DNA of 64,000 bases, from NCBI GenBank assembly GCA_047967505.1, contig CM106538.1. One strand, written 5' to 3'. A model generated the notes under the pieces. That model searched no databases and had not been told where the DNA came from. It saw only the letters and a list, made by a program, of their open reading frames with translations. The DNA comes from Dipteris shenzhenensis (lineage: Eukaryota). The translations under genes and the position numbers were made by a program. Every line of letters starts with the position of its first letter. Position 1 is the first letter of the stretch. Below, piece after piece: positions 1-64,000 of the stretch.

Positions 1-521
1 CTCCATCGTCTTCCCTGCAGCCAGTTTCTGCTCCAGCCATTGCTCCGCTAGCTTCTCCACCATCAGGCTCCAAGAATCGCTGCTGCTGCTCGCCTTTGCT
101 GAGTACATCGCCGCCATAGCCGATGTCGGCATCGGCATTCTCCCCTCATCAAACAGCTCCCCGTTGTCTGCCTCCTCCTCCTCCTCCTCTCCTCCCTCCT
201 CCTTCTTCTTCTTCTTCTTCTTCATCCCTGCAATCCAGCTCTGCCTTCCATCACTCCCGTGCTTTGATCCTTGCTTGGTTATCCAAGACATTTCGACGCT
301 TGCCATGGATTTCCCCCCGATCTCTGCCTTGTTCGGCCTCTTCCTCTTCATCTCTGTACCGCGACTGCTACGTTCCATGACTGTGATGCCGCTGCTGCAC
401 GATCGTGCTCCAGAATCGTTCATCGCCACCATCCTGCAATGACACGCCTCTCTCATCTCCTCTTGGCCGCAATCTAGTTGTAGGCTTCTTATAGTGAATT
501 TAATCTAAAATTTAAAGGCTT

Positions 522-3500
522 TCGTTAAAAAATAAATAAAAATAAATGCCCACTTATATTGCTAGACAGGGGGAGGGGGAGTACCCCAATAAAACTCCCT
601 TAACACATAGGGGCAATGCCCTGACCACGCATTTCAATTGCGCCAAACATTGGCCTTCTAAAGATTGCGTGGACTCAAGGACCTTAGAGATGTCCACTAG
701 GGATGTCTTAATACCAGCCAATATGAGACCCTCAATGAACACTGACTCCCCAATATTTCAGAAGGCTAACTGATTCCTTACCAGCCAGATAGAGCAGCAA
801 ACCACACCCCTGATATACGGCCAACATGCCTTTAGGGTTGAGGGCAGCCCATGAGAGTCACCAAGCGGAACTAATTTCCAGTTGCTACCAATCTTGAACT
901 TGGTCATCAACCCCGATTTTCTAACAGCAGCCTCTATCTTACCCCAAATATTCCTAGACACCGAGCATCTCCACATCAGATGTTGAGTAGACTCAAAGGC
1001 CACTTCTAAACAATGGGCATTCAAGATTTACACAAATCCTTTTCGCTAATTTTGCTCTAACCGGTAACGACAGGTGGATCGGCTTCCATAAGATAAAGCT
1101 ATATTTACCACAACGACTACCACACCAAATCTCTTTAAATTTGGTTCTCCACCACCCGGCTGTTCTGCATAGACCCCATTTGGTATTTAAATCATATGCC
1201 ACCAACTGACCATTCATCAACCTCTTATATAGGGTCCTTGCCATAACTTTCCTTAACTGAACCTTTCCCACATACCACTGCAAGCCACGCCTATCCAAAA
1301 CAGTTGGAAGGCCAACTCTCAGGGATTGTTTTCAGGATTTGATGCATGAATGCAGTCTCTTGAACTGTCAAATGGAAGTTGCAGCTTATATCAACCAATG
1401 GGTACCGATCTCCCTTCCTGGGATTCCAAATCTAAAACCAACAGTGCAAACCTTCTTAAAGATACTTCTGGCAAGAGGCAAATTCAGACATGCTACCGGC
1501 TAGTTATTGAGCATCACCGCCTTACTCCACCAAATGGACTCATATAGGCTTGCATCCCCCTCAAGCCTTCGGAACATTTCCAACTGTATTTCCCTATAAT
1601 CATCTTCCAGGCTGATACTAAACCCCCAATCAAGTCAGAACCATTTATTTTCATTGGAAAATCAGAAAAGAGGCAATCATATGTGGTAAGACCTTTCCAA
1701 AACCCCACTAAGTTTGGGTTGTAACCATTCTCAAGGAACCACCTAGTCAACTCAATCCAAGGATCCACGTCTTTAAACATACGGGGGAGCCACTTATCTA
1801 TAAGAGAGACATTCTCGAGCGCCACATCCGAAAACCCTAGGCATCCTTGAAATTCAGCAGCTTTAAGCAGATTCCAGGGAATATAATGCATCCTGCACCG
1901 CCCATTATCCTCTGCCCAGAGAAAGGAGCGGAGTACCTTCTCTATTTCTAGCCACTAGCTATTACGAAAGTGCCATACCAATGCTAAGTAGGTGGTGCTT
2001 GCTGAAAGAGAATGCTTAATCACTAAAGCCCTTGCATTCCAGCCCAGCGGGAGCCAGCTTCTTAGTTTCGCTTTGATCCTATTATGAACCACTCAAAGCG
2101 TTGTTTCATTGTCACTCCAATGCCTAGCGGGGCACCTAGATATCTTACCACTTTACCATGCGGGATTATTTGAACTGGTAAGGCATTCATCCACTCCAGG
2201 ATATTGTCTTATGAAGACCTCATAGCATACGACTTCAGCCAACTACAAACTAAACCAGAAGCTTTATAGGAAATAGCAATAATATCCTCCAAAACATGAA
2301 AGGATGCCTGCTCCTCTTGGCTGAGAGCCACCAAATCATCAGCAAACATTTGGGTGCAGAATTGTCTACTTGAAGGTAGGACTAAACCTTTCAACCTACC
2401 AGCCTCCTTAGCCATATTGATACCATTCAGTAGCGGTATAGAAGCAAGGGCATATAAAAGGGGAGCTATAGGACATTCTTGCCAAATTGAATGTGTGAGA
2501 TTGAATGACCCAACTACCCCACCGTTGATGCAAAGAGCAGCCGAAGTAGAGCATACTTATCATTCTTAGGAATTCTTTCCCAAACCCAAGCCTTTCCATA
2601 ACACCAAGAATGAATTCCCAACACACATGGTTATACGCTTTGTCTAGGTCGAGCCCTAACAGAAGACACTTTTGACCAGCTGAATGGGCATAATCCAGAG
2701 CAGCACTAACATTCAGAATATTATAGAAAATATCACGACCCTTAACAAAACCCACTTGTTCTCTATCCACCACTTGCTTGCGTACCTCCCTGACTCTCAA
2801 TGCTAGGGCTTTAGCAATAATTTTATAAGAGGTATTTAGCATCGAGATAGGGTGTCAGTCCCCCACATGTAACCAATCTTGTCTCTTTGGAAATAGTTTC
2901 ACCAATCTTGTATTGGCATCCTGTGACAAAGACCCCTTGCAAGCCGAGGCATTAGCCATCTTCACAACATCTTCACAAGGTTACTGATACATCCAAAAAA
3001 CAGGCATAAAATTCTGTAGTAAGTCCATTTGAACCAGGACTTTTATCCCCTTTCATCTTAGACAGTGCCATTTTTAGTTCATCCAATGAAAAAGGAACAT
3101 CCAACTTCCTTCTCTAAACCTCAGAGACCCAGGGGTTTAAACCCTCTAAGCATTGAGCCATGTCTGTCTCCCAGTTGGAATCACAAGGCTCCCTTGCTCC
3201 TACTAAATTGCTAAGATGAGAGAGAAATATATTTGCAATGTGCCAAAATTCAGTTTCAACCTTACCCTCAGGTCCCATAATCCTATCAATTGTCTCCCGC
3301 TGCCTTTTCCTTTTAATTGCCTGGAAAAATAGTTTAGCTTTAACCATAGCTATCTACTATAGGTCCTTGCCTTAGAGGCCTCTTCCAACTCCCTACACTG
3401 GATTTCATGTTCTAATTCAATAAGTAGGGTCGATGAAAACTGATCTTCTCGATTTTCCCTCAAGACACCCATCAGAGAGTTCCTTACCCCAATGAGATCT

Positions 3501-4495
3501 TTGAATTTCCAGCAATTAGATCTCTCTCTCCTCTCCCAAGCCATAGCTTCCTTGACCACCAATCTAATGGAATAGTCCCACCTGGCACAAGGCTCTTCCA
3601 CTTGAGCATTGTCAGACCTCCAAATATTTCTGATATGGTTACAGAAAGCAGTAGAGGCTAGATATTTATTCTTTAGTTTGAAAGGCATGTCATAGGACTT
3701 GCCTACCCTAGAGGGAATGCAGAAACTCCAGAACAGTGGTAAGTGATCTGATAAACAAGTCGAAGTTATGTATCCCCCCCTCATAGGGGCATCCACCAAC
3801 CCTCTCCAGAAGCATACACCCTATCAAGCCTTCCCGATCTGTACTCCCCTCCTTTCCTTCTATTGCTCCAAGAGTGTCCTTCCAACTCACCTGGAGATAT
3901 CTCCGCACAATCTATTAACCCATGCTTCAAGCATAATTCCTCCCACATCTCCAGCTCCACAGTGTTGGAAGATCTCGAGGGCAGGGACCTATCTAAGTCT
4001 CCCTCCATAAAATTCCAATCTCCCACTATCAACCAATCATCAACAACCACAACTGTACTCAGCTCTACCCAACATTTCAAATGATCCCTGGGTGAGTTAC
4101 GAGCATAGACACAAAGGACATTAAAATGGAACCCATTGATCCCAACCTTAACATCAATGTACCAGCCCTCTTTACTTTTCGCCAATTCTTTGCCCTCCAA
4201 ATTATCCTTAATCAACACAGCTGAGCCTCCTTTACCACAGGCTAGACAATTGCAAAAGGTAGTGTATCCAAGCTTGTTCACCATGAACCAGTACTGATCG
4301 TGCTCCCCACATTGTAGTTCTTGTAAGCATACAACATCCGGGTTCACCTTCCTAATCACTTACAAGTATCCACTCTGTTTAGATTTCATTTCCTTTGTGA
4401 TGCATATCGAGCTATCGTGATCCTCCTCTGATGAATGGTAGACGAGATGATTTAAACTCGGTCAAGATGCTCTCTTGGAACATAAGGGGCTGCTG
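522..4495 (-). mobile_element. L1-type LINE, 5'-truncated and 5'-inverted, degenerate ORF2 (APE-RT-zf-RVT)
   Basis: Minus-strand ORF pieces: APE (PDVVCLQE, VYARN, IVGDWN, GRLDR, LSDHLP; 3350-4359), RT (LNTSYKIIAKALA, QVGFVKGR, LDLDKAY, FADD; 2209-2842) and C-terminal zf-RVT-like region (ESTQHLMWRC, SIWLVRN; 758-1298). A perfect 16-bp direct repeat TAAAATTTAAAGGCTT at 506-521 and 4496-4511 is the TSD. No long poly(A) tail is visible. Confidence 0.93.
4431..4495 (+). pseudogene. Inverted N-terminus of the LINE ORF2 endonuclease
   Basis: The + strand reads MNGRRDDLNSVKMLSWNIRGC, containing the SWNxRG motif that starts APE domains. It ends exactly at the TSD, while the rest of APE is on the - strand. 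Confidence 0.85.
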
Positions 4496-4534
4496 TAAAA
4501 TTTAAAGGCTTAAGTGTTTAAAATGCTGGCTATG

Positions 4535-5300
4535 TTATAATAAACAAGAGGGACCAGGTGCAGTAGCTTTGAGGAGACAGCCGCCAGAGATAGAGACGTA
4601 GGCTTTGCTGGCAAGAGCGCGGACATCTTCGGGGACAATCGTTGCATTAAGCGGGTCTGAGCGAATGCATATGAGAATAACGGGAATAATTTTTCCTTCG
4701 CCTGGGAAAAGAGAAATGTGACCATGCAAGGACAGAAACCCAAAATACACTTTTTCTAGAAAGGCTAGTGGTGCTCCCAAATGGAAGCACCGTGGGTAGA
4801 GACCCGATTGTTTGCTCGCACGACAACAAAGTAGGTTTGATGGTAATTAAAAAAAGAGGCAGAGGTGGGGCAGTCAATGTTGTGAAAGGGAAGTAGGTGT
4901 TGATTGACGAAAGGGAGCCATTGCAAGAAGAGCAAGTGGACGACAATTTGGTCTACGCAGAGCAATAAGAGCAATTTGGTATGTGCTTGGCAAGGACTCG
5001 TGGGAATGGTGTTCCTCGGGACGACTCACCATGGTTTCTTACTTCATACGAGCCATCCCCAGTGTCAGGGACATTTGTTAAAAGGCAGTAGGGAATCGAC
5101 ATTGGGAGCCGATTCCCGGGAGGAAACCGGTGGCACCCGATGATAGGTAGACCGAGAGCTGGTGGCTCGATTTTCGATCGGATATCAGCGGTGACCGATG
5201 TTGATTTCTAACCGTCAATAGCAACAGCAGCTGGGGGAGTGGGAGGACATATGTCAGATAGTGGTTGGTGGACTTGACGGCCGTCATTGGTTGGAGGACA
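4535..5300 (-). pseudogene. Decayed ORF with a CxxC-x8-CxxC zinc ribbon (possibly RPA70-C/OB-like)
   Basis: The frame of ORF 4647-4946 extends upstream to about 5300 with only two TAG stops, reading ...KHIPNCSYCSA*TKLSSTCSSCNGSL...; it probably continues by frameshift into ORF 4535-4780. The family assignment is an inference. Confidence 0.35.
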
Positions 5301-5811
5301 CATGTCGTGTGCTATATTGGTGACCGTGAGCCGTTGGGGGAGTGGGAGGACACGTGTGTTCTTGCAGTTGGTGGATTTCGATGGCATGTGGTAGTAATGT
5401 GTAGATGCGTGTTTCTTTGGTATTCGTTGTTTGGAACGTGGGGTGACTGGACACGTGTGTTGGTTTTGTGTGATCCATGTGCTTCTTTGTAGTTGGTTGC
5501 CTTTTTTAGTCTAGGATTTTCGATGTTAACTGTTAACCGTTGGATCTAGATTGATCCAATGGTTGTTTTTGTGGTATTTTAAGGTGCTTATGTTTGTGCT
5601 TTCTGCGGGTGTCATTTGAGTTTTTTTGTGCATGGTGATCAGATGATCAGTGTTTGGTTCGTCGTGCATTCTCGAAGTGGTTGTCTGTTCGATGAGGATT
5701 GTGGGCTACATAGGAGAGATTTAAAATTTCAGAGGCAGTCGATCAAGTAAGTGATGTCGAGTGAGCAGGACCAAATAAGCAAGCAAAGCAAAAATGGTTA
5801 GGCTACCAACA

Positions 5812-6302
5812 CATAATCTCACTGTATGTATGTACTCATCATTAATAAATATTTATAGTGCTTCCTCAACATTGAACATGATTATAACATAAAATTGCAA
5901 GTGCACATTAGTAATAGTGTTCTATATTCTACGAGATGAGTTTAAATAGAAATACTTTGGCTATCAACAACAGGTACTATATAGTTGAAGTGCATCACTT
6001 GAGAAAAACATAACCTCACTATATGTATGTACTAATCATTAATAAATCTTTCTAGTATCACCATAATTTTGAAGATGATTATAACATAAGCTTGTAAGTC
6101 TACATTAGTGATAGTGTTATTTAGTCTCATAAGATGAGCTTGCATAGAAATGCTTTGACTACCAATAAGTAGTATACACTTGAAGTGCATCATTCAATAA
6201 AAACTTTAACATTGAACATGATCATAACATGTTATTGAAAGTCAACCTCGGTAAAAGTGTTCTATATATTTCCATCCGAAGAACTTGCATAGAAAACATT
6301 TT
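5812..6302. repeat. Degenerate tandem repeat, ~196-bp unit, ~2.5 copies
   Basis: CATAAyCTCACTrTATGTATGTACT...TTGAAGTGCATCA recurs at about 5812 and 6008, with a partial third copy from about 6203. Confidence 0.8.
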
Positions 6303-6408
6303 ATTGTTTTTGTCTCAATATATAGATAGAGTTCTAACATGCTCTTATTATGAGCGGCCTTGCTCTAAAATCTAGTGCAAGAAACTAGAAAAAATTCCAT
6401 TCAATTAA

Positions 6409-6950
6409 ATTTTGATGCATCAAGTTTTACTAAACGGTGTAAGAGGTCATAATAATCATTTAAATCATGCCTTGCCATTCGTTTTGATATGTAACATGAC
6501 CCCATTTGGATTTGTAAATCAAAAGATACAGGACATCAAAATTTTCATCTTTTGGACCAAAAGTGGTAGTGCGTTTAGGACATCAAAATTTTCATCTTTG
6601 GCCCAAAAGATGAAAATTTTGATGTCCTGTATCTTTTGATTTACAAATCCAAATAGGGTCATGTTACATATCACTTGTATCTTTTGATTTACAAATCCAA
6701 ATGGGATCATGTTACATATCAAAATGAATGGCAAGGCATGCATCTTAAATTCTCATCTTTTGGGCCAAAATAGGCATCGCGTTAACGTGCTCCCTCTTTT
6801 GGCCCAAAAGATGAGAATTTCGATGTCCTGTATCTTTTGATTTACAAATCCAAATGGGGTCATGTTACATATCAAAACGAATGGCAAGGCATGATTTAGA
6901 TTATTATCATGACCTTTTGCACCAATTAGTAAAACTCCATGCATCAAAAT
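6409..6950. repeat. Foldback/long inverted repeat with internal extra inverted copies
   Basis: Arm 6409-6563 is the near-perfect reverse complement of 6796-6950. Further partial copies lie at 6577-6740, and looser complementarity extends to about 6340/7020. The same peptide appears in ORFs on both strands (6412+, 6519-, 6753-). Confidence 0.88.
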
Positions 6951-7619
6951 GTGAATTTAATAAACAATTAGCCGGTTTCTTGCATCTGATGTAGAGGAAA
7001 GATTACCTAATATGGACCATGTCAATATGTTATCTATTTTGGCTTCTACCACCATTGATTTTTATAAGCAAAGATTGATTTGTTTTTGGAATTTAATTCA
7101 TTTTAAAGAAAGGGATGTACTTACTCTTTAGATTTTGTTGGATTGGTGGGATGTGAGAGTGATTCATTAGGGAGGGTTTTTTTGCAAATAGAAAAACATG
7201 GGTTTTGTTCCAAGAGTGAATAGAGTTTCAAAAACCAAGCATTTACACATGCATGCAATGTGGACTATTCCACTCAGAAGTCTTATGAAACTTTTGATTT
7301 GTGTGGAAGATTTCATTGGTGTTCTCACTTATGTTGGTGGAGAGAGAGAAAACTTGATTATAGAGGATTATAAAAAATTGAATGAGTAAAAGTGAGCGAA
7401 GATTGGGTGCATCGTTACTAATGATGCCTTGACAATGACATAGGTCCAACTCTCTCATGGATTTTTGAAGAAATTAGACAGCTGCTAAAATAAGGATTTG
7501 TCAATCTATTATTATTTTGTTTTGATTGTTTTTTAAAGCTCGCTCACTTTTCCTTGCTCACTTTTTTGGTTCGTTGACTTTTCCTCGCTCGCTTTTTGGT
7601 AATCTCAAAATTTCATTAA

Positions 7620-9897
7620 GTGTCTTTATATATGGCTCCTATATGCAGATGTTTTGCATGGTTCTCCTCAGGACTAGATGGGCTGGATATTTTGTCTTTC
7701 TCGTTGGGTGTTCTGGAGGTTGGGGTGAGTGCGTGCATTTTTTCTATTAGTCCATCGGATTCTGCTGTGCGTCCTTTTGTATGTGTGGGTTCTCTTGCAT
7801 CTATTGGCAGTGGTGCAGCGGGTGGTTTACGTGTTTCCTCAGGTGGTGTAGTGGGTTCTACAGATGTAGAGAGTGTTGGTGTTCCTTTTCTTCCATTGGA
7901 TGAGGATGAGGAGAGATTGGTTTTTGAGGTCGGTTGTAATCGTAGCTTGGCTAAGGATGAGTGGGCGAGGCGTAGGTTCGATATTTGGAGAAAGAATGGA
8001 TTTTATGACATTGTGATGATTGAGGAGCTCGAGATGCGTGAGTTGAATGAAATATTGAAAAGCTTCTTCTTGTAGGTTGTGAAATGGGACGGTTTGCTTT
8101 ATCCTCCTGAGTCCATTATGGGACTGTTTCATTGCTTTGATTAGATTTTGAGGCATGCTCAAGATGTGTGCATAGCATCTATGGGTGTGACTGAAGTCCC
8201 ATTTGATATTGTGAAGAATCCGATGTTTAAGGCTTCATAGAACGTGGTGGTGATTTTGATGAATCGGTCTGTTCAAAAGATTTCTTCAAATGAAAATGAG
8301 AAGGAGTGTGTTGTTGGTGTGGGAGAGGAGCTTAAGATCTTGGATGACATTGATTTCTCGATGTACCATCCTCGTGGTGTTCAAAGGAGATTTGCTTATT
8401 ATTGTCTCTCCAGATTTTGTATTCGAGGTGGCAAGGCGCTTCATTCTGTATTGAGATCTGATTTTCGTTCTGATACTAACTTGATTTTTTTTCTGCATGT
8501 CTGGTTGGTTTTGTTGGTATTGTAGTCCATGTTAGATTTTGTTTGTTGTGCATGTTTGGTTAGATTTTAGTTTCAGTGGTGTAATGCAGGTATAAACGAG
8601 AGGATGAGAAAAAACTATGTCGTGAGCTTAACTTGCTATCAGAAGAGCGATTTTCATCCTGGAGTCCGTGTTCACGAAGTTGATGTGGTTCGCACATATG
8701 TTCAGCTTGTATGGCATTTGCCTGCTATTGACGAGTCTTCTGCGAATTCCAAGTTCTTATTCTTACAAGTTATTGACAATTTTCGAACAAAGGTATGTTG
8801 TGTTGCATTTGTGTGTTTTGTTTGTGTTCTGATTTGAAAGTGTGTGCAGGTTTGATTCAATATTAATTGGGTGTCTGAGAAGTCCCTAAACAATCTTGTG
8901 CATTCTATGTTGGCCACGATTGGTGTTCGTGGTGTGAGGAGAATGAACAAGAGTATCAGGGTATTTACTGCTACTAGGCTGAGTCTGTGTCAGGTGCCCG
9001 AGGAGGTGGGTCAGCTCGATACTATGGACATAAAAGGCTTTTTCTTGAAACTTGTTATTGCTCAAAGTATCATCTCAAAGCCGTATGATGATTTTGGTGC
9101 ACTGAGGACCTATCCAAAGGTTCTTGAGAAGAATATGAGGGTCTGTTTGGAGAAGGTGGATGGGATTGTTTCTTGACATGTAGATGTAAATGTTTCAGGT
9201 TTGATCTGTAAAAATTCTGCAAAAGGTATGTGGTTTTATTTATGATGTTTTGATTCTTGTTTTTTTTCTTTTCGTTGATTTTGTGTTCAAATGTTTTAAT
9301 TTTATTTATGTTTTGCGGGTTTGGAGCTGGATGTTTCTATTGCTCCTGGTGCAATTGAGCATTGTGATGATCTTGATTTCTTTGGTAGGAATTCTTCTGG
9401 TGCGGTTGGTGGTGGGAATTTTCATGTTGATAATACTTGTATTGGCATTTCGGATGTTTGTGGTTCTCCTTCCCCTGTCGTTTTTGGAGGTGGTGGAATT
9501 GATCCGGGTGGCCACTGTTCCTGTTGCAGTTGCTACTGTTGTTGCTGCGGGTGGTCTTCGCGACGGTGGAGATCTAGCTAATGGTGCTATTGGTGATTCT
9601 GTAAAAAATGCCGATTATGGAGGGAAGTCTTCTACTTCTACGGAAGGTGTTGTTCCTGGTGGTGCTCTTCCTGCCGGTGTCGCTGCTGATGGACAAGTTT
9701 CTCTTGGTATTGGCATTCATGATTTCGATTATGGTGCTCTGTACAGTGGCGATGATTCGCAGATGCTGGACGAGTTATCTCATGTTTCACCAGTTGATGT
9801 TCGTGCTTTGGGACTTTCGTATCACGGCAGGCCTGTTGTTGTGTTGAATGGTGCAATTTTCAATAACTGCGTTGTGCAGTTCGTGAAGAAAGAATGA
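7620..9897 (+). pseudogene. Spliced, decayed DUF3504/Crypton-type tyrosine recombinase
   Basis: In-frame read-through of stops gives ELNEILKSFFL*VVKWDGLLYPPESIMGLF, FCIRGG (R at 8424), NERMRKNY, DVVRTY..LP, FLFLQ...TK|V*F across a phase-0 GT-AG intron (8793-8849), MNKSIRVFTATRL, a frameshifted GH (9026-9031) and a C-terminal GAIFNNCVVQF. This motif order matches DUF3504/Crypton YR proteins. The start position is approximate. Confidence 0.78.
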
Positions 9898-10156
9898 ACT
9901 GTGTGCTGCTTCTGTTGTTAGAATTTTGATGCCGTTTTTGTCTGACGACGAAGTTTTTTGGGATCAGATGGATGCCATGGGTTACCGGTTTAGCCTGTTA
10001 TTGTAAATATTTCTATATGGAATAAATTCTAAACTCTTGTAAATATATTTTGATGCAATAAAATGACTCATGGTTTGGCTGTATTTTCTATTTTTTTAAT
10101 TTTTTGTTTATTTATTTATTCATGAAATAAAGTGTGTAATTTAGTCGGTGATCATC

Positions 10157-11130
10157 TTATTTAAAATTACGTCTAAAGATGTTTTTAAATCGTATGGTTG
10201 AGATTAAAACTCCCGCGACCCCCGCCGTTGTTGACGGATTAGAAGAAGGCATTGAGTGGAGATTTGAGTTATGCTTGGACAACGAAGAATTGAATGTATG
10301 ACCACCGCATACGAATAGGTTAGCCAATACAATATTACCTTCATTCTTGGTTTTGTATGCTCCGCGAGCGTCGTCTGAAATCTTGGCCTTCCCTTTCTCT
10401 GAGGGCAACGTTGTTGCTTGGTTCTGAGAATCTTCGACTACATCTATAGCACCAGGTGCGATTTTAACGGGAGGAACAAACCAACGGAACCACTATGAGA
10501 ATCGGCCGGAATAAACAAAGAGAACATGAAAGCGAACAGCGTATTCAAACATAGGAAATGGAAAAATGACCCCGGTAACATGAAGTAGCTTCTTCAGCGC
10601 ATCCTGCTCGGCTATGCTCATCATGTCTATGAGCAACCAACAAAACCAAAAAACCAAACGCAAAACGTGAATATCGAAATGAAATTTGCAAAGAAAGCAA
10701 GCATGGAAACTAGAACCAATCGGTACCGTTTTCAAATTGCCCACTACTAGTGTCCATTGAATCTCCAAAGCCTTGCCGTTCTGAATTCGCGGATAACTCA
10801 TTCTCTTCGACATCGCCACCCATAATCAGGAACAGGACAAGGAAACTGTGTAGCGCTACCAACATATGAGGAAGCTGTACTAGTTCACGAAATGGACGAC
10901 ATCTTGTACCCCGTTTTTAGAATGGCATGTTGGAGGCGTTAAGGCACTAGACACCCACATAGTAATTGCAGCGTTGAACCATCCGCAACTTCATTACAGA
11001 AACAGAGCAACATTGTACACTGCCCCTGCTGAGGAAAGCACCGCTGGTAGAAGCGAAGAACATATTCTGGCCAAGCCCATGCTGAGATATGGAGAATGCC
11101 TTTCCCATCCGGCATCACCACGGCGAAAAT
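10157..11130 (-). pseudogene. Candidate spliced, decayed gene convergent with the recombinase; N-terminus weakly OB-fold-like
   Basis: Exon-like blocks with splice-like boundaries (MGGDVEENELSANSERQGFGDSMDTSSGQFEN|GT near 10725-10825; acceptor-like CTCATAG near 10495 and 10630). The upstream piece reads DGKGILHISAWAWPEYVLRFYQ, followed by frameshifted GAVYNVALF. Confidence 0.3.
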
Positions 11131-12599
11131 GAAGCAAGCAAGCATAAACGGTTGCAAAGAGCCTCTCCAACGAAAAAGCCAAGGTGGTGAAATGATGCAA
11201 GAGCATACAGCCAGGTTTGGTGCAGGGTCTTGGGAGGTTGGCACGTGCCGAGCCATGCATGGCGTGCGGACCTCACATTGCGTGGCCAACAGGTTGTGGG
11301 ATAGCCACCAAATGGAACCAATGGTAAAGAAAATCCAACTAAATTCTTTTTCATTCTTTAGTTGTGGCCTTCACTATGACCTGCACCCACGGCAGGCACC
11401 CACGGCAGGCCAAAAAGGGGGGTTAGTCCCACGTAAAACCTATACAAAATTTGGCTCGTGATGACAAGTGGCAAGCCTGGAGCCTATGCTGCAAATTGAT
11501 GTCATTCGAGGTACAAGCACGATTTGATTTCTAACAATGCCCTACTAACCACCGGATATGATCCAACTCATATCCCTTATGTTTGCACTGGTCTGGGCTA
11601 GGATAGCCGACTCTTTAGACACCGACTCTCGTTGTTGGTCAAATACCAATGGTTCCTGCTCTCCCAAATGGCCGCAATTTACTAGTTCTTAAGTGCTTAG
11701 TGTGTCTTCTCTAATCTTATTTTTGTATGATGAGTTAGTCTATGCAACTCTTGTGAATCTCCAAGTGATTTTTTTAAGAAATTTAAGTAAATTGTGTTTT
11801 ACAAATTGCCATTTATGAGATACCCTATCAAAAATTTAAGTAAGTACACTGCCAACTAGGCTACATGCAAGTGTGGGAAGGCATCCCATGACTAATCGCA
11901 CTGAGGGTAGATGGAGCATTTCCCGAGGCAGTCCACTCTCGAGTTGCGGGCCCATTTGGAGCCCCAAATGATCTCAGATGGAATGGAGACCATAGGTGTG
12001 TTGATCTATTTTGCACCATGGTTCTATCGTGTGGTCGGTGGCCTATTTCGGGGATGACCCCTAATCGGCCGTTTTGGGCGGACTGGGTTAGTTACCCAAT
12101 TGGGTCTAACCGACTACGACTAGTCGCTATATAAGAGCAAGCCCGTGAAGCCCATTTCATCACTGGTTACAGCAACCCTGATTCCTTAGCATCCAGCCTC
12201 CATCTTCTACTGTTTCTAGCACACCATCGAAGTTTCTCTCATAAGAGCGCACGGTTGGGAGGCAGCGCCATCTATTGTATCAGTTTTACAGTAATCAAAT
12301 TTTTTAGTCTCCATACTATCTACTTTTCTCTCTTGCATGTGAGATCCTGTTATCTGTTGAGCACAGACGTTGTATTATTTTCTTACATGATCTTGAATGT
12401 AGCATTTCTAACATCTTCTTGTAAGCACCCTTTTATTGTAATTGGGAGGATGAACTATCAAAGCAACAAAGATGTCATGTCAACAATACAACATAATCAT
12501 AATTATGCCAATGCATCACGATTATCGATACACTAATCCTACAGCTTAGAATACCTGTAAGACCTTGTGCCAATCATGGGACTTAAGCCCACTAAGCTT

Positions 12600-14680
12600 A
12601 TCGTTCTTTGAAAATGCTCCTTTCAAGCAACACATGTACCTAGTGGGTGTTTGAAAAGAGGCAATGTCTGCCTTGACCGCTACCTACTCCCTCGTAGAGA
12701 GGATCCACGTTGCTTTCGGGAGGATAACTTTTCCTGAAGTATGCACTTGGGGCCACAAACGAGACATCCGATTCATAGCACGCAAGTCTTCTCGCACTCC
12801 TCTCAAGTCTTTGGAACCAACCACAAGTGTGCCCAAATAGTAGCCCCCACATTCTTGAAGATATGCATGGGATCTAAAAGATGATTGATTTATAACTAAT
12901 TCGAATAAGGAAGCTCATGAAAGATCGATAGCCTCTTCATACCAAGAGGAGGTTCCTCTCCATTTGCCCTCCAAACCTGAATCCAGTCACTTGCCTTCAA
13001 ATATGATGGTGGTGGATCAAGCTGACCTCCACGCACGAGATGGGGTCTAGCAGAAGGTATCAAGCATGACCTTCATAAACATTTTTCCTCATATATTTGG
13101 AGTATCGTGCAAGCAATTTTAAACCCGGTCCACAAACAGGACAAGCATGGTACCCACTTGTAATAAGTCTTGCACGCGGCATGAATGTGTTAGTATAAGA
13201 CATGCGTGCGAAAGCATAATCCTATATTATACATGTAGAGACACAACCACGTACCTGCGCACTCTCCATATCCTGGGTAGTCATGCATGGTCCACATCAA
13301 GATACCCTTGACCAAAATATCATTGGTATGTCTAGGAGCTCTGGAAATATCAAAGACCTGCACTCCTCTCCATAATATATGTAACTCCTCTATCAAAGGT
13401 GCCATGTACACGTCCATATTTTTTGCCTTGTACTTCCCTGACACAAGTAGTGCAAGCATGAGGTGTCCCTTTTTTATTATTAGCCATGGTGGGATATTGT
13501 AATTCACCACGACTATGGGCCATGTTGAGCGTAACCCGAAAGGATTCACGCCGTCCATGGCGAGCCCAAGATGTAAGTTGTGTGGCTCCCTTGCAAAGTC
13601 TGGTTGTCTATGTGCTTCCAAGCTGTGCTTCCAAGCTGCACAATCTGCGAGAATCCTCAATGTGTCATCAGTGGACCGATGAGATGCATGCCATGTCATC
13701 AACTCCACTATGGATTTGCATCGGAACATGTGCTATATTCTTGCAATGATGGGAAAGTGTCTCAAGATCTTTACCGACCTGCAAGTCATCTCTATATCAT
13801 TGTTCCCCACATTTTGGACAACTAGCCAAATCTCCATGCTCACAATGAAAGAGAATACAGTCATTACGGCAAGCATGGATGGTATCATAATCCATACCCA
13901 CCGTTGTTAGCATCTTCTTTGCTTCATCTCTTGATGCGGCATGGTATTTGGTGCAAGCAACATCTTCTGAAGCAACCTATCACAATTCAAACATACATAG
14001 GCTTCGAATAATGATGATTCGGTACACTAATCCATACATGATGATTCTCAAAACAAACAATATCCAAATAATGAGTCAAATTAATGCAGGAGCTAACCTC
14101 ATTAAGGCTGAGACACTTGTATCTGACCACACATACTTTACTTGTAGATTCAAGATTGAGAGATAAGCATGTAGTTTAGACATCCTAACACCCTCGTACA
14201 ACTGTGTTGATTGCAACTCTCGCATTTTGACCTCAGACTCTGACATCACGTGTATATGGGATGTAGTGCCCCTAAAAATAGAATCCATCATGTACCCTCA
14301 TCATCATCCGAGAGACTATAGTCTTGCTCAAAGTGTAAAGATATATGTGTACCCTCGTCAGCCTCATCATCCTATTTTAAGATTTTGTGTAAATAGAAGA
14401 TCTTGTCTCAAGGTTTCATATCGTAATAGTATCCAATATTAACCACAAACTCAAATAGCTTTGTCTTACCGATAATCCATCAACATGTACAACACCAACA
14501 GTGGGTACTGGTTCGAGCTCCTCCCCATACATCCGTAAGTCGTGCATGATAATATGACATTGATGTCGTACTTCTCGCTTGCAATGAGTGCAATGATAAT
14601 ATAACCTCTTCGTAAGCCACTTTGTGCTCCTGAGCATTGGCACATCATCTGATGAGCTTCCACTCGTCTCTTCCATCTAC
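12600..14680 (-). mobile_element. CACTA (En/Spm) transposase remnant (Transposase_21/TnpD)
   Basis: ORF 13190-13729 carries MTWHA, FAREPHNLHLGLAMDGVNPF, STWPIVVVNYNIPPW, MDVYMAPLIEEL and MWTMHDYPG. Upstream pieces are QLYEG..SKL..WSDTS (14076-14291) and a Cys/His transposase-associated domain (14416-14676); a downstream exon reads GYHACPVC (about 13130-13165). Termini were not found. Confidence 0.92.
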
Positions 14681-14781
14681 ACACTTCTAAAATCACAACA
14701 TAAGTTGCAAGGAAATCTATTAACAATAATAAAATAGCCACCTATGAGCTTCTTTTTTAGCTTTTAATAATAAGTGCTCTG

Positions 14782-14920
14782 AAACGTCGCTATATAGCGA
14801 CGTTTTGCTCTGTTCCATCGCTATATAGCGACGATTTGCTCTGTTCCATCGCTATATAGCGATGCTTTTAAATATAAGCATCGCAATATAGCAACTGACC
14901 AGCGTTACTATATAGTGACA
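14782..14920. repeat. Array of palindromic TCGCTATATAGCGA motifs (31-bp period)
   Basis: Perfect 24-bp palindrome AAACGTCGCTATATAGCGACGTTT at 14782-14805; the core repeats at about 14818 and 14849, with degenerate copies near 14880 and 14903. Confidence 0.9.
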
Positions 14921-15579
14921 CTGTGGGCTAAAACTCGAAACCCCGTGGCACGGCGCTTTCTTTAGCATCTCTATTGTGGGAAAAGCAATTTCTTCTCCCA
15001 CCTTATATCCGACGACCTCGCTTTCCTCCTCTCTATTCTCCACTCCTCACCACTACTCAACCCCTCTCCTAACACTTGTGCTTCCTCTCCACCCTTCTCC
15101 CTCTTTGCTTGTGTGAAAAGAAGTTTTTCAAGAAGATGAGTCTTTTTAAGCAATGTAGGTTCGTTTTTTGTGAGATTTCGTTTTGTGAGTGTTGAAGCAT
15201 GTTTCTCCTTGTATTGCTAAGGCTATGTGCTAGTTTTCATGCTTGATTTTCAAGGGTTAAAGACAAAAAACGAAATTTTGTGAAAGAAAGAAGACTCACC
15301 TCTTTTAGTCTTTTTTGTATTTCTCTTCCTCCTCTTTCTCCTTGTCTCCTCAATCCAATCCCTTTAAGAAGTTGCTTCTTTAAACTCCTCCTTCCTTTAA
15401 CTAGTTATTTGAAAAATGGTATGTTTCCTCTCTTTTGTAGGGCTAGTCCACAAAACACCGGAGCAGGACTATTCCAGGTAAGAAAGTGCTTTCTCTTTTT
15501 TCCTTTTGTTATTTTTGTTATTTGCATTGGTCTACAGCTAGCGCCTTAAGCACTAACTGTAGTGATGAGCATAGGAAGC

Positions 15580-17530
15580 CTCTCTTCCCCTATTCCCTCT
15601 TCTTTCCCTCTTTTCTCCTCTTCCTTCTCTTCTTTTTTCCTCTTCTTTTTTCCCTCTTTCAATATCTTTTCCCCTCTTCTTTTTCCCCCTCTTTCAATCT
15701 CTTTTTCCCTCCTTTTCTTTTCTTTTTTCCCTCTTTCAATCTCTTTTCCCCTCTTTCGATCTCTTTTTTCCTCCTTTCCTTCTCTTCTTTTTCCCCTCTT
15801 TCAATCTTTTTTCCTCTCTCTTTCCCCCCCTCTTTTCCCTCTTTCAATCTCTTTTCATAAGCATATGTATTTGCCTATGCTTATGCTGATGCATGAGCAT
15901 ATGCTCATATGCTCATGCATAAGCACAAGCTTATGCTTTCTCTCTTTTTCTTTTATGCTCATATGCTCATGCATAAGCATAAGCATATGCTTTCTTTCCT
16001 TTTCTCTTATGCTTATGCTCTTTTTCCCTCTTCTTTCTCTTATGCTTATGCTTATGCATGAGCATATGTCTCTTTCTCCTTCTCCTCTTTTCTTGTTTTC
16101 CTCTTTTCCTCTCTCTTTCCCCCCTCTTTCCCCTCTTTTAATCTATTTTCATAAGCATATGTATTTGCCTATGCTTAATCTTTCTCTCTTTTTCTTTTAT
16201 GCTTATATGCTCATGCATAAGCATAAGCATATGCTTTGTTTCCTTTCCCTCTTCTATCTCTTATGCTTATGCTTATGCATGAGCATATGTCTCCTTCTCC
16301 TTCTCCTTCTCCTCTTTTTCTCTTTTTCTCTCTCTTTCCCCCTCTCTTTTCCCTCTTTCAATCTCTTTTCATAAGCATATGTATTTGCCTATGCTTAAGC
16401 TTTCTCTCTTTTTCTTTTATGCTCATATGCTCATGCATAAGCATAAGCATATGCTTTCTTTGCTTTTTTCTTATGCTTATGCTCTTTCTCCCTCTTTCTT
16501 CTCTTATGCTTATGCTTATGCATGAGCATATGTCTCCTTCTCCTTCTCCTTTCCTTCTCTTCTTTTTCCCTCTCTTTTTCTCTTCTTGTCATAAGCATAT
16601 GCCTATGCATGTCCTTCTCCTTCTCCTTCTCCTTCTCCTTCTTTCTTCTTTCTCTTACGCTTATGCATAAGAATAAGCATATCCTTTCCTTCCCTTTCTC
16701 TTATGCTTATGCTCTTTTTCCCTCTTCCTTCTCTTATGCTTATGCTTATGCATGAGCATATGTCTCCTTCTCTCTTCCTTCTCTTATGCTTATGCATGAG
16801 CATATGTCTCCTTCTCCTCTCTCCCTCTCGTTCTCCTTCTCCTTCTCTTCTCCTCTCTCCCTCTCCTTCTCCTTCTCCTTTCCCTCTTTCAATCTCTTTT
16901 TCCCCTCTTCCTCCTTTTCTTCTCTCATGAGCATGTCTCATTTTTCTCTTTTCCTCTCTCTTTCTCCCCCTCTTCCCCCTTTTTCGATCTCTTTTCATAA
17001 GCATATGTATTTGCCTATGCTTAATCTTTCTCTCTTTTTCTTTTATGCTCATATGCTCATGCATAAGAATAAGCATATCCTTTCTCTCTTCTTTCTCTTA
17101 TGCTTATGCTCTTTTTCCCTCTTCTTTCTCTTATGCTTATGCATGAGCATATGTCTCCTTCTCCTCTTTTCCTCTCTCCTTCTCCTTCTCCTTCTCCTTC
17201 TCCTTCCCTTCTCTTCTTTTTTCCTCACTCTTTCTCTTCTTTTCATAAGCATATGCCTATGACTATGCCTATGCCTATGCATATCCTTCTCCTTTCCTTC
17301 TCTTCTTTTTCTCTTCTTTTCATAAGCATATGCCTATGCATGTCCTCCTTCTCCTTCTCCTTCTCCTCTCTTTCTCTTATTTTTTCCTCTCTTCTTTCTC
17401 TTCTCCTTCTCCTTCTCTCTTCTTTCTCTTCTTTTTTCCTCCTTCTCTCTTCTTTCTCTTCTCTCTTCCTCTCTTTTTGTCTTCTTTTCACAAGCATATG
17501 CCTATGCCTATGCCTACGCCTATGCTTATG
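15580..17530. repeat. Low-complexity satellite of CT-rich tracts and (CTTATG)n/GCATGAGCATATG modules
   Basis: Many copies of CTTATGCTTATGCATGAGCATATG and its near reverse complement CATATGCTCATGCATAAGCATAAG between polypyrimidine runs. Confidence 0.92.
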
Positions 17531-17574
17531 TTTGTTTTTTATTTCTTATTTTCGTGTTTGTGTCTATGTTAGAC

Positions 17575-17805
17575 ATGGGATCACATCGCACGTCCGATGA
17601 GTATGGATAGCCTCGCAGGAAGAGACATCACGATCTCTATTCTCCAGAGGACTTTGATTCCTCTCACGCGACACCTCAGGGGCCTACCCCTGTGACTACC
17701 CCTGGCCTGACTCCTCTCAGGCATAGCACTGTGACTACCCGTCGAGGAACTCCTTTGCTAGCAGCCCATGGCTTTGTCAAGAGTCCCGATGAGTTTGTAG
17801 CATAG
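17575..17805 (+). pseudogene. Possible 5' exon of a second, divergently oriented CACTA ORF
   Basis: ATG follows an acceptor-like TTAG; the frame reads MGSHRTSDEYG*PRRKRHH...TPLLAAHGFVKSPDEFVA with one internal TAG. A small exon-like block with AG/GT boundaries lies upstream at 15441-15477. Confidence 0.3.
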
Positions 17806-18146
17806 AATTTATAAGGAAAATTTTATTGCTTTAGAAGAAATGATTTAGACAAGAAAAAACATTAAATGAAAAGAAAAAAATGAGTAAGGAACTTGAAAAT
17901 TTACATAAATAAATAAACAAATTATACCTATATACATAAATGTATATATATTTTAACTACAAAGACAAATATAATAGTACATAAATAAAAAGGAACGTGG
18001 TGTGTGTAAGGGAAAATGGGTTGGGCGTGAGGCATAAGGCCAATAGTTTGGCAATGCACACTTGCTAGCAAACCTTGTATAACCAAAGACAGCCACCACA
18101 AGGAGTGGACTAGAAAGTTAACAATAATAAACTAAAGAGAGCCAAT

Positions 18147-18187
<41 letters not shown>

Positions 18188-18719
18188 CATGAATAAATAT
18201 ATATACATAAGAATGAAACCATAAATAATGAAGCATTAGCCCTTATTGTTAAAGACAGCTATTAAAAGTCAAAGCCATCAAAAAATATCTACAAGAATAC
18301 GTATAAATATACTTATAGTATCGAGATATTATATGTAAGATTATAAATATGAATAAATGTACAAATATATATATATATATATATATATAATTTCAACATG
18401 GACGGTTACCACAAAGGGTTCCCACATACAAAACAGGCAAGCAAGGCTATCAAGAGTAGAGTATTGAGCTACAGGACACGAGCGAGTCACGTAGCTAGCA
18501 CAACAAGAGTCAGTAGAAGTACCGAGAGCCAACAAGATCCGGTTGAGGTTATGAGAAGGGAGTCTTTCCGAGCAAGGAGGTGCAAGACAATGAGCAACAG
18601 AGGACTAAGATCATGCAAGAGTGTGCAGCCAAACCAGCACCTTCGAAAGAAGCAATGCCACACAAGTTGGAGAAACCAAGGATCTACAACTCATGATTAG
18701 AGGCGACAAGGCTTTTTAC

Positions 18720-18857
18720 AAATTCGAAGGTATGATCATGAACGTCAATCCCTCGATCCTCAGTAGCTACCCAAGAATGAAAAAGTGGAAAATCGAAGGT
18801 ATGATCATGAATGTCAATCCCTCAATCCTCAATAGCTACCTAAGAATGAAAAAGTGG
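18720..18857. repeat. 69-bp tandem duplication
   Basis: TCGAAGGTATGATCATGAAyGTCAATCCCTC...AAGAATGAAAAAGTGG occurs at 18724 and 18793. Confidence 0.9.
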
Positions 18858-21800
18858 CTTCAATATCACCCGCCAACCACATGAAGCAAAAGAAAAAATG
18901 TCGTAAGGCCAAGTCATCTAAACATTGCAAATAAGAAAGTAGAGAGCCCTCCAAGTAACGAAACTGAGTAAAAGAACCCTCGAAGAACTTGCCTCATGTG
19001 TAAAGCCAAGGGGACGTAGATGTAGCTGTTTGTGTCATGCTCATGAAAATCTACCAAAGGGACATAGAAAGGGTGCGCCAAAAAGAAGGAGAGGTGAAGA
19101 AAGAGAGAAGAACCTGGGTGTCATATGGGAACGAGGAGGAACATACACATGAGCCTCTACTTTAAAAAAAGCCCATAAGCTTAAAAAATGCACATAAGCA
19201 AAATGCATACCAGCCATCATGTAATAATGGAGGGAAAGATCGTAAAAAGAGACCGTAGCAAGTGTAAGGCTGAAAGAAATCCAATGGAGACAGCATAATT
19301 GTGGGAAAAAGTTCATAGCAACACAAACAAATGCCTGGCAATGGTATCCAGAGAAGGAGCTAATGTGTGATCACCTAAGTGAAGTGCGTAGCTACTGAAA
19401 TGGCCAAGGAAGTGCACAAGTAGCGAAGAGGAAGAGCTGTTGCCAACAAGAAAGTCGAGACAAGGAGGGAAGCAAACTTGAGAAAAGGATGGCAACCAAG
19501 AGAAAAGGCAAGTAGAGCGTTGTGTTAACGCAATAGAAAGCGACATCGTTACGAAAGAGGATGAAAAGATAGTTGCAAGAGGATGAATACGAGTAAGGAG
19601 GGGTAGAATATAAAGTATAGGGAGCGTTACAAAGAAAACTGCCATGCAACAACATGGTTGGTGGTACCAGAGGGAGTTTTGGGATGGTTTTATTAATTGT
19701 AGTGCATTTAGGGGGTTTAGGGGTTTGTTTGATTGAGTTTAGGAGGGATTTGAATCAAGCAAAAAAGTGGACAAAGGGATTAATTAGAGACAGTTATATA
19801 TATATATATATGGGATTAAATTTTTTTTTTAATGCCAACCATTAAAAGAAAATAGCCAACTAATTAAAAGAAAAAATTCATTCAACTCACCTTCAGGGAG
19901 GGTACAAAAGTAAAGGGGTAGAAATATTAAAAATATCATTCTTCAAAACTTAAAAATTATCATTAAAAACATTAAAAAATCTTAAAGGTAGTCCCATATC
20001 TAGGGGGTAGTTGGGTTGTACATATTATTAAGGACTAAGAAAAAAGGGGTTGGGGGTTGGGGTTGTTGGGGGGGTGGGGGTGGAGTTGGAAAGTGTATAT
20101 GTGAGAAATTTTTATTGAGAAAATTTGTGGAAAAAAATGGGGGGCAAAAACTTGGAATGTAAATAAATATTTTTTACATAAACTTAAGAAAGATTTAAGA
20201 CAAAGTTAATAAAGTACATACAAGTGTGTGTGTAACAAAAAATATTATATATAATATATAAAATTGGCAAGGGGGTATACATTGACAGCCTCTTGACAGC
20301 AACCATCAAATGGGGGTTCCTAACTAACAATGATAAAAAGTGTATATATATATATAGGAAAATGAGTTCATGAACAACGAAACAAAGCACTAGGTATGAT
20401 AGAATTTTGTGTGTGTGTGTGTAAATTTTTTTTGAATTAAATGAAAAGACTGAATGCAATGAAAATGAATCTAGCTATATGCAAGTGGGGAATCCTAATG
20501 AACTATTTAAATAAATTTAATCATAGTTAAAATTATAACAAATATAAAAGTATGTGTATATATATTTAAGAATGTTTGTACATATAAATGTGGAAATGAA
20601 TGTCTAAAGCATGCTGAGGGTTTTTTTTTGTAGAAGCAGATCTACTAAGCCTAGAAGACGAAAGAGGTCGACTAAATAGCTAAGACCACGAGGGGGAAGC
20701 TCCCAAGTAAGGTAGGTGCACGTAACACCAGTAGAGCCCGAGCAGCAAGCTGCCAATAGGAAATGCAATCAGACTGAGTGTGCAAAGGGAGCGAACAAAA
20801 GGCCAAAAGAGTGGATGGTCTAGAGCAGACGGAGCTACAAGATACATGAAACCAAATGGTGGAACTCAAGGGCACAAGCGAGTACTCAAGCAAAGTGCAC
20901 AAGGAGCTTGTAAAGTCACCATGGGAAAGAGATGACACAGTAGCAGAGAGAACTAGAGGACTTAGAGCTTACGATAAGCTTGCAAGGAGCTGCATAAAGA
21001 TAAGAGGAGCAATTAAAGTATAGAGAAGGGTACGTTTAGAGGAAAGCCGGGTCGTGGCAAAAAGCTCTAAAGCACATGGAAGAGAGATAGTGCATGGAAA
21101 TATGCTCTACTAAAGAGCTAACGTGACTAAAAGCCAAGGAGAAGCCATCGAGGTAGTTTGAAGAGAAACTGAGGCTACCATTGGGTCATGAGGAGCAGCC
21201 AAAAGCCAGTGTTTGACAAGGTGAAAGGTCGAAGCTACTAATAGTCCAAGAGAATGATAATCTATTGCAAGGTGAAGACTCAGATCAACTCGATCAGTAG
21301 CACTAATAGCGAGGGTACGAGTGAGAGGCCAAGGCTTGGCCAAGGTAGTGTAGATTCTTAAAGAGAAGTGCAACTTAAGAGTACATAAGCAAGAAAAGAG
21401 GTCAAGCGAGAAGAACTCCAAAGGGACGTAAATAAGGAAGGAGGGGGAGAAAAAACCGTTACAAAGAATACAACATGGGCAGTGGTAAGGGGTTAGGGTT
21501 TAAGTTGGGAAGGTAGTACTAGTTTAGTGCAGTTAGGGGGTTTAGGGGTAACAGCTATTTACCAGACCACCACCCACATATCCCCATGCCATGCATGGTC
21601 GTGGAGGAAAGATATATAAGGGTATAGATAATATAAACTACAAGCCATCCATTAGGGAGTAGCTTAGGAAGGGTTTACCCTAAGCAACAAATCAATAAAA
21701 GTAAAAGATGATCACAAGCGAAGCTTTAAATCTTAAATGTAGTAAAATTAGAGGGGTTTAAAATTTTAAATGCATGTCATAGAGGTCAAAAAAACACCAT

Positions 21801-21876
21801 GTTCAAACTACATAAGAATTAAATTGCTAGGTGGACACAAGAGCTAACATCAAAAAATTATGGAAAGGGATGGATA

Positions 21877-22394
21877 TTGCAAGTAGCCTTAGGTATGACG
21901 GCTTTGGTTAGCAACAACTAGTGGCAATTGGGAGCCTATAAGAACTAACCCTAGCTCGTGCTTAACCAAGCCTAGGATTTTGCCCCTTTGCATGGGGATG
22001 CATGTTCGATACCATTAAGGATGCCACGAGTTTTCGCTAATAGATTTTGAGCTTTTAATCAAGTGATTTTATGAGAATAGTTTACACATAGGCGGTTCTT
22101 AGAATTTGTGGTACTCTATAGAGAAGGCAGTCAGCATGGCTAATGTATGCTGTAGACTTTGATCTTCCATGCAATTTGCTAAAAGATCCTCTAACTAACA
22201 TCAACAGATCTTCAACACTCGTTTGAGCTTTGCATTGCTAGACTTCGAGCCATGGCAGTGTCATGGGAAATCCCTCTAAACATGCTAGGACCTAGAAGTA
22301 TGAGCACTTATGGGATAATTTGGGAGTCGGGTCCCCTGGTTTTGAAGGCTTTACCCGTAATCTTGGATTGAGGCATGCAAAAAAGATGGTGATG
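21877..22394. repeat. ~515-bp direct repeat, copy 1
   Basis: TTGCAAGTAGCCTT...GAGGCATGCAAAAAAGATGGTGATG aligns by eye along its length with 24284-24794. Confidence 0.88.
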
Positions 22395-24283
22395 TCCAAG
22401 CTAGGGGGTACTTTTGGGTGGGTCAACGTTTGCTTGGGTGTAGCCAAACTATTTTCAGGGCCATTGTGGGGCCACGATGCGATGTGCTTTTGGGTGAATA
22501 TTTGAACCTTGCGCGAACCTACGCTCTCACCGGAAATTTTCTCGACGTCATGAATGCGTACTGGCATAATAATGAGACAATCTTATCATGGTCAATAGCG
22601 TAGAGCTCGACACATGGCACTTTATGCATTTACTCATGAGCATAGAGACTATTGCTCTCTGACTACATCACACATCCTTTGCCTTGCCATGTTTGCTTGT
22701 GCAGCTTCGCCATCTGTCACTGTACAACACAATCTTTTGCTGCGTTGACCATCGTGTTAGTTCAAGCACAACAGTGTTGGCCTGACAACAACACAAAACT
22801 TTTACCTTGCCACCTGTCATTACGCAGCTTCGCCATCTATTATTGCACAACACAATCTTTTGCTTTGCTTACCACCATGCTGGTTCAAGCAATGATGTTG
22901 GCATGGAGAGACCACCATGTTGGCATGAAGACCACCGTGGCATGTCAATCTCTAATGGGACTCCTCAAGGTCCATATCCACAACCACTGCGTTGGATGTT
23001 GGAGCTATTTTCGTTCTAAACCAAGGAAAATAGCGTTATTTTAGAGATATTTTAGTCGTATTACTCCTTGTGTAACAATTTCTCAACCATCGCATACGTT
23101 CTTGGAGCTATTTTAGTTCCAAGCTAAGGAAAATGTAGACATTTACAATTTAGTATAGTTTTCTTGCAACCACCGTGCTGGTTATTGGAGTTATCATAGT
23201 TCTAAAGCACTGCGCTGGTTATTGGAACCATTTTCACTACAATAAGAATAGTTTTTTCAACAATTTCTTGTGCAACGATCCCTATGGTTGCATTAAAATC
23301 TAAACGAGGGCAGAAATATGCCATTTGTTCTTCATTAGAGCCACTTTCACTACCGAAGTAACAGCCAACAATAGTTTTGGTGATAATGGTACTACATTGA
23401 AATTGAAATAAAAGAAATTACATTCGATAGTTTTTGCAATAATAGTATTACATCAAAATTGAAACAAAATAAATTACATCCAAAGAAAAAATTTAACAAA
23501 ACAGATTGCATACAAAGATGCTAGCACTTTGTTTTTGTGACACTTCTTTAAGCACTTGTCAACACCAACACTACGGCAGGACTAGGTGTCACTTTTTGCC
23601 CTTATTAGCACTTTCTTACACTTTTGACTAGGTGCCTTGTATGCAAGGGACAATACGAGCACCTCGTAGTGCTATCGTATGTAGGACTTTCTTACAATTT
23701 TGACTTGGAACTCCTCGTATGCAGGGGATAATATGAGCACCTCGTAATTGAAATAACCTTTTTCATAACAACTTCATAAGTCAAGGCACTGGAAAAGGGA
23801 ACTCAACTTTGAGGTGAGCTCAATCGAGCATAGCATTCGACAGCGGACAAGGAACTCAATATGGTGGTGAGCTTTAGCACACTGACGCATGCTCTCAGTG
23901 TGTTAGAGCTGATCACCAAGTTGAGTTCCTTCCCCAGTGCGAAAGGTTGTGCGCAATTACGAGAGGCTCAACACCAAGTTGAGTTCTCTTCCAGTGCCTC
24001 ACAGAACAACGACGACCCGTTTCCCTTGGCTCCCCATCCTGCAACATGGTTGGTCATGAGGTTTTTCTTTCAAGTCTTTCAAGGAATTGCCTTTGTCATA
24101 GCAACTTCTTTCAAGGCACTACCGGGGTTATCAAAGAATTGCTTCTTTCAAGCACTGGCAAAGAGAACTCAACTTGGCGGTGAGCTCAATCGAGTAGAAC
24201 ATTCGACAATTGACAATACTAATAGGTTGAACACTAGGTCTTGGGCTACAAGGCAACTGAATGATCAAACGTTAGAGTTGGCA

Positions 24284-24794
24284 TTGCAAGTAGCCTTTGG
24301 TATGATGACTTTGATTAACGGACTCATAGAGATTGGGAGCCTATGAGAACTATTGGGTACCCTAGCTCCCCCTTAACCCAAGCCTAGGAATTTTCCCCTT
24401 TGCATGGGGATGCATGTTTGAGACCATTAAGGGTGCCATGAGTTTTTGCTAGTAGATTTTGAGCTTTAAATGGAGTGATCTTATGACACATAGGTGGTTC
24501 TTAGAATTTGTGGTATTGTGTAGGGAAGGCAATCGGTGCCTGATGTGTGTTGTAGACTTTGATCTTCCATGCAATTTGATGAAAGAGCCTCTAACTAACA
24601 TCAACAGTTCTTCAATGCTCGTTTGAGCTTTGCATTGCTAGACATCCAGCCATGGCAGTGTCGTGGGAAATCCCTCTTAACATGCTAGGACCTAGAAGTA
24701 TGAGCTCTTGTGGGATAATTTGGGACTTGGGTCCCCTGATTTTGAAGGCTTTACCTGGAATCTTGGATTGAGGCATGCAAAAAAGATGGTGATG
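24284..24794. repeat. ~515-bp direct repeat, copy 2
   Basis: Diverged copy of 21877-22394 located about 2.4 kb downstream. Confidence 0.88.
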
Positions 24795-26951
24795 GAAGCT
24801 ATACTATCCATCTCAAGTTGGCGAAAAATGAATTTGAGTCGTTAGATTGAGCCCCTTTCATAATGGTAAATTGAGGGGTAATTGTGGGCCCTACTCACAC
24901 AAGCTTGCTAAATGGCACACAACCTATCTCCATCGAACCTATAATCAACATTTGATGGCTGAAAATCTACTCAAGTCCACCTTTCACCTCCAGGTAAACA
25001 TGGCTTGTCGAATCCGCCGCTTCACCATTTGCCTCTTGTTGACCCTTTTTACCCGCTCGGTGATGAAGGGTGTCCTCTAGTTGATCCCTACTTCGTCAAT
25101 GGCAAGGTTTAGCGGAGCCTAGAATTGCCATCATGTAATCTTTAACCACTGATTTTCAAAACCCACCAACCGACGCCTGTGCCAAACAAGCACCCTTAGA
25201 TCCAATTCAATCGAATGGCGTGTGCGTTTCGACTGTCTCCAACCTTAGATCTGGGTTCCATCCAACGGTCTGTCCATGCCTAGAGAACAGTGGTACCCGT
25301 CGTAGAGCACCCTTCGTGTCTCACAAATGTGCACCAATGGCAACGAGCCACATGTCGTGCACTTTAAATCTACCAATCATGCAATCCAGGTGTGAATGGA
25401 CTTGAATTCCAATTGAGGGATGCGCTGCCTTGCTGCTGCCATTGATGGCCGAAAATTGACACCGGTTGCCACTGTGGGTCAAAAACCGGGGCATCAAGCT
25501 CATGACCTCTGGTTAGTTGGTGGTGGGCCCAGTTTCCTCCTGGGAATTGGCGATTCTCTCTAGATTCGAGAGTTGCTCCATCTTAGAATTGTGTTGCCAG
25601 TTGGAGCTCCCATCCAAGCATGGAGTGGCTATGGAAGCCACGATCCGCTCCACATTTCCTCTTTGGCAATGGCCGTGCTCTTCAATGTGAAGATCAGGTC
25701 GAGGATCGCGATCTGTAGCTGCCGGGTGTGAGTTCTTGCACTAGCTGAGTCGGGAGGTTGCACATCTAAAAGTATGATGGGGAAGAAACTGCCAGCCTTC
25801 CACATTCTGCTACATTTTAGAGACTCGAGATTCGAGATCAACTTGGTTGCGTGGCAGCAATTACGCAAAGATTGATGAGGCTGCAGCATGAGCGTAATGA
25901 ATCGCTGATGACAAGAGCCAAGTGGACCATAAACTTTGTGCTTTTTCTTGATGCTCATCTCGACAAGGCTGTCGAATTGATAATCAGAGATCCGCGAATG
26001 TTTTGTGATGCTTTGAGCCACTAACTGCGGATCAATCGTTATCAAAAGCGGACTCCGGAGGCACGCTGCTGCAGCAAAATCTGCATCTCACAGCCAGCAT
26101 TATCTAGTTTTTCCGAGATCGCGTGACTAGCTCGAGCGACTCGCGAGTGTAGAATATGGCGAGGCGACCTGTGAGAGCTTGGACTTGGAAGTTGGAGAGT
26201 GGAGACGAATTGATACAGTCAGAGATTGCAGCCGTGAATTGGATACGCAGGAGAGGGATGATAATAAGAGCGATAAATCCGAAGAGCGTTAGATACAAAA
26301 TCATACGATGACAATGACACACGATATACACAAGCAGTGGATCGTCGTCGTACGAGGCTGTGAGCGATCGACGGGACGCGAATCACGCGATGAATCAATG
26401 ATGGGTGATGATGGGAGGAGCACGTAGGCGAAGGAAGCATCATCAGCTGGAGCCAGGGAGCGTGAGTGATGATGAGATGATGGATACGGATTCCGGAAAA
26501 TGAATCGTGCTGCCCAGTGCCCTCGTCTGGAGTTACAACTCTTACGTATTCAGTTGTTGTCCTCCCCAGTTTGTCGCCACTCCTCTCTACAAGTTCTCAA
26601 CATGCCATCCACGCTCGCATATCTCTATTGCAGTAACTGCTCGTGACTGCTACCTCACCGACCACTTCCTCAGTGCTCACGTTGCATGTACGCTCTGCAG
26701 TTTCTGCTCTCAGTCTGCCTCGCCTCTCATCAGCTCGTGAATCGCTTCCTTTCCCTTCCTCCCTCCTCTCAGTCAACCCCTTCTTTTCATCCCTGCCTCT
26801 TCCCCAGCATCATCATCCACCCCACCTCTTTCCAGAAACGAATCCCCCTCCCGTGTCCCCCTATTCCCACTACTCTCTACCCAAATCAGCTAACCTGTTT
26901 TTCTGCTTGCGACTTCCTGCAACTCTTTGTCTAAGCTCCTCCCTGCATGAA

Positions 26952-27033
26952 ATGGCCCATTTCGCGCTGCTTTTCGTTGCCTGTTTGTTTACCTTGCTCA
27001 GCTCACCTTCGGCCGAAGCATTATCGCAGGAAG
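26952..27033 (+). CDS. LRR-RLK exon 1 (signal peptide)
   Basis: MAHFALLFVACLFTLLSSPSAEALSQE-G, donor AG|GTACGG. Confidence 0.9.
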
Positions 27034-30000
27034 GTACGGTGTGCTCCTATAAACTACATGCATTTTATTGTTCTTGCACTGTGACATAATGGCTGCTGGA
27101 ATCTCTCTCGATACAAGTAAAATTGAATTCATGCGTCTTTCCTGAGTAGTGTCCCTAGACGAAAGGAAAGAGGACATGTGGACCTCAACATCGCATTGGT
27201 TTCATTTTAATCAGGAGCGAGCTTACTGGCCTTCAAAGCAGCGGTGATTGACAGTCGAGCGGTTTTAGCTGACTGGAATCCGTCAGACACATTTCCGTGC
27301 AACTGGACAGGCATTTGGTGCGACGCTCGGTCAAAAAAAGTAGTTTCGATGTAAGTTGTTACGCTGACGCGCCTGCGCCCTTTTCGTATCGCTTCTGGCA
27401 TGTTCGTTGGAGCGATTCCAGTTTCCTTTTGAACTGTTCATTAGGAATGTGACCACTGATGACCAGATAGATCACGTTTTTCCCCTCTGATCAGGTTTAA
27501 GCCAACAGAAGTAATGCGGAGTGAATTCTAGAGGGGCCGACAACTTGGTTCATCATCTTTTGCATTGGGCATGGGGTACTGTAGAATCTCTAATTTTTCC
27601 CACGTTTCTTACACCGCCACAGTTAGCAAATTTAGGGTAGTGTTGTTTTTGCCTCATCATCTACCTTCTTGAATAGGGTATTTAGGTTATCGAACGATGA
27701 AAACATGTCTATACGTTCTGCAGATCCAAGTTAAATCGGCATGGCCTTCCTGTTAGATTAAATGCGTTGGTTAGAGACGTGAAAAACTCCTTGTATGATC
27801 AGATATGTATTCTAGAGTTAATCATCTGAACCTGGATGCGTGCACTCTTTAATACCTCCGCCGACGTGTCTGTTGTGCTCAGGCTTGGGATTGAACGGGA
27901 GGTTGTCATTGTGAATTAAAGTTCAAGGTGAGGTGTCTGCCAAGTTCACCGTGCAGTGCTTGAATGTCATGTGGGACCCCTGCGGGACTTGTTTAAATCT
28001 TGATAGTCACCCTTTCAATTCCATTCTCATTCGTGGAGCTGATATATTTATGCATTAGCCTAGACTGGCATGGTCCAAGAGTACACACAATTGTTCTGGA
28101 GACTCTTCGTGCAGGATATACATGAATGGTTGCATTTTAGGGATTATACCTCACTTGGCATCTGATGTGAGAGCCTATGAGACTCAACCATCAAGCGAGA
28201 TGCAAAGCCAAGGTTAAGTGCAAGCAAATTGAGGGCAGTGCATACGGAAGTCTGACAAGAAGCCCAAAATGCTTGAATGGCATACGATAGGAAGGTCACA
28301 TCAGCTCTATTTCCAAGGTATCCAACAGTTAAAAGCAACAAAATACCTTGCTCCAAGCTGTACCAACAGCTGGACGCAAATTTTGCAGCAAAGGTAATGT
28401 TACACCAGAAAAATCAGGGATTAAAGGACATTCAAGAGCCATCATGGACACCAGGGAAAAGGCCAAGTTCATGCTTTAAATGTGGTAAGGAATTTATACT
28501 GGGATAGGGACAACGTGAAATTTTTTCATTTCTCATAGAACTGCTGCTTTTGCCTTGCCAACGGCGTTTGGTTAAGAAGAAGGATGGCTTGCATGTGCAT
28601 TGATAACAGAGATCACAACAAGGTCACCATCAAAATAGGGTTTTAATCCCTAGGATTCACTTGTTGGATTAACTTGAGAGTTCTTCGTATTTCATGCAGA
28701 TTGATCTAACATCAGGATACCACAAGATCAAGGTGAGCATGCATGATAAGCATAAGACAACCTTACATAAATCACCTTTGGGTTGACTAATGCACCAGCC
28801 ACTGATGAAAAATATATTCCCACCAGCAGTTTTATGCGAAGCCCAGCCAATGCATCTTTATGGTAGAAGAGGTTGAATATGTTGAGCATATTATAGGCAA
28901 AACTAGAGTCAGCTAAGTTGAAGATCTAAAATTTTGCTTTGAAACTTGACTCATTCACTAGCGTTGAGATGTTTGGACTCTGTTTCATGGTCATTCATCG
29001 TAAAGGAGATGAGTGGGCAAAGGATTAGGGGCAGTTTTAAGGCAAGAGCATTGTTGATAGCTTTTGAAAGGAGAAAACTAGCTGATAAAGTGCTCAATTA
29101 CCATGTATATGACCAGCAGATGTTGGTAATCCTGCATGCCTTCAAAGGTTGGCATCACAACCTAAATGGAGGCAAATAAGATGTGATACCATTCGCATGT
29201 CGTAAGTCGTTGGTAAATTGTTTTTTGAAGTGTATCTTACAGCTTTTACTGTAGATTCTCTAAAAGTCTTGTTCCCTATGGTAATTTTGCAGAGACCTTG
29301 CTGGTAGTAACTTAAGTGGAGTTCTTGCTCCAGATTTAGGAGGTCTAACGAAATTGCACAGACTGTAAGCCTAAGTCTATCCATAACTATCTTGATGTAT
29401 TTTTTCTTTTTCTGATCTTCAAGATGGAAGTTGCCATCCTTGCGAATTGTAGGAGATATTGAAAATTTGCTCATCTGTTGCTCCAGGTATTTACAGTATA
29501 ATAACTTTCATGGAAATGTACCACAAGAGTTGGCAAATTGTACACGCATGAGAATCCTGTAAGAGAGTGCATTTGATCAATGTAACTGATTTGAATCTGG
29601 TGTATCATTTTTTTGCAAATATCTGCATCCTTTCCGGGGCTGAGTTGACAGTTTTTGCACAGGAGTCTTCATCATAACAACTTGAGTGGTAGTCTACCTT
29701 CTCAATTTGGGAGCTATGGGCTTCTTCAAGCTCTGTAAGCATTATATCTCCATCTTGTGATAGAAACAGATGGACTAACTATAGTACATGCGATTATAAA
29801 ATTACTTTTTGGTTCATCCATGCCCTAAATATTTTGTCACGGCTGCTTGCTTTTATGATAATAAATATGCGCATGAACTGATGGAGTGGCATTGACAGGT
29901 ATTTGCAGAACAATGGCTTCACAGGATCTATACCATTGAATTTTGGCAATCTTCCATCTCTTATAACTTTGTAAGTAGCCCTCTTTTTAAGCTTCTATTT

Positions 30001-33000
30001 AATATTTCCTTTGAGTTTTGAGAGGGTACGTCGTAGAAACACGACACTACCATCAATTCAAGCGTTCTTTATGGCAGATGCTAATTGGCATTGGGAATGT
30101 ACATTTTATTGGTGTAGTTTTAGTAGACTCTGATCCTGATAAGCTTGATAAATTTGATACAATTATCGATGATAAATTCAATGCTAGGGTGAACTGTCAT
30201 TTAGATTCTCCAATGTTAAATGCATTCAGTTCAGTTTGCTTATACTTTGCTTTGTCATTCTGTTATTTAGGTCTGTGTTTAAAAGAAAAGCAAAAAGGAA
30301 AAATCCATCCTCTTTTAACAAGCAGCTGAGGTGATTTTGTCATGGGCATCCACAAGCCCGTGGCCATGCTAGCTGGTGCCAGCGCAGGCAGCCAGGTTAA
30401 CTGCCACGCAGGCATCCATACAGCCATGCAGGCAGCCTTGCGCAGTCAGCAATCAGCACACAGTCAACAGGCAGTCAACCCCACATGATCGCAGGTCAAA
30501 AAGCACAGATTTGACTTTTAGTTAAAAGTCAACACGGCGAGTCCTTTGACCGGCTTGGTCAACGGTCGGCATTGACCAGCCAACCAAGGTCAATGGTCGG
30601 CGTTGACCAAGTCGGCCAGGCTGACCTAACAGCCTATAAAAGGGCAGCCTTTGGCCCTCATTCTTCATCCACTCCTCAGGCCTTCAAGCCTTAGAGCAGC
30701 AGAGCCCAGGCCTTGCCGCAGCAGACCAGCAGGGTAGCCTCAACCTCTTCAGGGATCTAGTGAGGATTCACCTCCTCTATGTAGTCTAGTCTTCTGGTTT
30801 TGTAGTGAGTTTCAGCCCCTTCATATAGTTGTATTCGGCCCTTTGGGCATTCATTATTCTGTTGTATATCTATTTCCTCTTCGGAGGTTTACTACATTCT
30901 CTCCCTCTGATTCTCTCACTCACATCCACAACATCACTTGGTGTATTGAGTGCATTATCTTGCAGTTGCAGTTAGTATTGAGCAGAAGAGAGAGTGAGGA
31001 TAGTCTATCTTCCGCCACATTGGTATCAGAGCTTCAGTTTTCGTTCCAGAGATGGGGAGAGTCAGTCTAGGGGCAGCTCTATTGTTTTATGGTCCAACGG
31101 TTAGGACACCATGAGCACCAGTGAGCAATCCAACACAGGGGGAAGGGTTCAGTGCCTCAACCACCACCACCACCACCCCCACCCCCACCACGGAACCCCG
31201 CAGATTCTTCCATGTCTGCCATGATAGCCTTGTTGCAGGCTATGATGCAAATGCAACAACAGTCCGAGGCCCTCTTCGCGTATGACCCAGCTTCAAGAGA
31301 TGCGGGAAGATCATGAGCAGGCCGTTAGAGAGCGAAAGGCTAGCTAGGAGGCAAAAGAAGAATGTGATTGGTCAGCTCAGATAGCAAAAGACGAACACGA
31401 TCGAGAGGCTTGAGAAGCCAAGGAATTGTGGGACCATGAGGCTCAAGAGGCAAAGGAGCTCCGCAAACGTACTGCTCGAGAAGAGAAGGAAGAACGGGAC
31501 CGGCAGCTTCTCATTTCTCTATGCTGATCAATAGGGGGAGAAACGGAGAGACTTACACCTCCAGCCAAGCCTTCCTTTTTGGGGAAACTCAACTTCACAT
31601 GGTATGATGTTAAGCAAGAACCCTCAGTGTTGACTTCGTGGCTTAATTAATTCGAAAGTTATTTTTCAGTGATGCCTACGAAGGACAATGAGTGGTGCAT
31701 CCTAACATCCATGCACCTCATAGGTGAGGCGGTCACCTGGCGGCTCAAGTGGCAGAAGGACCACTATGATGCAGACGAGGAAACACCTCTTTACAACTGG
31801 ATGGAATTCGTGAAAGATCTTCGATCATGGTTCCTGCCACCACAGTACCTAGACAGGCTCCAGAGTCAGCTCTACGAGCTACGATAGGGAGACACTGAGA
31901 CGGCAAACCATTATGTGAATAAGTTCACTTAGGTGTCTATATAGTTGCAGCTAAAGGAGAGTCAAAAACTAAGCAAATTTTTCCATGGGCTTCGTACAGA
32001 CATCCAATGGTATGTTAGAAGTTTGGGGCCATAGGATTATGAGTGTGCATACGAGCTTGCTTATAACTTTGAGCTCATGCACAAGGGCCAAGGTTCCAAG
32101 CACGTCAACAGTAAGAAGTCCCAAGATTCCATGCCAGGTGATGGTGGGAATGGGTAACGGAAGAAGAGCTGGATGGTGAAGGACAGCAATGGCTATGGCG
32201 AATACTTGGATACAGCTACACGAGCACTCTAGACAAAGGAGAACCGATGCTTCCATTGTCACGTGCCGATGCATCCATTGTCACGTGCTGGGCCATAATA
32301 AGAAAGATTGCTTGCATTACCAGAAGCTTCTAACAGGAGGAGTTGTGTCAAGTGGTTCAGCAACAGCTTCAACAACCTCAGTAGTCATTGAGGAGCTTGA
32401 TGAACAGTAGACTATAGGGACAGCCTCTAGTAGTCATCCAAGAGCTTGAAGCTCAGCAGAATGGGGAGCCTCGTCAGTTTGCCAATATGTTTCAGTTTTA
32501 TGGATAGGTCGGTGGTGAGAAGGTCCTTATCTTGGCAGAGTTAGGCAACTTCGAGGACATCATCTCCACCAAAGTAGCTCAAAAGGCTCAGTTGCCTTAG
32601 GCAGTGCCGAGGACATCAGTTTTATGGATAGGTCAGTGGTCAGAAGGCCCTTATCTTGGCAAACTCAAGCAGTTTCGAGGACATCATATCTACCAAAGCC
32701 GCTCATAAGGCTCAGTTGCTTCTTATGCCAACAGAACCAATGAACTTGAATGGTGCATTTCCAAGGCAGGAGATAGAGAGCAACATGCAGGTAGCGTCAG
32801 CCCCTCTGAAGATCTTAGGGTGGGTACACAGTCGGCAGCTTAGGGTTGTACCTACTCAGGTAGCGGATGTCATCTTGGGAGCACGATGGTGGCACCAGTT
32901 CGAAGTCCGACCAAATTGTCAGTACCAAGGCTTGGATGTCAAAATCCCAGACCATGGGTCCAAGTTTATCTATTGGAGTAAGGGTGTTCCACCTCGACCT

Positions 33001-35359
33001 TTGATATTAGTCATTTAAGGGGTGCGAGACTGGTGCCATCGAGATAAAGTCGTATAGCAAGATACAGGATTACAGTAGCCAACACGGTTGCAACAAGACT
33101 AGGATGCCTCTGTGAAACCCAATATTCCTCCATTCCTCTCACCTGGACCGAGGAAAACCACATGAAGCATCATGCTGTAGCATTACCCACAACCAATATT
33201 CTTACCAGAAGCTAGCACTAGACCCGGGAATTCCGTTCCTATAGATCGGGCTTCATGAACTGAGAGATCACTTCCGGATTCATGAACGAGGCATTTAGAT
33301 CAAGATTTATCATCCAGGTATATCACAGATAGTCACCTTTGTCAGCACGATGGGAAGCCCCCTGACAAAACATGTGTGCCTCAGGATCTATGGAGCACTC
33401 TAAGGTGGATGGAATCTATGTGGAAACATGATGAAGAGAGTGCTCATGACATGTACCTCAAGTCAATTAGGTTCCAAGATAGATTAGCTTGGACTCATAA
33501 AGAGAATCTTGAGATAGTGCAAAGTGCTTGATTGATATTACTTCAAATGAACCTCCCTTTTATAGGTGAGGGTACTTACATCCATATGCTTGCTCACATG
33601 TGGGATATCTCCTCCATGTCATGTGGCAGCTTGCCCTTTACTCATACCTTTGCCTTTAATCTATGGCACCACAACTCTCAACACCTCCCCTTGGTGCCAT
33701 GATCCTTTGGCTACTGCAAGGTGGTCAGATGTGAGTTACGTTCCATCACCTTCCCTTAGTGCATGCATTGCTACTTAAGGTGGTCAAGTGTGGTTTACAT
33801 GTCAATACCTCCCCTGGGTGCTTTCATAGCTACTTTCAGGTTTTACAAAATATAGGCAAGGTTGGCAAGGTTTTTGTTTCACAATACAGGTTGTTCCTGT
33901 CATTTTGCTCATGGCTTGATGATGACTCCACGTAGTTGAATTGCTGGTTCTTCAATCTGCATTCTTCTTCCTTGTGTAGCTTCCTGCATGATGCTTTGTT
34001 CTTCCATGTGCCTTGATGCTTTATGTGTGGATGCCATGCTTTCTGCTATGGTCATCTCATGCACTTGTGCTTTTGGCATGCTTTCTGCATTCATGCGTTG
34101 CTTTTTCATTTGTTGCAAAGGTCTTACCAATCGATTTCTTTCAATATTGGCAGTGTCTAATTGCATACAATGACTCTGACATGACAGGCGCGTGGAGCTC
34201 GAAAAGACGATCACTTTTCCTTTTTGGAGCGTGTCCAAATTCTTCTTGGATTGCAAGTTATGACTTGTCGAAGATTCTGTGAAGAAGAGAGCCTTTGATG
34301 ATGTGGCACAAGGATTCACATGCTGAATTCCATACTGTGCTTAACAAGGGCCTCTGTGCCTAGGTGGCACTTAAACCCAAATAGGTTTACCCATGGTTAC
34401 ACAAATTTTACCATGGTCCAGTTGAACCTAACCATTAGCTTAACCAAGGTTCAACTTAACCCCACACTAATCCTACCTTATCTGCCATGTGTCATTTTTC
34501 TGTGAGACTTTGGAGAAGGAAGGTTTGAGGCGACGACGGCGACGATGCGGTCTGCTGATTGGAGAAGAGACGAGCTACGATGTGGCAATTTGTTGCGTAG
34601 CTCGTTTTTTGATTTTCCGCAGCTGTACAGCTAGGCAAGGCTTGCTGGGTCGACGGTCACGGAGCTGTAGATGCGTTGTTGCGTAGATGAAAGCACTCCG
34701 TGAGCTCGTGGCTGGCCTAGGAGCTTTGGAGTTTCTGTTGCAAGGAGAGTGCTCTTAGTGGTAGTGAAGGTCGTGGAGAAGCGATGGTGCACAGGCTAGA
34801 CTTTTTGGAGTCCCGATGGCGGTTGCACGCTCTGTGCAGTAGTCGATTCGTAGAGCCGTTGGCAGAAGGGCCGACTGCATTGAGGCTTGAAGGAGCGTGG
34901 ATTTGTAGGCTGTCGATGGAGGTTTGGAGTCGCTGACGAGGTTGTATATGAGCTGTGGGCGCTGTAGTTGGCTGAAGTAACTGCCTTTGTGAAGAGCGGT
35001 TCTTGGAGATGCTTGGGTAGTGTTGCTCATGGATGGCGTTCTGCGTTGCTTGTCGTGGTAATGCTCTAGTCTACCTTTGCTTTGCAGGAAGGCCGTTAGA
35101 AGGAGTTGTTGAATAGAAGCTTGGAGCTAGTTGGCGTAGGCTTTGTGAAGCAGAGAAAAGATGGCCATTGAGTTGTGTGGAGGCTTGGCCAGCTGGACAA
35201 ATTGCTCGAAGGGCGCTTGGGACTGAAGCAGCTTGGTCGAGGTAGCAAAGCTCTCAACAAACTGAACAAACAGAGACTCTCTTTCTCACAAGCTCTCTCT
35301 AAGAAGAAGAAGAAGAAGAACTCCTTACTAATCTATCTCACAAGATAGATCTCTAAAAG

Positions 35360-35400
<41 letters not shown>

Positions 35401-38400
35401 GAATGACAAAAATATCTCAAAGCAATGAACGGAATCTTCATTCAATGGACGGAATCTTCATTCAATGGACGGAATTCTCTTAATCGAAAAACTAAAACTA
35501 ACCTAGGAGAAAAAACATGAGCTCCTAAGACATGCCTACAACTAATCTAGGAATGGGAGCAATCCTAGTGAACTACTAATGAGCTAAACTAGGAGAGCTA
35601 AACCTATGCTCTAATACCATGACAAAACATGTGTGCCTCAAGATCTATGGAGCACTCTAAGGTGGATGGAACCTATGTGGAAACATGATGAAGAGAGTGC
35701 TCATGACATGTACCTCAAGTCAATTAGGTTCCAAGATAGATTAGCTTGGACTCATAAAGAGAATCTTGAGATAGTGCAAAGTGCTTGATTGATATTACTT
35801 CAAATGAACCTCCCTTTTATAGGTGAGGGTACTTACATCCATATGCTTGCTCACATGTGGGATATCTCCTCCATGCCATGTGGCAGCTTGCCCTTTACTC
35901 ATACCTTTGCCTTTAATCTATGGCACCACAACTCTCAACACCCCCTTCACACCCTAGTTCGAGTTTCAATAGAAGGGGATGTCACAGGCATCCACAAGCC
36001 CGTGGCCATGCTAGCTACTGCCAACGCAAGCAGCTAGGTCCATTGCCATGTAGGCATCCGTACAGCCACGCAAGCAACCTTACACAGTCAGCAATCAGAG
36101 CACAGTCAACAGACAGTCAACACCACATCATCGTAGGTTAAAAAACACAAAGTTGACTTTTTGGTCGAAAGTAAACGTGTTGACTTTTTTCATCGACTTG
36201 GTCAACGATCGGCGTTGACCAGCCGACCAAGGTCACCGTTCGGCGTTGACCAAGTCGGCCAAGCTGACCTAACAACCTATAAAAGGGCAGCCTTTGGCCC
36301 TCATTCTTTATCCACTCCTCAGGCCTTCAAGCCTTCAGAGCAGCAGAGCCTAGGCCATCCCGCAGCAGACTAGCAATGTAGCCTCAACCTCTTCAGGGAT
36401 CTAGTGAGGATTCAGGTAGTCTAGTCTTCCAGTTTTGCTGTGAGGGTTTCAGCCCCTTCATATACTTGTATTTAGTCGTTTGGGCATTCATTATTCAGTT
36501 GTATCTATTTCCTCTTCGGTGGTCCACCACATTCTCTCCCTCTGATTCTCTCACTCACATCCACAGCATCACTTTGTGTATTGAGTGCATTATCTTGCAG
36601 TTGCAGTTAGTCTTGAGTAGGAAAGAGGATAGTCTATCTCCCGCCATTGATATAAATGGTAAGCCTTGAGGGCAAATGAGTCCTTATTGCAAGAAGGTTT
36701 ATACTTGCCTTTGAATGTCCTCGTGTTGCATGAGAGTAGTTCAATAGGATGCTTTATGTGATGGAAAGCTACATGGGATGGGGTTACTGTTGGCTTTTCT
36801 TCCTAAACTGGATGATCCTTAAGGGGATCATTCGTGAAGCAAATATGGCGATCTCAAAGGAGACATAATCATATTTGGGCCATTTATGGAAAATTAAGCT
36901 CAAGATCGTTTAACCAAGGAAGATATTTATTTGCTTGTATCTAGCTGACCATTGGAATTAGGCTTACCTAAACTCTAGCTGGGACAAGTTAGCTTTTGCC
37001 TATGTGGATGAATTGGATCTTGTTGGACCTGAACTCAAGGACAGCTTGCTTTTCTGTACTCGAGAGCATGCTAATGATGGCATCCACACCATCAAGCGGA
37101 GTTACAAGGAATTCAAAATAATCTGGATTCGCTTTAGTGTGTGCTCCAATTTTACCATCAATTGCTAAGCATAGACTATCTTTGTTGATGGATGTCCCTT
37201 GGCTTGGAACAATCACCCTTGATGGGCAGACTTGAAATTATGAGTGCTCCCATCATCAAGTAAGAAAAGGCAAGGCTGATTCTACCACATTTTAACAAAT
37301 GATGCTTACCGCATTCAAGAGTATACCTTGGTTCTCCTAAAGTTTGGCTTTAAAAAAAGGGGATTGGCTTCCAACTGAAACCGCTTGTTCTTTTTGTCAG
37401 ACGAGGTTTTTAGTTATAAGGCCTGAACCAGCACTTCTTGAGTTTCCTTTCTCTATGAAATTTCTGCATTCTTGGTATTTCTCCCCATTGTGTGCAATTT
37501 TTTACACAACCTTTTTTGTCACAGATATGGCAGTTTGATTAGAATCCTACCTGATTTTCCCCCATCTTATCTTTGTCATTTATAAAGAACTCAGTAAGGA
37601 TGGCTCTTTGTTATGAAGCCTGCACGGGGACACCCCTCATGTTGGCCAAGGGTTTGCAAAGTGGGGGGTTTCTATCTTTGTGACTTTGACCTAATGGATG
37701 CTTAAGGTTTTCTACTTGGACTACAAGCCCCCCATATGGGACAGCTCTCCTGCTGCCCAAGTGGTTTTTAGCTATGGGAGTGTGGAGCTATGTGCTGCAT
37801 TCCCCCCTGCCACACACACACACACACACACAAAGTGAGCATTGGAAGTGAAGGATAGAATCACTCTAACCTCACAACCTTTGCAGAATAGGAACAGCTC
37901 CGTCTCACTCACCCAATGATGCAGACCACACACTAGAATCTCACTCATAAGATAGAGTATAGACAGCATATATAAGAGAGAATTTGAGAGAGAAGCTCAA
38001 ATGTATTCCTCCACCAAAATAGTGGGGAAGGCACAAGCTCTAGATGAGCACAAATGACCAGCAAAGGGCTGGATACCTAAAGCCTGAGAGAAACTCAAAT
38101 GTATTCCTCCACCAAATAGTGGGCAAGGCACAAGCTCAAGATGAGCACCAATGACCAGCAAAGGGCTGGATACCTAAAGCCTGAGGTCACTCTTACTCTT
38201 CCTGTTCCACGCTGCCTACTGTAGGCTTCAGTAGTTGCTGTAGCTGAGGGAGAATGGAGGGAGGGAAGGGGGCTTTATAAAGGGGCAGCCAGCCCCTGTT
38301 GAGCAGGCCAACCAGCTGGTTGGTCCTGCTATATCTGAGCCGACTGGAAGAAGGCTGGCCGACCAGCCCCAGGGGTTGACCTTAAGTAGGGCCTCCCCTG

Positions 38401-40197
38401 GCTGCCACTTGCTGCATGTCCTGCAGCCCGTAGCTCCCCCCCCCCCCCCCCAAATGGTAGTCCCGGGGGCTCACAGGTGCGTGGCATTGACCTCCAACAC
38501 ACACACACACATGCACATCCACATGCATTGTAGGCAATCCCTACCACATGAACACCTTCATCCTTTATTACTCTTTCTTCTCACTAATCTTCGTGAAGGA
38601 GGAGGGATGTATTTGAATATTAACCTAACATCAGGATAAAAAAGATCCTAAAACGGTTTTTAACTACATGCATTTACAAGTTTTGGTATATTTATTGTCC
38701 GTCAGCAGCAAAACTAGCATTATAAGTTTGTCTGGGGCAACCACGTTGACTTTGGTGTTGCTAAATGGTTCATCTCTCTTTCCTATATGTGTGCAAGGGA
38801 GAGTAGAAGTTTTGTGCCCCCTTTCTCTATTCAAATAACCAGTCATTTGATGTGTGAAATGTAAAGGGAGAGGTCATTTAGTCTAGACTCTAGATGTTGA
38901 GGTTCATTAAAATTTCCAGTCTCATCTTTCACATATCTTTCAGTTGTAATTTTGTAGAGGTCAAATAAATCCATGCTTAAATCTGTTCCCATTTGTGGTC
39001 CTTTCCATGCTTTTTTTACATGCATGATAGCTTTCTTTTGCCATCGGGAAATTTCAAATTGGGTGACACTTGTACACATGTAGATCGTATTGTTTCTTTA
39101 CCAATGCAAATGCTCCCTTGTTAATTTCCAGCACTTAAAGAGAAGGGTAACTCCACCCTTTGTGATTTGAATACAAACGACAGAAGACTAATAAAAATTT
39201 TCAACTTGAACTGGATGTGGATCAGGGATCTTTCTCACAACTTTCTTGCTGGTAGTATTCCCTCAGTCATTGGAAACTTGAGCAATTTGGTTTATCTGTA
39301 AGTATATTCCAGCATCAAATGACAATCCTTTGCAAGGTCACTTAGGATCATCAAATGACAATATTTTGCAAGGTCACTTAAGATTGTGTTCATTCCAATA
39401 TATATAAAAAGATATTGAAGATACTGTTTTTGCTAGACAGTCTTTGGATCTTCATGAACTTATTATTTATGTAAACATACTAACATAATTCATATTTTTG
39501 TACCAAGTACGACTCTAGATTTCACTCCCATGACTGATTGACAATTACATCAAACAGCTGATTTACTTTATAGATGTTCAAAATGCATTCACGTCATGCC
39601 TCTTTGAATCTATGTATATGACCAATCATCCTGATGTTGAAGTAGTTTATTTACATTTTGAATCCATTTAAGACCTTCCATCTTCATTTTGTAATCAGCA
39701 AATGCAATGCATGCAGGAATTTATCGTACAATCAACTAGATGGAGCAGTTCCAACAAATGGAGCGTTTTCAAAGTTTGGAGCAGAATCGTAAGCTTGCTA
39801 TGCCTTTTGTTATGTTATCTTTCGGGAAGCCTTCTTCTGTTAAATTTTCCATGATTATTTTGATTTGATTTTGATTACTTAATCTTCATATCCATACAGA
39901 TTTACCAACTTTGTGTTTTGTTTCTTTTCCACAACTAAAATAACATACATAAAGGAGGGTTTGCTAAAAAGGGGAATCTTCACACTGAGCAAAATCCCCG
40001 CCACAAGGAAGTATTCTTATGCTTATGAAAGTGCAAAGAAGGCCATATTTCCTACAGCTGAGGTGTAATGAAGGGGGAAAAAGAGGCTAAATTAGCGTAC
40101 TCTAGTGGGAATTAGAGGGATGGAGGGACTATATAAGTGCAGGGGCTTTTTGATGTGACATCTAATCTTATCCTTTCTCCTTCCTCCTCCTACACAC

Positions 40198-40255
<58 letters not shown>

Positions 40256-43200
40256 ATACATTTTTTTGTGTGTGGAATCTTTAAGTCATATATTACAAAG
40301 AAGCTATCCCAGAAAGGGAGAGCTATAATACATCAAGAGAAAATCTCACTGTAGGACAAATATACATCATGATCAAAGACACGAGATTGCAGGCAATCAA
40401 AAAGCGATTGCTACAAAGAGTGTCTGAAGAAAGAGAAAATGGAAAAAACAGGATCACCAAAGACCCTATGGTTGCGATCCTTCCAGAGAGTCCAGAGTGC
40501 CCAGTACCGAATCCAAACAAAAAAGAAATCAAACTCCTGTCTAGGTGGATGTACTCCAAAAAGCCAGAAGAACTTGCCAAAAGCAAGCTGAGAAAACCGA
40601 GCTCTCAATATCTGCCCAGGGAAGTCCAAGAAAGAAGTCACGTGACCAAACTTCTTACATTTAAAACATGCACCTACTAACAAGCCCCACTTGAGCTTGT
40701 AAAAAGCACTGCCCCTATCCACCTGATTCACCGTAAGAGTGAGAGTCAGGAGTGGGATGATCAGTATCCCACAAAATGCAAAATCGGTTGGAGTCCCCAT
40801 TTGGCCGCGGAGGGCACACCACCTTACCCAATGATGCTGCACTTTTGGGTAAGAGAGAAGCCAAGCACTGAGGGAAGTCAGCCACTTCCACCCATACTGG
40901 ACAACAATGGCGAATTAAAGCTTGATAATCCTTGGTGGGCGACCAGGGCAAAACATGCACCATCTGCTGCCCATAAAACAAAGGGGAGTGTTCAAGGAGC
41001 ATCTGTTTGTGTAGTTCATCTGTCATAATAACCTCAAAAAACCCCCGAGCAGCATGATGCACCTTTCGAACAAAACAACGACCCAAAGTCCTGGTGAGCC
41101 AATTTCCCACATCTGCTGCAACAGGCATGCGTCCTGGGAAAAATAAATAAATAGCATGCTTGGCGTAATCACGCACGGGATCAACGATGTCATCCACCTC
41201 CACCATGAGCCCAACAGTGGGAGTAGAGTCCTTCCAATCCCGGCGCGTGTCTTCAAAGCCCTCAGGCATAACATCAAAACCCAGTTGAGTCTAAAGAGAG
41301 GCGTGCATCGAGTCATCTTGACCCAAGTCCTGTTTCTACTTGTGCATGTATGCCTTGACTGTTTCCATGGGGAAAAGGAAGGAGTAAAAAGGGAGAAGCT
41401 GAAAGGGAAAAGGGAGCAATCGAGGCAGACAGCGGACAGGCAGGAGCGAATGGAACAGAGGTAATAAATAAAGAAACTGAATGGAAAGGCAGAGAAAAAG
41501 TACGGATGTTCGGCGGGAAGGAGTACTGAGGTACGGAAAACCTTGTACAGACAGAATGCCCTGTACGGAGGTACCTGTACGGACAGAAAACACTGTACTG
41601 CAGGCAGGTGTATAGATGTACGGAGAAATCGGTACAGATGTACGGAAAAGGACATAAAAAGCTGCAATGTGGGCTAGAGTACGGATGTACGAAAAACCTT
41701 GTACGGATATACAGAAGAGCCTGTACGAAAAATTCTGTACGGACGGTAGACCCTGTACGGAACAGAGGTACAGAACAAGCAAAAAAAAGAACAGGAAGAT
41801 GGTGAAGGATCTGTACAGAAAAGGTAGGAGAAAGGGGAAGCTAAAAGAAAAGGGAAAAGAGGCTCCAAAAGGTCGGCTAGCAGCAGCGAGCAAGCTGGAG
41901 AGGCTGTATGGACCTCAGGGCAGCAGCAGAAGGCAGGTCGGGGTCACCAATGAAGGCCAAGGGCTGGAGACGCCATAGCTGGGGCTCTCACACACACACC
42001 ACCCACCTCTCTCTCTCTCTCTCTCTCTCACTCACTCACACACACACACACTTTTTTTTTTTTGGTAAATCTACACACACACACACACACACACATCTCC
42101 TTCCTTCTCCCCCTTTCTTTCTCTACCTTGCCTCATCCAATCGCCTTTCTCTAATCTGCCCCCTACCCCCTTTTTTACATTGGTATCAGTGCATCGCTCT
42201 TGGTACTTGCACTGCATTTTTCCCTCGCCACATTTAAAACTGCAGTTGAGCTCCACCCAAGTTGCCTCGCTGACCATTGCACATTGCTCTACGTCAACCT
42301 GCTGCAAGTTCGTGAAAACATATGTGCAACCGACCAAACGCGGTTGCTACACAATGAGCTGCTTCTACACACTGGTGCCTGATTACCAAACAAACTGGTT
42401 CTGAACTAGCTGAACCACTGCTTCCCCATGAGCTAGATTTGCCTAGTTAACTGGTACGTGTGTGGAGGTTTGAGGTCCTAGTCAAGGAAGAAGCCCTTGC
42501 TACTGACTCTGCACCGAACATGGAAACAGCAACCTCGTTGATTGCTTGCCGACCAGCCCGTTGAGTTTTGCCTGTCGATCGCCTGTCATTGCTGGTCGTC
42601 GCCTTCCTATGAAAAGATTTAGTTATTAGGTTAGTTAATCATAGTTGATTAGGTTAGTAGGTCTAGTTATGTTAGTTAAATTCGGCTAGGTTTAGTTAGG
42701 CTAGTTGGGTTACTTTACTAGGATTAGACTTGGGTTGGGTTAAACTAACTAGGGTGACTCAAGTGCCCTAACAATCTTAGCAATCTTAGGGTAGTGTCCT
42801 AGGTGACAAGACCCCACCCCACCCAAAAAAAAGGAAAGACACAACCCTTTTTTAGGGCCTTCCGTAGCACCTTTTCCATTTTGTAGCCTCCTCATTGAGC
42901 TCTCTCTCAAACCTCTCCATCGACATTTCCTGTGTTTTGCACACAACATTTTTACAGGCCTTTTTCAGGGCCATTCACAGCCTTGTTTGGACTCATTTGG
43001 GCTCCATTTTGCAACCTCTTCATTGACCTTTCGTTTGAGCCTCTCCATCGACATTTCATGTGTTTTGCACACAGTATCATGTGCTTCTATTTGTCTCAGG
43101 ATGTGATTGGATGAAATCCATGGGGGTGTTTAGTATTGACATGAATGCCATGATTCTCTGCTTTGCACGTAAGCACAAAGGTGTATTGCAAGGCTTGACA

Positions 43201-43926
43201 GCCCCAAAAGCGCATATCATTTAAGTAAGATAGTTGGCTGCCATTTATGCATTGAATGTGTCATTGACTCATATAGGTTGCATTCCCCAGGTGGAGGAGG
43301 ATATGGAAATACAGTAGCTGCTCTCAGATTTTGCTGATATATTTGCTGATATGCCACTCATAGCACTTCTCCCTTTCCTCCTCAGTGCTGCTTGTGAAAT
43401 GGTTCATACCGCATGTACATTGATTACAGGGATCTCAACAAGGCTACTATAAAAAAAGATTTAAATTCAAACAAAAGCTCATTGAGCATGTCAAACAAGT
43501 GCGGAAAATTTAAGGTTGTGTTGGCTTTACGCAAAAACCAGAAAATGTGCTTTTATGGTAGAAGAAGTTGAATACTTGGAAGAGCATCTGCTAGGGAGTC
43601 GTGTGAGTATTTGATATTTGTAAGCTTTCTTGATTGAATACATTTTGACTTGTGTGGTCTACGAATTGGAATTCTCTTTCTCTTTACTTTCTCTGCTACT
43701 ATCCGATTATTGCATGCAAGTATATTCTCCATTTTCCAATAATTTTGAGGCAAAAATCTATGGGAAGGGATTGTTGTAATGAAGGGGGGGAAAGGTGCTA
43801 CATTAGAGTACTCTAGTGAAATTAGAGGGAAATGTGGAAGGACTATATAAGTGCACATCCACCAATCATGTAGGGACTTTGTGATGTAAATTCAATCTAT
43901 TCTATCTCCTTTTTCCTCCTATGTGC

Positions 43927-43968
<42 letters not shown>

Positions 43969-44696
43969 CTACCTCTGTCTCTCCGACCCCATCTCCTTCC
44001 TTCTCCCCCCCTCTGTCTCTCCCTTCTGCTTTCCACCCTATCGTCTTTTTCTACATAAGGCTTCATCCCTACCTACTCTATGATTGCATTACACACATAA
44101 CGATCTGTGTGCTAAGTTGTTTAAAAGATTGCTCTTATCTTCCACTAATTTGGCACTTTATTGTAAGAGTGGGACCATAGCAAGGGACACAACTATCTGC
44201 TATGTGATGAATTGGGACCCTAAAAATTGTTGAATTTTCATGAATTTGAAAGGGTGTTTGTTTTGTTTGGGAGGTTATGAATGTGGATAGAGTATATCTA
44301 AGTTCCATGAGTAAATTAAGATATCATTGGATCAAGGCAAGGAACATGCTTTTGCATAGCTTTAGATGAGATACATAGAAAAATAATGGGTTCTAGCTAT
44401 GTTTCTTATTTTTATTACCTCATTTTACATCTCACTAGATTCTTATTACTAGTCTTGGCTACGATGTGGATTGATCTTATGCTTAGCTTTTGTATATTAC
44501 ATAGTAGTATTTAATATGTTAGCTCCTTAGATAAGGAAGTGTCAATTGACTTTCGTGGCATTGTTTTGACTACTTCTCTTGATGTATAGGTTCTTGGGAA
44601 ATCTTCAATTGTGTGGGAGTCATGGCTTTCTTCCTTGTCAACCTCCTCCTATGGATACAAGGGCATTACCCCTGAATTTTCCAGCTAGAGTGCAAG
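26952..44696 (+). CDS. LRR receptor-like kinase (FEI-like, LRR-XIIIa-type), 5' part: 9 exons; TM/kinase exons not found in window
   Basis: Join 26952-27033, 27215-27350, 29293-29364, 29487-29558, 29663-29734, 29899-29970, 39226-39297, 39717-39788, 44590-44696. All introns are GT-AG, phases are consistent and there are no stops. The product is a signal peptide, an LRR N-cap (WN.SD..PCNWTGIWC), six 24-aa LRRs and an FLGNLQLCG cap. The subfamily is inferred from exon layout. Confidence 0.92.
27215..27350 (+). CDS. LRR-RLK exon 2 (LRR N-terminal cap)
   Basis: ASLLAFKAAVIDSRAVLADWNPSDTFPCNWTGIWCDARSKKVVS; 136 bp, CAG|...|GTAAGT. Confidence 0.95.
28150..29180 (+). mobile_element. Heavily degraded Ty3/Gypsy remnant in intron 2
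   Basis: Zinc-knuckle-like CFKCGK (about 28470), RT-like IDLTSGYHKI (about 28700) and RNase H-like IAFERRKL...NYHVYDQQMLVILHAFKGWHH (about 29050-29160). Confidence 0.75.
29293..29364 (+). CDS. LRR-RLK exon 3 (LRR1)
   Basis: 72 bp, DLAGSNLSGVLAPDLGGLTKLHRL, TTTTGCAG|...|GTAAGC. Confidence 0.95.
29487..29558 (+). CDS. LRR-RLK exon 4 (LRR2)
   Basis: 72 bp, YLQYNNFHGNVPQELANCTRMRIL, CTCCAG|...|GTAAGA. Confidence 0.95.
29663..29734 (+). CDS. LRR-RLK exon 5 (LRR3)
   Basis: 72 bp, SLHHNNLSGSLPSQFGSYGLLQAL, GCACAG|...|GTAAGC. Confidence 0.95.
29899..29970 (+). CDS. LRR-RLK exon 6 (LRR4)
   Basis: 72 bp, YLQNNGFTGSIPLNFGNLPSLITL, TGACAG|...|GTAAGT. Confidence 0.95.
30338..36648 (+). mobile_element. 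Non-autonomous Gypsy-like LTR element (gag and protease remnants only) in intron 6
   Basis: LTRs at 30338-31019 and 35980-~36648 (TGTCA start), PBS TGGTATCAGAGC at 31021, PPT AGAAGGGGA at 35971, imperfect TSD GATTT/GATAT. Gag remnant (WMEFVKDLRSWFLPP), CCHC knuckle (about 32270) and protease-like DVILGARW; no RT or integrase seen. Confidence 0.88.
33363..35940 (-). mobile_element. Young non-autonomous LTR element (TRIM/LARD-like) nested in the previous element
   Basis: 321-bp LTRs at 33363-33683 and 35620-35940 with about 3 differences seen. TSD CCCCC on both sides, PBS (reverse complement TGGTATTAGAGC, 35608-35619) abutting the LTR, PPT (reverse complement AGGGGAGG) at 33684. No pol motifs recognised. 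Confidence 0.93.
37780..38633 (-). mobile_element. LTR-like fragment with an internal ~98-bp tandem duplication
   Basis: TATA-like TTTATAAA at about 38275, a tandem duplicate at 37985-38183 and a TG-starting minus-strand end at 38633. No TSD confirmed. Confidence 0.4.
39226..39297 (+). CDS. LRR-RLK exon 7 (LRR5)
   Basis: 72 bp, DLSHNFLAGSIPSVIGNLSNLVYL, ATCAG|...|GTAAGT. Confidence 0.95.
39717..39788 (+). CDS. LRR-RLK exon 8 (LRR6)
   Basis: 72 bp, NLSYNQLDGAVPTNGAFSKFGAES, TGCAG|...|GTAAGC. Confidence 0.95.
40064..44055 (+). mobile_element. Old non-autonomous LTR element in intron 8; 5' LTR split by a LINE derivative
   Basis: LTRs start TGTAATGAAGGGGG at 40064 and 43775 and end TACA at 42179 and 44055. 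PBS TGGTATCAGTGC at 42181, PPT GGGAAGGGA at 43762, TSD TGAGG/TAAGG. Confidence 0.85.
40261..41990 (-). mobile_element. Internally deleted L1 derivative: ORF1 fused to the ORF2 C-terminal tail (HAL1-like)
   Basis: ORF1 starts at ATG 41368 (two TAG stops) with DUF4283-like ARGFF..., PWSP and CPVWV motifs and a knuckle CFKCKKFGH. It runs directly into an ORF2-end motif WALWTLWKDRNHRVF. Short A tail (T7 at 40261 on +); inserted in a (CT)n(CA)n tract. Confidence 0.85.
44590..44696 (+). CDS. LRR-RLK exon 9 (LRR C-cap and Pro-rich linker)
   Basis: FLGNLQLCGSHGFLPCQPPPMDTRALPLNFPARVQ, acceptor TATAG|. The donor AAG|GTTGAG is less certain. Confidence 0.85.
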
Positions 44697-44893
44697 GTTG
44701 AGCCCTTTGAAACTTGCGTCTTTCTCTATTCGAGTTTCAGTTCTTATTCCATGAAGCAAAATAAGTTGGATATCTATAGACGTGAAGAAGGATATATTTT
44801 TGCAGCCTAAAGAAGGGAATTAATTTTTTGAGTTTGTTTTATAGGGGGAGAGTGAGAAAGGAATTTGTATCTTGTTTGTGAAAGGCCACGAGT

Positions 44894-44952
<59 letters not shown>

Positions 44953-44954
<2 letters not shown>

Positions 44955-45514
44955 GTAATAACATCTTTGGAAGGCCTCACGGGTCTATGAGACAAAATAC
45001 AATCAAGAATCTACCCCACTATGTCTTGGGGCCAACTCAAAGGCATAGAAGTCGTTGACGTGTCACTGTGCTCGATTTGTCTCCTGTGGCACTATCACCT
45101 CCTGCTGTGTGATATGCTACCGTAAGGTCTCTCTTTGTCGCTGCATCTCCATCAAATAGAGGACACTACAGACCTGGTCAGGGAAGTGGATCAGTTGGGA
45201 CAGTGGCCCAAACTCATGTCTCTCCTGAAAGAGAGAGTGGTATTGTCTTCGGATCTCATAGTAGGCGGATAGGAAGTGCTCTTCTGTTTCCACCTCTACC
45301 AGTGTGCAAAACTTGCAAAGCCACTACTCTCTAGACTCATGAGGATGCGGTAGCTCCATGTTGGCACAATGGTGTTGCTACGCCAAGCAATGGGGAAGCT
45401 GTGGCATACTGCATACTTGAACATCTGTGCCAAGATCAGAGCTAAAATCTCATGCCTATGTGCAAAGTGTAGTAGAATGTTATCTCCAGAACCTAGCTTG
45501 TCCCAAAGCTCGCT

Positions 45515-45559
<45 letters not shown>

Positions 45560-46860
45560 TGATTAGTAAGTCTTGGCCAATGGTCTGACCAATTGTGAGG
45601 GTGTGGTACTTTCCGATGTCCATGGGATCCCCTACTTTGTGTGTTGGCACAAATGGTGTTGGTACTCCAAGCTGGGGGGAAGTCGTGGCATATAGCATAC
45701 TTGAACATTTGCACTTTAAGTTGGGCCAAGACCTTCTGTCCATGTGCAAAATGCCTATTCCGCAACGCCTCATGGTCCTGGGCTCTTCGGTTGTGGAGCC
45801 AACTCAGTGCAGCTCACACATTTTTTGTAGTGAACAAGATGGATGTGGCGGGCTTGCACAAAGAGGACATATTAGGTGGTGCATGGATCAGAGACCTCGA
45901 AGAGGGATTCCGCATGTGTGTGCTAGATATCCGGATTTATGATGGGATAGGTGAATTTCCCTCTAGAGAATCCCCCATGCAACAGTTGGGTCACCTCCTT
46001 GAAAAGATTGAATCACCTCATCATAGTTCCTAGGAGTTTTGGAAACGGGGAAACAAAAACAGGCAGGAAACGGTGTTTTTTTGTTTCGGCCACCCAAAGA
46101 AACGGAGTTTCGGATTTTAAGGTTAATAAAAAATATAATATATATATATATAATTATTATCAATACATATGTCATACAACAAGGCCTGAGAGGACAATAA
46201 GGAGGAGAGGAGAGGGCAAGGGCTGAGGAGAGCAAGGAGAAGAGGGCAAGGGCTGAGGAGAGCAAGGAGGAGAGGAGAGGAGAGCAAGGAGAGGTTGGAG
46301 AGGAGAGCAAGGGGGAGAGGAGATGGCAAGGAGGAGAAGAGAGGAGAGCAAGGAGGAGAGGCTGGAGAGGAGACCAAGGAGGGGTAGCGGGCTGAAAGGA
46401 GGGCTGTAGAATGAAAGGAGAGCAAGAGGAGAGGCTGGACAGGGACATGAAAAACTGCCTTACCCTCCAAGGGAGTTCTTACTTGATGGTTGAGGCGGGT
46501 GTGTGAGCTCAACCCCGGAGGCACTGCAAACCAAAAAAAAAACTGCCCTATCCAAAACACCGTTTCAGGTTTCAGAAATGGCGAACCGTTTCGGGTGCCC
46601 TAAAACGGCGTTTGTGGGCATTATGCACCTCATCCATTCTATTCGAGATCAAACCCTTCCTCTAAGGTGTGTGAGACGACGTGAGGTTTGTTGTGCCTCG
46701 GGCGTCGTCAGATGTCCCAAAGCTCGCTCTCGTATGAGGTGAGATCTCATCTCTTTGCACTCATCATCAAACCATGGGTTCTGTGGCATCTTCCTAGTAG
46801 GGGAAACCATGGGTTCTGTGGCATCTTCCTAGTAGGAGGGCATGTTGCGGATTGAGTCAT
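44953..46860 (-). mobile_element. Deleted RTE-X-like LINE remnant
   Basis: The minus strand encodes PWFDDECKE (46751-46777) and a C-terminal LCKFCTLVEVETEEHFL..AYYEIRRQYH (about 45240-45325). The 3' end abuts a (GT)n(GA)n tract. The clade is inferred. Confidence 0.65.
46022..46625. mobile_element. Non-autonomous hAT element (MITE-like), 604 bp
   Basis: 8-bp TSD CACCTCAT at 46014-46021 and 46626-46633; imperfect short TIRs CATAGTTCC / GGCATTATG; subterminal AAACGG/CCGTTT motifs at both ends. Confidence 0.9.
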
Positions 46861-47699
46861 GGGTATTGACCTGGGGTGGCATCTTAAACCACTGATACAA
46901 GAGTGTCCAAGGCATGGGCGAGGTGTGACTATAATGCGTGCAATGTTGTTCCATAAACATCATGTTTCTCAAGCAAGATGGGCAATTATGCCTCCTCTCA
47001 AGCAATCATTCATGATGGACTTGATCTCCATTGGCCAAGTTGCTATGGGTGGCGCTGTTCATGATTTGTCTCACAAAATACCTTGCCACACGTACATTAG
47101 AACAAAAACAGCAAATGATCTATTCCCAAACATAACATGGACCAAATATTTCACCCTAAAGGCCCTAGCCCAAGGAATCTCTCTCCTTCAAAACCCTTTC
47201 ACCTGAAGCCACCCTTGGTTTAATGCAAAGTGCTCAACCTTCTCACAACAACACAGTTGATGCACGTCTGATGCATGGATCTTTATCAAGATCTCATTTG
47301 GGCGTCTTTATTCACAATAGGTTCCCTCATTTTTTTTTTCCTCCAAAGTTTTATGCATTCTCTTGGATTGCAAGTTGTTTACCGGATCATTTGATTCATA
47401 GTACTTAAGTACAACCCCTGTTGCTAGGTTGGTCTTCAGGCTTAATGTTTGTGCACATGCCCTTGAACTTTGCGAGCAACAACCCTTCCTTGAGGAGTGA
47501 AACATAAGTTCCACTATCATAATGCTTCATTCCCAGCACCCTCTCCTTAAGACATTCAAGGTTGGCTCTTCTACTCGACATGCTTTCTCCATTCCTCCAT
47601 TCCATGAGGCTAGATTTTATGGAGAGGCATCCTTCCTCTCCATTGTAGCAGGGTCCAATTTGGCATACTGCCATGAGTCATATCAGGAAGAAGCAATGG

Positions 47700-50600
47700 T
47701 GTTACGCTCTAGCCGAGGTAGCATGACCTCGGAAGAATCAGTCGACATTTCCCTTAAAGGATCTATCTCTGTAAAATATATGTTTGCGCTTCATGTAAAT
47801 GATCGGGAGGGATTTAATGTCAAGGTCCTAGGTGAGGGTTGATAGCACCAGACTAGGTGGATCTAAGGCTAAGGGCCTAATGCAAAGAATGTGCCTAGGG
47901 GCAAAGGATTTAATGCATCCCAAGAGAGGGGTGAAATGTTGCATTAGGAAGGCCCTATATGGATGACATGTGGCATCTAGATCCATCTAGGGAGATGGGG
48001 CTTGTTGAAGCTTGAGAGAGAAGAGAGTGTGGTTTTTCACGTATGTTTTGATTGGTAATTCTCTGTTTTGCTTGAAAGCTTCAACAAGGTTGGCTGGGTG
48101 GACGAACTCCGGTGCTGCTCCCGTGATCTGTAGTAGGAATAGTTGTATGTTGTGTGACATTTGGTATCAGAGCAGGTTGAGTGAGCAAGGGACGGGAGAC
48201 GTTTGTGAAGGGCCTGCGAGGGGACTTGGATCCCTGTAACGACGTGACGTGACCTTAGAAATAAGGTGACAGTTGGTATCATCACGCACGTTGACGAACT
48301 TGAAGGTTGGCTGGCCGACGAGCAGTAACGGGCTAATGGCGCATGCAAGCGCTCACAAGCTGGATGTTTGGCATCGCGGGAGCTATGTGATTGGCCCAAG
48401 GATCAGCCTTGGCCCGTCGCGTGGGCAGGGATTCATCTGAAGGTCGCGTGAGCTCGTGAAGGACCTGGTATGCACGTCGTCCGGGGCTTTGGCCAAAACT
48501 GTCGATGCACAGGTTGGTGGCTTGGAAGAGCGTAGCGGGAGTGCTGGTGGCGAATCACCCGAGGGTGACGACGAGAAGGCTGCCGACGAGGTCCGTGAGG
48601 AGCGGCGCTCACGTGGAGGGTTCTGAAGTGATGCAAGTGATTCGACGAAGATAGTCCGTGGGCTGGGAGATATTCGTCGACAGGAACGGATAGTTTAGGG
48701 CGACTGCAGCAAGGTGTTTCGTGGGTCTAACGGAGAATTTGATCGACGCTCATTGTCACATTTCTGCGTCTGTGATAAACAGTCCGTAGGTTGGCGTGGA
48801 CAGCACAATCTGAAGGATACGCGACACCAGAGAAGTCTTTTTACTCATGAGCAGGCAGTACGCAGAGGCTGCAGGATCCAGAGATACCGATTGGACGCAG
48901 AGGCGCAGGACTTAACCAGGGAGCTTTCTTTGATCTCCCTTAGCTTTGTGTTGTTTTTTTTTTTTTCTTCCTTAATTAGCTGGGTGACGCGCTACTTCCA
49001 TAGAAAGGACAGCATGCATGAGGTTTCAGCGTGGCAGTAAGGACGGGTTATGCCTGTGTGGTTCAGTTTGAGTTAATCTGCAGGAATCTCCCTAGTATAG
49101 GGAAAAGCGGGATTTGGATATATGCCTGTGTCAAATGCGTAGTTAGTGTGCATGTCAAATTGCAGGTATTCCCTAGTATAGGGAATTGTGTTCAGAGTGT
49201 TAGTACACTGAATTGTGTCAGCCTGTGATTACAGTGTTCTAGGGGTGTTGAAAAAAAAAAAAAAAAAAAAAAACCCCAAGACAAAACACCTATTGAATTA
49301 AATGGAAGCAGAAGAAGGGGCTTCCAGGAGGGACCCTGGTGAATCAGGAGTCCGGCCGACCCAGCAGGGATCGCGCCCAGTAGCTCATACTTTATCTGGC
49401 AGGATTGCATTGTTGGAGGATGCCTTGCAGCAGTTGTTAGCGCAGCAATTACAAGCCAATGCAGGGCAGTCCGAGCTTAGGAGAGTGATACATAGTATGT
49501 CTGCCAGACCTTCTCGAGAGGAAAAGGGAAAGGCCCCAATGGAACCGGAGTCTAGCGTTCATTCGAGCCTAGGAAGGCTAAAGTGCCGAATATTGCAAAT
49601 TACAGACCGGAGAAGTATTCTGGTCGGATGAACGACCGTAGCTCCGATGTCATTGAGACCTGGTTACACAAATGGGACGAGGCGCTCGCCATTTGTGAGA
49701 TCAGAAATGACATCAAAAAGATCCGCGAGGCCACCCATATGTTTAGTGAGGCAGCGGATCGGTGGTGGATTAAGCAACAAAAAGATGGCATAGCATCCAC
49801 TACCTGGGAGGGGTTTAAGAGAGAGTTCAGGAAACACTTCTTACCTCCTGACGAAGCATCCCGAGCTTGGGACCAATATAGGAACCTTCGTCAGAGAAAT
49901 TTATCAGTGGCAGAATACACTGATAAGTTTCGAGAGAGTGTAATGAAGGTTGACGAACCCCTGCCTCAATCAATCCAAGTGAAAGATTTCATATTTGGAT
50001 TGAATGACCGAATAAAAATGGAAGTTCGGGCTAAGTACGCGAACACGCTAGATGATGCAATAGCTATAGCCCTGAACTACGAGGATGCCAAGGGCAGCAA
50101 GCCAAGTGGGTTTGCACAGGTCGGAACCCAGTATGGGTATCCAAAAAAATCTGGGTTTAAGAAGAAGTGGGCTAGCAGAGGGAGTGGTTCGCAGCCGAGT
50201 GGTCAAGCCAAGCAGGCGAGACTGGCTGAAACTCCTAAACCAAGTACCACCATTGGAGTGAAGAGGAAAGTAACTCCAATGGCAGCCCGGGCTTGGTCTA
50301 AATCTCCCTTGAATCCAGAACAGCGGGAAAAAGCGAGGAGAGAAGGCTTATGCTTTGGTTGCCTTCAACCTCATCAGTGGAGAGATTGTCCACGTAATAA
50401 AGATGGTGATCTCAGAGTGCGACGTGGAGATGCAGGGAAGTCCCAGAGCGGAAGAAATGCAGATTCAGCTAGCGGGATCTTCTCAGAGGTTAGTACCTTG
50501 TTTGTTCTGTGTGTCTGTTACTAAGTTAGTGACGAGTGCACCTGATAACATCCTATCTAAGCCCGCAACAACGGGGTATACAGCCTTCAATGATACGGAG

Positions 50601-53600
50601 TTAATTAAAATGAAAGAGCAAGTGGCCAGTCATGATGTCATTGTGTTGTTTGACTCAGCGTCAACCCACAATGTGATTAACTCCAAGCTCGTGAAGAGGC
50701 TGAAACTAAAGACCAGTCCATCTGACTATGCGTACACAGTCAGGATGGCAGATGGAAGTTCAACTGAAGTATGGGACCAAAGGGTACCCAGTTAGAGCTT
50801 CGGATTCAGGACTATGCTGAGAAGCTTGATTTTGAAATAACCAAGCTTGCTCATGCGGATATAGCCCTGGGAATGGCGTGGCATTCTAGGAATATCAATT
50901 CAAGATGAATGATGTGCTTTATGTCTTGCGAGGTGAAAGAGATATACCTCAGGGACCGTTGGTCTCCGTGATGGAAATCAGAAAGGCTCAAGTAGAGTTT
51001 TTGTACCTTTGCACAGCATCGGTAGAGTCGATGGATGATTCTTCGACTAGCACTGATGTTACGCAAAGTGGTGAGATGGCCAAGCTGGCTAATCTTATAA
51101 CAGAGGAGTTCTCTGAATGTTTTAGGGATGAACTACCTTATGGGTTACCTCCAGAGCGGAAAGTTCAGCATAAGATTGAACTGATCCCGGGGGGCAGAAC
51201 CTGTAAATAGACCTCCCTATAGAATGAGTTTTACTGAAGAAGCGGAGGTGCGTAGACAATTGGAAGAATACCTCAAGTTGGGGCAGATTCAACCAAGTTT
51301 CTCACCTTTTGCTTCACCAGTGATATTAAAGAGGAAAAAGGATGATACGTTTCGCCTCTGTATAGATTACAGAGCATTAAATAATATCACTGTTAAACAC
51401 AGGTATCCGATGGCTCGGATTGATGATTTGCTAGATGCATTACATGGAGCCGTGATTTTCAGCAAGATAGATCTTAAGTGCGGCTATCATCAGATCCGGA
51501 TTAGAGCTGAGGATGTGCATAAAACCGCTTTTAGAAGCAGGTTTGGTCATTATGAGTTTTTGGTAATGCCCTTCGGACTTACCAATGCTCCAGCGACCTT
51601 CGTCATGCTTATGAACGATTTACTACGTCCGTATATCGGAAAGTTCGTAGTACATTTTATTGACGATATCCTAATATTCAGTAAAAGTGTTACTGAGCAT
51701 CGTGAACACTTAAGGATAGTGTTCAGTACTTTGACGAAAGCCAGTCTTTACGTGAATAAAAAGAAAACTATACTGTGTATGGTTAGGCTTGAGTATTTAG
51801 GGTTCATAATTACTCCACAGGGGGTAGAAATGGATCCGAAGAAAGTGGCTGCGATACTAACTTGGCCAATCCCTCAGAGTCTGACCGCGTTGCGATCATT
51901 CTTGGGATTTGTTCAGTTTTATAGAAGACATATCAAAGGATATTCCAGAATAGTATCGCCATTAACTGATCTGACCTCAGATAAAGTACCTTTTATTTGG
52001 GGACAGAATCAACAGGAAAGTTTTAACACCATAAAACAAGCTGTGGTCTCAGGACCCGTGTTAAAAATAGTTGATCCCCAGAAACCGTTGTTCCTAGAAA
52101 CCGATGCAAGTGGCATTGCGGTAGGAGCAGTCCTCCTTCAAGAGCGAAGGCCAGTAGCCTTTGAAAGCAAGAAGCTTTCTCCCTCTCAAAGGAATTGGCC
52201 AACTCATGAATTGGAGTTGTATGTTGTTATCCATGCTTTGAAAACATGGAGGCATTATCTGTATGCTTCAGAGTTTTATGTGGATGTGGATCATGATACT
52301 CTGAAACATTTTTGTAAACAGCCTGACTTGAGGGGCCGCCAAGCTAGGTGGGCAGAGCTCATGCAGGAGTTTAATCTAACGATTCGGTACCGAAGAGGAA
52401 AAGACAATAAGGTTGCTGATGCGTTGTCTCGCATTATGCACAACCTGAGTTTCACGGTATTAGAGAGTGCTCTAATGACTGAGATAAGAGAAACTCAAAA
52501 GGTGGACGAGTTTGTCCAGAGCTTATGGCCTAAGGCTCATGTGTTAAAACCCGGGGAAAGTCAAAAGGATGACCTGGCATCCAGAAAAGGCCAAACTTAT
52601 GCGAGATATACCATAAGGGATGGTATGCTAGTTAGAAATGGCAAGGTTGTACTACCTGGTCAGAATGATCTCAGGCAGAGAGTCATTCGACAATGCCATG
52701 ATAGCCCGTGTGCGGGACATCCAGGTGTCGAGAAGACCTATGATCTCGTGAAACAAGATTTCTTTTGGCCAAAGATGAAAAAGCATATTCATGAATATGT
52801 GACACGGTGTTTCTCGTGTCAGGTAAGTAAGGCCGAGCGGGTGAAGCCACCCGGACTTTTACAGCCCTTGGAAATACCACTAAGTAAGTGGGAGAGCATT
52901 TCCATGGATTTTATTGTAGGGCTACCTGCAACACAAGGAGGATATAATTCTATCCTTGTAGTGGTTGATCGTCTAACCAAGATGGCTCACTTCATTCCGA
53001 CTAGAGAGTCTGTTAGTGCCCCGCAAGTGGCGGATTTGTTCATTAGACATATATTTCGTCTGCATGGATTGCCTAAATCCATAGTGTCAGACAGAGATGT
53101 CAGATTTACCGGTCATTTTTGGACAGCGGTATTTGAGACACTAAGGACGGAGTTGGGGATGAGTAGTGGGGATCATCCTGAGACGGATGGTCAGACGGAG
53201 AGAGTCAACCAGACTTTAGAGGATATGCTGAGGGCATATGTGTCATTGAGGCAACATACATGGGACAATGGTTGCCATTGTTGGAGTTTGCCTACAATGA
53301 TAGGAAGCATTCATCTACTGGGTTCAGTCCGTTTGAGCTGAACTATGGTTATAGACCAGCCAATCCGACTATAGTTGGAGTACCTCAGAAAGTGCCTAGT
53401 GCCGCGAACTTTGTAGTTCAGATGCGGGAGATGCTAGCACTTGCGAGAGCTAATATCCGTCAGGCTATGGATAGAGCCAAGGTGTATGCGGATGAAAATC
53501 GGTCTATAAGAGTATTTGAAGAAGGAGAAAAAGTTTTTCTCAGAATTCCTTCGCACTCGAAGTCGTTGACTTCAGGAGAGTGTGCTAAATTATCACCTCG

Positions 53601-54424
53601 ATATTGTGGGCCGTGGTTAATTCTAAAGAGAATAGGCAGTGTAGCCTATAAATTAGAATTGCCACAGGGGTGTAAGGTGCACCCGGTTTTTCATGTTTCA
53701 CGTTTAAAGAAATTTTTACATACTGGTGACTCACTAATCGAAGGTGTGGTTTTGTTTCAGGAGATAGAGGATATTGCAAGACGCAAACCAACAAGAATCT
53801 TGGACCGAGGAACAATGCAAATACGAAATCGGAAGATACCCACGGTGTTGGTTGCATGGCATGGTCAGCCTCTATCCGAAGCTACCTGGGAATCCGTATA
53901 TCAGTTGCGGAGAGTGTTCCCAGACTTTATGATCGAGGACGCTGATGTCTGAAGAGGGAAGGAATGTTACGCTCTAGCCGAGGTAGCATGACCTCGGAAG
54001 AATCAGTCGACATTTCCCTTAAAGGATCTATCTCTGTAAAATATATGTTTGCGCTTCATGTAAATGATCGGGAGGGATTTAATGTCAAGGTCCTAGGTGA
54101 GGGTTGATAGCACCAGACTAGGTGGATCTAAGGCTAAGGGCCTAATGCAAAGAATGTGCCTAGGGGCAAAGGATTTAATGCATCCCAAGAGAGGGGTGAA
54201 ATGTTGCATTAGGAAGGCCCTATATGGATGACATGTGGCATCTAGATCCATCTAGGGAGATGGGGCTTGTTGAAGCTTGAGAGAGAAGAGAGAGTGGTTT
54301 TTCACGTATGTTCTGATTGGTAATTCTCTGTTTTGCTTGAAAGCTTCAACAAGGTTGGCTGGGTGGATGAACTCCGGTGCTGCTCCCGTGATCTGTAGTA
54401 GGAATAGTTGTATGTTGTGTGACA
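47700..54424 (+). mobile_element. Full-length, young Ty3/Gypsy chromovirus-type LTR retrotransposon
   Basis: 460-bp LTRs at 47700-48159 and 53965-54424 (TGTTAC...GTGACA, about 3 differences seen), TSD AATGG, PBS TGGTATCAGAGC at 48162, PPT GAAGAGGGAAGGAA at 53951. Confidence 0.97.
49302..53952 (+). pseudogene. gag-pol polyprotein (gag, CCHC, PR, RT, RNase H, INT, chromodomain), broken by several frameshifts
   Basis: ORFs 49302-49631, 49583-50524 (gag, CFGCLQPHQWRDC), 50355-50795 (LFDSAST), 50905-51210, 51224-53341 ([28 protein letters not shown]) and 53260-53952 (GPW; chromodomain ...LVAWHGQPLSEATWE). Confidence 0.95.
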
Positions 54425-54429
54425 AATGG

Positions 54430-56200
54430 CTTCTACTCGATCTCCAACACATCATCTAGATAATCCATGCACAAGAGATCAGGGTTTATATTCTCTTCCT
54501 ATACAACAATGCATGGTTTGATTCAAGCAATCTACGTGAACTTTCAAATCCACGGGTTCTTCATCAAAGGGTTTATGCACATCTATTTTACAAATAGCAA
54601 TGGCCTTATTGCCTTGAAAAACCTCACATTTGTTAAAATCTACATCTAGAACATACGCGCTAATATAGAAATTGAAACAAGCCCCCACCCCCCTTGAGAA
54701 GAAAGGCAAGATAGTTGTTTCTTACATCAACCATGTGCATATTTCCTCCGTCAATTTGAAGAATTCCCTTGCTACATGGTTATCTATCTATGAGAATTTA
54801 CCCACAACATCCTTGTCCTTGTCCTAGTAACATAGGTTTTTGCATGCTTTAGAGTGACTTCTTTGGTGGAATATGTGCTCATACTAAAGTCAAACGTCCA
54901 AAAGGCTTGGCATTCCTCTATGGGACATAGGTCAAGCAACTTGCACTCAAGATTCAACTACATATTGACACACTAAGCTTAAATGTCATGCCACTTGTTT
55001 GTTATGATGCCATTCTTGGACAACGTTGTTGTAATGATTCTAACCATTTGATTTTTTTCCGAAGACATTACATCCAATTTGTTCACAAAAGACAACTTCT
55101 AGAGTTAATAGATACATAAGATGCTCTTTCAATAAGCATCGTGTTCATAAAAAGAAAGAAATTATGGTATTTCATTTGGTAATGGGATTTGGCAAAGCAC
55201 CTATGTATTTGCATTGGCCTTTCTTCCTTACTTATGTGAATAATTTTCAAATGAGCTAGGAGTTGAGCTACTTCTCATCAATTAGGGGACCATGCTTATG
55301 CTTTTGATGGTACAAGGCTCAACCTCCTTGTCGGGTTTCCCTGTTACAATCTTAGAAAATCCAAAAGAGTACAAAGTTGCACAACCACGATCGTACTTGA
55401 TCAAGTTGGAATCCGTTTGTGTCTCAAGTACTCGTTAAAAAACATGACTATGCAAACCTATATAGGCTATTTTGATTTAAGTAAGCTCAATATCCTAGGT
55501 CTTACATTGATGAACTTTATGTTCCATTGCTTCATTGCTAGTACTTTTCTAAATTGATCTCACATCTGGATATCACCAAATTTGAATATGAGAAAATGAT
55601 GCTTCCACAAAAATATGGTCGCCAAGCATGTCTAGTAATGCATTTTGTGTTAACCAATGTCTTGGTAATCTTTTATGCCATCAATGAATGCCACCTTTGG
55701 CCCTTCCTCAAGAAACTTCTCTTCATCTCTTTAAATGAAAATTCCGTATTCGATGGTACTTGATTGGAAAAATGACATCTTTAGCATGTCTTTCAATTTC
55801 TACATAACCACTTTCTCTTACATTAATTGTGGAAGATTTGATCTGCACGATCTAGAATATTTGAGCCAATGGTTATTTTGACCAGCCAAAGAATTCAAGT
55901 TGGCAAGCCCACACAACATCCATGATTTTCACTTTTTAGGTTTGACCACAGTAAAGTTTATGAAATCTATAAGACTGATTGAGCCCCTTAAAAGCAATAT
56001 AGCTCTTAATTGGCATGTTGATGGAGCTATAACTGAAGTTACGGTTGACACTTCAAATCCTTACTAGAACAACTCTAATAAAAAGCTTCTTACCATTGTA
56101 CATACCTTCACACATGTACAACGGAAAAAATAGATAAAGACATGCTCTAGTACTAGTCAATCATGAACACTCGACAAGCATGATGGATAGCATTTCTTGG
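54430..56200 (+). mobile_element. Old degraded Gypsy (gag/PR/RT remnants); its gag start is probably at ~47400-47699, split by the young element
   Basis: Protease-like YDAILGQR (about 55000) and RT-like remnants (about 55450-55900); gag-like GWLF/ASFL pieces lie just upstream of 47700. Confidence 0.6.
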
Positions 56201-56273
56201 AAATTTCCACTTGGGAACAAGATGATTGCCTCATGGCATTGTTATAATCCATTAATGCCAATTATTGCCAATT

Positions 56274-56880
56274 CTTTTAATGAGACAGTTCTTCCGGTTT
56301 CCATTAGGGTGGCAATATGAACGCCAATTAGCTAATATCACCACAACTGAAGAACTATGTTGAGAGGAGAATAAACGCAAGGGAAAAGCAATACTACATA
56401 AATGCTTTTAATGAGATACTTCTTCTGGTTTCCATTAGGGTGGCACATGTGTCATGAACGCCAATTAGCTAGTATCACCACAAAACACATAGTATCCAGT
56501 TACAACTAAAAGAAGTAAGTCGAGAGGAGAATGCACGCGAAGGGAAGCAATACTACCTAAATGCTTTTAATGAGATAGTTATTCTAATTTCCATTAGGTT
56601 GGCATACGATCGCCAATTAGCTAATATCACCACAAAACACATAGAACTATGTTGAGAAGAGAATGAACGCAAGGTGAACGAAATACTACATGCTAAAAAA
56701 CACTTTAGACAGCCATAACCCGTGGTTGGAGTTAAAAATATAATTTTTTGTTAGACTACTGACATCAGGCTAGTATCACCACAAAACAAGTAGTATCCAA
56801 TTACAACTAAAAGAATGAATGCAAGGGGAAAGCGATATTGTATACTTTAAAACACTTCAGACAACTATAATCCATGGTTG
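56274..56880. repeat. Degenerate tandem repeat, ~130-160-bp unit, 3 copies plus partials
   Basis: CTTTTAATGAGA...TTTCCATTAGG.TGGCA...CGCCAATTAGCTA.TATCACCACAA recurs at about 56274, 56405 and 56564. Confidence 0.85.
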
Positions 56881-56899
56881 TAGATAAAGAAAACACTTT

Positions 56900-59476
56900 C
56901 AGGGAACAATTGCTGAACATTTATGAAGTCGTTCTAGATTGAGAGATGATCTCCACCACTCTGAACTCTCTTCCCGAGTCCTATCTCCGTTTCCACACCT
57001 CGCTGAATTTGTCATTGAGGGGGGGCAGCAATCCTCTCTCCTTTCACAAGTTGGTAGGACTTCTGTTGCAGGAGGAACAAACATGCAGAAATATGGCAAC
57101 CCGGGCTGGCGAGCATGCTATGCTCTCCAAGTTCAAGCCCAAGGGTAAAGGGCAGCACAAGCCACATGCCAATCAGCCCACACATCAGCATAAAGCTGAT
57201 TCTGGACAACCTTCTTATAAGGCACAGGGTGATACAAACAAGCAGAAAAAGAAGGGCATCTGTCATTATTGCAAGAAGCCAGGTCATTATATTGGAGAGT
57301 GCAAGAAGCGCATAGCCAAAGAAAAGAAAAGGGATTCCGGTATGGCTGTATCAGATGCATCAGGTCCACATTGCCATGATGGAGGAGATGTCGCAGCCAA
57401 CTTGGTTGAAGAGCACTATGCCTTTTTGTCTTGCACTTCAGATTTTTCAGTGGGTAGTTCAGATACTACAGCCACTAATCATGATGACACATATGCTTTT
57501 TTGACTTGCAGTTACGATCCTTCAAAGGATGAATGCTCTTTCAGTGTTGATGAAACACTACATACTTGGTATTTTGATAGTGGTGCTTCAAAGCACATCA
57601 CTTCCAAGAAAAATCTGTTTGTAACTCTGCATTCTTCACCCACCAAGAAGAAGGTAACTTGTGCAAATAATTCTTCTTATTCAGTGTGTGGAGTGGGAGA
57701 CATTATTCTCACATCCACTGATGGCACAGATTTCATAATTTCAGATGTACTCTATGTGCCAGGTATAAAGAAGTATCCTCACTCAATAGAGGAGGATTTC
57801 AGGTTGTTTTTTATGATGACAATTGTGCAGTCAGAGACAAAGAAAATGACTATGCTTTGAGGTTGTCTGGCACTTTGTATCGGGGTCTTTTTCAGCTTGA
57901 TTTATATGAAAAAATATCCCATCTTGCATTATCAGTTAGCACTCCCACTGCTGCGATGCAGAATGCGGAGCTATGGCATGCCAAGTATGGGCACATGAGC
58001 TATGGCAGCTTAATGACACTTCAGAGGCATGATATGGTTGATGCATTACCTCCTTTGGAGTCGCGTCCTCCTCATGCATGTGAAGGTTGCATTCTTGGCA
58101 AAATGCATAGGCTTCCCTTCAAGAAGGATGGTGCAGTGAAAGCTACAAGAAAATTGCAGCTTATTCTAAGTGATGTCTGCGGTCCCATGAGGACACCTGC
58201 TTTTGGGGGTTATCTCTATTTTGTTACATTCATAGATGACTTTACCGATTACACTTGGGTCTAGGGTCTCAAGGCAAAATCAGAAGTGTTTATGCATTTC
58301 AAATACTTTGTGGCTATGGTTGAGAATGAGACAGGACTCAAGGTGCAGACACTTCGCACAGATCGAGGGGGGGAATATATGTCTCATGAATTTGAGACAT
58401 TTTTGAAAGAAAAAGGCATTATGCATCAGCTTACAGTGAGGCTTATACCTCAACAGAATGGCAAAGCTGAGCGGAAGAATTGCACTGCCATGGAAATGGA
58501 TAGATGCATGCTCACAAGTAAAAAGTTGCCTCACAGGTTTTGGTTGGAAGGCCTCATGTGTGCCAACTATATTTTAAATCGGGCTCCTACGAAGGCTTTG
58601 AAGACAATCACTCCCTATGAGGCATGGCATGGGAGAAAGCCTTCAGTGGACCATTTCAAAGTTTTTGGTTGTGTAGCATATGCCCACGTGCCTGTGGAGT
58701 TCAGACACAAGTTGTCAGATAAGGCACTAAAATGCATTTTTGTGGGATATAGTTCACAAAGCAAAGGCTATCGTCTCTACAATCCTGCTACACGCAAGAT
58801 TTTTGTTAGTAGAGATGTCATATTCTCTGAAAATTCTGCACATACAAATGCTGAATTTCAGATTCCGGCCTCTTCAGATGATGTGTTTGAGGGGATGCTT
58901 CCTATAGCATTTGGTTCCCCCGCTGAAACTCAAAATTTACAGCAACCTCCGCCAGCTCCACAAGTACAACTTCAGCCCCCCAGCTGAATTGGTACAACCT
59001 CAGGGTGTGGATGAAGTTGTCAGGCAAGAAATTCAAAAGATAAATGCAGCCAAAACAATCCCGCATTGGTTGCTTCAGACTCTCAGGGAGAGTAGGCTTG
59101 AAGCTCCATTGCCTGGTTGAACTCGTAGTGTAGTAAGGCACATGGGGGGAGCTCATTCAGTTGAATCAGTTTATGCAGGTACTCTTCTTGATGAGGAGGA
59201 GCCATTTGAAGAAGCAAAAAATAATGTGCATTGGATGAATGCCATGCACGATGAGTTGCAGTCCATTCATAAAAATCAGACTTGAGATGTTGTGGATTTA
59301 CCACCAGGTAAGAATGCCATAGGTACACGGTGGGTTTTCAAAGTCAAAAGAAAGCCAGATGGGTCCATTGATCGGTACAAGGCAAGGCTGGTTGCAAAAG
59401 GATATGCTCAGAAAAAAGGCATAGATTATGAGGAGACTTTTGCTCCTACATCCAGGATGACCACCATCAGGTCAGT
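56900..59476 (+). mobile_element. Ty1/Copia element fragment (gag C-terminus, PR, INT, start of RT)
   Basis: CHYCKKPGHYIGEC, WYFDSGASKH, LWHAKYGH..CEGC, LRTDRGGEY, PQQNGKAER and [24 protein letters not shown] in PR-INT-RT order. Lacks the 5' LTR and is interrupted in RT at 59477. Confidence 0.95.
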
Positions 59477-62400
59477 TGTAAGAAATCCTAGATTTACTAT
59501 ATTTAGAAATGTGCTAAGGAACAGAAAGGAAACTGAAAATAGCAGAGAACAAGGAATATTTGTATTCCATGATAAGTCGATGTCGAGTCTCGCTGTCGAT
59601 GGTTCAAAATACGCTTAGGAATAAGAAGCACATAATCGTCTTCGATTTCTGGGACATAATCACCTGTAGAAGGAACTGCTTCATCGCCTGGAATGTACGT
59701 CTTTAGCCAAGAAATATGAAATGTCGGATGGATTTTACCCCATGATGGTGGTAATTCCAATTTGTAACTTAAAGGTGAATTTTTCTTGATGATCCGGAAA
59801 GGTCCATAGTATCTTGGTCGCAACTTAGGAAACACAGAGTTATCGTCTTATAGCGATGTGGGGCTACAAATAATAGCACCATGTCACCAGTGTCAAATTC
59901 CAGGTGACGTCTATGTTTGTTGGCAGACCGTTGATACCGCTCTTGCGCTTTTTGCATATGATCCCTGACTTGGAGTAGAATGTCTTGCATTTCGTGAACC
60001 AGTTGATTAGCTAGGGCCACTCGATGTTGAAGTATAAAATTCGTTGGTACGATCGGAGTATGTCCATAAGCTGCTTGGAATGGAGTTATGCTAATGGCAC
60101 TATGGAAAGAGTTATTATAAGCAAACTCAAGGAGTGGTAGATACTCTTCCCAAGCTGCTAGGCGTGACTGAATATAATGTCGAAGCATTTCTTCCAGAAC
60201 TTGGTTGACTTTTTCAGTCTGGCCATCTGATTCTGGGTGGTAGGTTGAATTGAACAGTAAAGTTGTAACCAAAGATTCGAACAGTGAAATCCAAAAGTGA
60301 CTGGTAAACTTAGGATCTCTGTCAGATATGATATTCTTGGGCAATCCATGGTGTCGGAAGATGTGTTGTATGAAGAGTTTGGCGATGTCCGGAGCCTGTG
60401 GACTTCTTTTGCAAGTAACAAAGTGTGCCATTTTGGACAGTCGATCAACAATTACCATAATCTGAGTGTTACCTCGGGAGGATCGTGGTAGTGTTGTAAT
60501 GAAATCCATGGAAATACTTTCCCACCTTTCAGTTGGAACTGGAAGAGGCTGAAGAAGTCTTGCTGAAAGTCGTCGGCTTGCTTTCATTTGTTGACAAGAT
60601 AAGCAAGATGTAACCATTTTGATGACGTCGCTTTTCATCCGAGGCCAGCAGTATGTTGCACTGAGTAACCTATAAGTCTTGTTGATGCCTGGATGGGCAG
60701 CATAAGAAACTACATGATGCTCTTTTAACAAAAGACGTCGAACATCCTTGTAATGTGGTACACAGACGCGATCTTGAGAATACAGGTCGTCGTCCGTATA
60801 AGAATAGGATGAGAAAATCTTCTGTTCGGAAGTCGAAGGTTGATCTTTTGAAAGAACTTGTATTGCTGTGCCGAAGTCTTTATCATTGAAATACTTCCCT
60901 TTAAATGAATTCGGAACATCCACAGATAATGTAGAGATTACCATAGCTGATGCTAGAGTTAACCTGCTGAGAGCCTCTGCAACTACATTGCGTAGTCCTG
61001 GAATGTACTCAATGGTCATGTGAAAGTTGGCCAGAAACTCAACCCAGCGTGCTTGTCGAGCGTTCATGATTGGCTGAGTAAAGATATACTTTAAAGAGTG
61101 ATGGTCTGTCTTGACCACCGAGTCGGCTCCCATGAGATAATGTTTCCAAGAGCGATAAGCATGTACAATGGCAAGAAACTCCTTATCATAAACCGGGTAT
61201 CGGGTTTGGATATCGGAATGTTTATGGTTGTGAAAAGCAATAACTCTGCCTTCTTGCATCACCATTGCTCCTGTAGTGATGTCGGAAGCGTCGGTCATGA
61301 CCTCAAATGGAAGGTTGGGTCAGCAATAGCCATAATTGGTGTGGTAGTGAGTGCTTGCTTGAGTTGTTGGAAACTATACTCTGTTTCAGGAAGCCATTGA
61401 AAAACTAATGTGCTTTTCAATAATTCGGACATAGGAGCTGCGATTTCGGAAAACTGATAGACCTTTGTATGGTAGAAGTTTGCAAATCCGAGAAAAGAGC
61501 GGACATCATGAACATTCTTAGGAGTAGGCCAGTTTCGGATTACCTCGACCTTCTTGGGATCCACAGAGATGCCTTGAGCTGAAATAACATGTCCCAAATA
61601 TTCGAATTGGGTCTTGAAGAACTCACTCTTCTCAATGTTGATATAGAGAGAATTTGTGCGCAGAACTTCAAAAACTTGGTGAAGATGTTGTTTGTGCTCA
61701 TGTGGGGATTTGCTGAAAACGAGGATGTCATTGAGGTAAACGATGATGAACTTATCGAGGAAAGGCCTGAAGATGTCGCTCATTAGTGTCATGAATGTGG
61801 CTGGGGCATTGCTTAACCCAAAAGGCATGACCAAACATTCATAGTGTCCATACTTTGTTCGAAAAGCTGTCTTGTACTCATCGCCTTCTCGTATGCGAAT
61901 TTGATGATAACCTGAACGAAGATCAATCTTTGAGAATTGTGTTGCGTGTAGAAGTTGATCGAAGAGGTCATCAATGCGAGGCAATGGATACTTGTTTTCG
62001 ATAGTGAGCTTGTTGAGGGCTCGGTAGTCGATGCAAAGGCGCATTGACTTATTCTTTTTTTCCACAGTAGTATAGGAGCCCGAAAGGGCTACCACTGGGC
62101 CGAATGTGACCTTTGTCGAGTAGTTCGGTCACCTGTCGTTGGATTTCTTCATTTTGAGTGTAAGAAACCCGATAAGGAGGTTTTGACGGTGGATTACTGT
62201 CGGGAATAAGTCCGATTGGGTGATCCACTGGTCGTCGAGGTGGTAATTGCTTTGGCAATTCCTGTGAAAAAATATCCAGGTAGGGCTGGAAAAAAGGTTG
62301 GTTGAGGTATTCAGGAGGATCCTTTGTTGGTGACTCTACTGCTGTAACCAACAGAAGTGAAGTCTTTACTTGATGTTTATGAACCCACTTCTTTACTTGT

Positions 62401-64000
62401 AGGGCAGAGGCAACTGGGATTAAAGGAGAGTTCCCAGAACCAGTTAGCTCAATAAGTTTTCCCTGGTGGACAAACTGGATAGTATGGCTGCGAAAACTGA
62501 TTGATGGATCATAGTCGTAGAGCCACTGTTGTCCAAGTATGAGATCGTACCAAGAAAGAGGCATGATATCGAAGTTCAACTTGTCTGTATAATGTTGGAT
62601 GCGAAAAGACAAGTTTTTGATTCTGGTGTTGCACAAGAAGGTAGTTCCATTTGCGAGTTCAATCTGATAGTCCATGGAACGAGGACTGGTGGTCAACCGA
62701 AGTTTGTCGACCATAGAACTAGCTAGGAAGTTATGAGAGTAGCCACTGTCGATGAGGATAGTGACCGTTGTTCCACAAATCGATCCTTTAACACAAAGTA
62801 CTTGAGTGGCTAGGGAAGGTTCAGGGTTGCTGGCAAGGCTCATGTGGATGATATTTGCCATTCGAACAGCTTTGCCTTTCTTGTCTTGTGCTGGGGTAGC
62901 ATCTTCTGTTTGGGAAGTGCTAGGTTCCATATTGGAATTTTGCTTTGGTCGCTTGGGACAATCAAACCATAGATGGTCGCCTGTACAAAGTCCTTTTGTA
63001 CTGGAGTTATTCTTCTTGTCAGTGGCCGCACTTTATGTTGGGGATGACGGTGATGACTTTGTGAAGAAGAAGAGGCGCGATCCTTGGAGGAGTGCTTTTG
63101 TTGGAATCCAACATACGATTTCTGACACTGGTGGGGATCTTGAGACTGTCACTGACCTTGATTACCCGAGGTTTTTCTAAACTTGGGGTTATCTTGAGGG
63201 CGAGCACCTTTGGCCATAGTAGAGTTCTGTGTTCTATTAGCACTCTTCTTCCCGTGTTTTGAAAATCAGTAATGCGCTCTGCGTAAGCAATAGCGCCAGC
63301 TGTGGTGATGATGTTTGCTTTGAGGACATCAATGCGTAACGAGGGATTTAGGCCTGAGATGAAAGCATGAAGGCGATCATCATCAGTTAAACCATCAATC
63401 TCCAGCACCATTGTGGTGAACTGAGAGATGTAGGAAGACAGGGAGTCTGGTTGCTCCAACTATCCAAGTTTTGAACGTGCTTGGAAGTTCGCATTGGCAG
63501 GTATGAATTGCTTACGGAGCACGTGTTCAAAACGTTCCCAGGTTAACACACTTTTGCCGTCCTTTAAGCGTCGTTGCCACCATAGGAAAGCTGTATCCTT
63601 GAGGAGGGAGGCTGCCAAGGCCATCTTTTTGCCTTCAGTGAGGTCAACAGTATCAAAGTACATGCACAGTTTTGCGAGCCATTGGTCAACTGTTCGGCGA
63701 TTTCGTTGACCAGTGTAGGCTTTCGGAAGTTTAATGTCAAGTCTTTTAGTTTTGGAAGCTTGGAGTAAACAGTAGAGGGCACGGAGCTCAGTGTTTTCTA
63801 CCTTTGGTGGGAATGAGTCCACATAGTCGTTTGGTTGCGTCACGTCATCCTCTGTATGTGTGGTACTGCGAGAATCTTGGAGTTGTTGGACTTTCTGGAC
63901 CAAGTCGGAGATGCTGTCCTGAAGCTTGGAAATTTGAAGTTGAAGTAGTGCTTCGCCTTGTAAGTTGACTTCAAGGGTCTTTTTTAGACTTGAGTCGCTT
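59477..64000 (-). mobile_element. Ty3/Gypsy element inserted in the Copia RT, running off the window end
   Basis: gag 63019-63903, PR (ILIDSG) 62049-62930, RT ([14 protein letters not shown] in place of YLDD) 61295-62095, RNase H/INT 59769-61298, GPF and partial chromodomain 59503-59835, LTR-like end ...CTTACA at 59477. Confidence 0.95.

Follow-up and report, generated by a model that had tools for sequence, protein, structure and literature searches.

The locus examined here raises the question of what a visibly broken, intron-containing gene with the motifs of a tyrosine recombinase is doing in a land-plant genome. Tyrosine-recombinase elements are regarded as rare or absent in land plants, and the gene could be the relic of a Crypton-type transposon, the broken relative of a host gene of Crypton descent, cargo of a larger mobile element, or a working gene that has been badly assembled. 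The window (by which we mean the whole stretch of 64 kb that was analysed) is plant-like and rich in transposable elements (TEs), which together with the placement of the gene in a fern clade (SH-aLRT 96) bears out the land-plant setting proposed in an earlier note made from the letters alone.

Structure of the gene

The decayed protein is encoded on the plus strand by coding pieces between 7632 and 9225, which are all read in a single frame (position mod 3 = 0), and by a last exon (9389-9897) that lies in a different frame. Six homologous proteins align by tblastn to 7887-9224 with a best E-value of 1.7e-71 and with gaps exactly at the first two introns, and a profile of 8 intact homologues matches the window frame with 311.6 bits, covering positions 110-306 and 318-494 of its 614. 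The motifs that the earlier note had read from the sequence are all in place, from FFL-stop-VVKWDGLLYPPES in exon 1 (8064-8114) through to FNNC. Exon 1 (7632-8498) covers the N-terminal region and the QRICH1-like N-domain up to the first catalytic Arg, which is encoded at 8424-8426 within the IRGG motif (8421-8432); its putative start codon at 7632 and its end at 8498 are our placements, while from 7887 on the exon is supported by tblastn with P0004 and five other homologues and by the match to profile positions 110-306. Intron 1 (8499-8576; 78 nt, GT..AG, phase 0, T-rich) corresponds to a gap in both the tblastn and the profile alignments, where profile positions 307-317 are unmatched, and its predicted boundaries are one consistent choice. 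Exon 2 (8577-8792), supported by tblastn and the profile, contains ERMRKN at 8598-8615 with the catalytic Lys codon at 8610-8612, a HFRP-like stretch and FLFLQ.

The second intron (8793-8849; 57 nt, GT..AG, phase 0) is the one that had been recognized in the earlier note, and both the sequence and the comparison with homologues agree with it. Its removal takes out 19 junk codons, including a TGA at 8835, and makes the protein collinear with its homologues (RT.[VA]W[FY]), so that FLFLQ...RTKV-stop-F is read across the intron; because 57 is a multiple of three the frame is unchanged. Exon 3 (8850-9225), defined by tblastn, the profile and comparison with P0006, contains NKSIR at 8946-8960 (Lys 8949-8951, Arg 8958-8960) and several of the lesions described below. 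Intron 3 (9226-9388; 163 nt, GT..AG, phase 1) is suggested by a repeated donor, AAAG/GTATGT, which is the same as that of intron 2 (direct repeat D15), and by the change of frame to the ORF at 9205-9897. All three interruptions have GT..AG ends and a T-rich, C-poor composition. Exon 4 (9389-9897) consists of a low-complexity linker, in an uncertain frame upstream of about 9590, followed by the C-terminal FNNC motif at 9859-9870 and a stop at 9895-9897. It matches the C-terminus of P0006 collinearly, though weakly (E 0.013), and does not match P0018, and a C-terminal '.NC' motif is present in 8 of the 22 rows of alignment A1.

State of the copy

The exons are interrupted by five in-frame stops. 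The TAG at 8073-8075 stands where non-fern homologues have Gln (FF.QV), that at 8142-8144 where homologues have Arg, from none of whose codons it can be reached by a single base change, and that at 8238-8240 where fern homologues have Gln (FK.TQN). The two others, both in exon 3, are a TGA at 8853-8855 in place of a Trp of the homologues and a TGA at 9174-9176. In addition, two extra bases (at about 9024-9025) follow VPEEVGQLDT and put the GH motif (9026-9031) out of frame, and GHKR (9026-9037) can be read only after a change of frame. The earlier note had supposed that the segment with the catalytic Tyr was lost after this frameshift, and comparison with intact homologues agrees: about 26 nt are gone after GHKR (around 9038-9053), the frame is regained at VIAQSIISKPYDD, and intact homologues have 14 codons in this gap, the catalytic Tyr among them. 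The window copy thus keeps the R, the K, a K in place of H, and the second R, while its His can be read only out of frame and its Tyr has gone with the deletion, and the catalytic set R-K-H-R-H/W-Y is not complete. With five stops and two indels there is no intact conserved reading frame at this locus. The window copy is a dead relic that is incapable of recombinase action.

The decay of the copy may nevertheless be called moderate, because the family consensus residue is still present at 108 of 154 well-conserved columns (70%). The gene has a strong G+T excess. Decay by C-to-T deamination was considered as its source and rejected, as no clear excess was seen among single-step changes at the 154 conserved columns (C>T 3.5, G>A 3.0, A>G 3.3, T>C 2.0).

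Homologues in non-seed land plants

A set of 1.84 billion representative proteins was searched by phmmer with a read-through translation that had X at each stop. There were 97 matches at E<=1e-3, among them 41 at <=1e-10 and 9 at <=1e-30; the best (5.2e-61) had 44% identity, and the matching proteins are about 570-820 residues long. Because of the number of these matches and the strength of the best one, the resemblance of the decayed frame to a protein family is not due to chance. A word-indexed homologue search was much less productive: with part of exon 1 it scored 0 of 134 candidates, and with alignment A1 it returned only 13 proteins.

The hosts of 30 match clusters were looked up, and all 19 of those that bear an organism name are from non-seed land plants. 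They include the ferns Adiantum capillus-veneris and A. nelumboides, the lycophytes Selaginella moellendorffii and Diphasiastrum complanatum, the liverworts Marchantia polymorpha, M. paleacea, Riccia sorocarpa and Calypogeia fissa, and the mosses Ceratodon purpureus and Physcomitrium patens. A maximum-likelihood tree was built from 39 rows, namely the window copy and a choice of 38 proteins that were longer or bore a name, the remaining proteins being left out. In this tree the window copy falls with Adiantum sequences in a clade of 11 rows, at the SH-aLRT value given above, on a long terminal branch of 1.08. The tree therefore places the window copy in a fern-like clade, and its closest relatives are those of ferns. 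The species itself is not represented among the proteins searched, since the gypsy polymerase of the window reached best identities of only about 55%, to proteins of mixed streptophytes.

Link to DUF3504 recombinases

The earlier note had proposed a domain search against DUF3504 as a check. Pfam found nothing relevant on any of the window's own four pieces (0/4), and because of this silence the link has to be made through homologues and profiles, where it does appear. Databases already recognise the plant family in part, because one UniRef record names a Marchantia protein as a 'DUF3504 domain-containing protein'. On 21 long phmmer matches Pfam gave one DUF3504 hit, below the cut-off, and two weak Phage_integrase hits. 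In the larger alignment A2 (102 members) DUF3504 was the commonest domain at E<=0.1, with 15 members and a best value of 6.6e-16, followed by the QRICH1 domain (PF25561) with 10 members, all below its cut-off (best 28.4 bits), and Phage_integrase with 4. Three proteins score above the DUF3504 (PF12012) cut-off, P0083 with 59.2 bits, P0089 from Riccia with 31.7 and P0080 with 30.1, and the window query itself matches these three by phmmer at E-values from 9e-5 to 2.9e-4.

A second connection comes from comparing a plant profile, A3, made from eight catalytically intact plant members, with P0142, a canonical protein that is not of the plant type and scores 113.6 bits for DUF3504, 36.3 for Phage_integrase and 28.7 for QRICH1. 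The two align by hhalign over 326 columns with a probability of 99.2% and an E-value of 1.6e-19, and all the catalytic motifs are in register (IRGG with LRGG, SKNY with SKNR, NKS.R with NHSLR, and TGHK..Y with TGHR..Y). The alignment also takes in residues 30-108 of P0142, the site of its QRICH1 match. A QRICH1-like N-terminal domain is thus present ahead of the catalytic domain, its part in the window lying at 7887-8240. The named Atlas clusters nearest to P0010 are Phage_integrase/DUF3504/QRICH1 proteins of Cnidaria and Mollusca (score 0.98). Searches of solved structures were less informative: profile A1 gave 6 matches with no recombinase among them, and the broader profile A4 gave only the integrase 3nkh (E 0.11) and QRICH1 9hjt (E 0.18), both non-significant.

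We file the family under Crypton/DUF3504 because of this sequence-profile evidence, and the case for its membership in the superfamily is strong but indirect, coming as it does through homologues and profiles. The main reading of the earlier note, a dead, intron-containing Crypton/DUF3504 tyrosine recombinase gene, is in agreement with the homology found by phmmer and profiles and with the five stops and the frameshift.

The KxxR motif of the plant clade

The presence of Lys in place of His in the HxxR motif of the window copy had been noted earlier as a departure from the catalytic pattern. The Lys is there, yet it is no lesion of this copy. We aligned 70 proteins of at least 300 aa to the profile, and 10 of the 70 have the full series R (IRGG), K (SKNY), K-x-x-R (NKS.R), H (TGHK) and Y (RYD). 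Among the 31 proteins with a residue in the column of the first His of HxxR, 22 have Lys, 4 Arg, 3 Ser and 1 Tyr; His itself was found only in P0142, the outgroup. Because Lys is present in 22 of the 31, including all 10 of those with an otherwise complete catalytic set, KxxR is a signature of the plant clade as a whole rather than a defect of the window copy. The substitution need not abolish catalysis, since type IB topoisomerases have Lys at the matching KxxR position. Within the fern clade P0005, P0007 and P0008 keep the whole catalytic set.

Origin of the locus

The locus is a pseudogene. It is probably what remains of a Crypton-type (DUF3504-related) tyrosine recombinase gene that belongs to a family of non-seed land plants and, within it, to the fern-like clade. 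The claim of homology is supported by the sequence comparisons, while the claim that the copy was part of a transposon is plausible but unproven. An intact member of the family would have an N-terminal QRICH1-like DNA-binding domain followed by an R-K-KxxR-H-Y catalytic domain, and by analogy with other tyrosine recombinases its action on DNA would be cleavage through a 3'-phosphotyrosine link, followed by rejoining. In the Crypton model the element would be excised as a circle and reinserted by site-specific recombination.

We infer two things from the relatives: the family has been mobile, or still is, and the window copy is the relic of a transposon. In Adiantum capillus-veneris the proteins P0004, P0101 and P0102 are 98.5-98.7% identical and are encoded on three chromosome-size contigs, and the species has at least 6 gene models on at least 5 contigs. 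Such near-identical copies amount to TE-like behaviour in a relative of the window copy and give indirect support to mobility, as does the whole catalytic set kept by several fern members. It counts against mobility that all three near-identical proteins are without the GH..Y segment, whether really so or through their gene models. In the window itself, no terminal repeats were seen to bracket the gene, although this comparison was of a single decayed copy, which cannot show ends, and a self-search of the 64-kb window gave no second copy. Two metagenome scans for DNA of relatives, with profile A3 and then with P0103, confirmed none, Rfam and tRNA scans of the window found nothing, and promoter- and terminator-like matches were no more numerous than shuffles give.

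The family does not appear to be purely mobile, because some of its members have the look of host genes and no longer have all their catalytic residues. The proteins of Marchantia polymorpha and M. paleacea form one cluster at >=90%, come from a single locus, and their catalytic set is degenerate (R-K-R-R-T-Y); in Selaginella and Diphasiastrum the genes are annotated with several isoforms and share an extra N-terminal domain, with no catalytic residues left; and the Physcomitrium relative is a fusion with Coilin_N. These lycophyte, Marchantia and Physcomitrium relatives look like domestications comparable to the animal genes ZMYM, QRICH1 and KCTD1. The extra N-terminal domain of the lycophyte proteins was also considered as XRCC4-like, but Atlas scores of at most 0.86 and no Pfam support leave this as a weak lead only.

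The host-like relatives make it possible, though unlikely, that the window copy was never a transposon copy and instead represents a pseudogenised paralogue of a host gene that was domesticated from a Crypton and is not mobile. The introns kept in the window copy and the consensus residues that survive at 70% of its conserved columns would suit such a history as well. The earlier note had taken an intact, single-copy orthologue in related species as the mark of a host gene rather than a transposon, and genes resembling this do exist in Marchantia, in Selaginella and Diphasiastrum, and in Physcomitrium; they belong, however, to clades other than that of the window copy. The well-supported clade in which the window copy falls is instead the one that includes P0005, P0007 and P0008 with their whole catalytic set as well as near-identical dispersed copies, and the window copy keeps the R, K and K-x-x-R that have been lost in the domesticated clades. 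We therefore prefer the relic of a Crypton-type element over a broken host gene.

The surroundings of the gene suggest a further alternative, in which the gene or a fragment of it was carried inside a larger mobile element, for example by CACTA or retroelement capture, and its position would then say nothing about mobility by its own recombinase. The locus does lie among remains of LINE, CACTA, gypsy and copia elements. A CACTA transposase fragment (Transposase_21, E 2.1e-38) is found at 13193-13732 and a LINE endonuclease at 3784-4359, both on the minus strand, and a foldback repeat (6409-6950) lies just upstream of the gene; the nearby ORFs scanned against Pfam were those at 3353-4359 and 10160-13732. 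In contrast to what capture would lead one to expect, a search of the first 32 kb gave no pair of long repeats, direct or inverted, enclosing 7000-10100, and the gene runs complete from its N-terminal motif to its stop with its own introns, so it is no fragment. We consider this explanation improbable. That the gene is a working one, its stops and frameshift being assembly errors or bypassed, is scarcely credible: the 70% of conserved columns that are kept and the three TAGs among the five stops could be cited for it, but the stops are of two kinds, the two compensating indels delete the catalytic Tyr segment, the terminal branch is long, and nothing points to a variant genetic code in a land plant.

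Comparison with known systems

The Crypton-type relic and its family are most like CryptonA. In the account of CryptonA by Kojima and Jurka (2011, PMC3212892) the element has a single recombinase gene, which may contain introns, and no reverse transcriptase; its protein has a QRICH1-like N-domain followed by DUF3504/Phage_integrase, with catalytic motifs that align with those of the plant family. The differences are that the plant clade has KxxR throughout where CryptonA has HxxR, that most plant members fall below the Pfam DUF3504 cut-off, and that the plant family is without known termini. The hosts differ too, those named for CryptonA in that account being animals, fungi, oomycetes and a diatom, whereas those of the plant family are land plants. 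A related set of DUF3504-encoding CryptonA elements, the Glomhoppers, has been described in a 2026 paper (PMC13465315) from Glomeromycota, mycorrhizal fungi whose symbiotic partners are bryophytes and vascular plants. Like the family described here these are elements with a DUF3504-type recombinase, and they have both intron-containing and intronless copies; in contrast, they are fungal and are placed in that paper within the animal CryptonA diversity.

The domesticated DUF3504 genes of animals listed in PMC3212892 (ZMYM2/3/4, QRICH1, KCTD1, KIAA1958 and WOC) have, as described there, lost catalytic residues and acquired domain fusions, and the same is seen in the lycophyte, Marchantia and Physcomitrium relatives. 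The fern clade and the window copy differ from these genes in keeping, or having recently kept, catalytic residues, and the window copy, far from being conserved, is broken.

DIRS and Ngaro elements also encode a tyrosine recombinase, but they have in addition a reverse transcriptase and RNase H together with characteristic repeats, and none of these adjoins the gene in the window. No reverse transcriptase or RNase H frame was found near it in the ORF lists for 6500-11000 or among ORFs of at least 150 aa near the gene, and one has to go more than 40 kb from the gene to reach reverse transcriptases, which are those of gypsy and copia elements. According to the relevant part of Kojima and Jurka (PMC3212892) the recombinases of DIRS and Ngaro show no match at all to DUF3504, and a statement in the Penium genome preprint has both groups absent from land plants.

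Cryptons are called rare in one review. Our full-text literature searches, with Repbase, Dfam and subscription journals outside their scope, turned up no paper describing the plant family, and only two of the full-text papers searched contain both 'DUF3504' and 'plants', neither of them describing such a family. It is conceivable, at a little less than an even chance, that non-seed land plants have their own long-lived lineage of Crypton-type elements, marked by KxxR and recently active in ferns, from which host genes arose at least three separate times (in lycophytes, in Marchantia and in the moss Coilin fusion). If this were true, land plants would not be free of tyrosine-recombinase mobile elements, and their host genes would parallel the ZMYM/QRICH1 domestications of animals. 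A clade of plant proteins with complete catalytic sets and with near-identical copies dispersed in a fern would add a class of transposon to plant TE catalogues, would explain stretches that are now without annotation, and would give examples of recombinase domestication that are testable in Marchantia, Physcomitrium and Selaginella. The value of the window locus lies in pointing to this clade of Crypton-type recombinases and its apparent domestications.

A link between tyrosine recombinases and plant regulatory genes has been drawn before for a different protein family. The ALOG domain of plant developmental regulators was traced to DIRS1-like retroposons by Iyer and Aravind in 2012 (PMC3537659), and as presented there it differs from the proteins described here in being without the catalytic domain. 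Among the named Atlas clusters near P0010, the one at rank 12 combines ALOG with Phage_integrase.

Host-gene-like relatives in other land plants

The lycophyte, Marchantia and Physcomitrium relatives of the recombinase are host-gene-like and fall in clades other than the fern clade that holds the window copy. The lycophyte proteins, which include those of Selaginella and Diphasiastrum (P0044, P0045, P0048, P0051, P0108 and P0127), group together with an SH-aLRT of 100 in the 39-row maximum-likelihood tree, have an N-terminal domain of about 300 residues in common, and have lost every one of the catalytic residues, which read R-K-K-R-H-Y in the intact plant members. In Selaginella there are four loci, and several isoforms are annotated. 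We regard these lycophyte relatives as candidates for a domesticated gene. Matches in the Atlas protein cluster resource, with scores of at most 0.86, hint that the N-terminal domain is an XRCC4/XLF-like head domain; no Pfam support was found for this assignment.

Another candidate for domestication is the Marchantia relative (P0012, P0105 and P0106), a single locus that is at least 90% conserved between M. polymorpha and M. paleacea. Its catalytic positions are R-K-R-R-T-Y, and it carries an insert after the Lys motif. A gene of the moss Physcomitrium patens (P0064 and P0145) joins a Coilin N-terminal domain, recognized at 47-48 bits, to a recombinase-like region in which the catalytic positions are degenerate. 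In some gene models (P0005, P0032 and P0024) the recombinase is joined either with PPR repeats or with a fragment of reverse transcriptase, probably because annotation has fused neighbouring genes.

Base composition of the recombinase gene

The + strand has a strong excess of G and T across the recombinase gene (window 7200-10500: A.204, C.140, G.278, T.378), which is also seen at the third codon positions (T.417, G.317); the introns have T of.50-.54 and C of.05-.09. The G-over-C and T-over-A skews both exceed 0.25 in only 6 of 309 sliding windows of 2278 nt, all six of which overlap the gene. A codon test on the gene revealed no clear C-to-T excess.

Repeats and other mobile-element remains

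A foldback or MITE-like structure lies shortly upstream of the gene at 6409-6950, with inverted arms of 184 nt (6409-6592 and 6767-6950) that are 87% complementary, and contains 48-nt repeats. At 15500-17600 there is a low-complexity block rich in pyrimidine (C+T), within which an array with a 220-nt period occupies 15929-16777; the 4 kb that follow the block are purine-rich. Other mobile-element remains in the window are those of a LINE-type endonuclease (3784-4359, - strand), a CACTA Transposase_21 fragment (13193-13732, -), a gypsy element that has long open reading frames (49556-53952, +), a copia-like gag-integrase (56943-58987, +) and a second gypsy-like polymerase (59769-63032, -).
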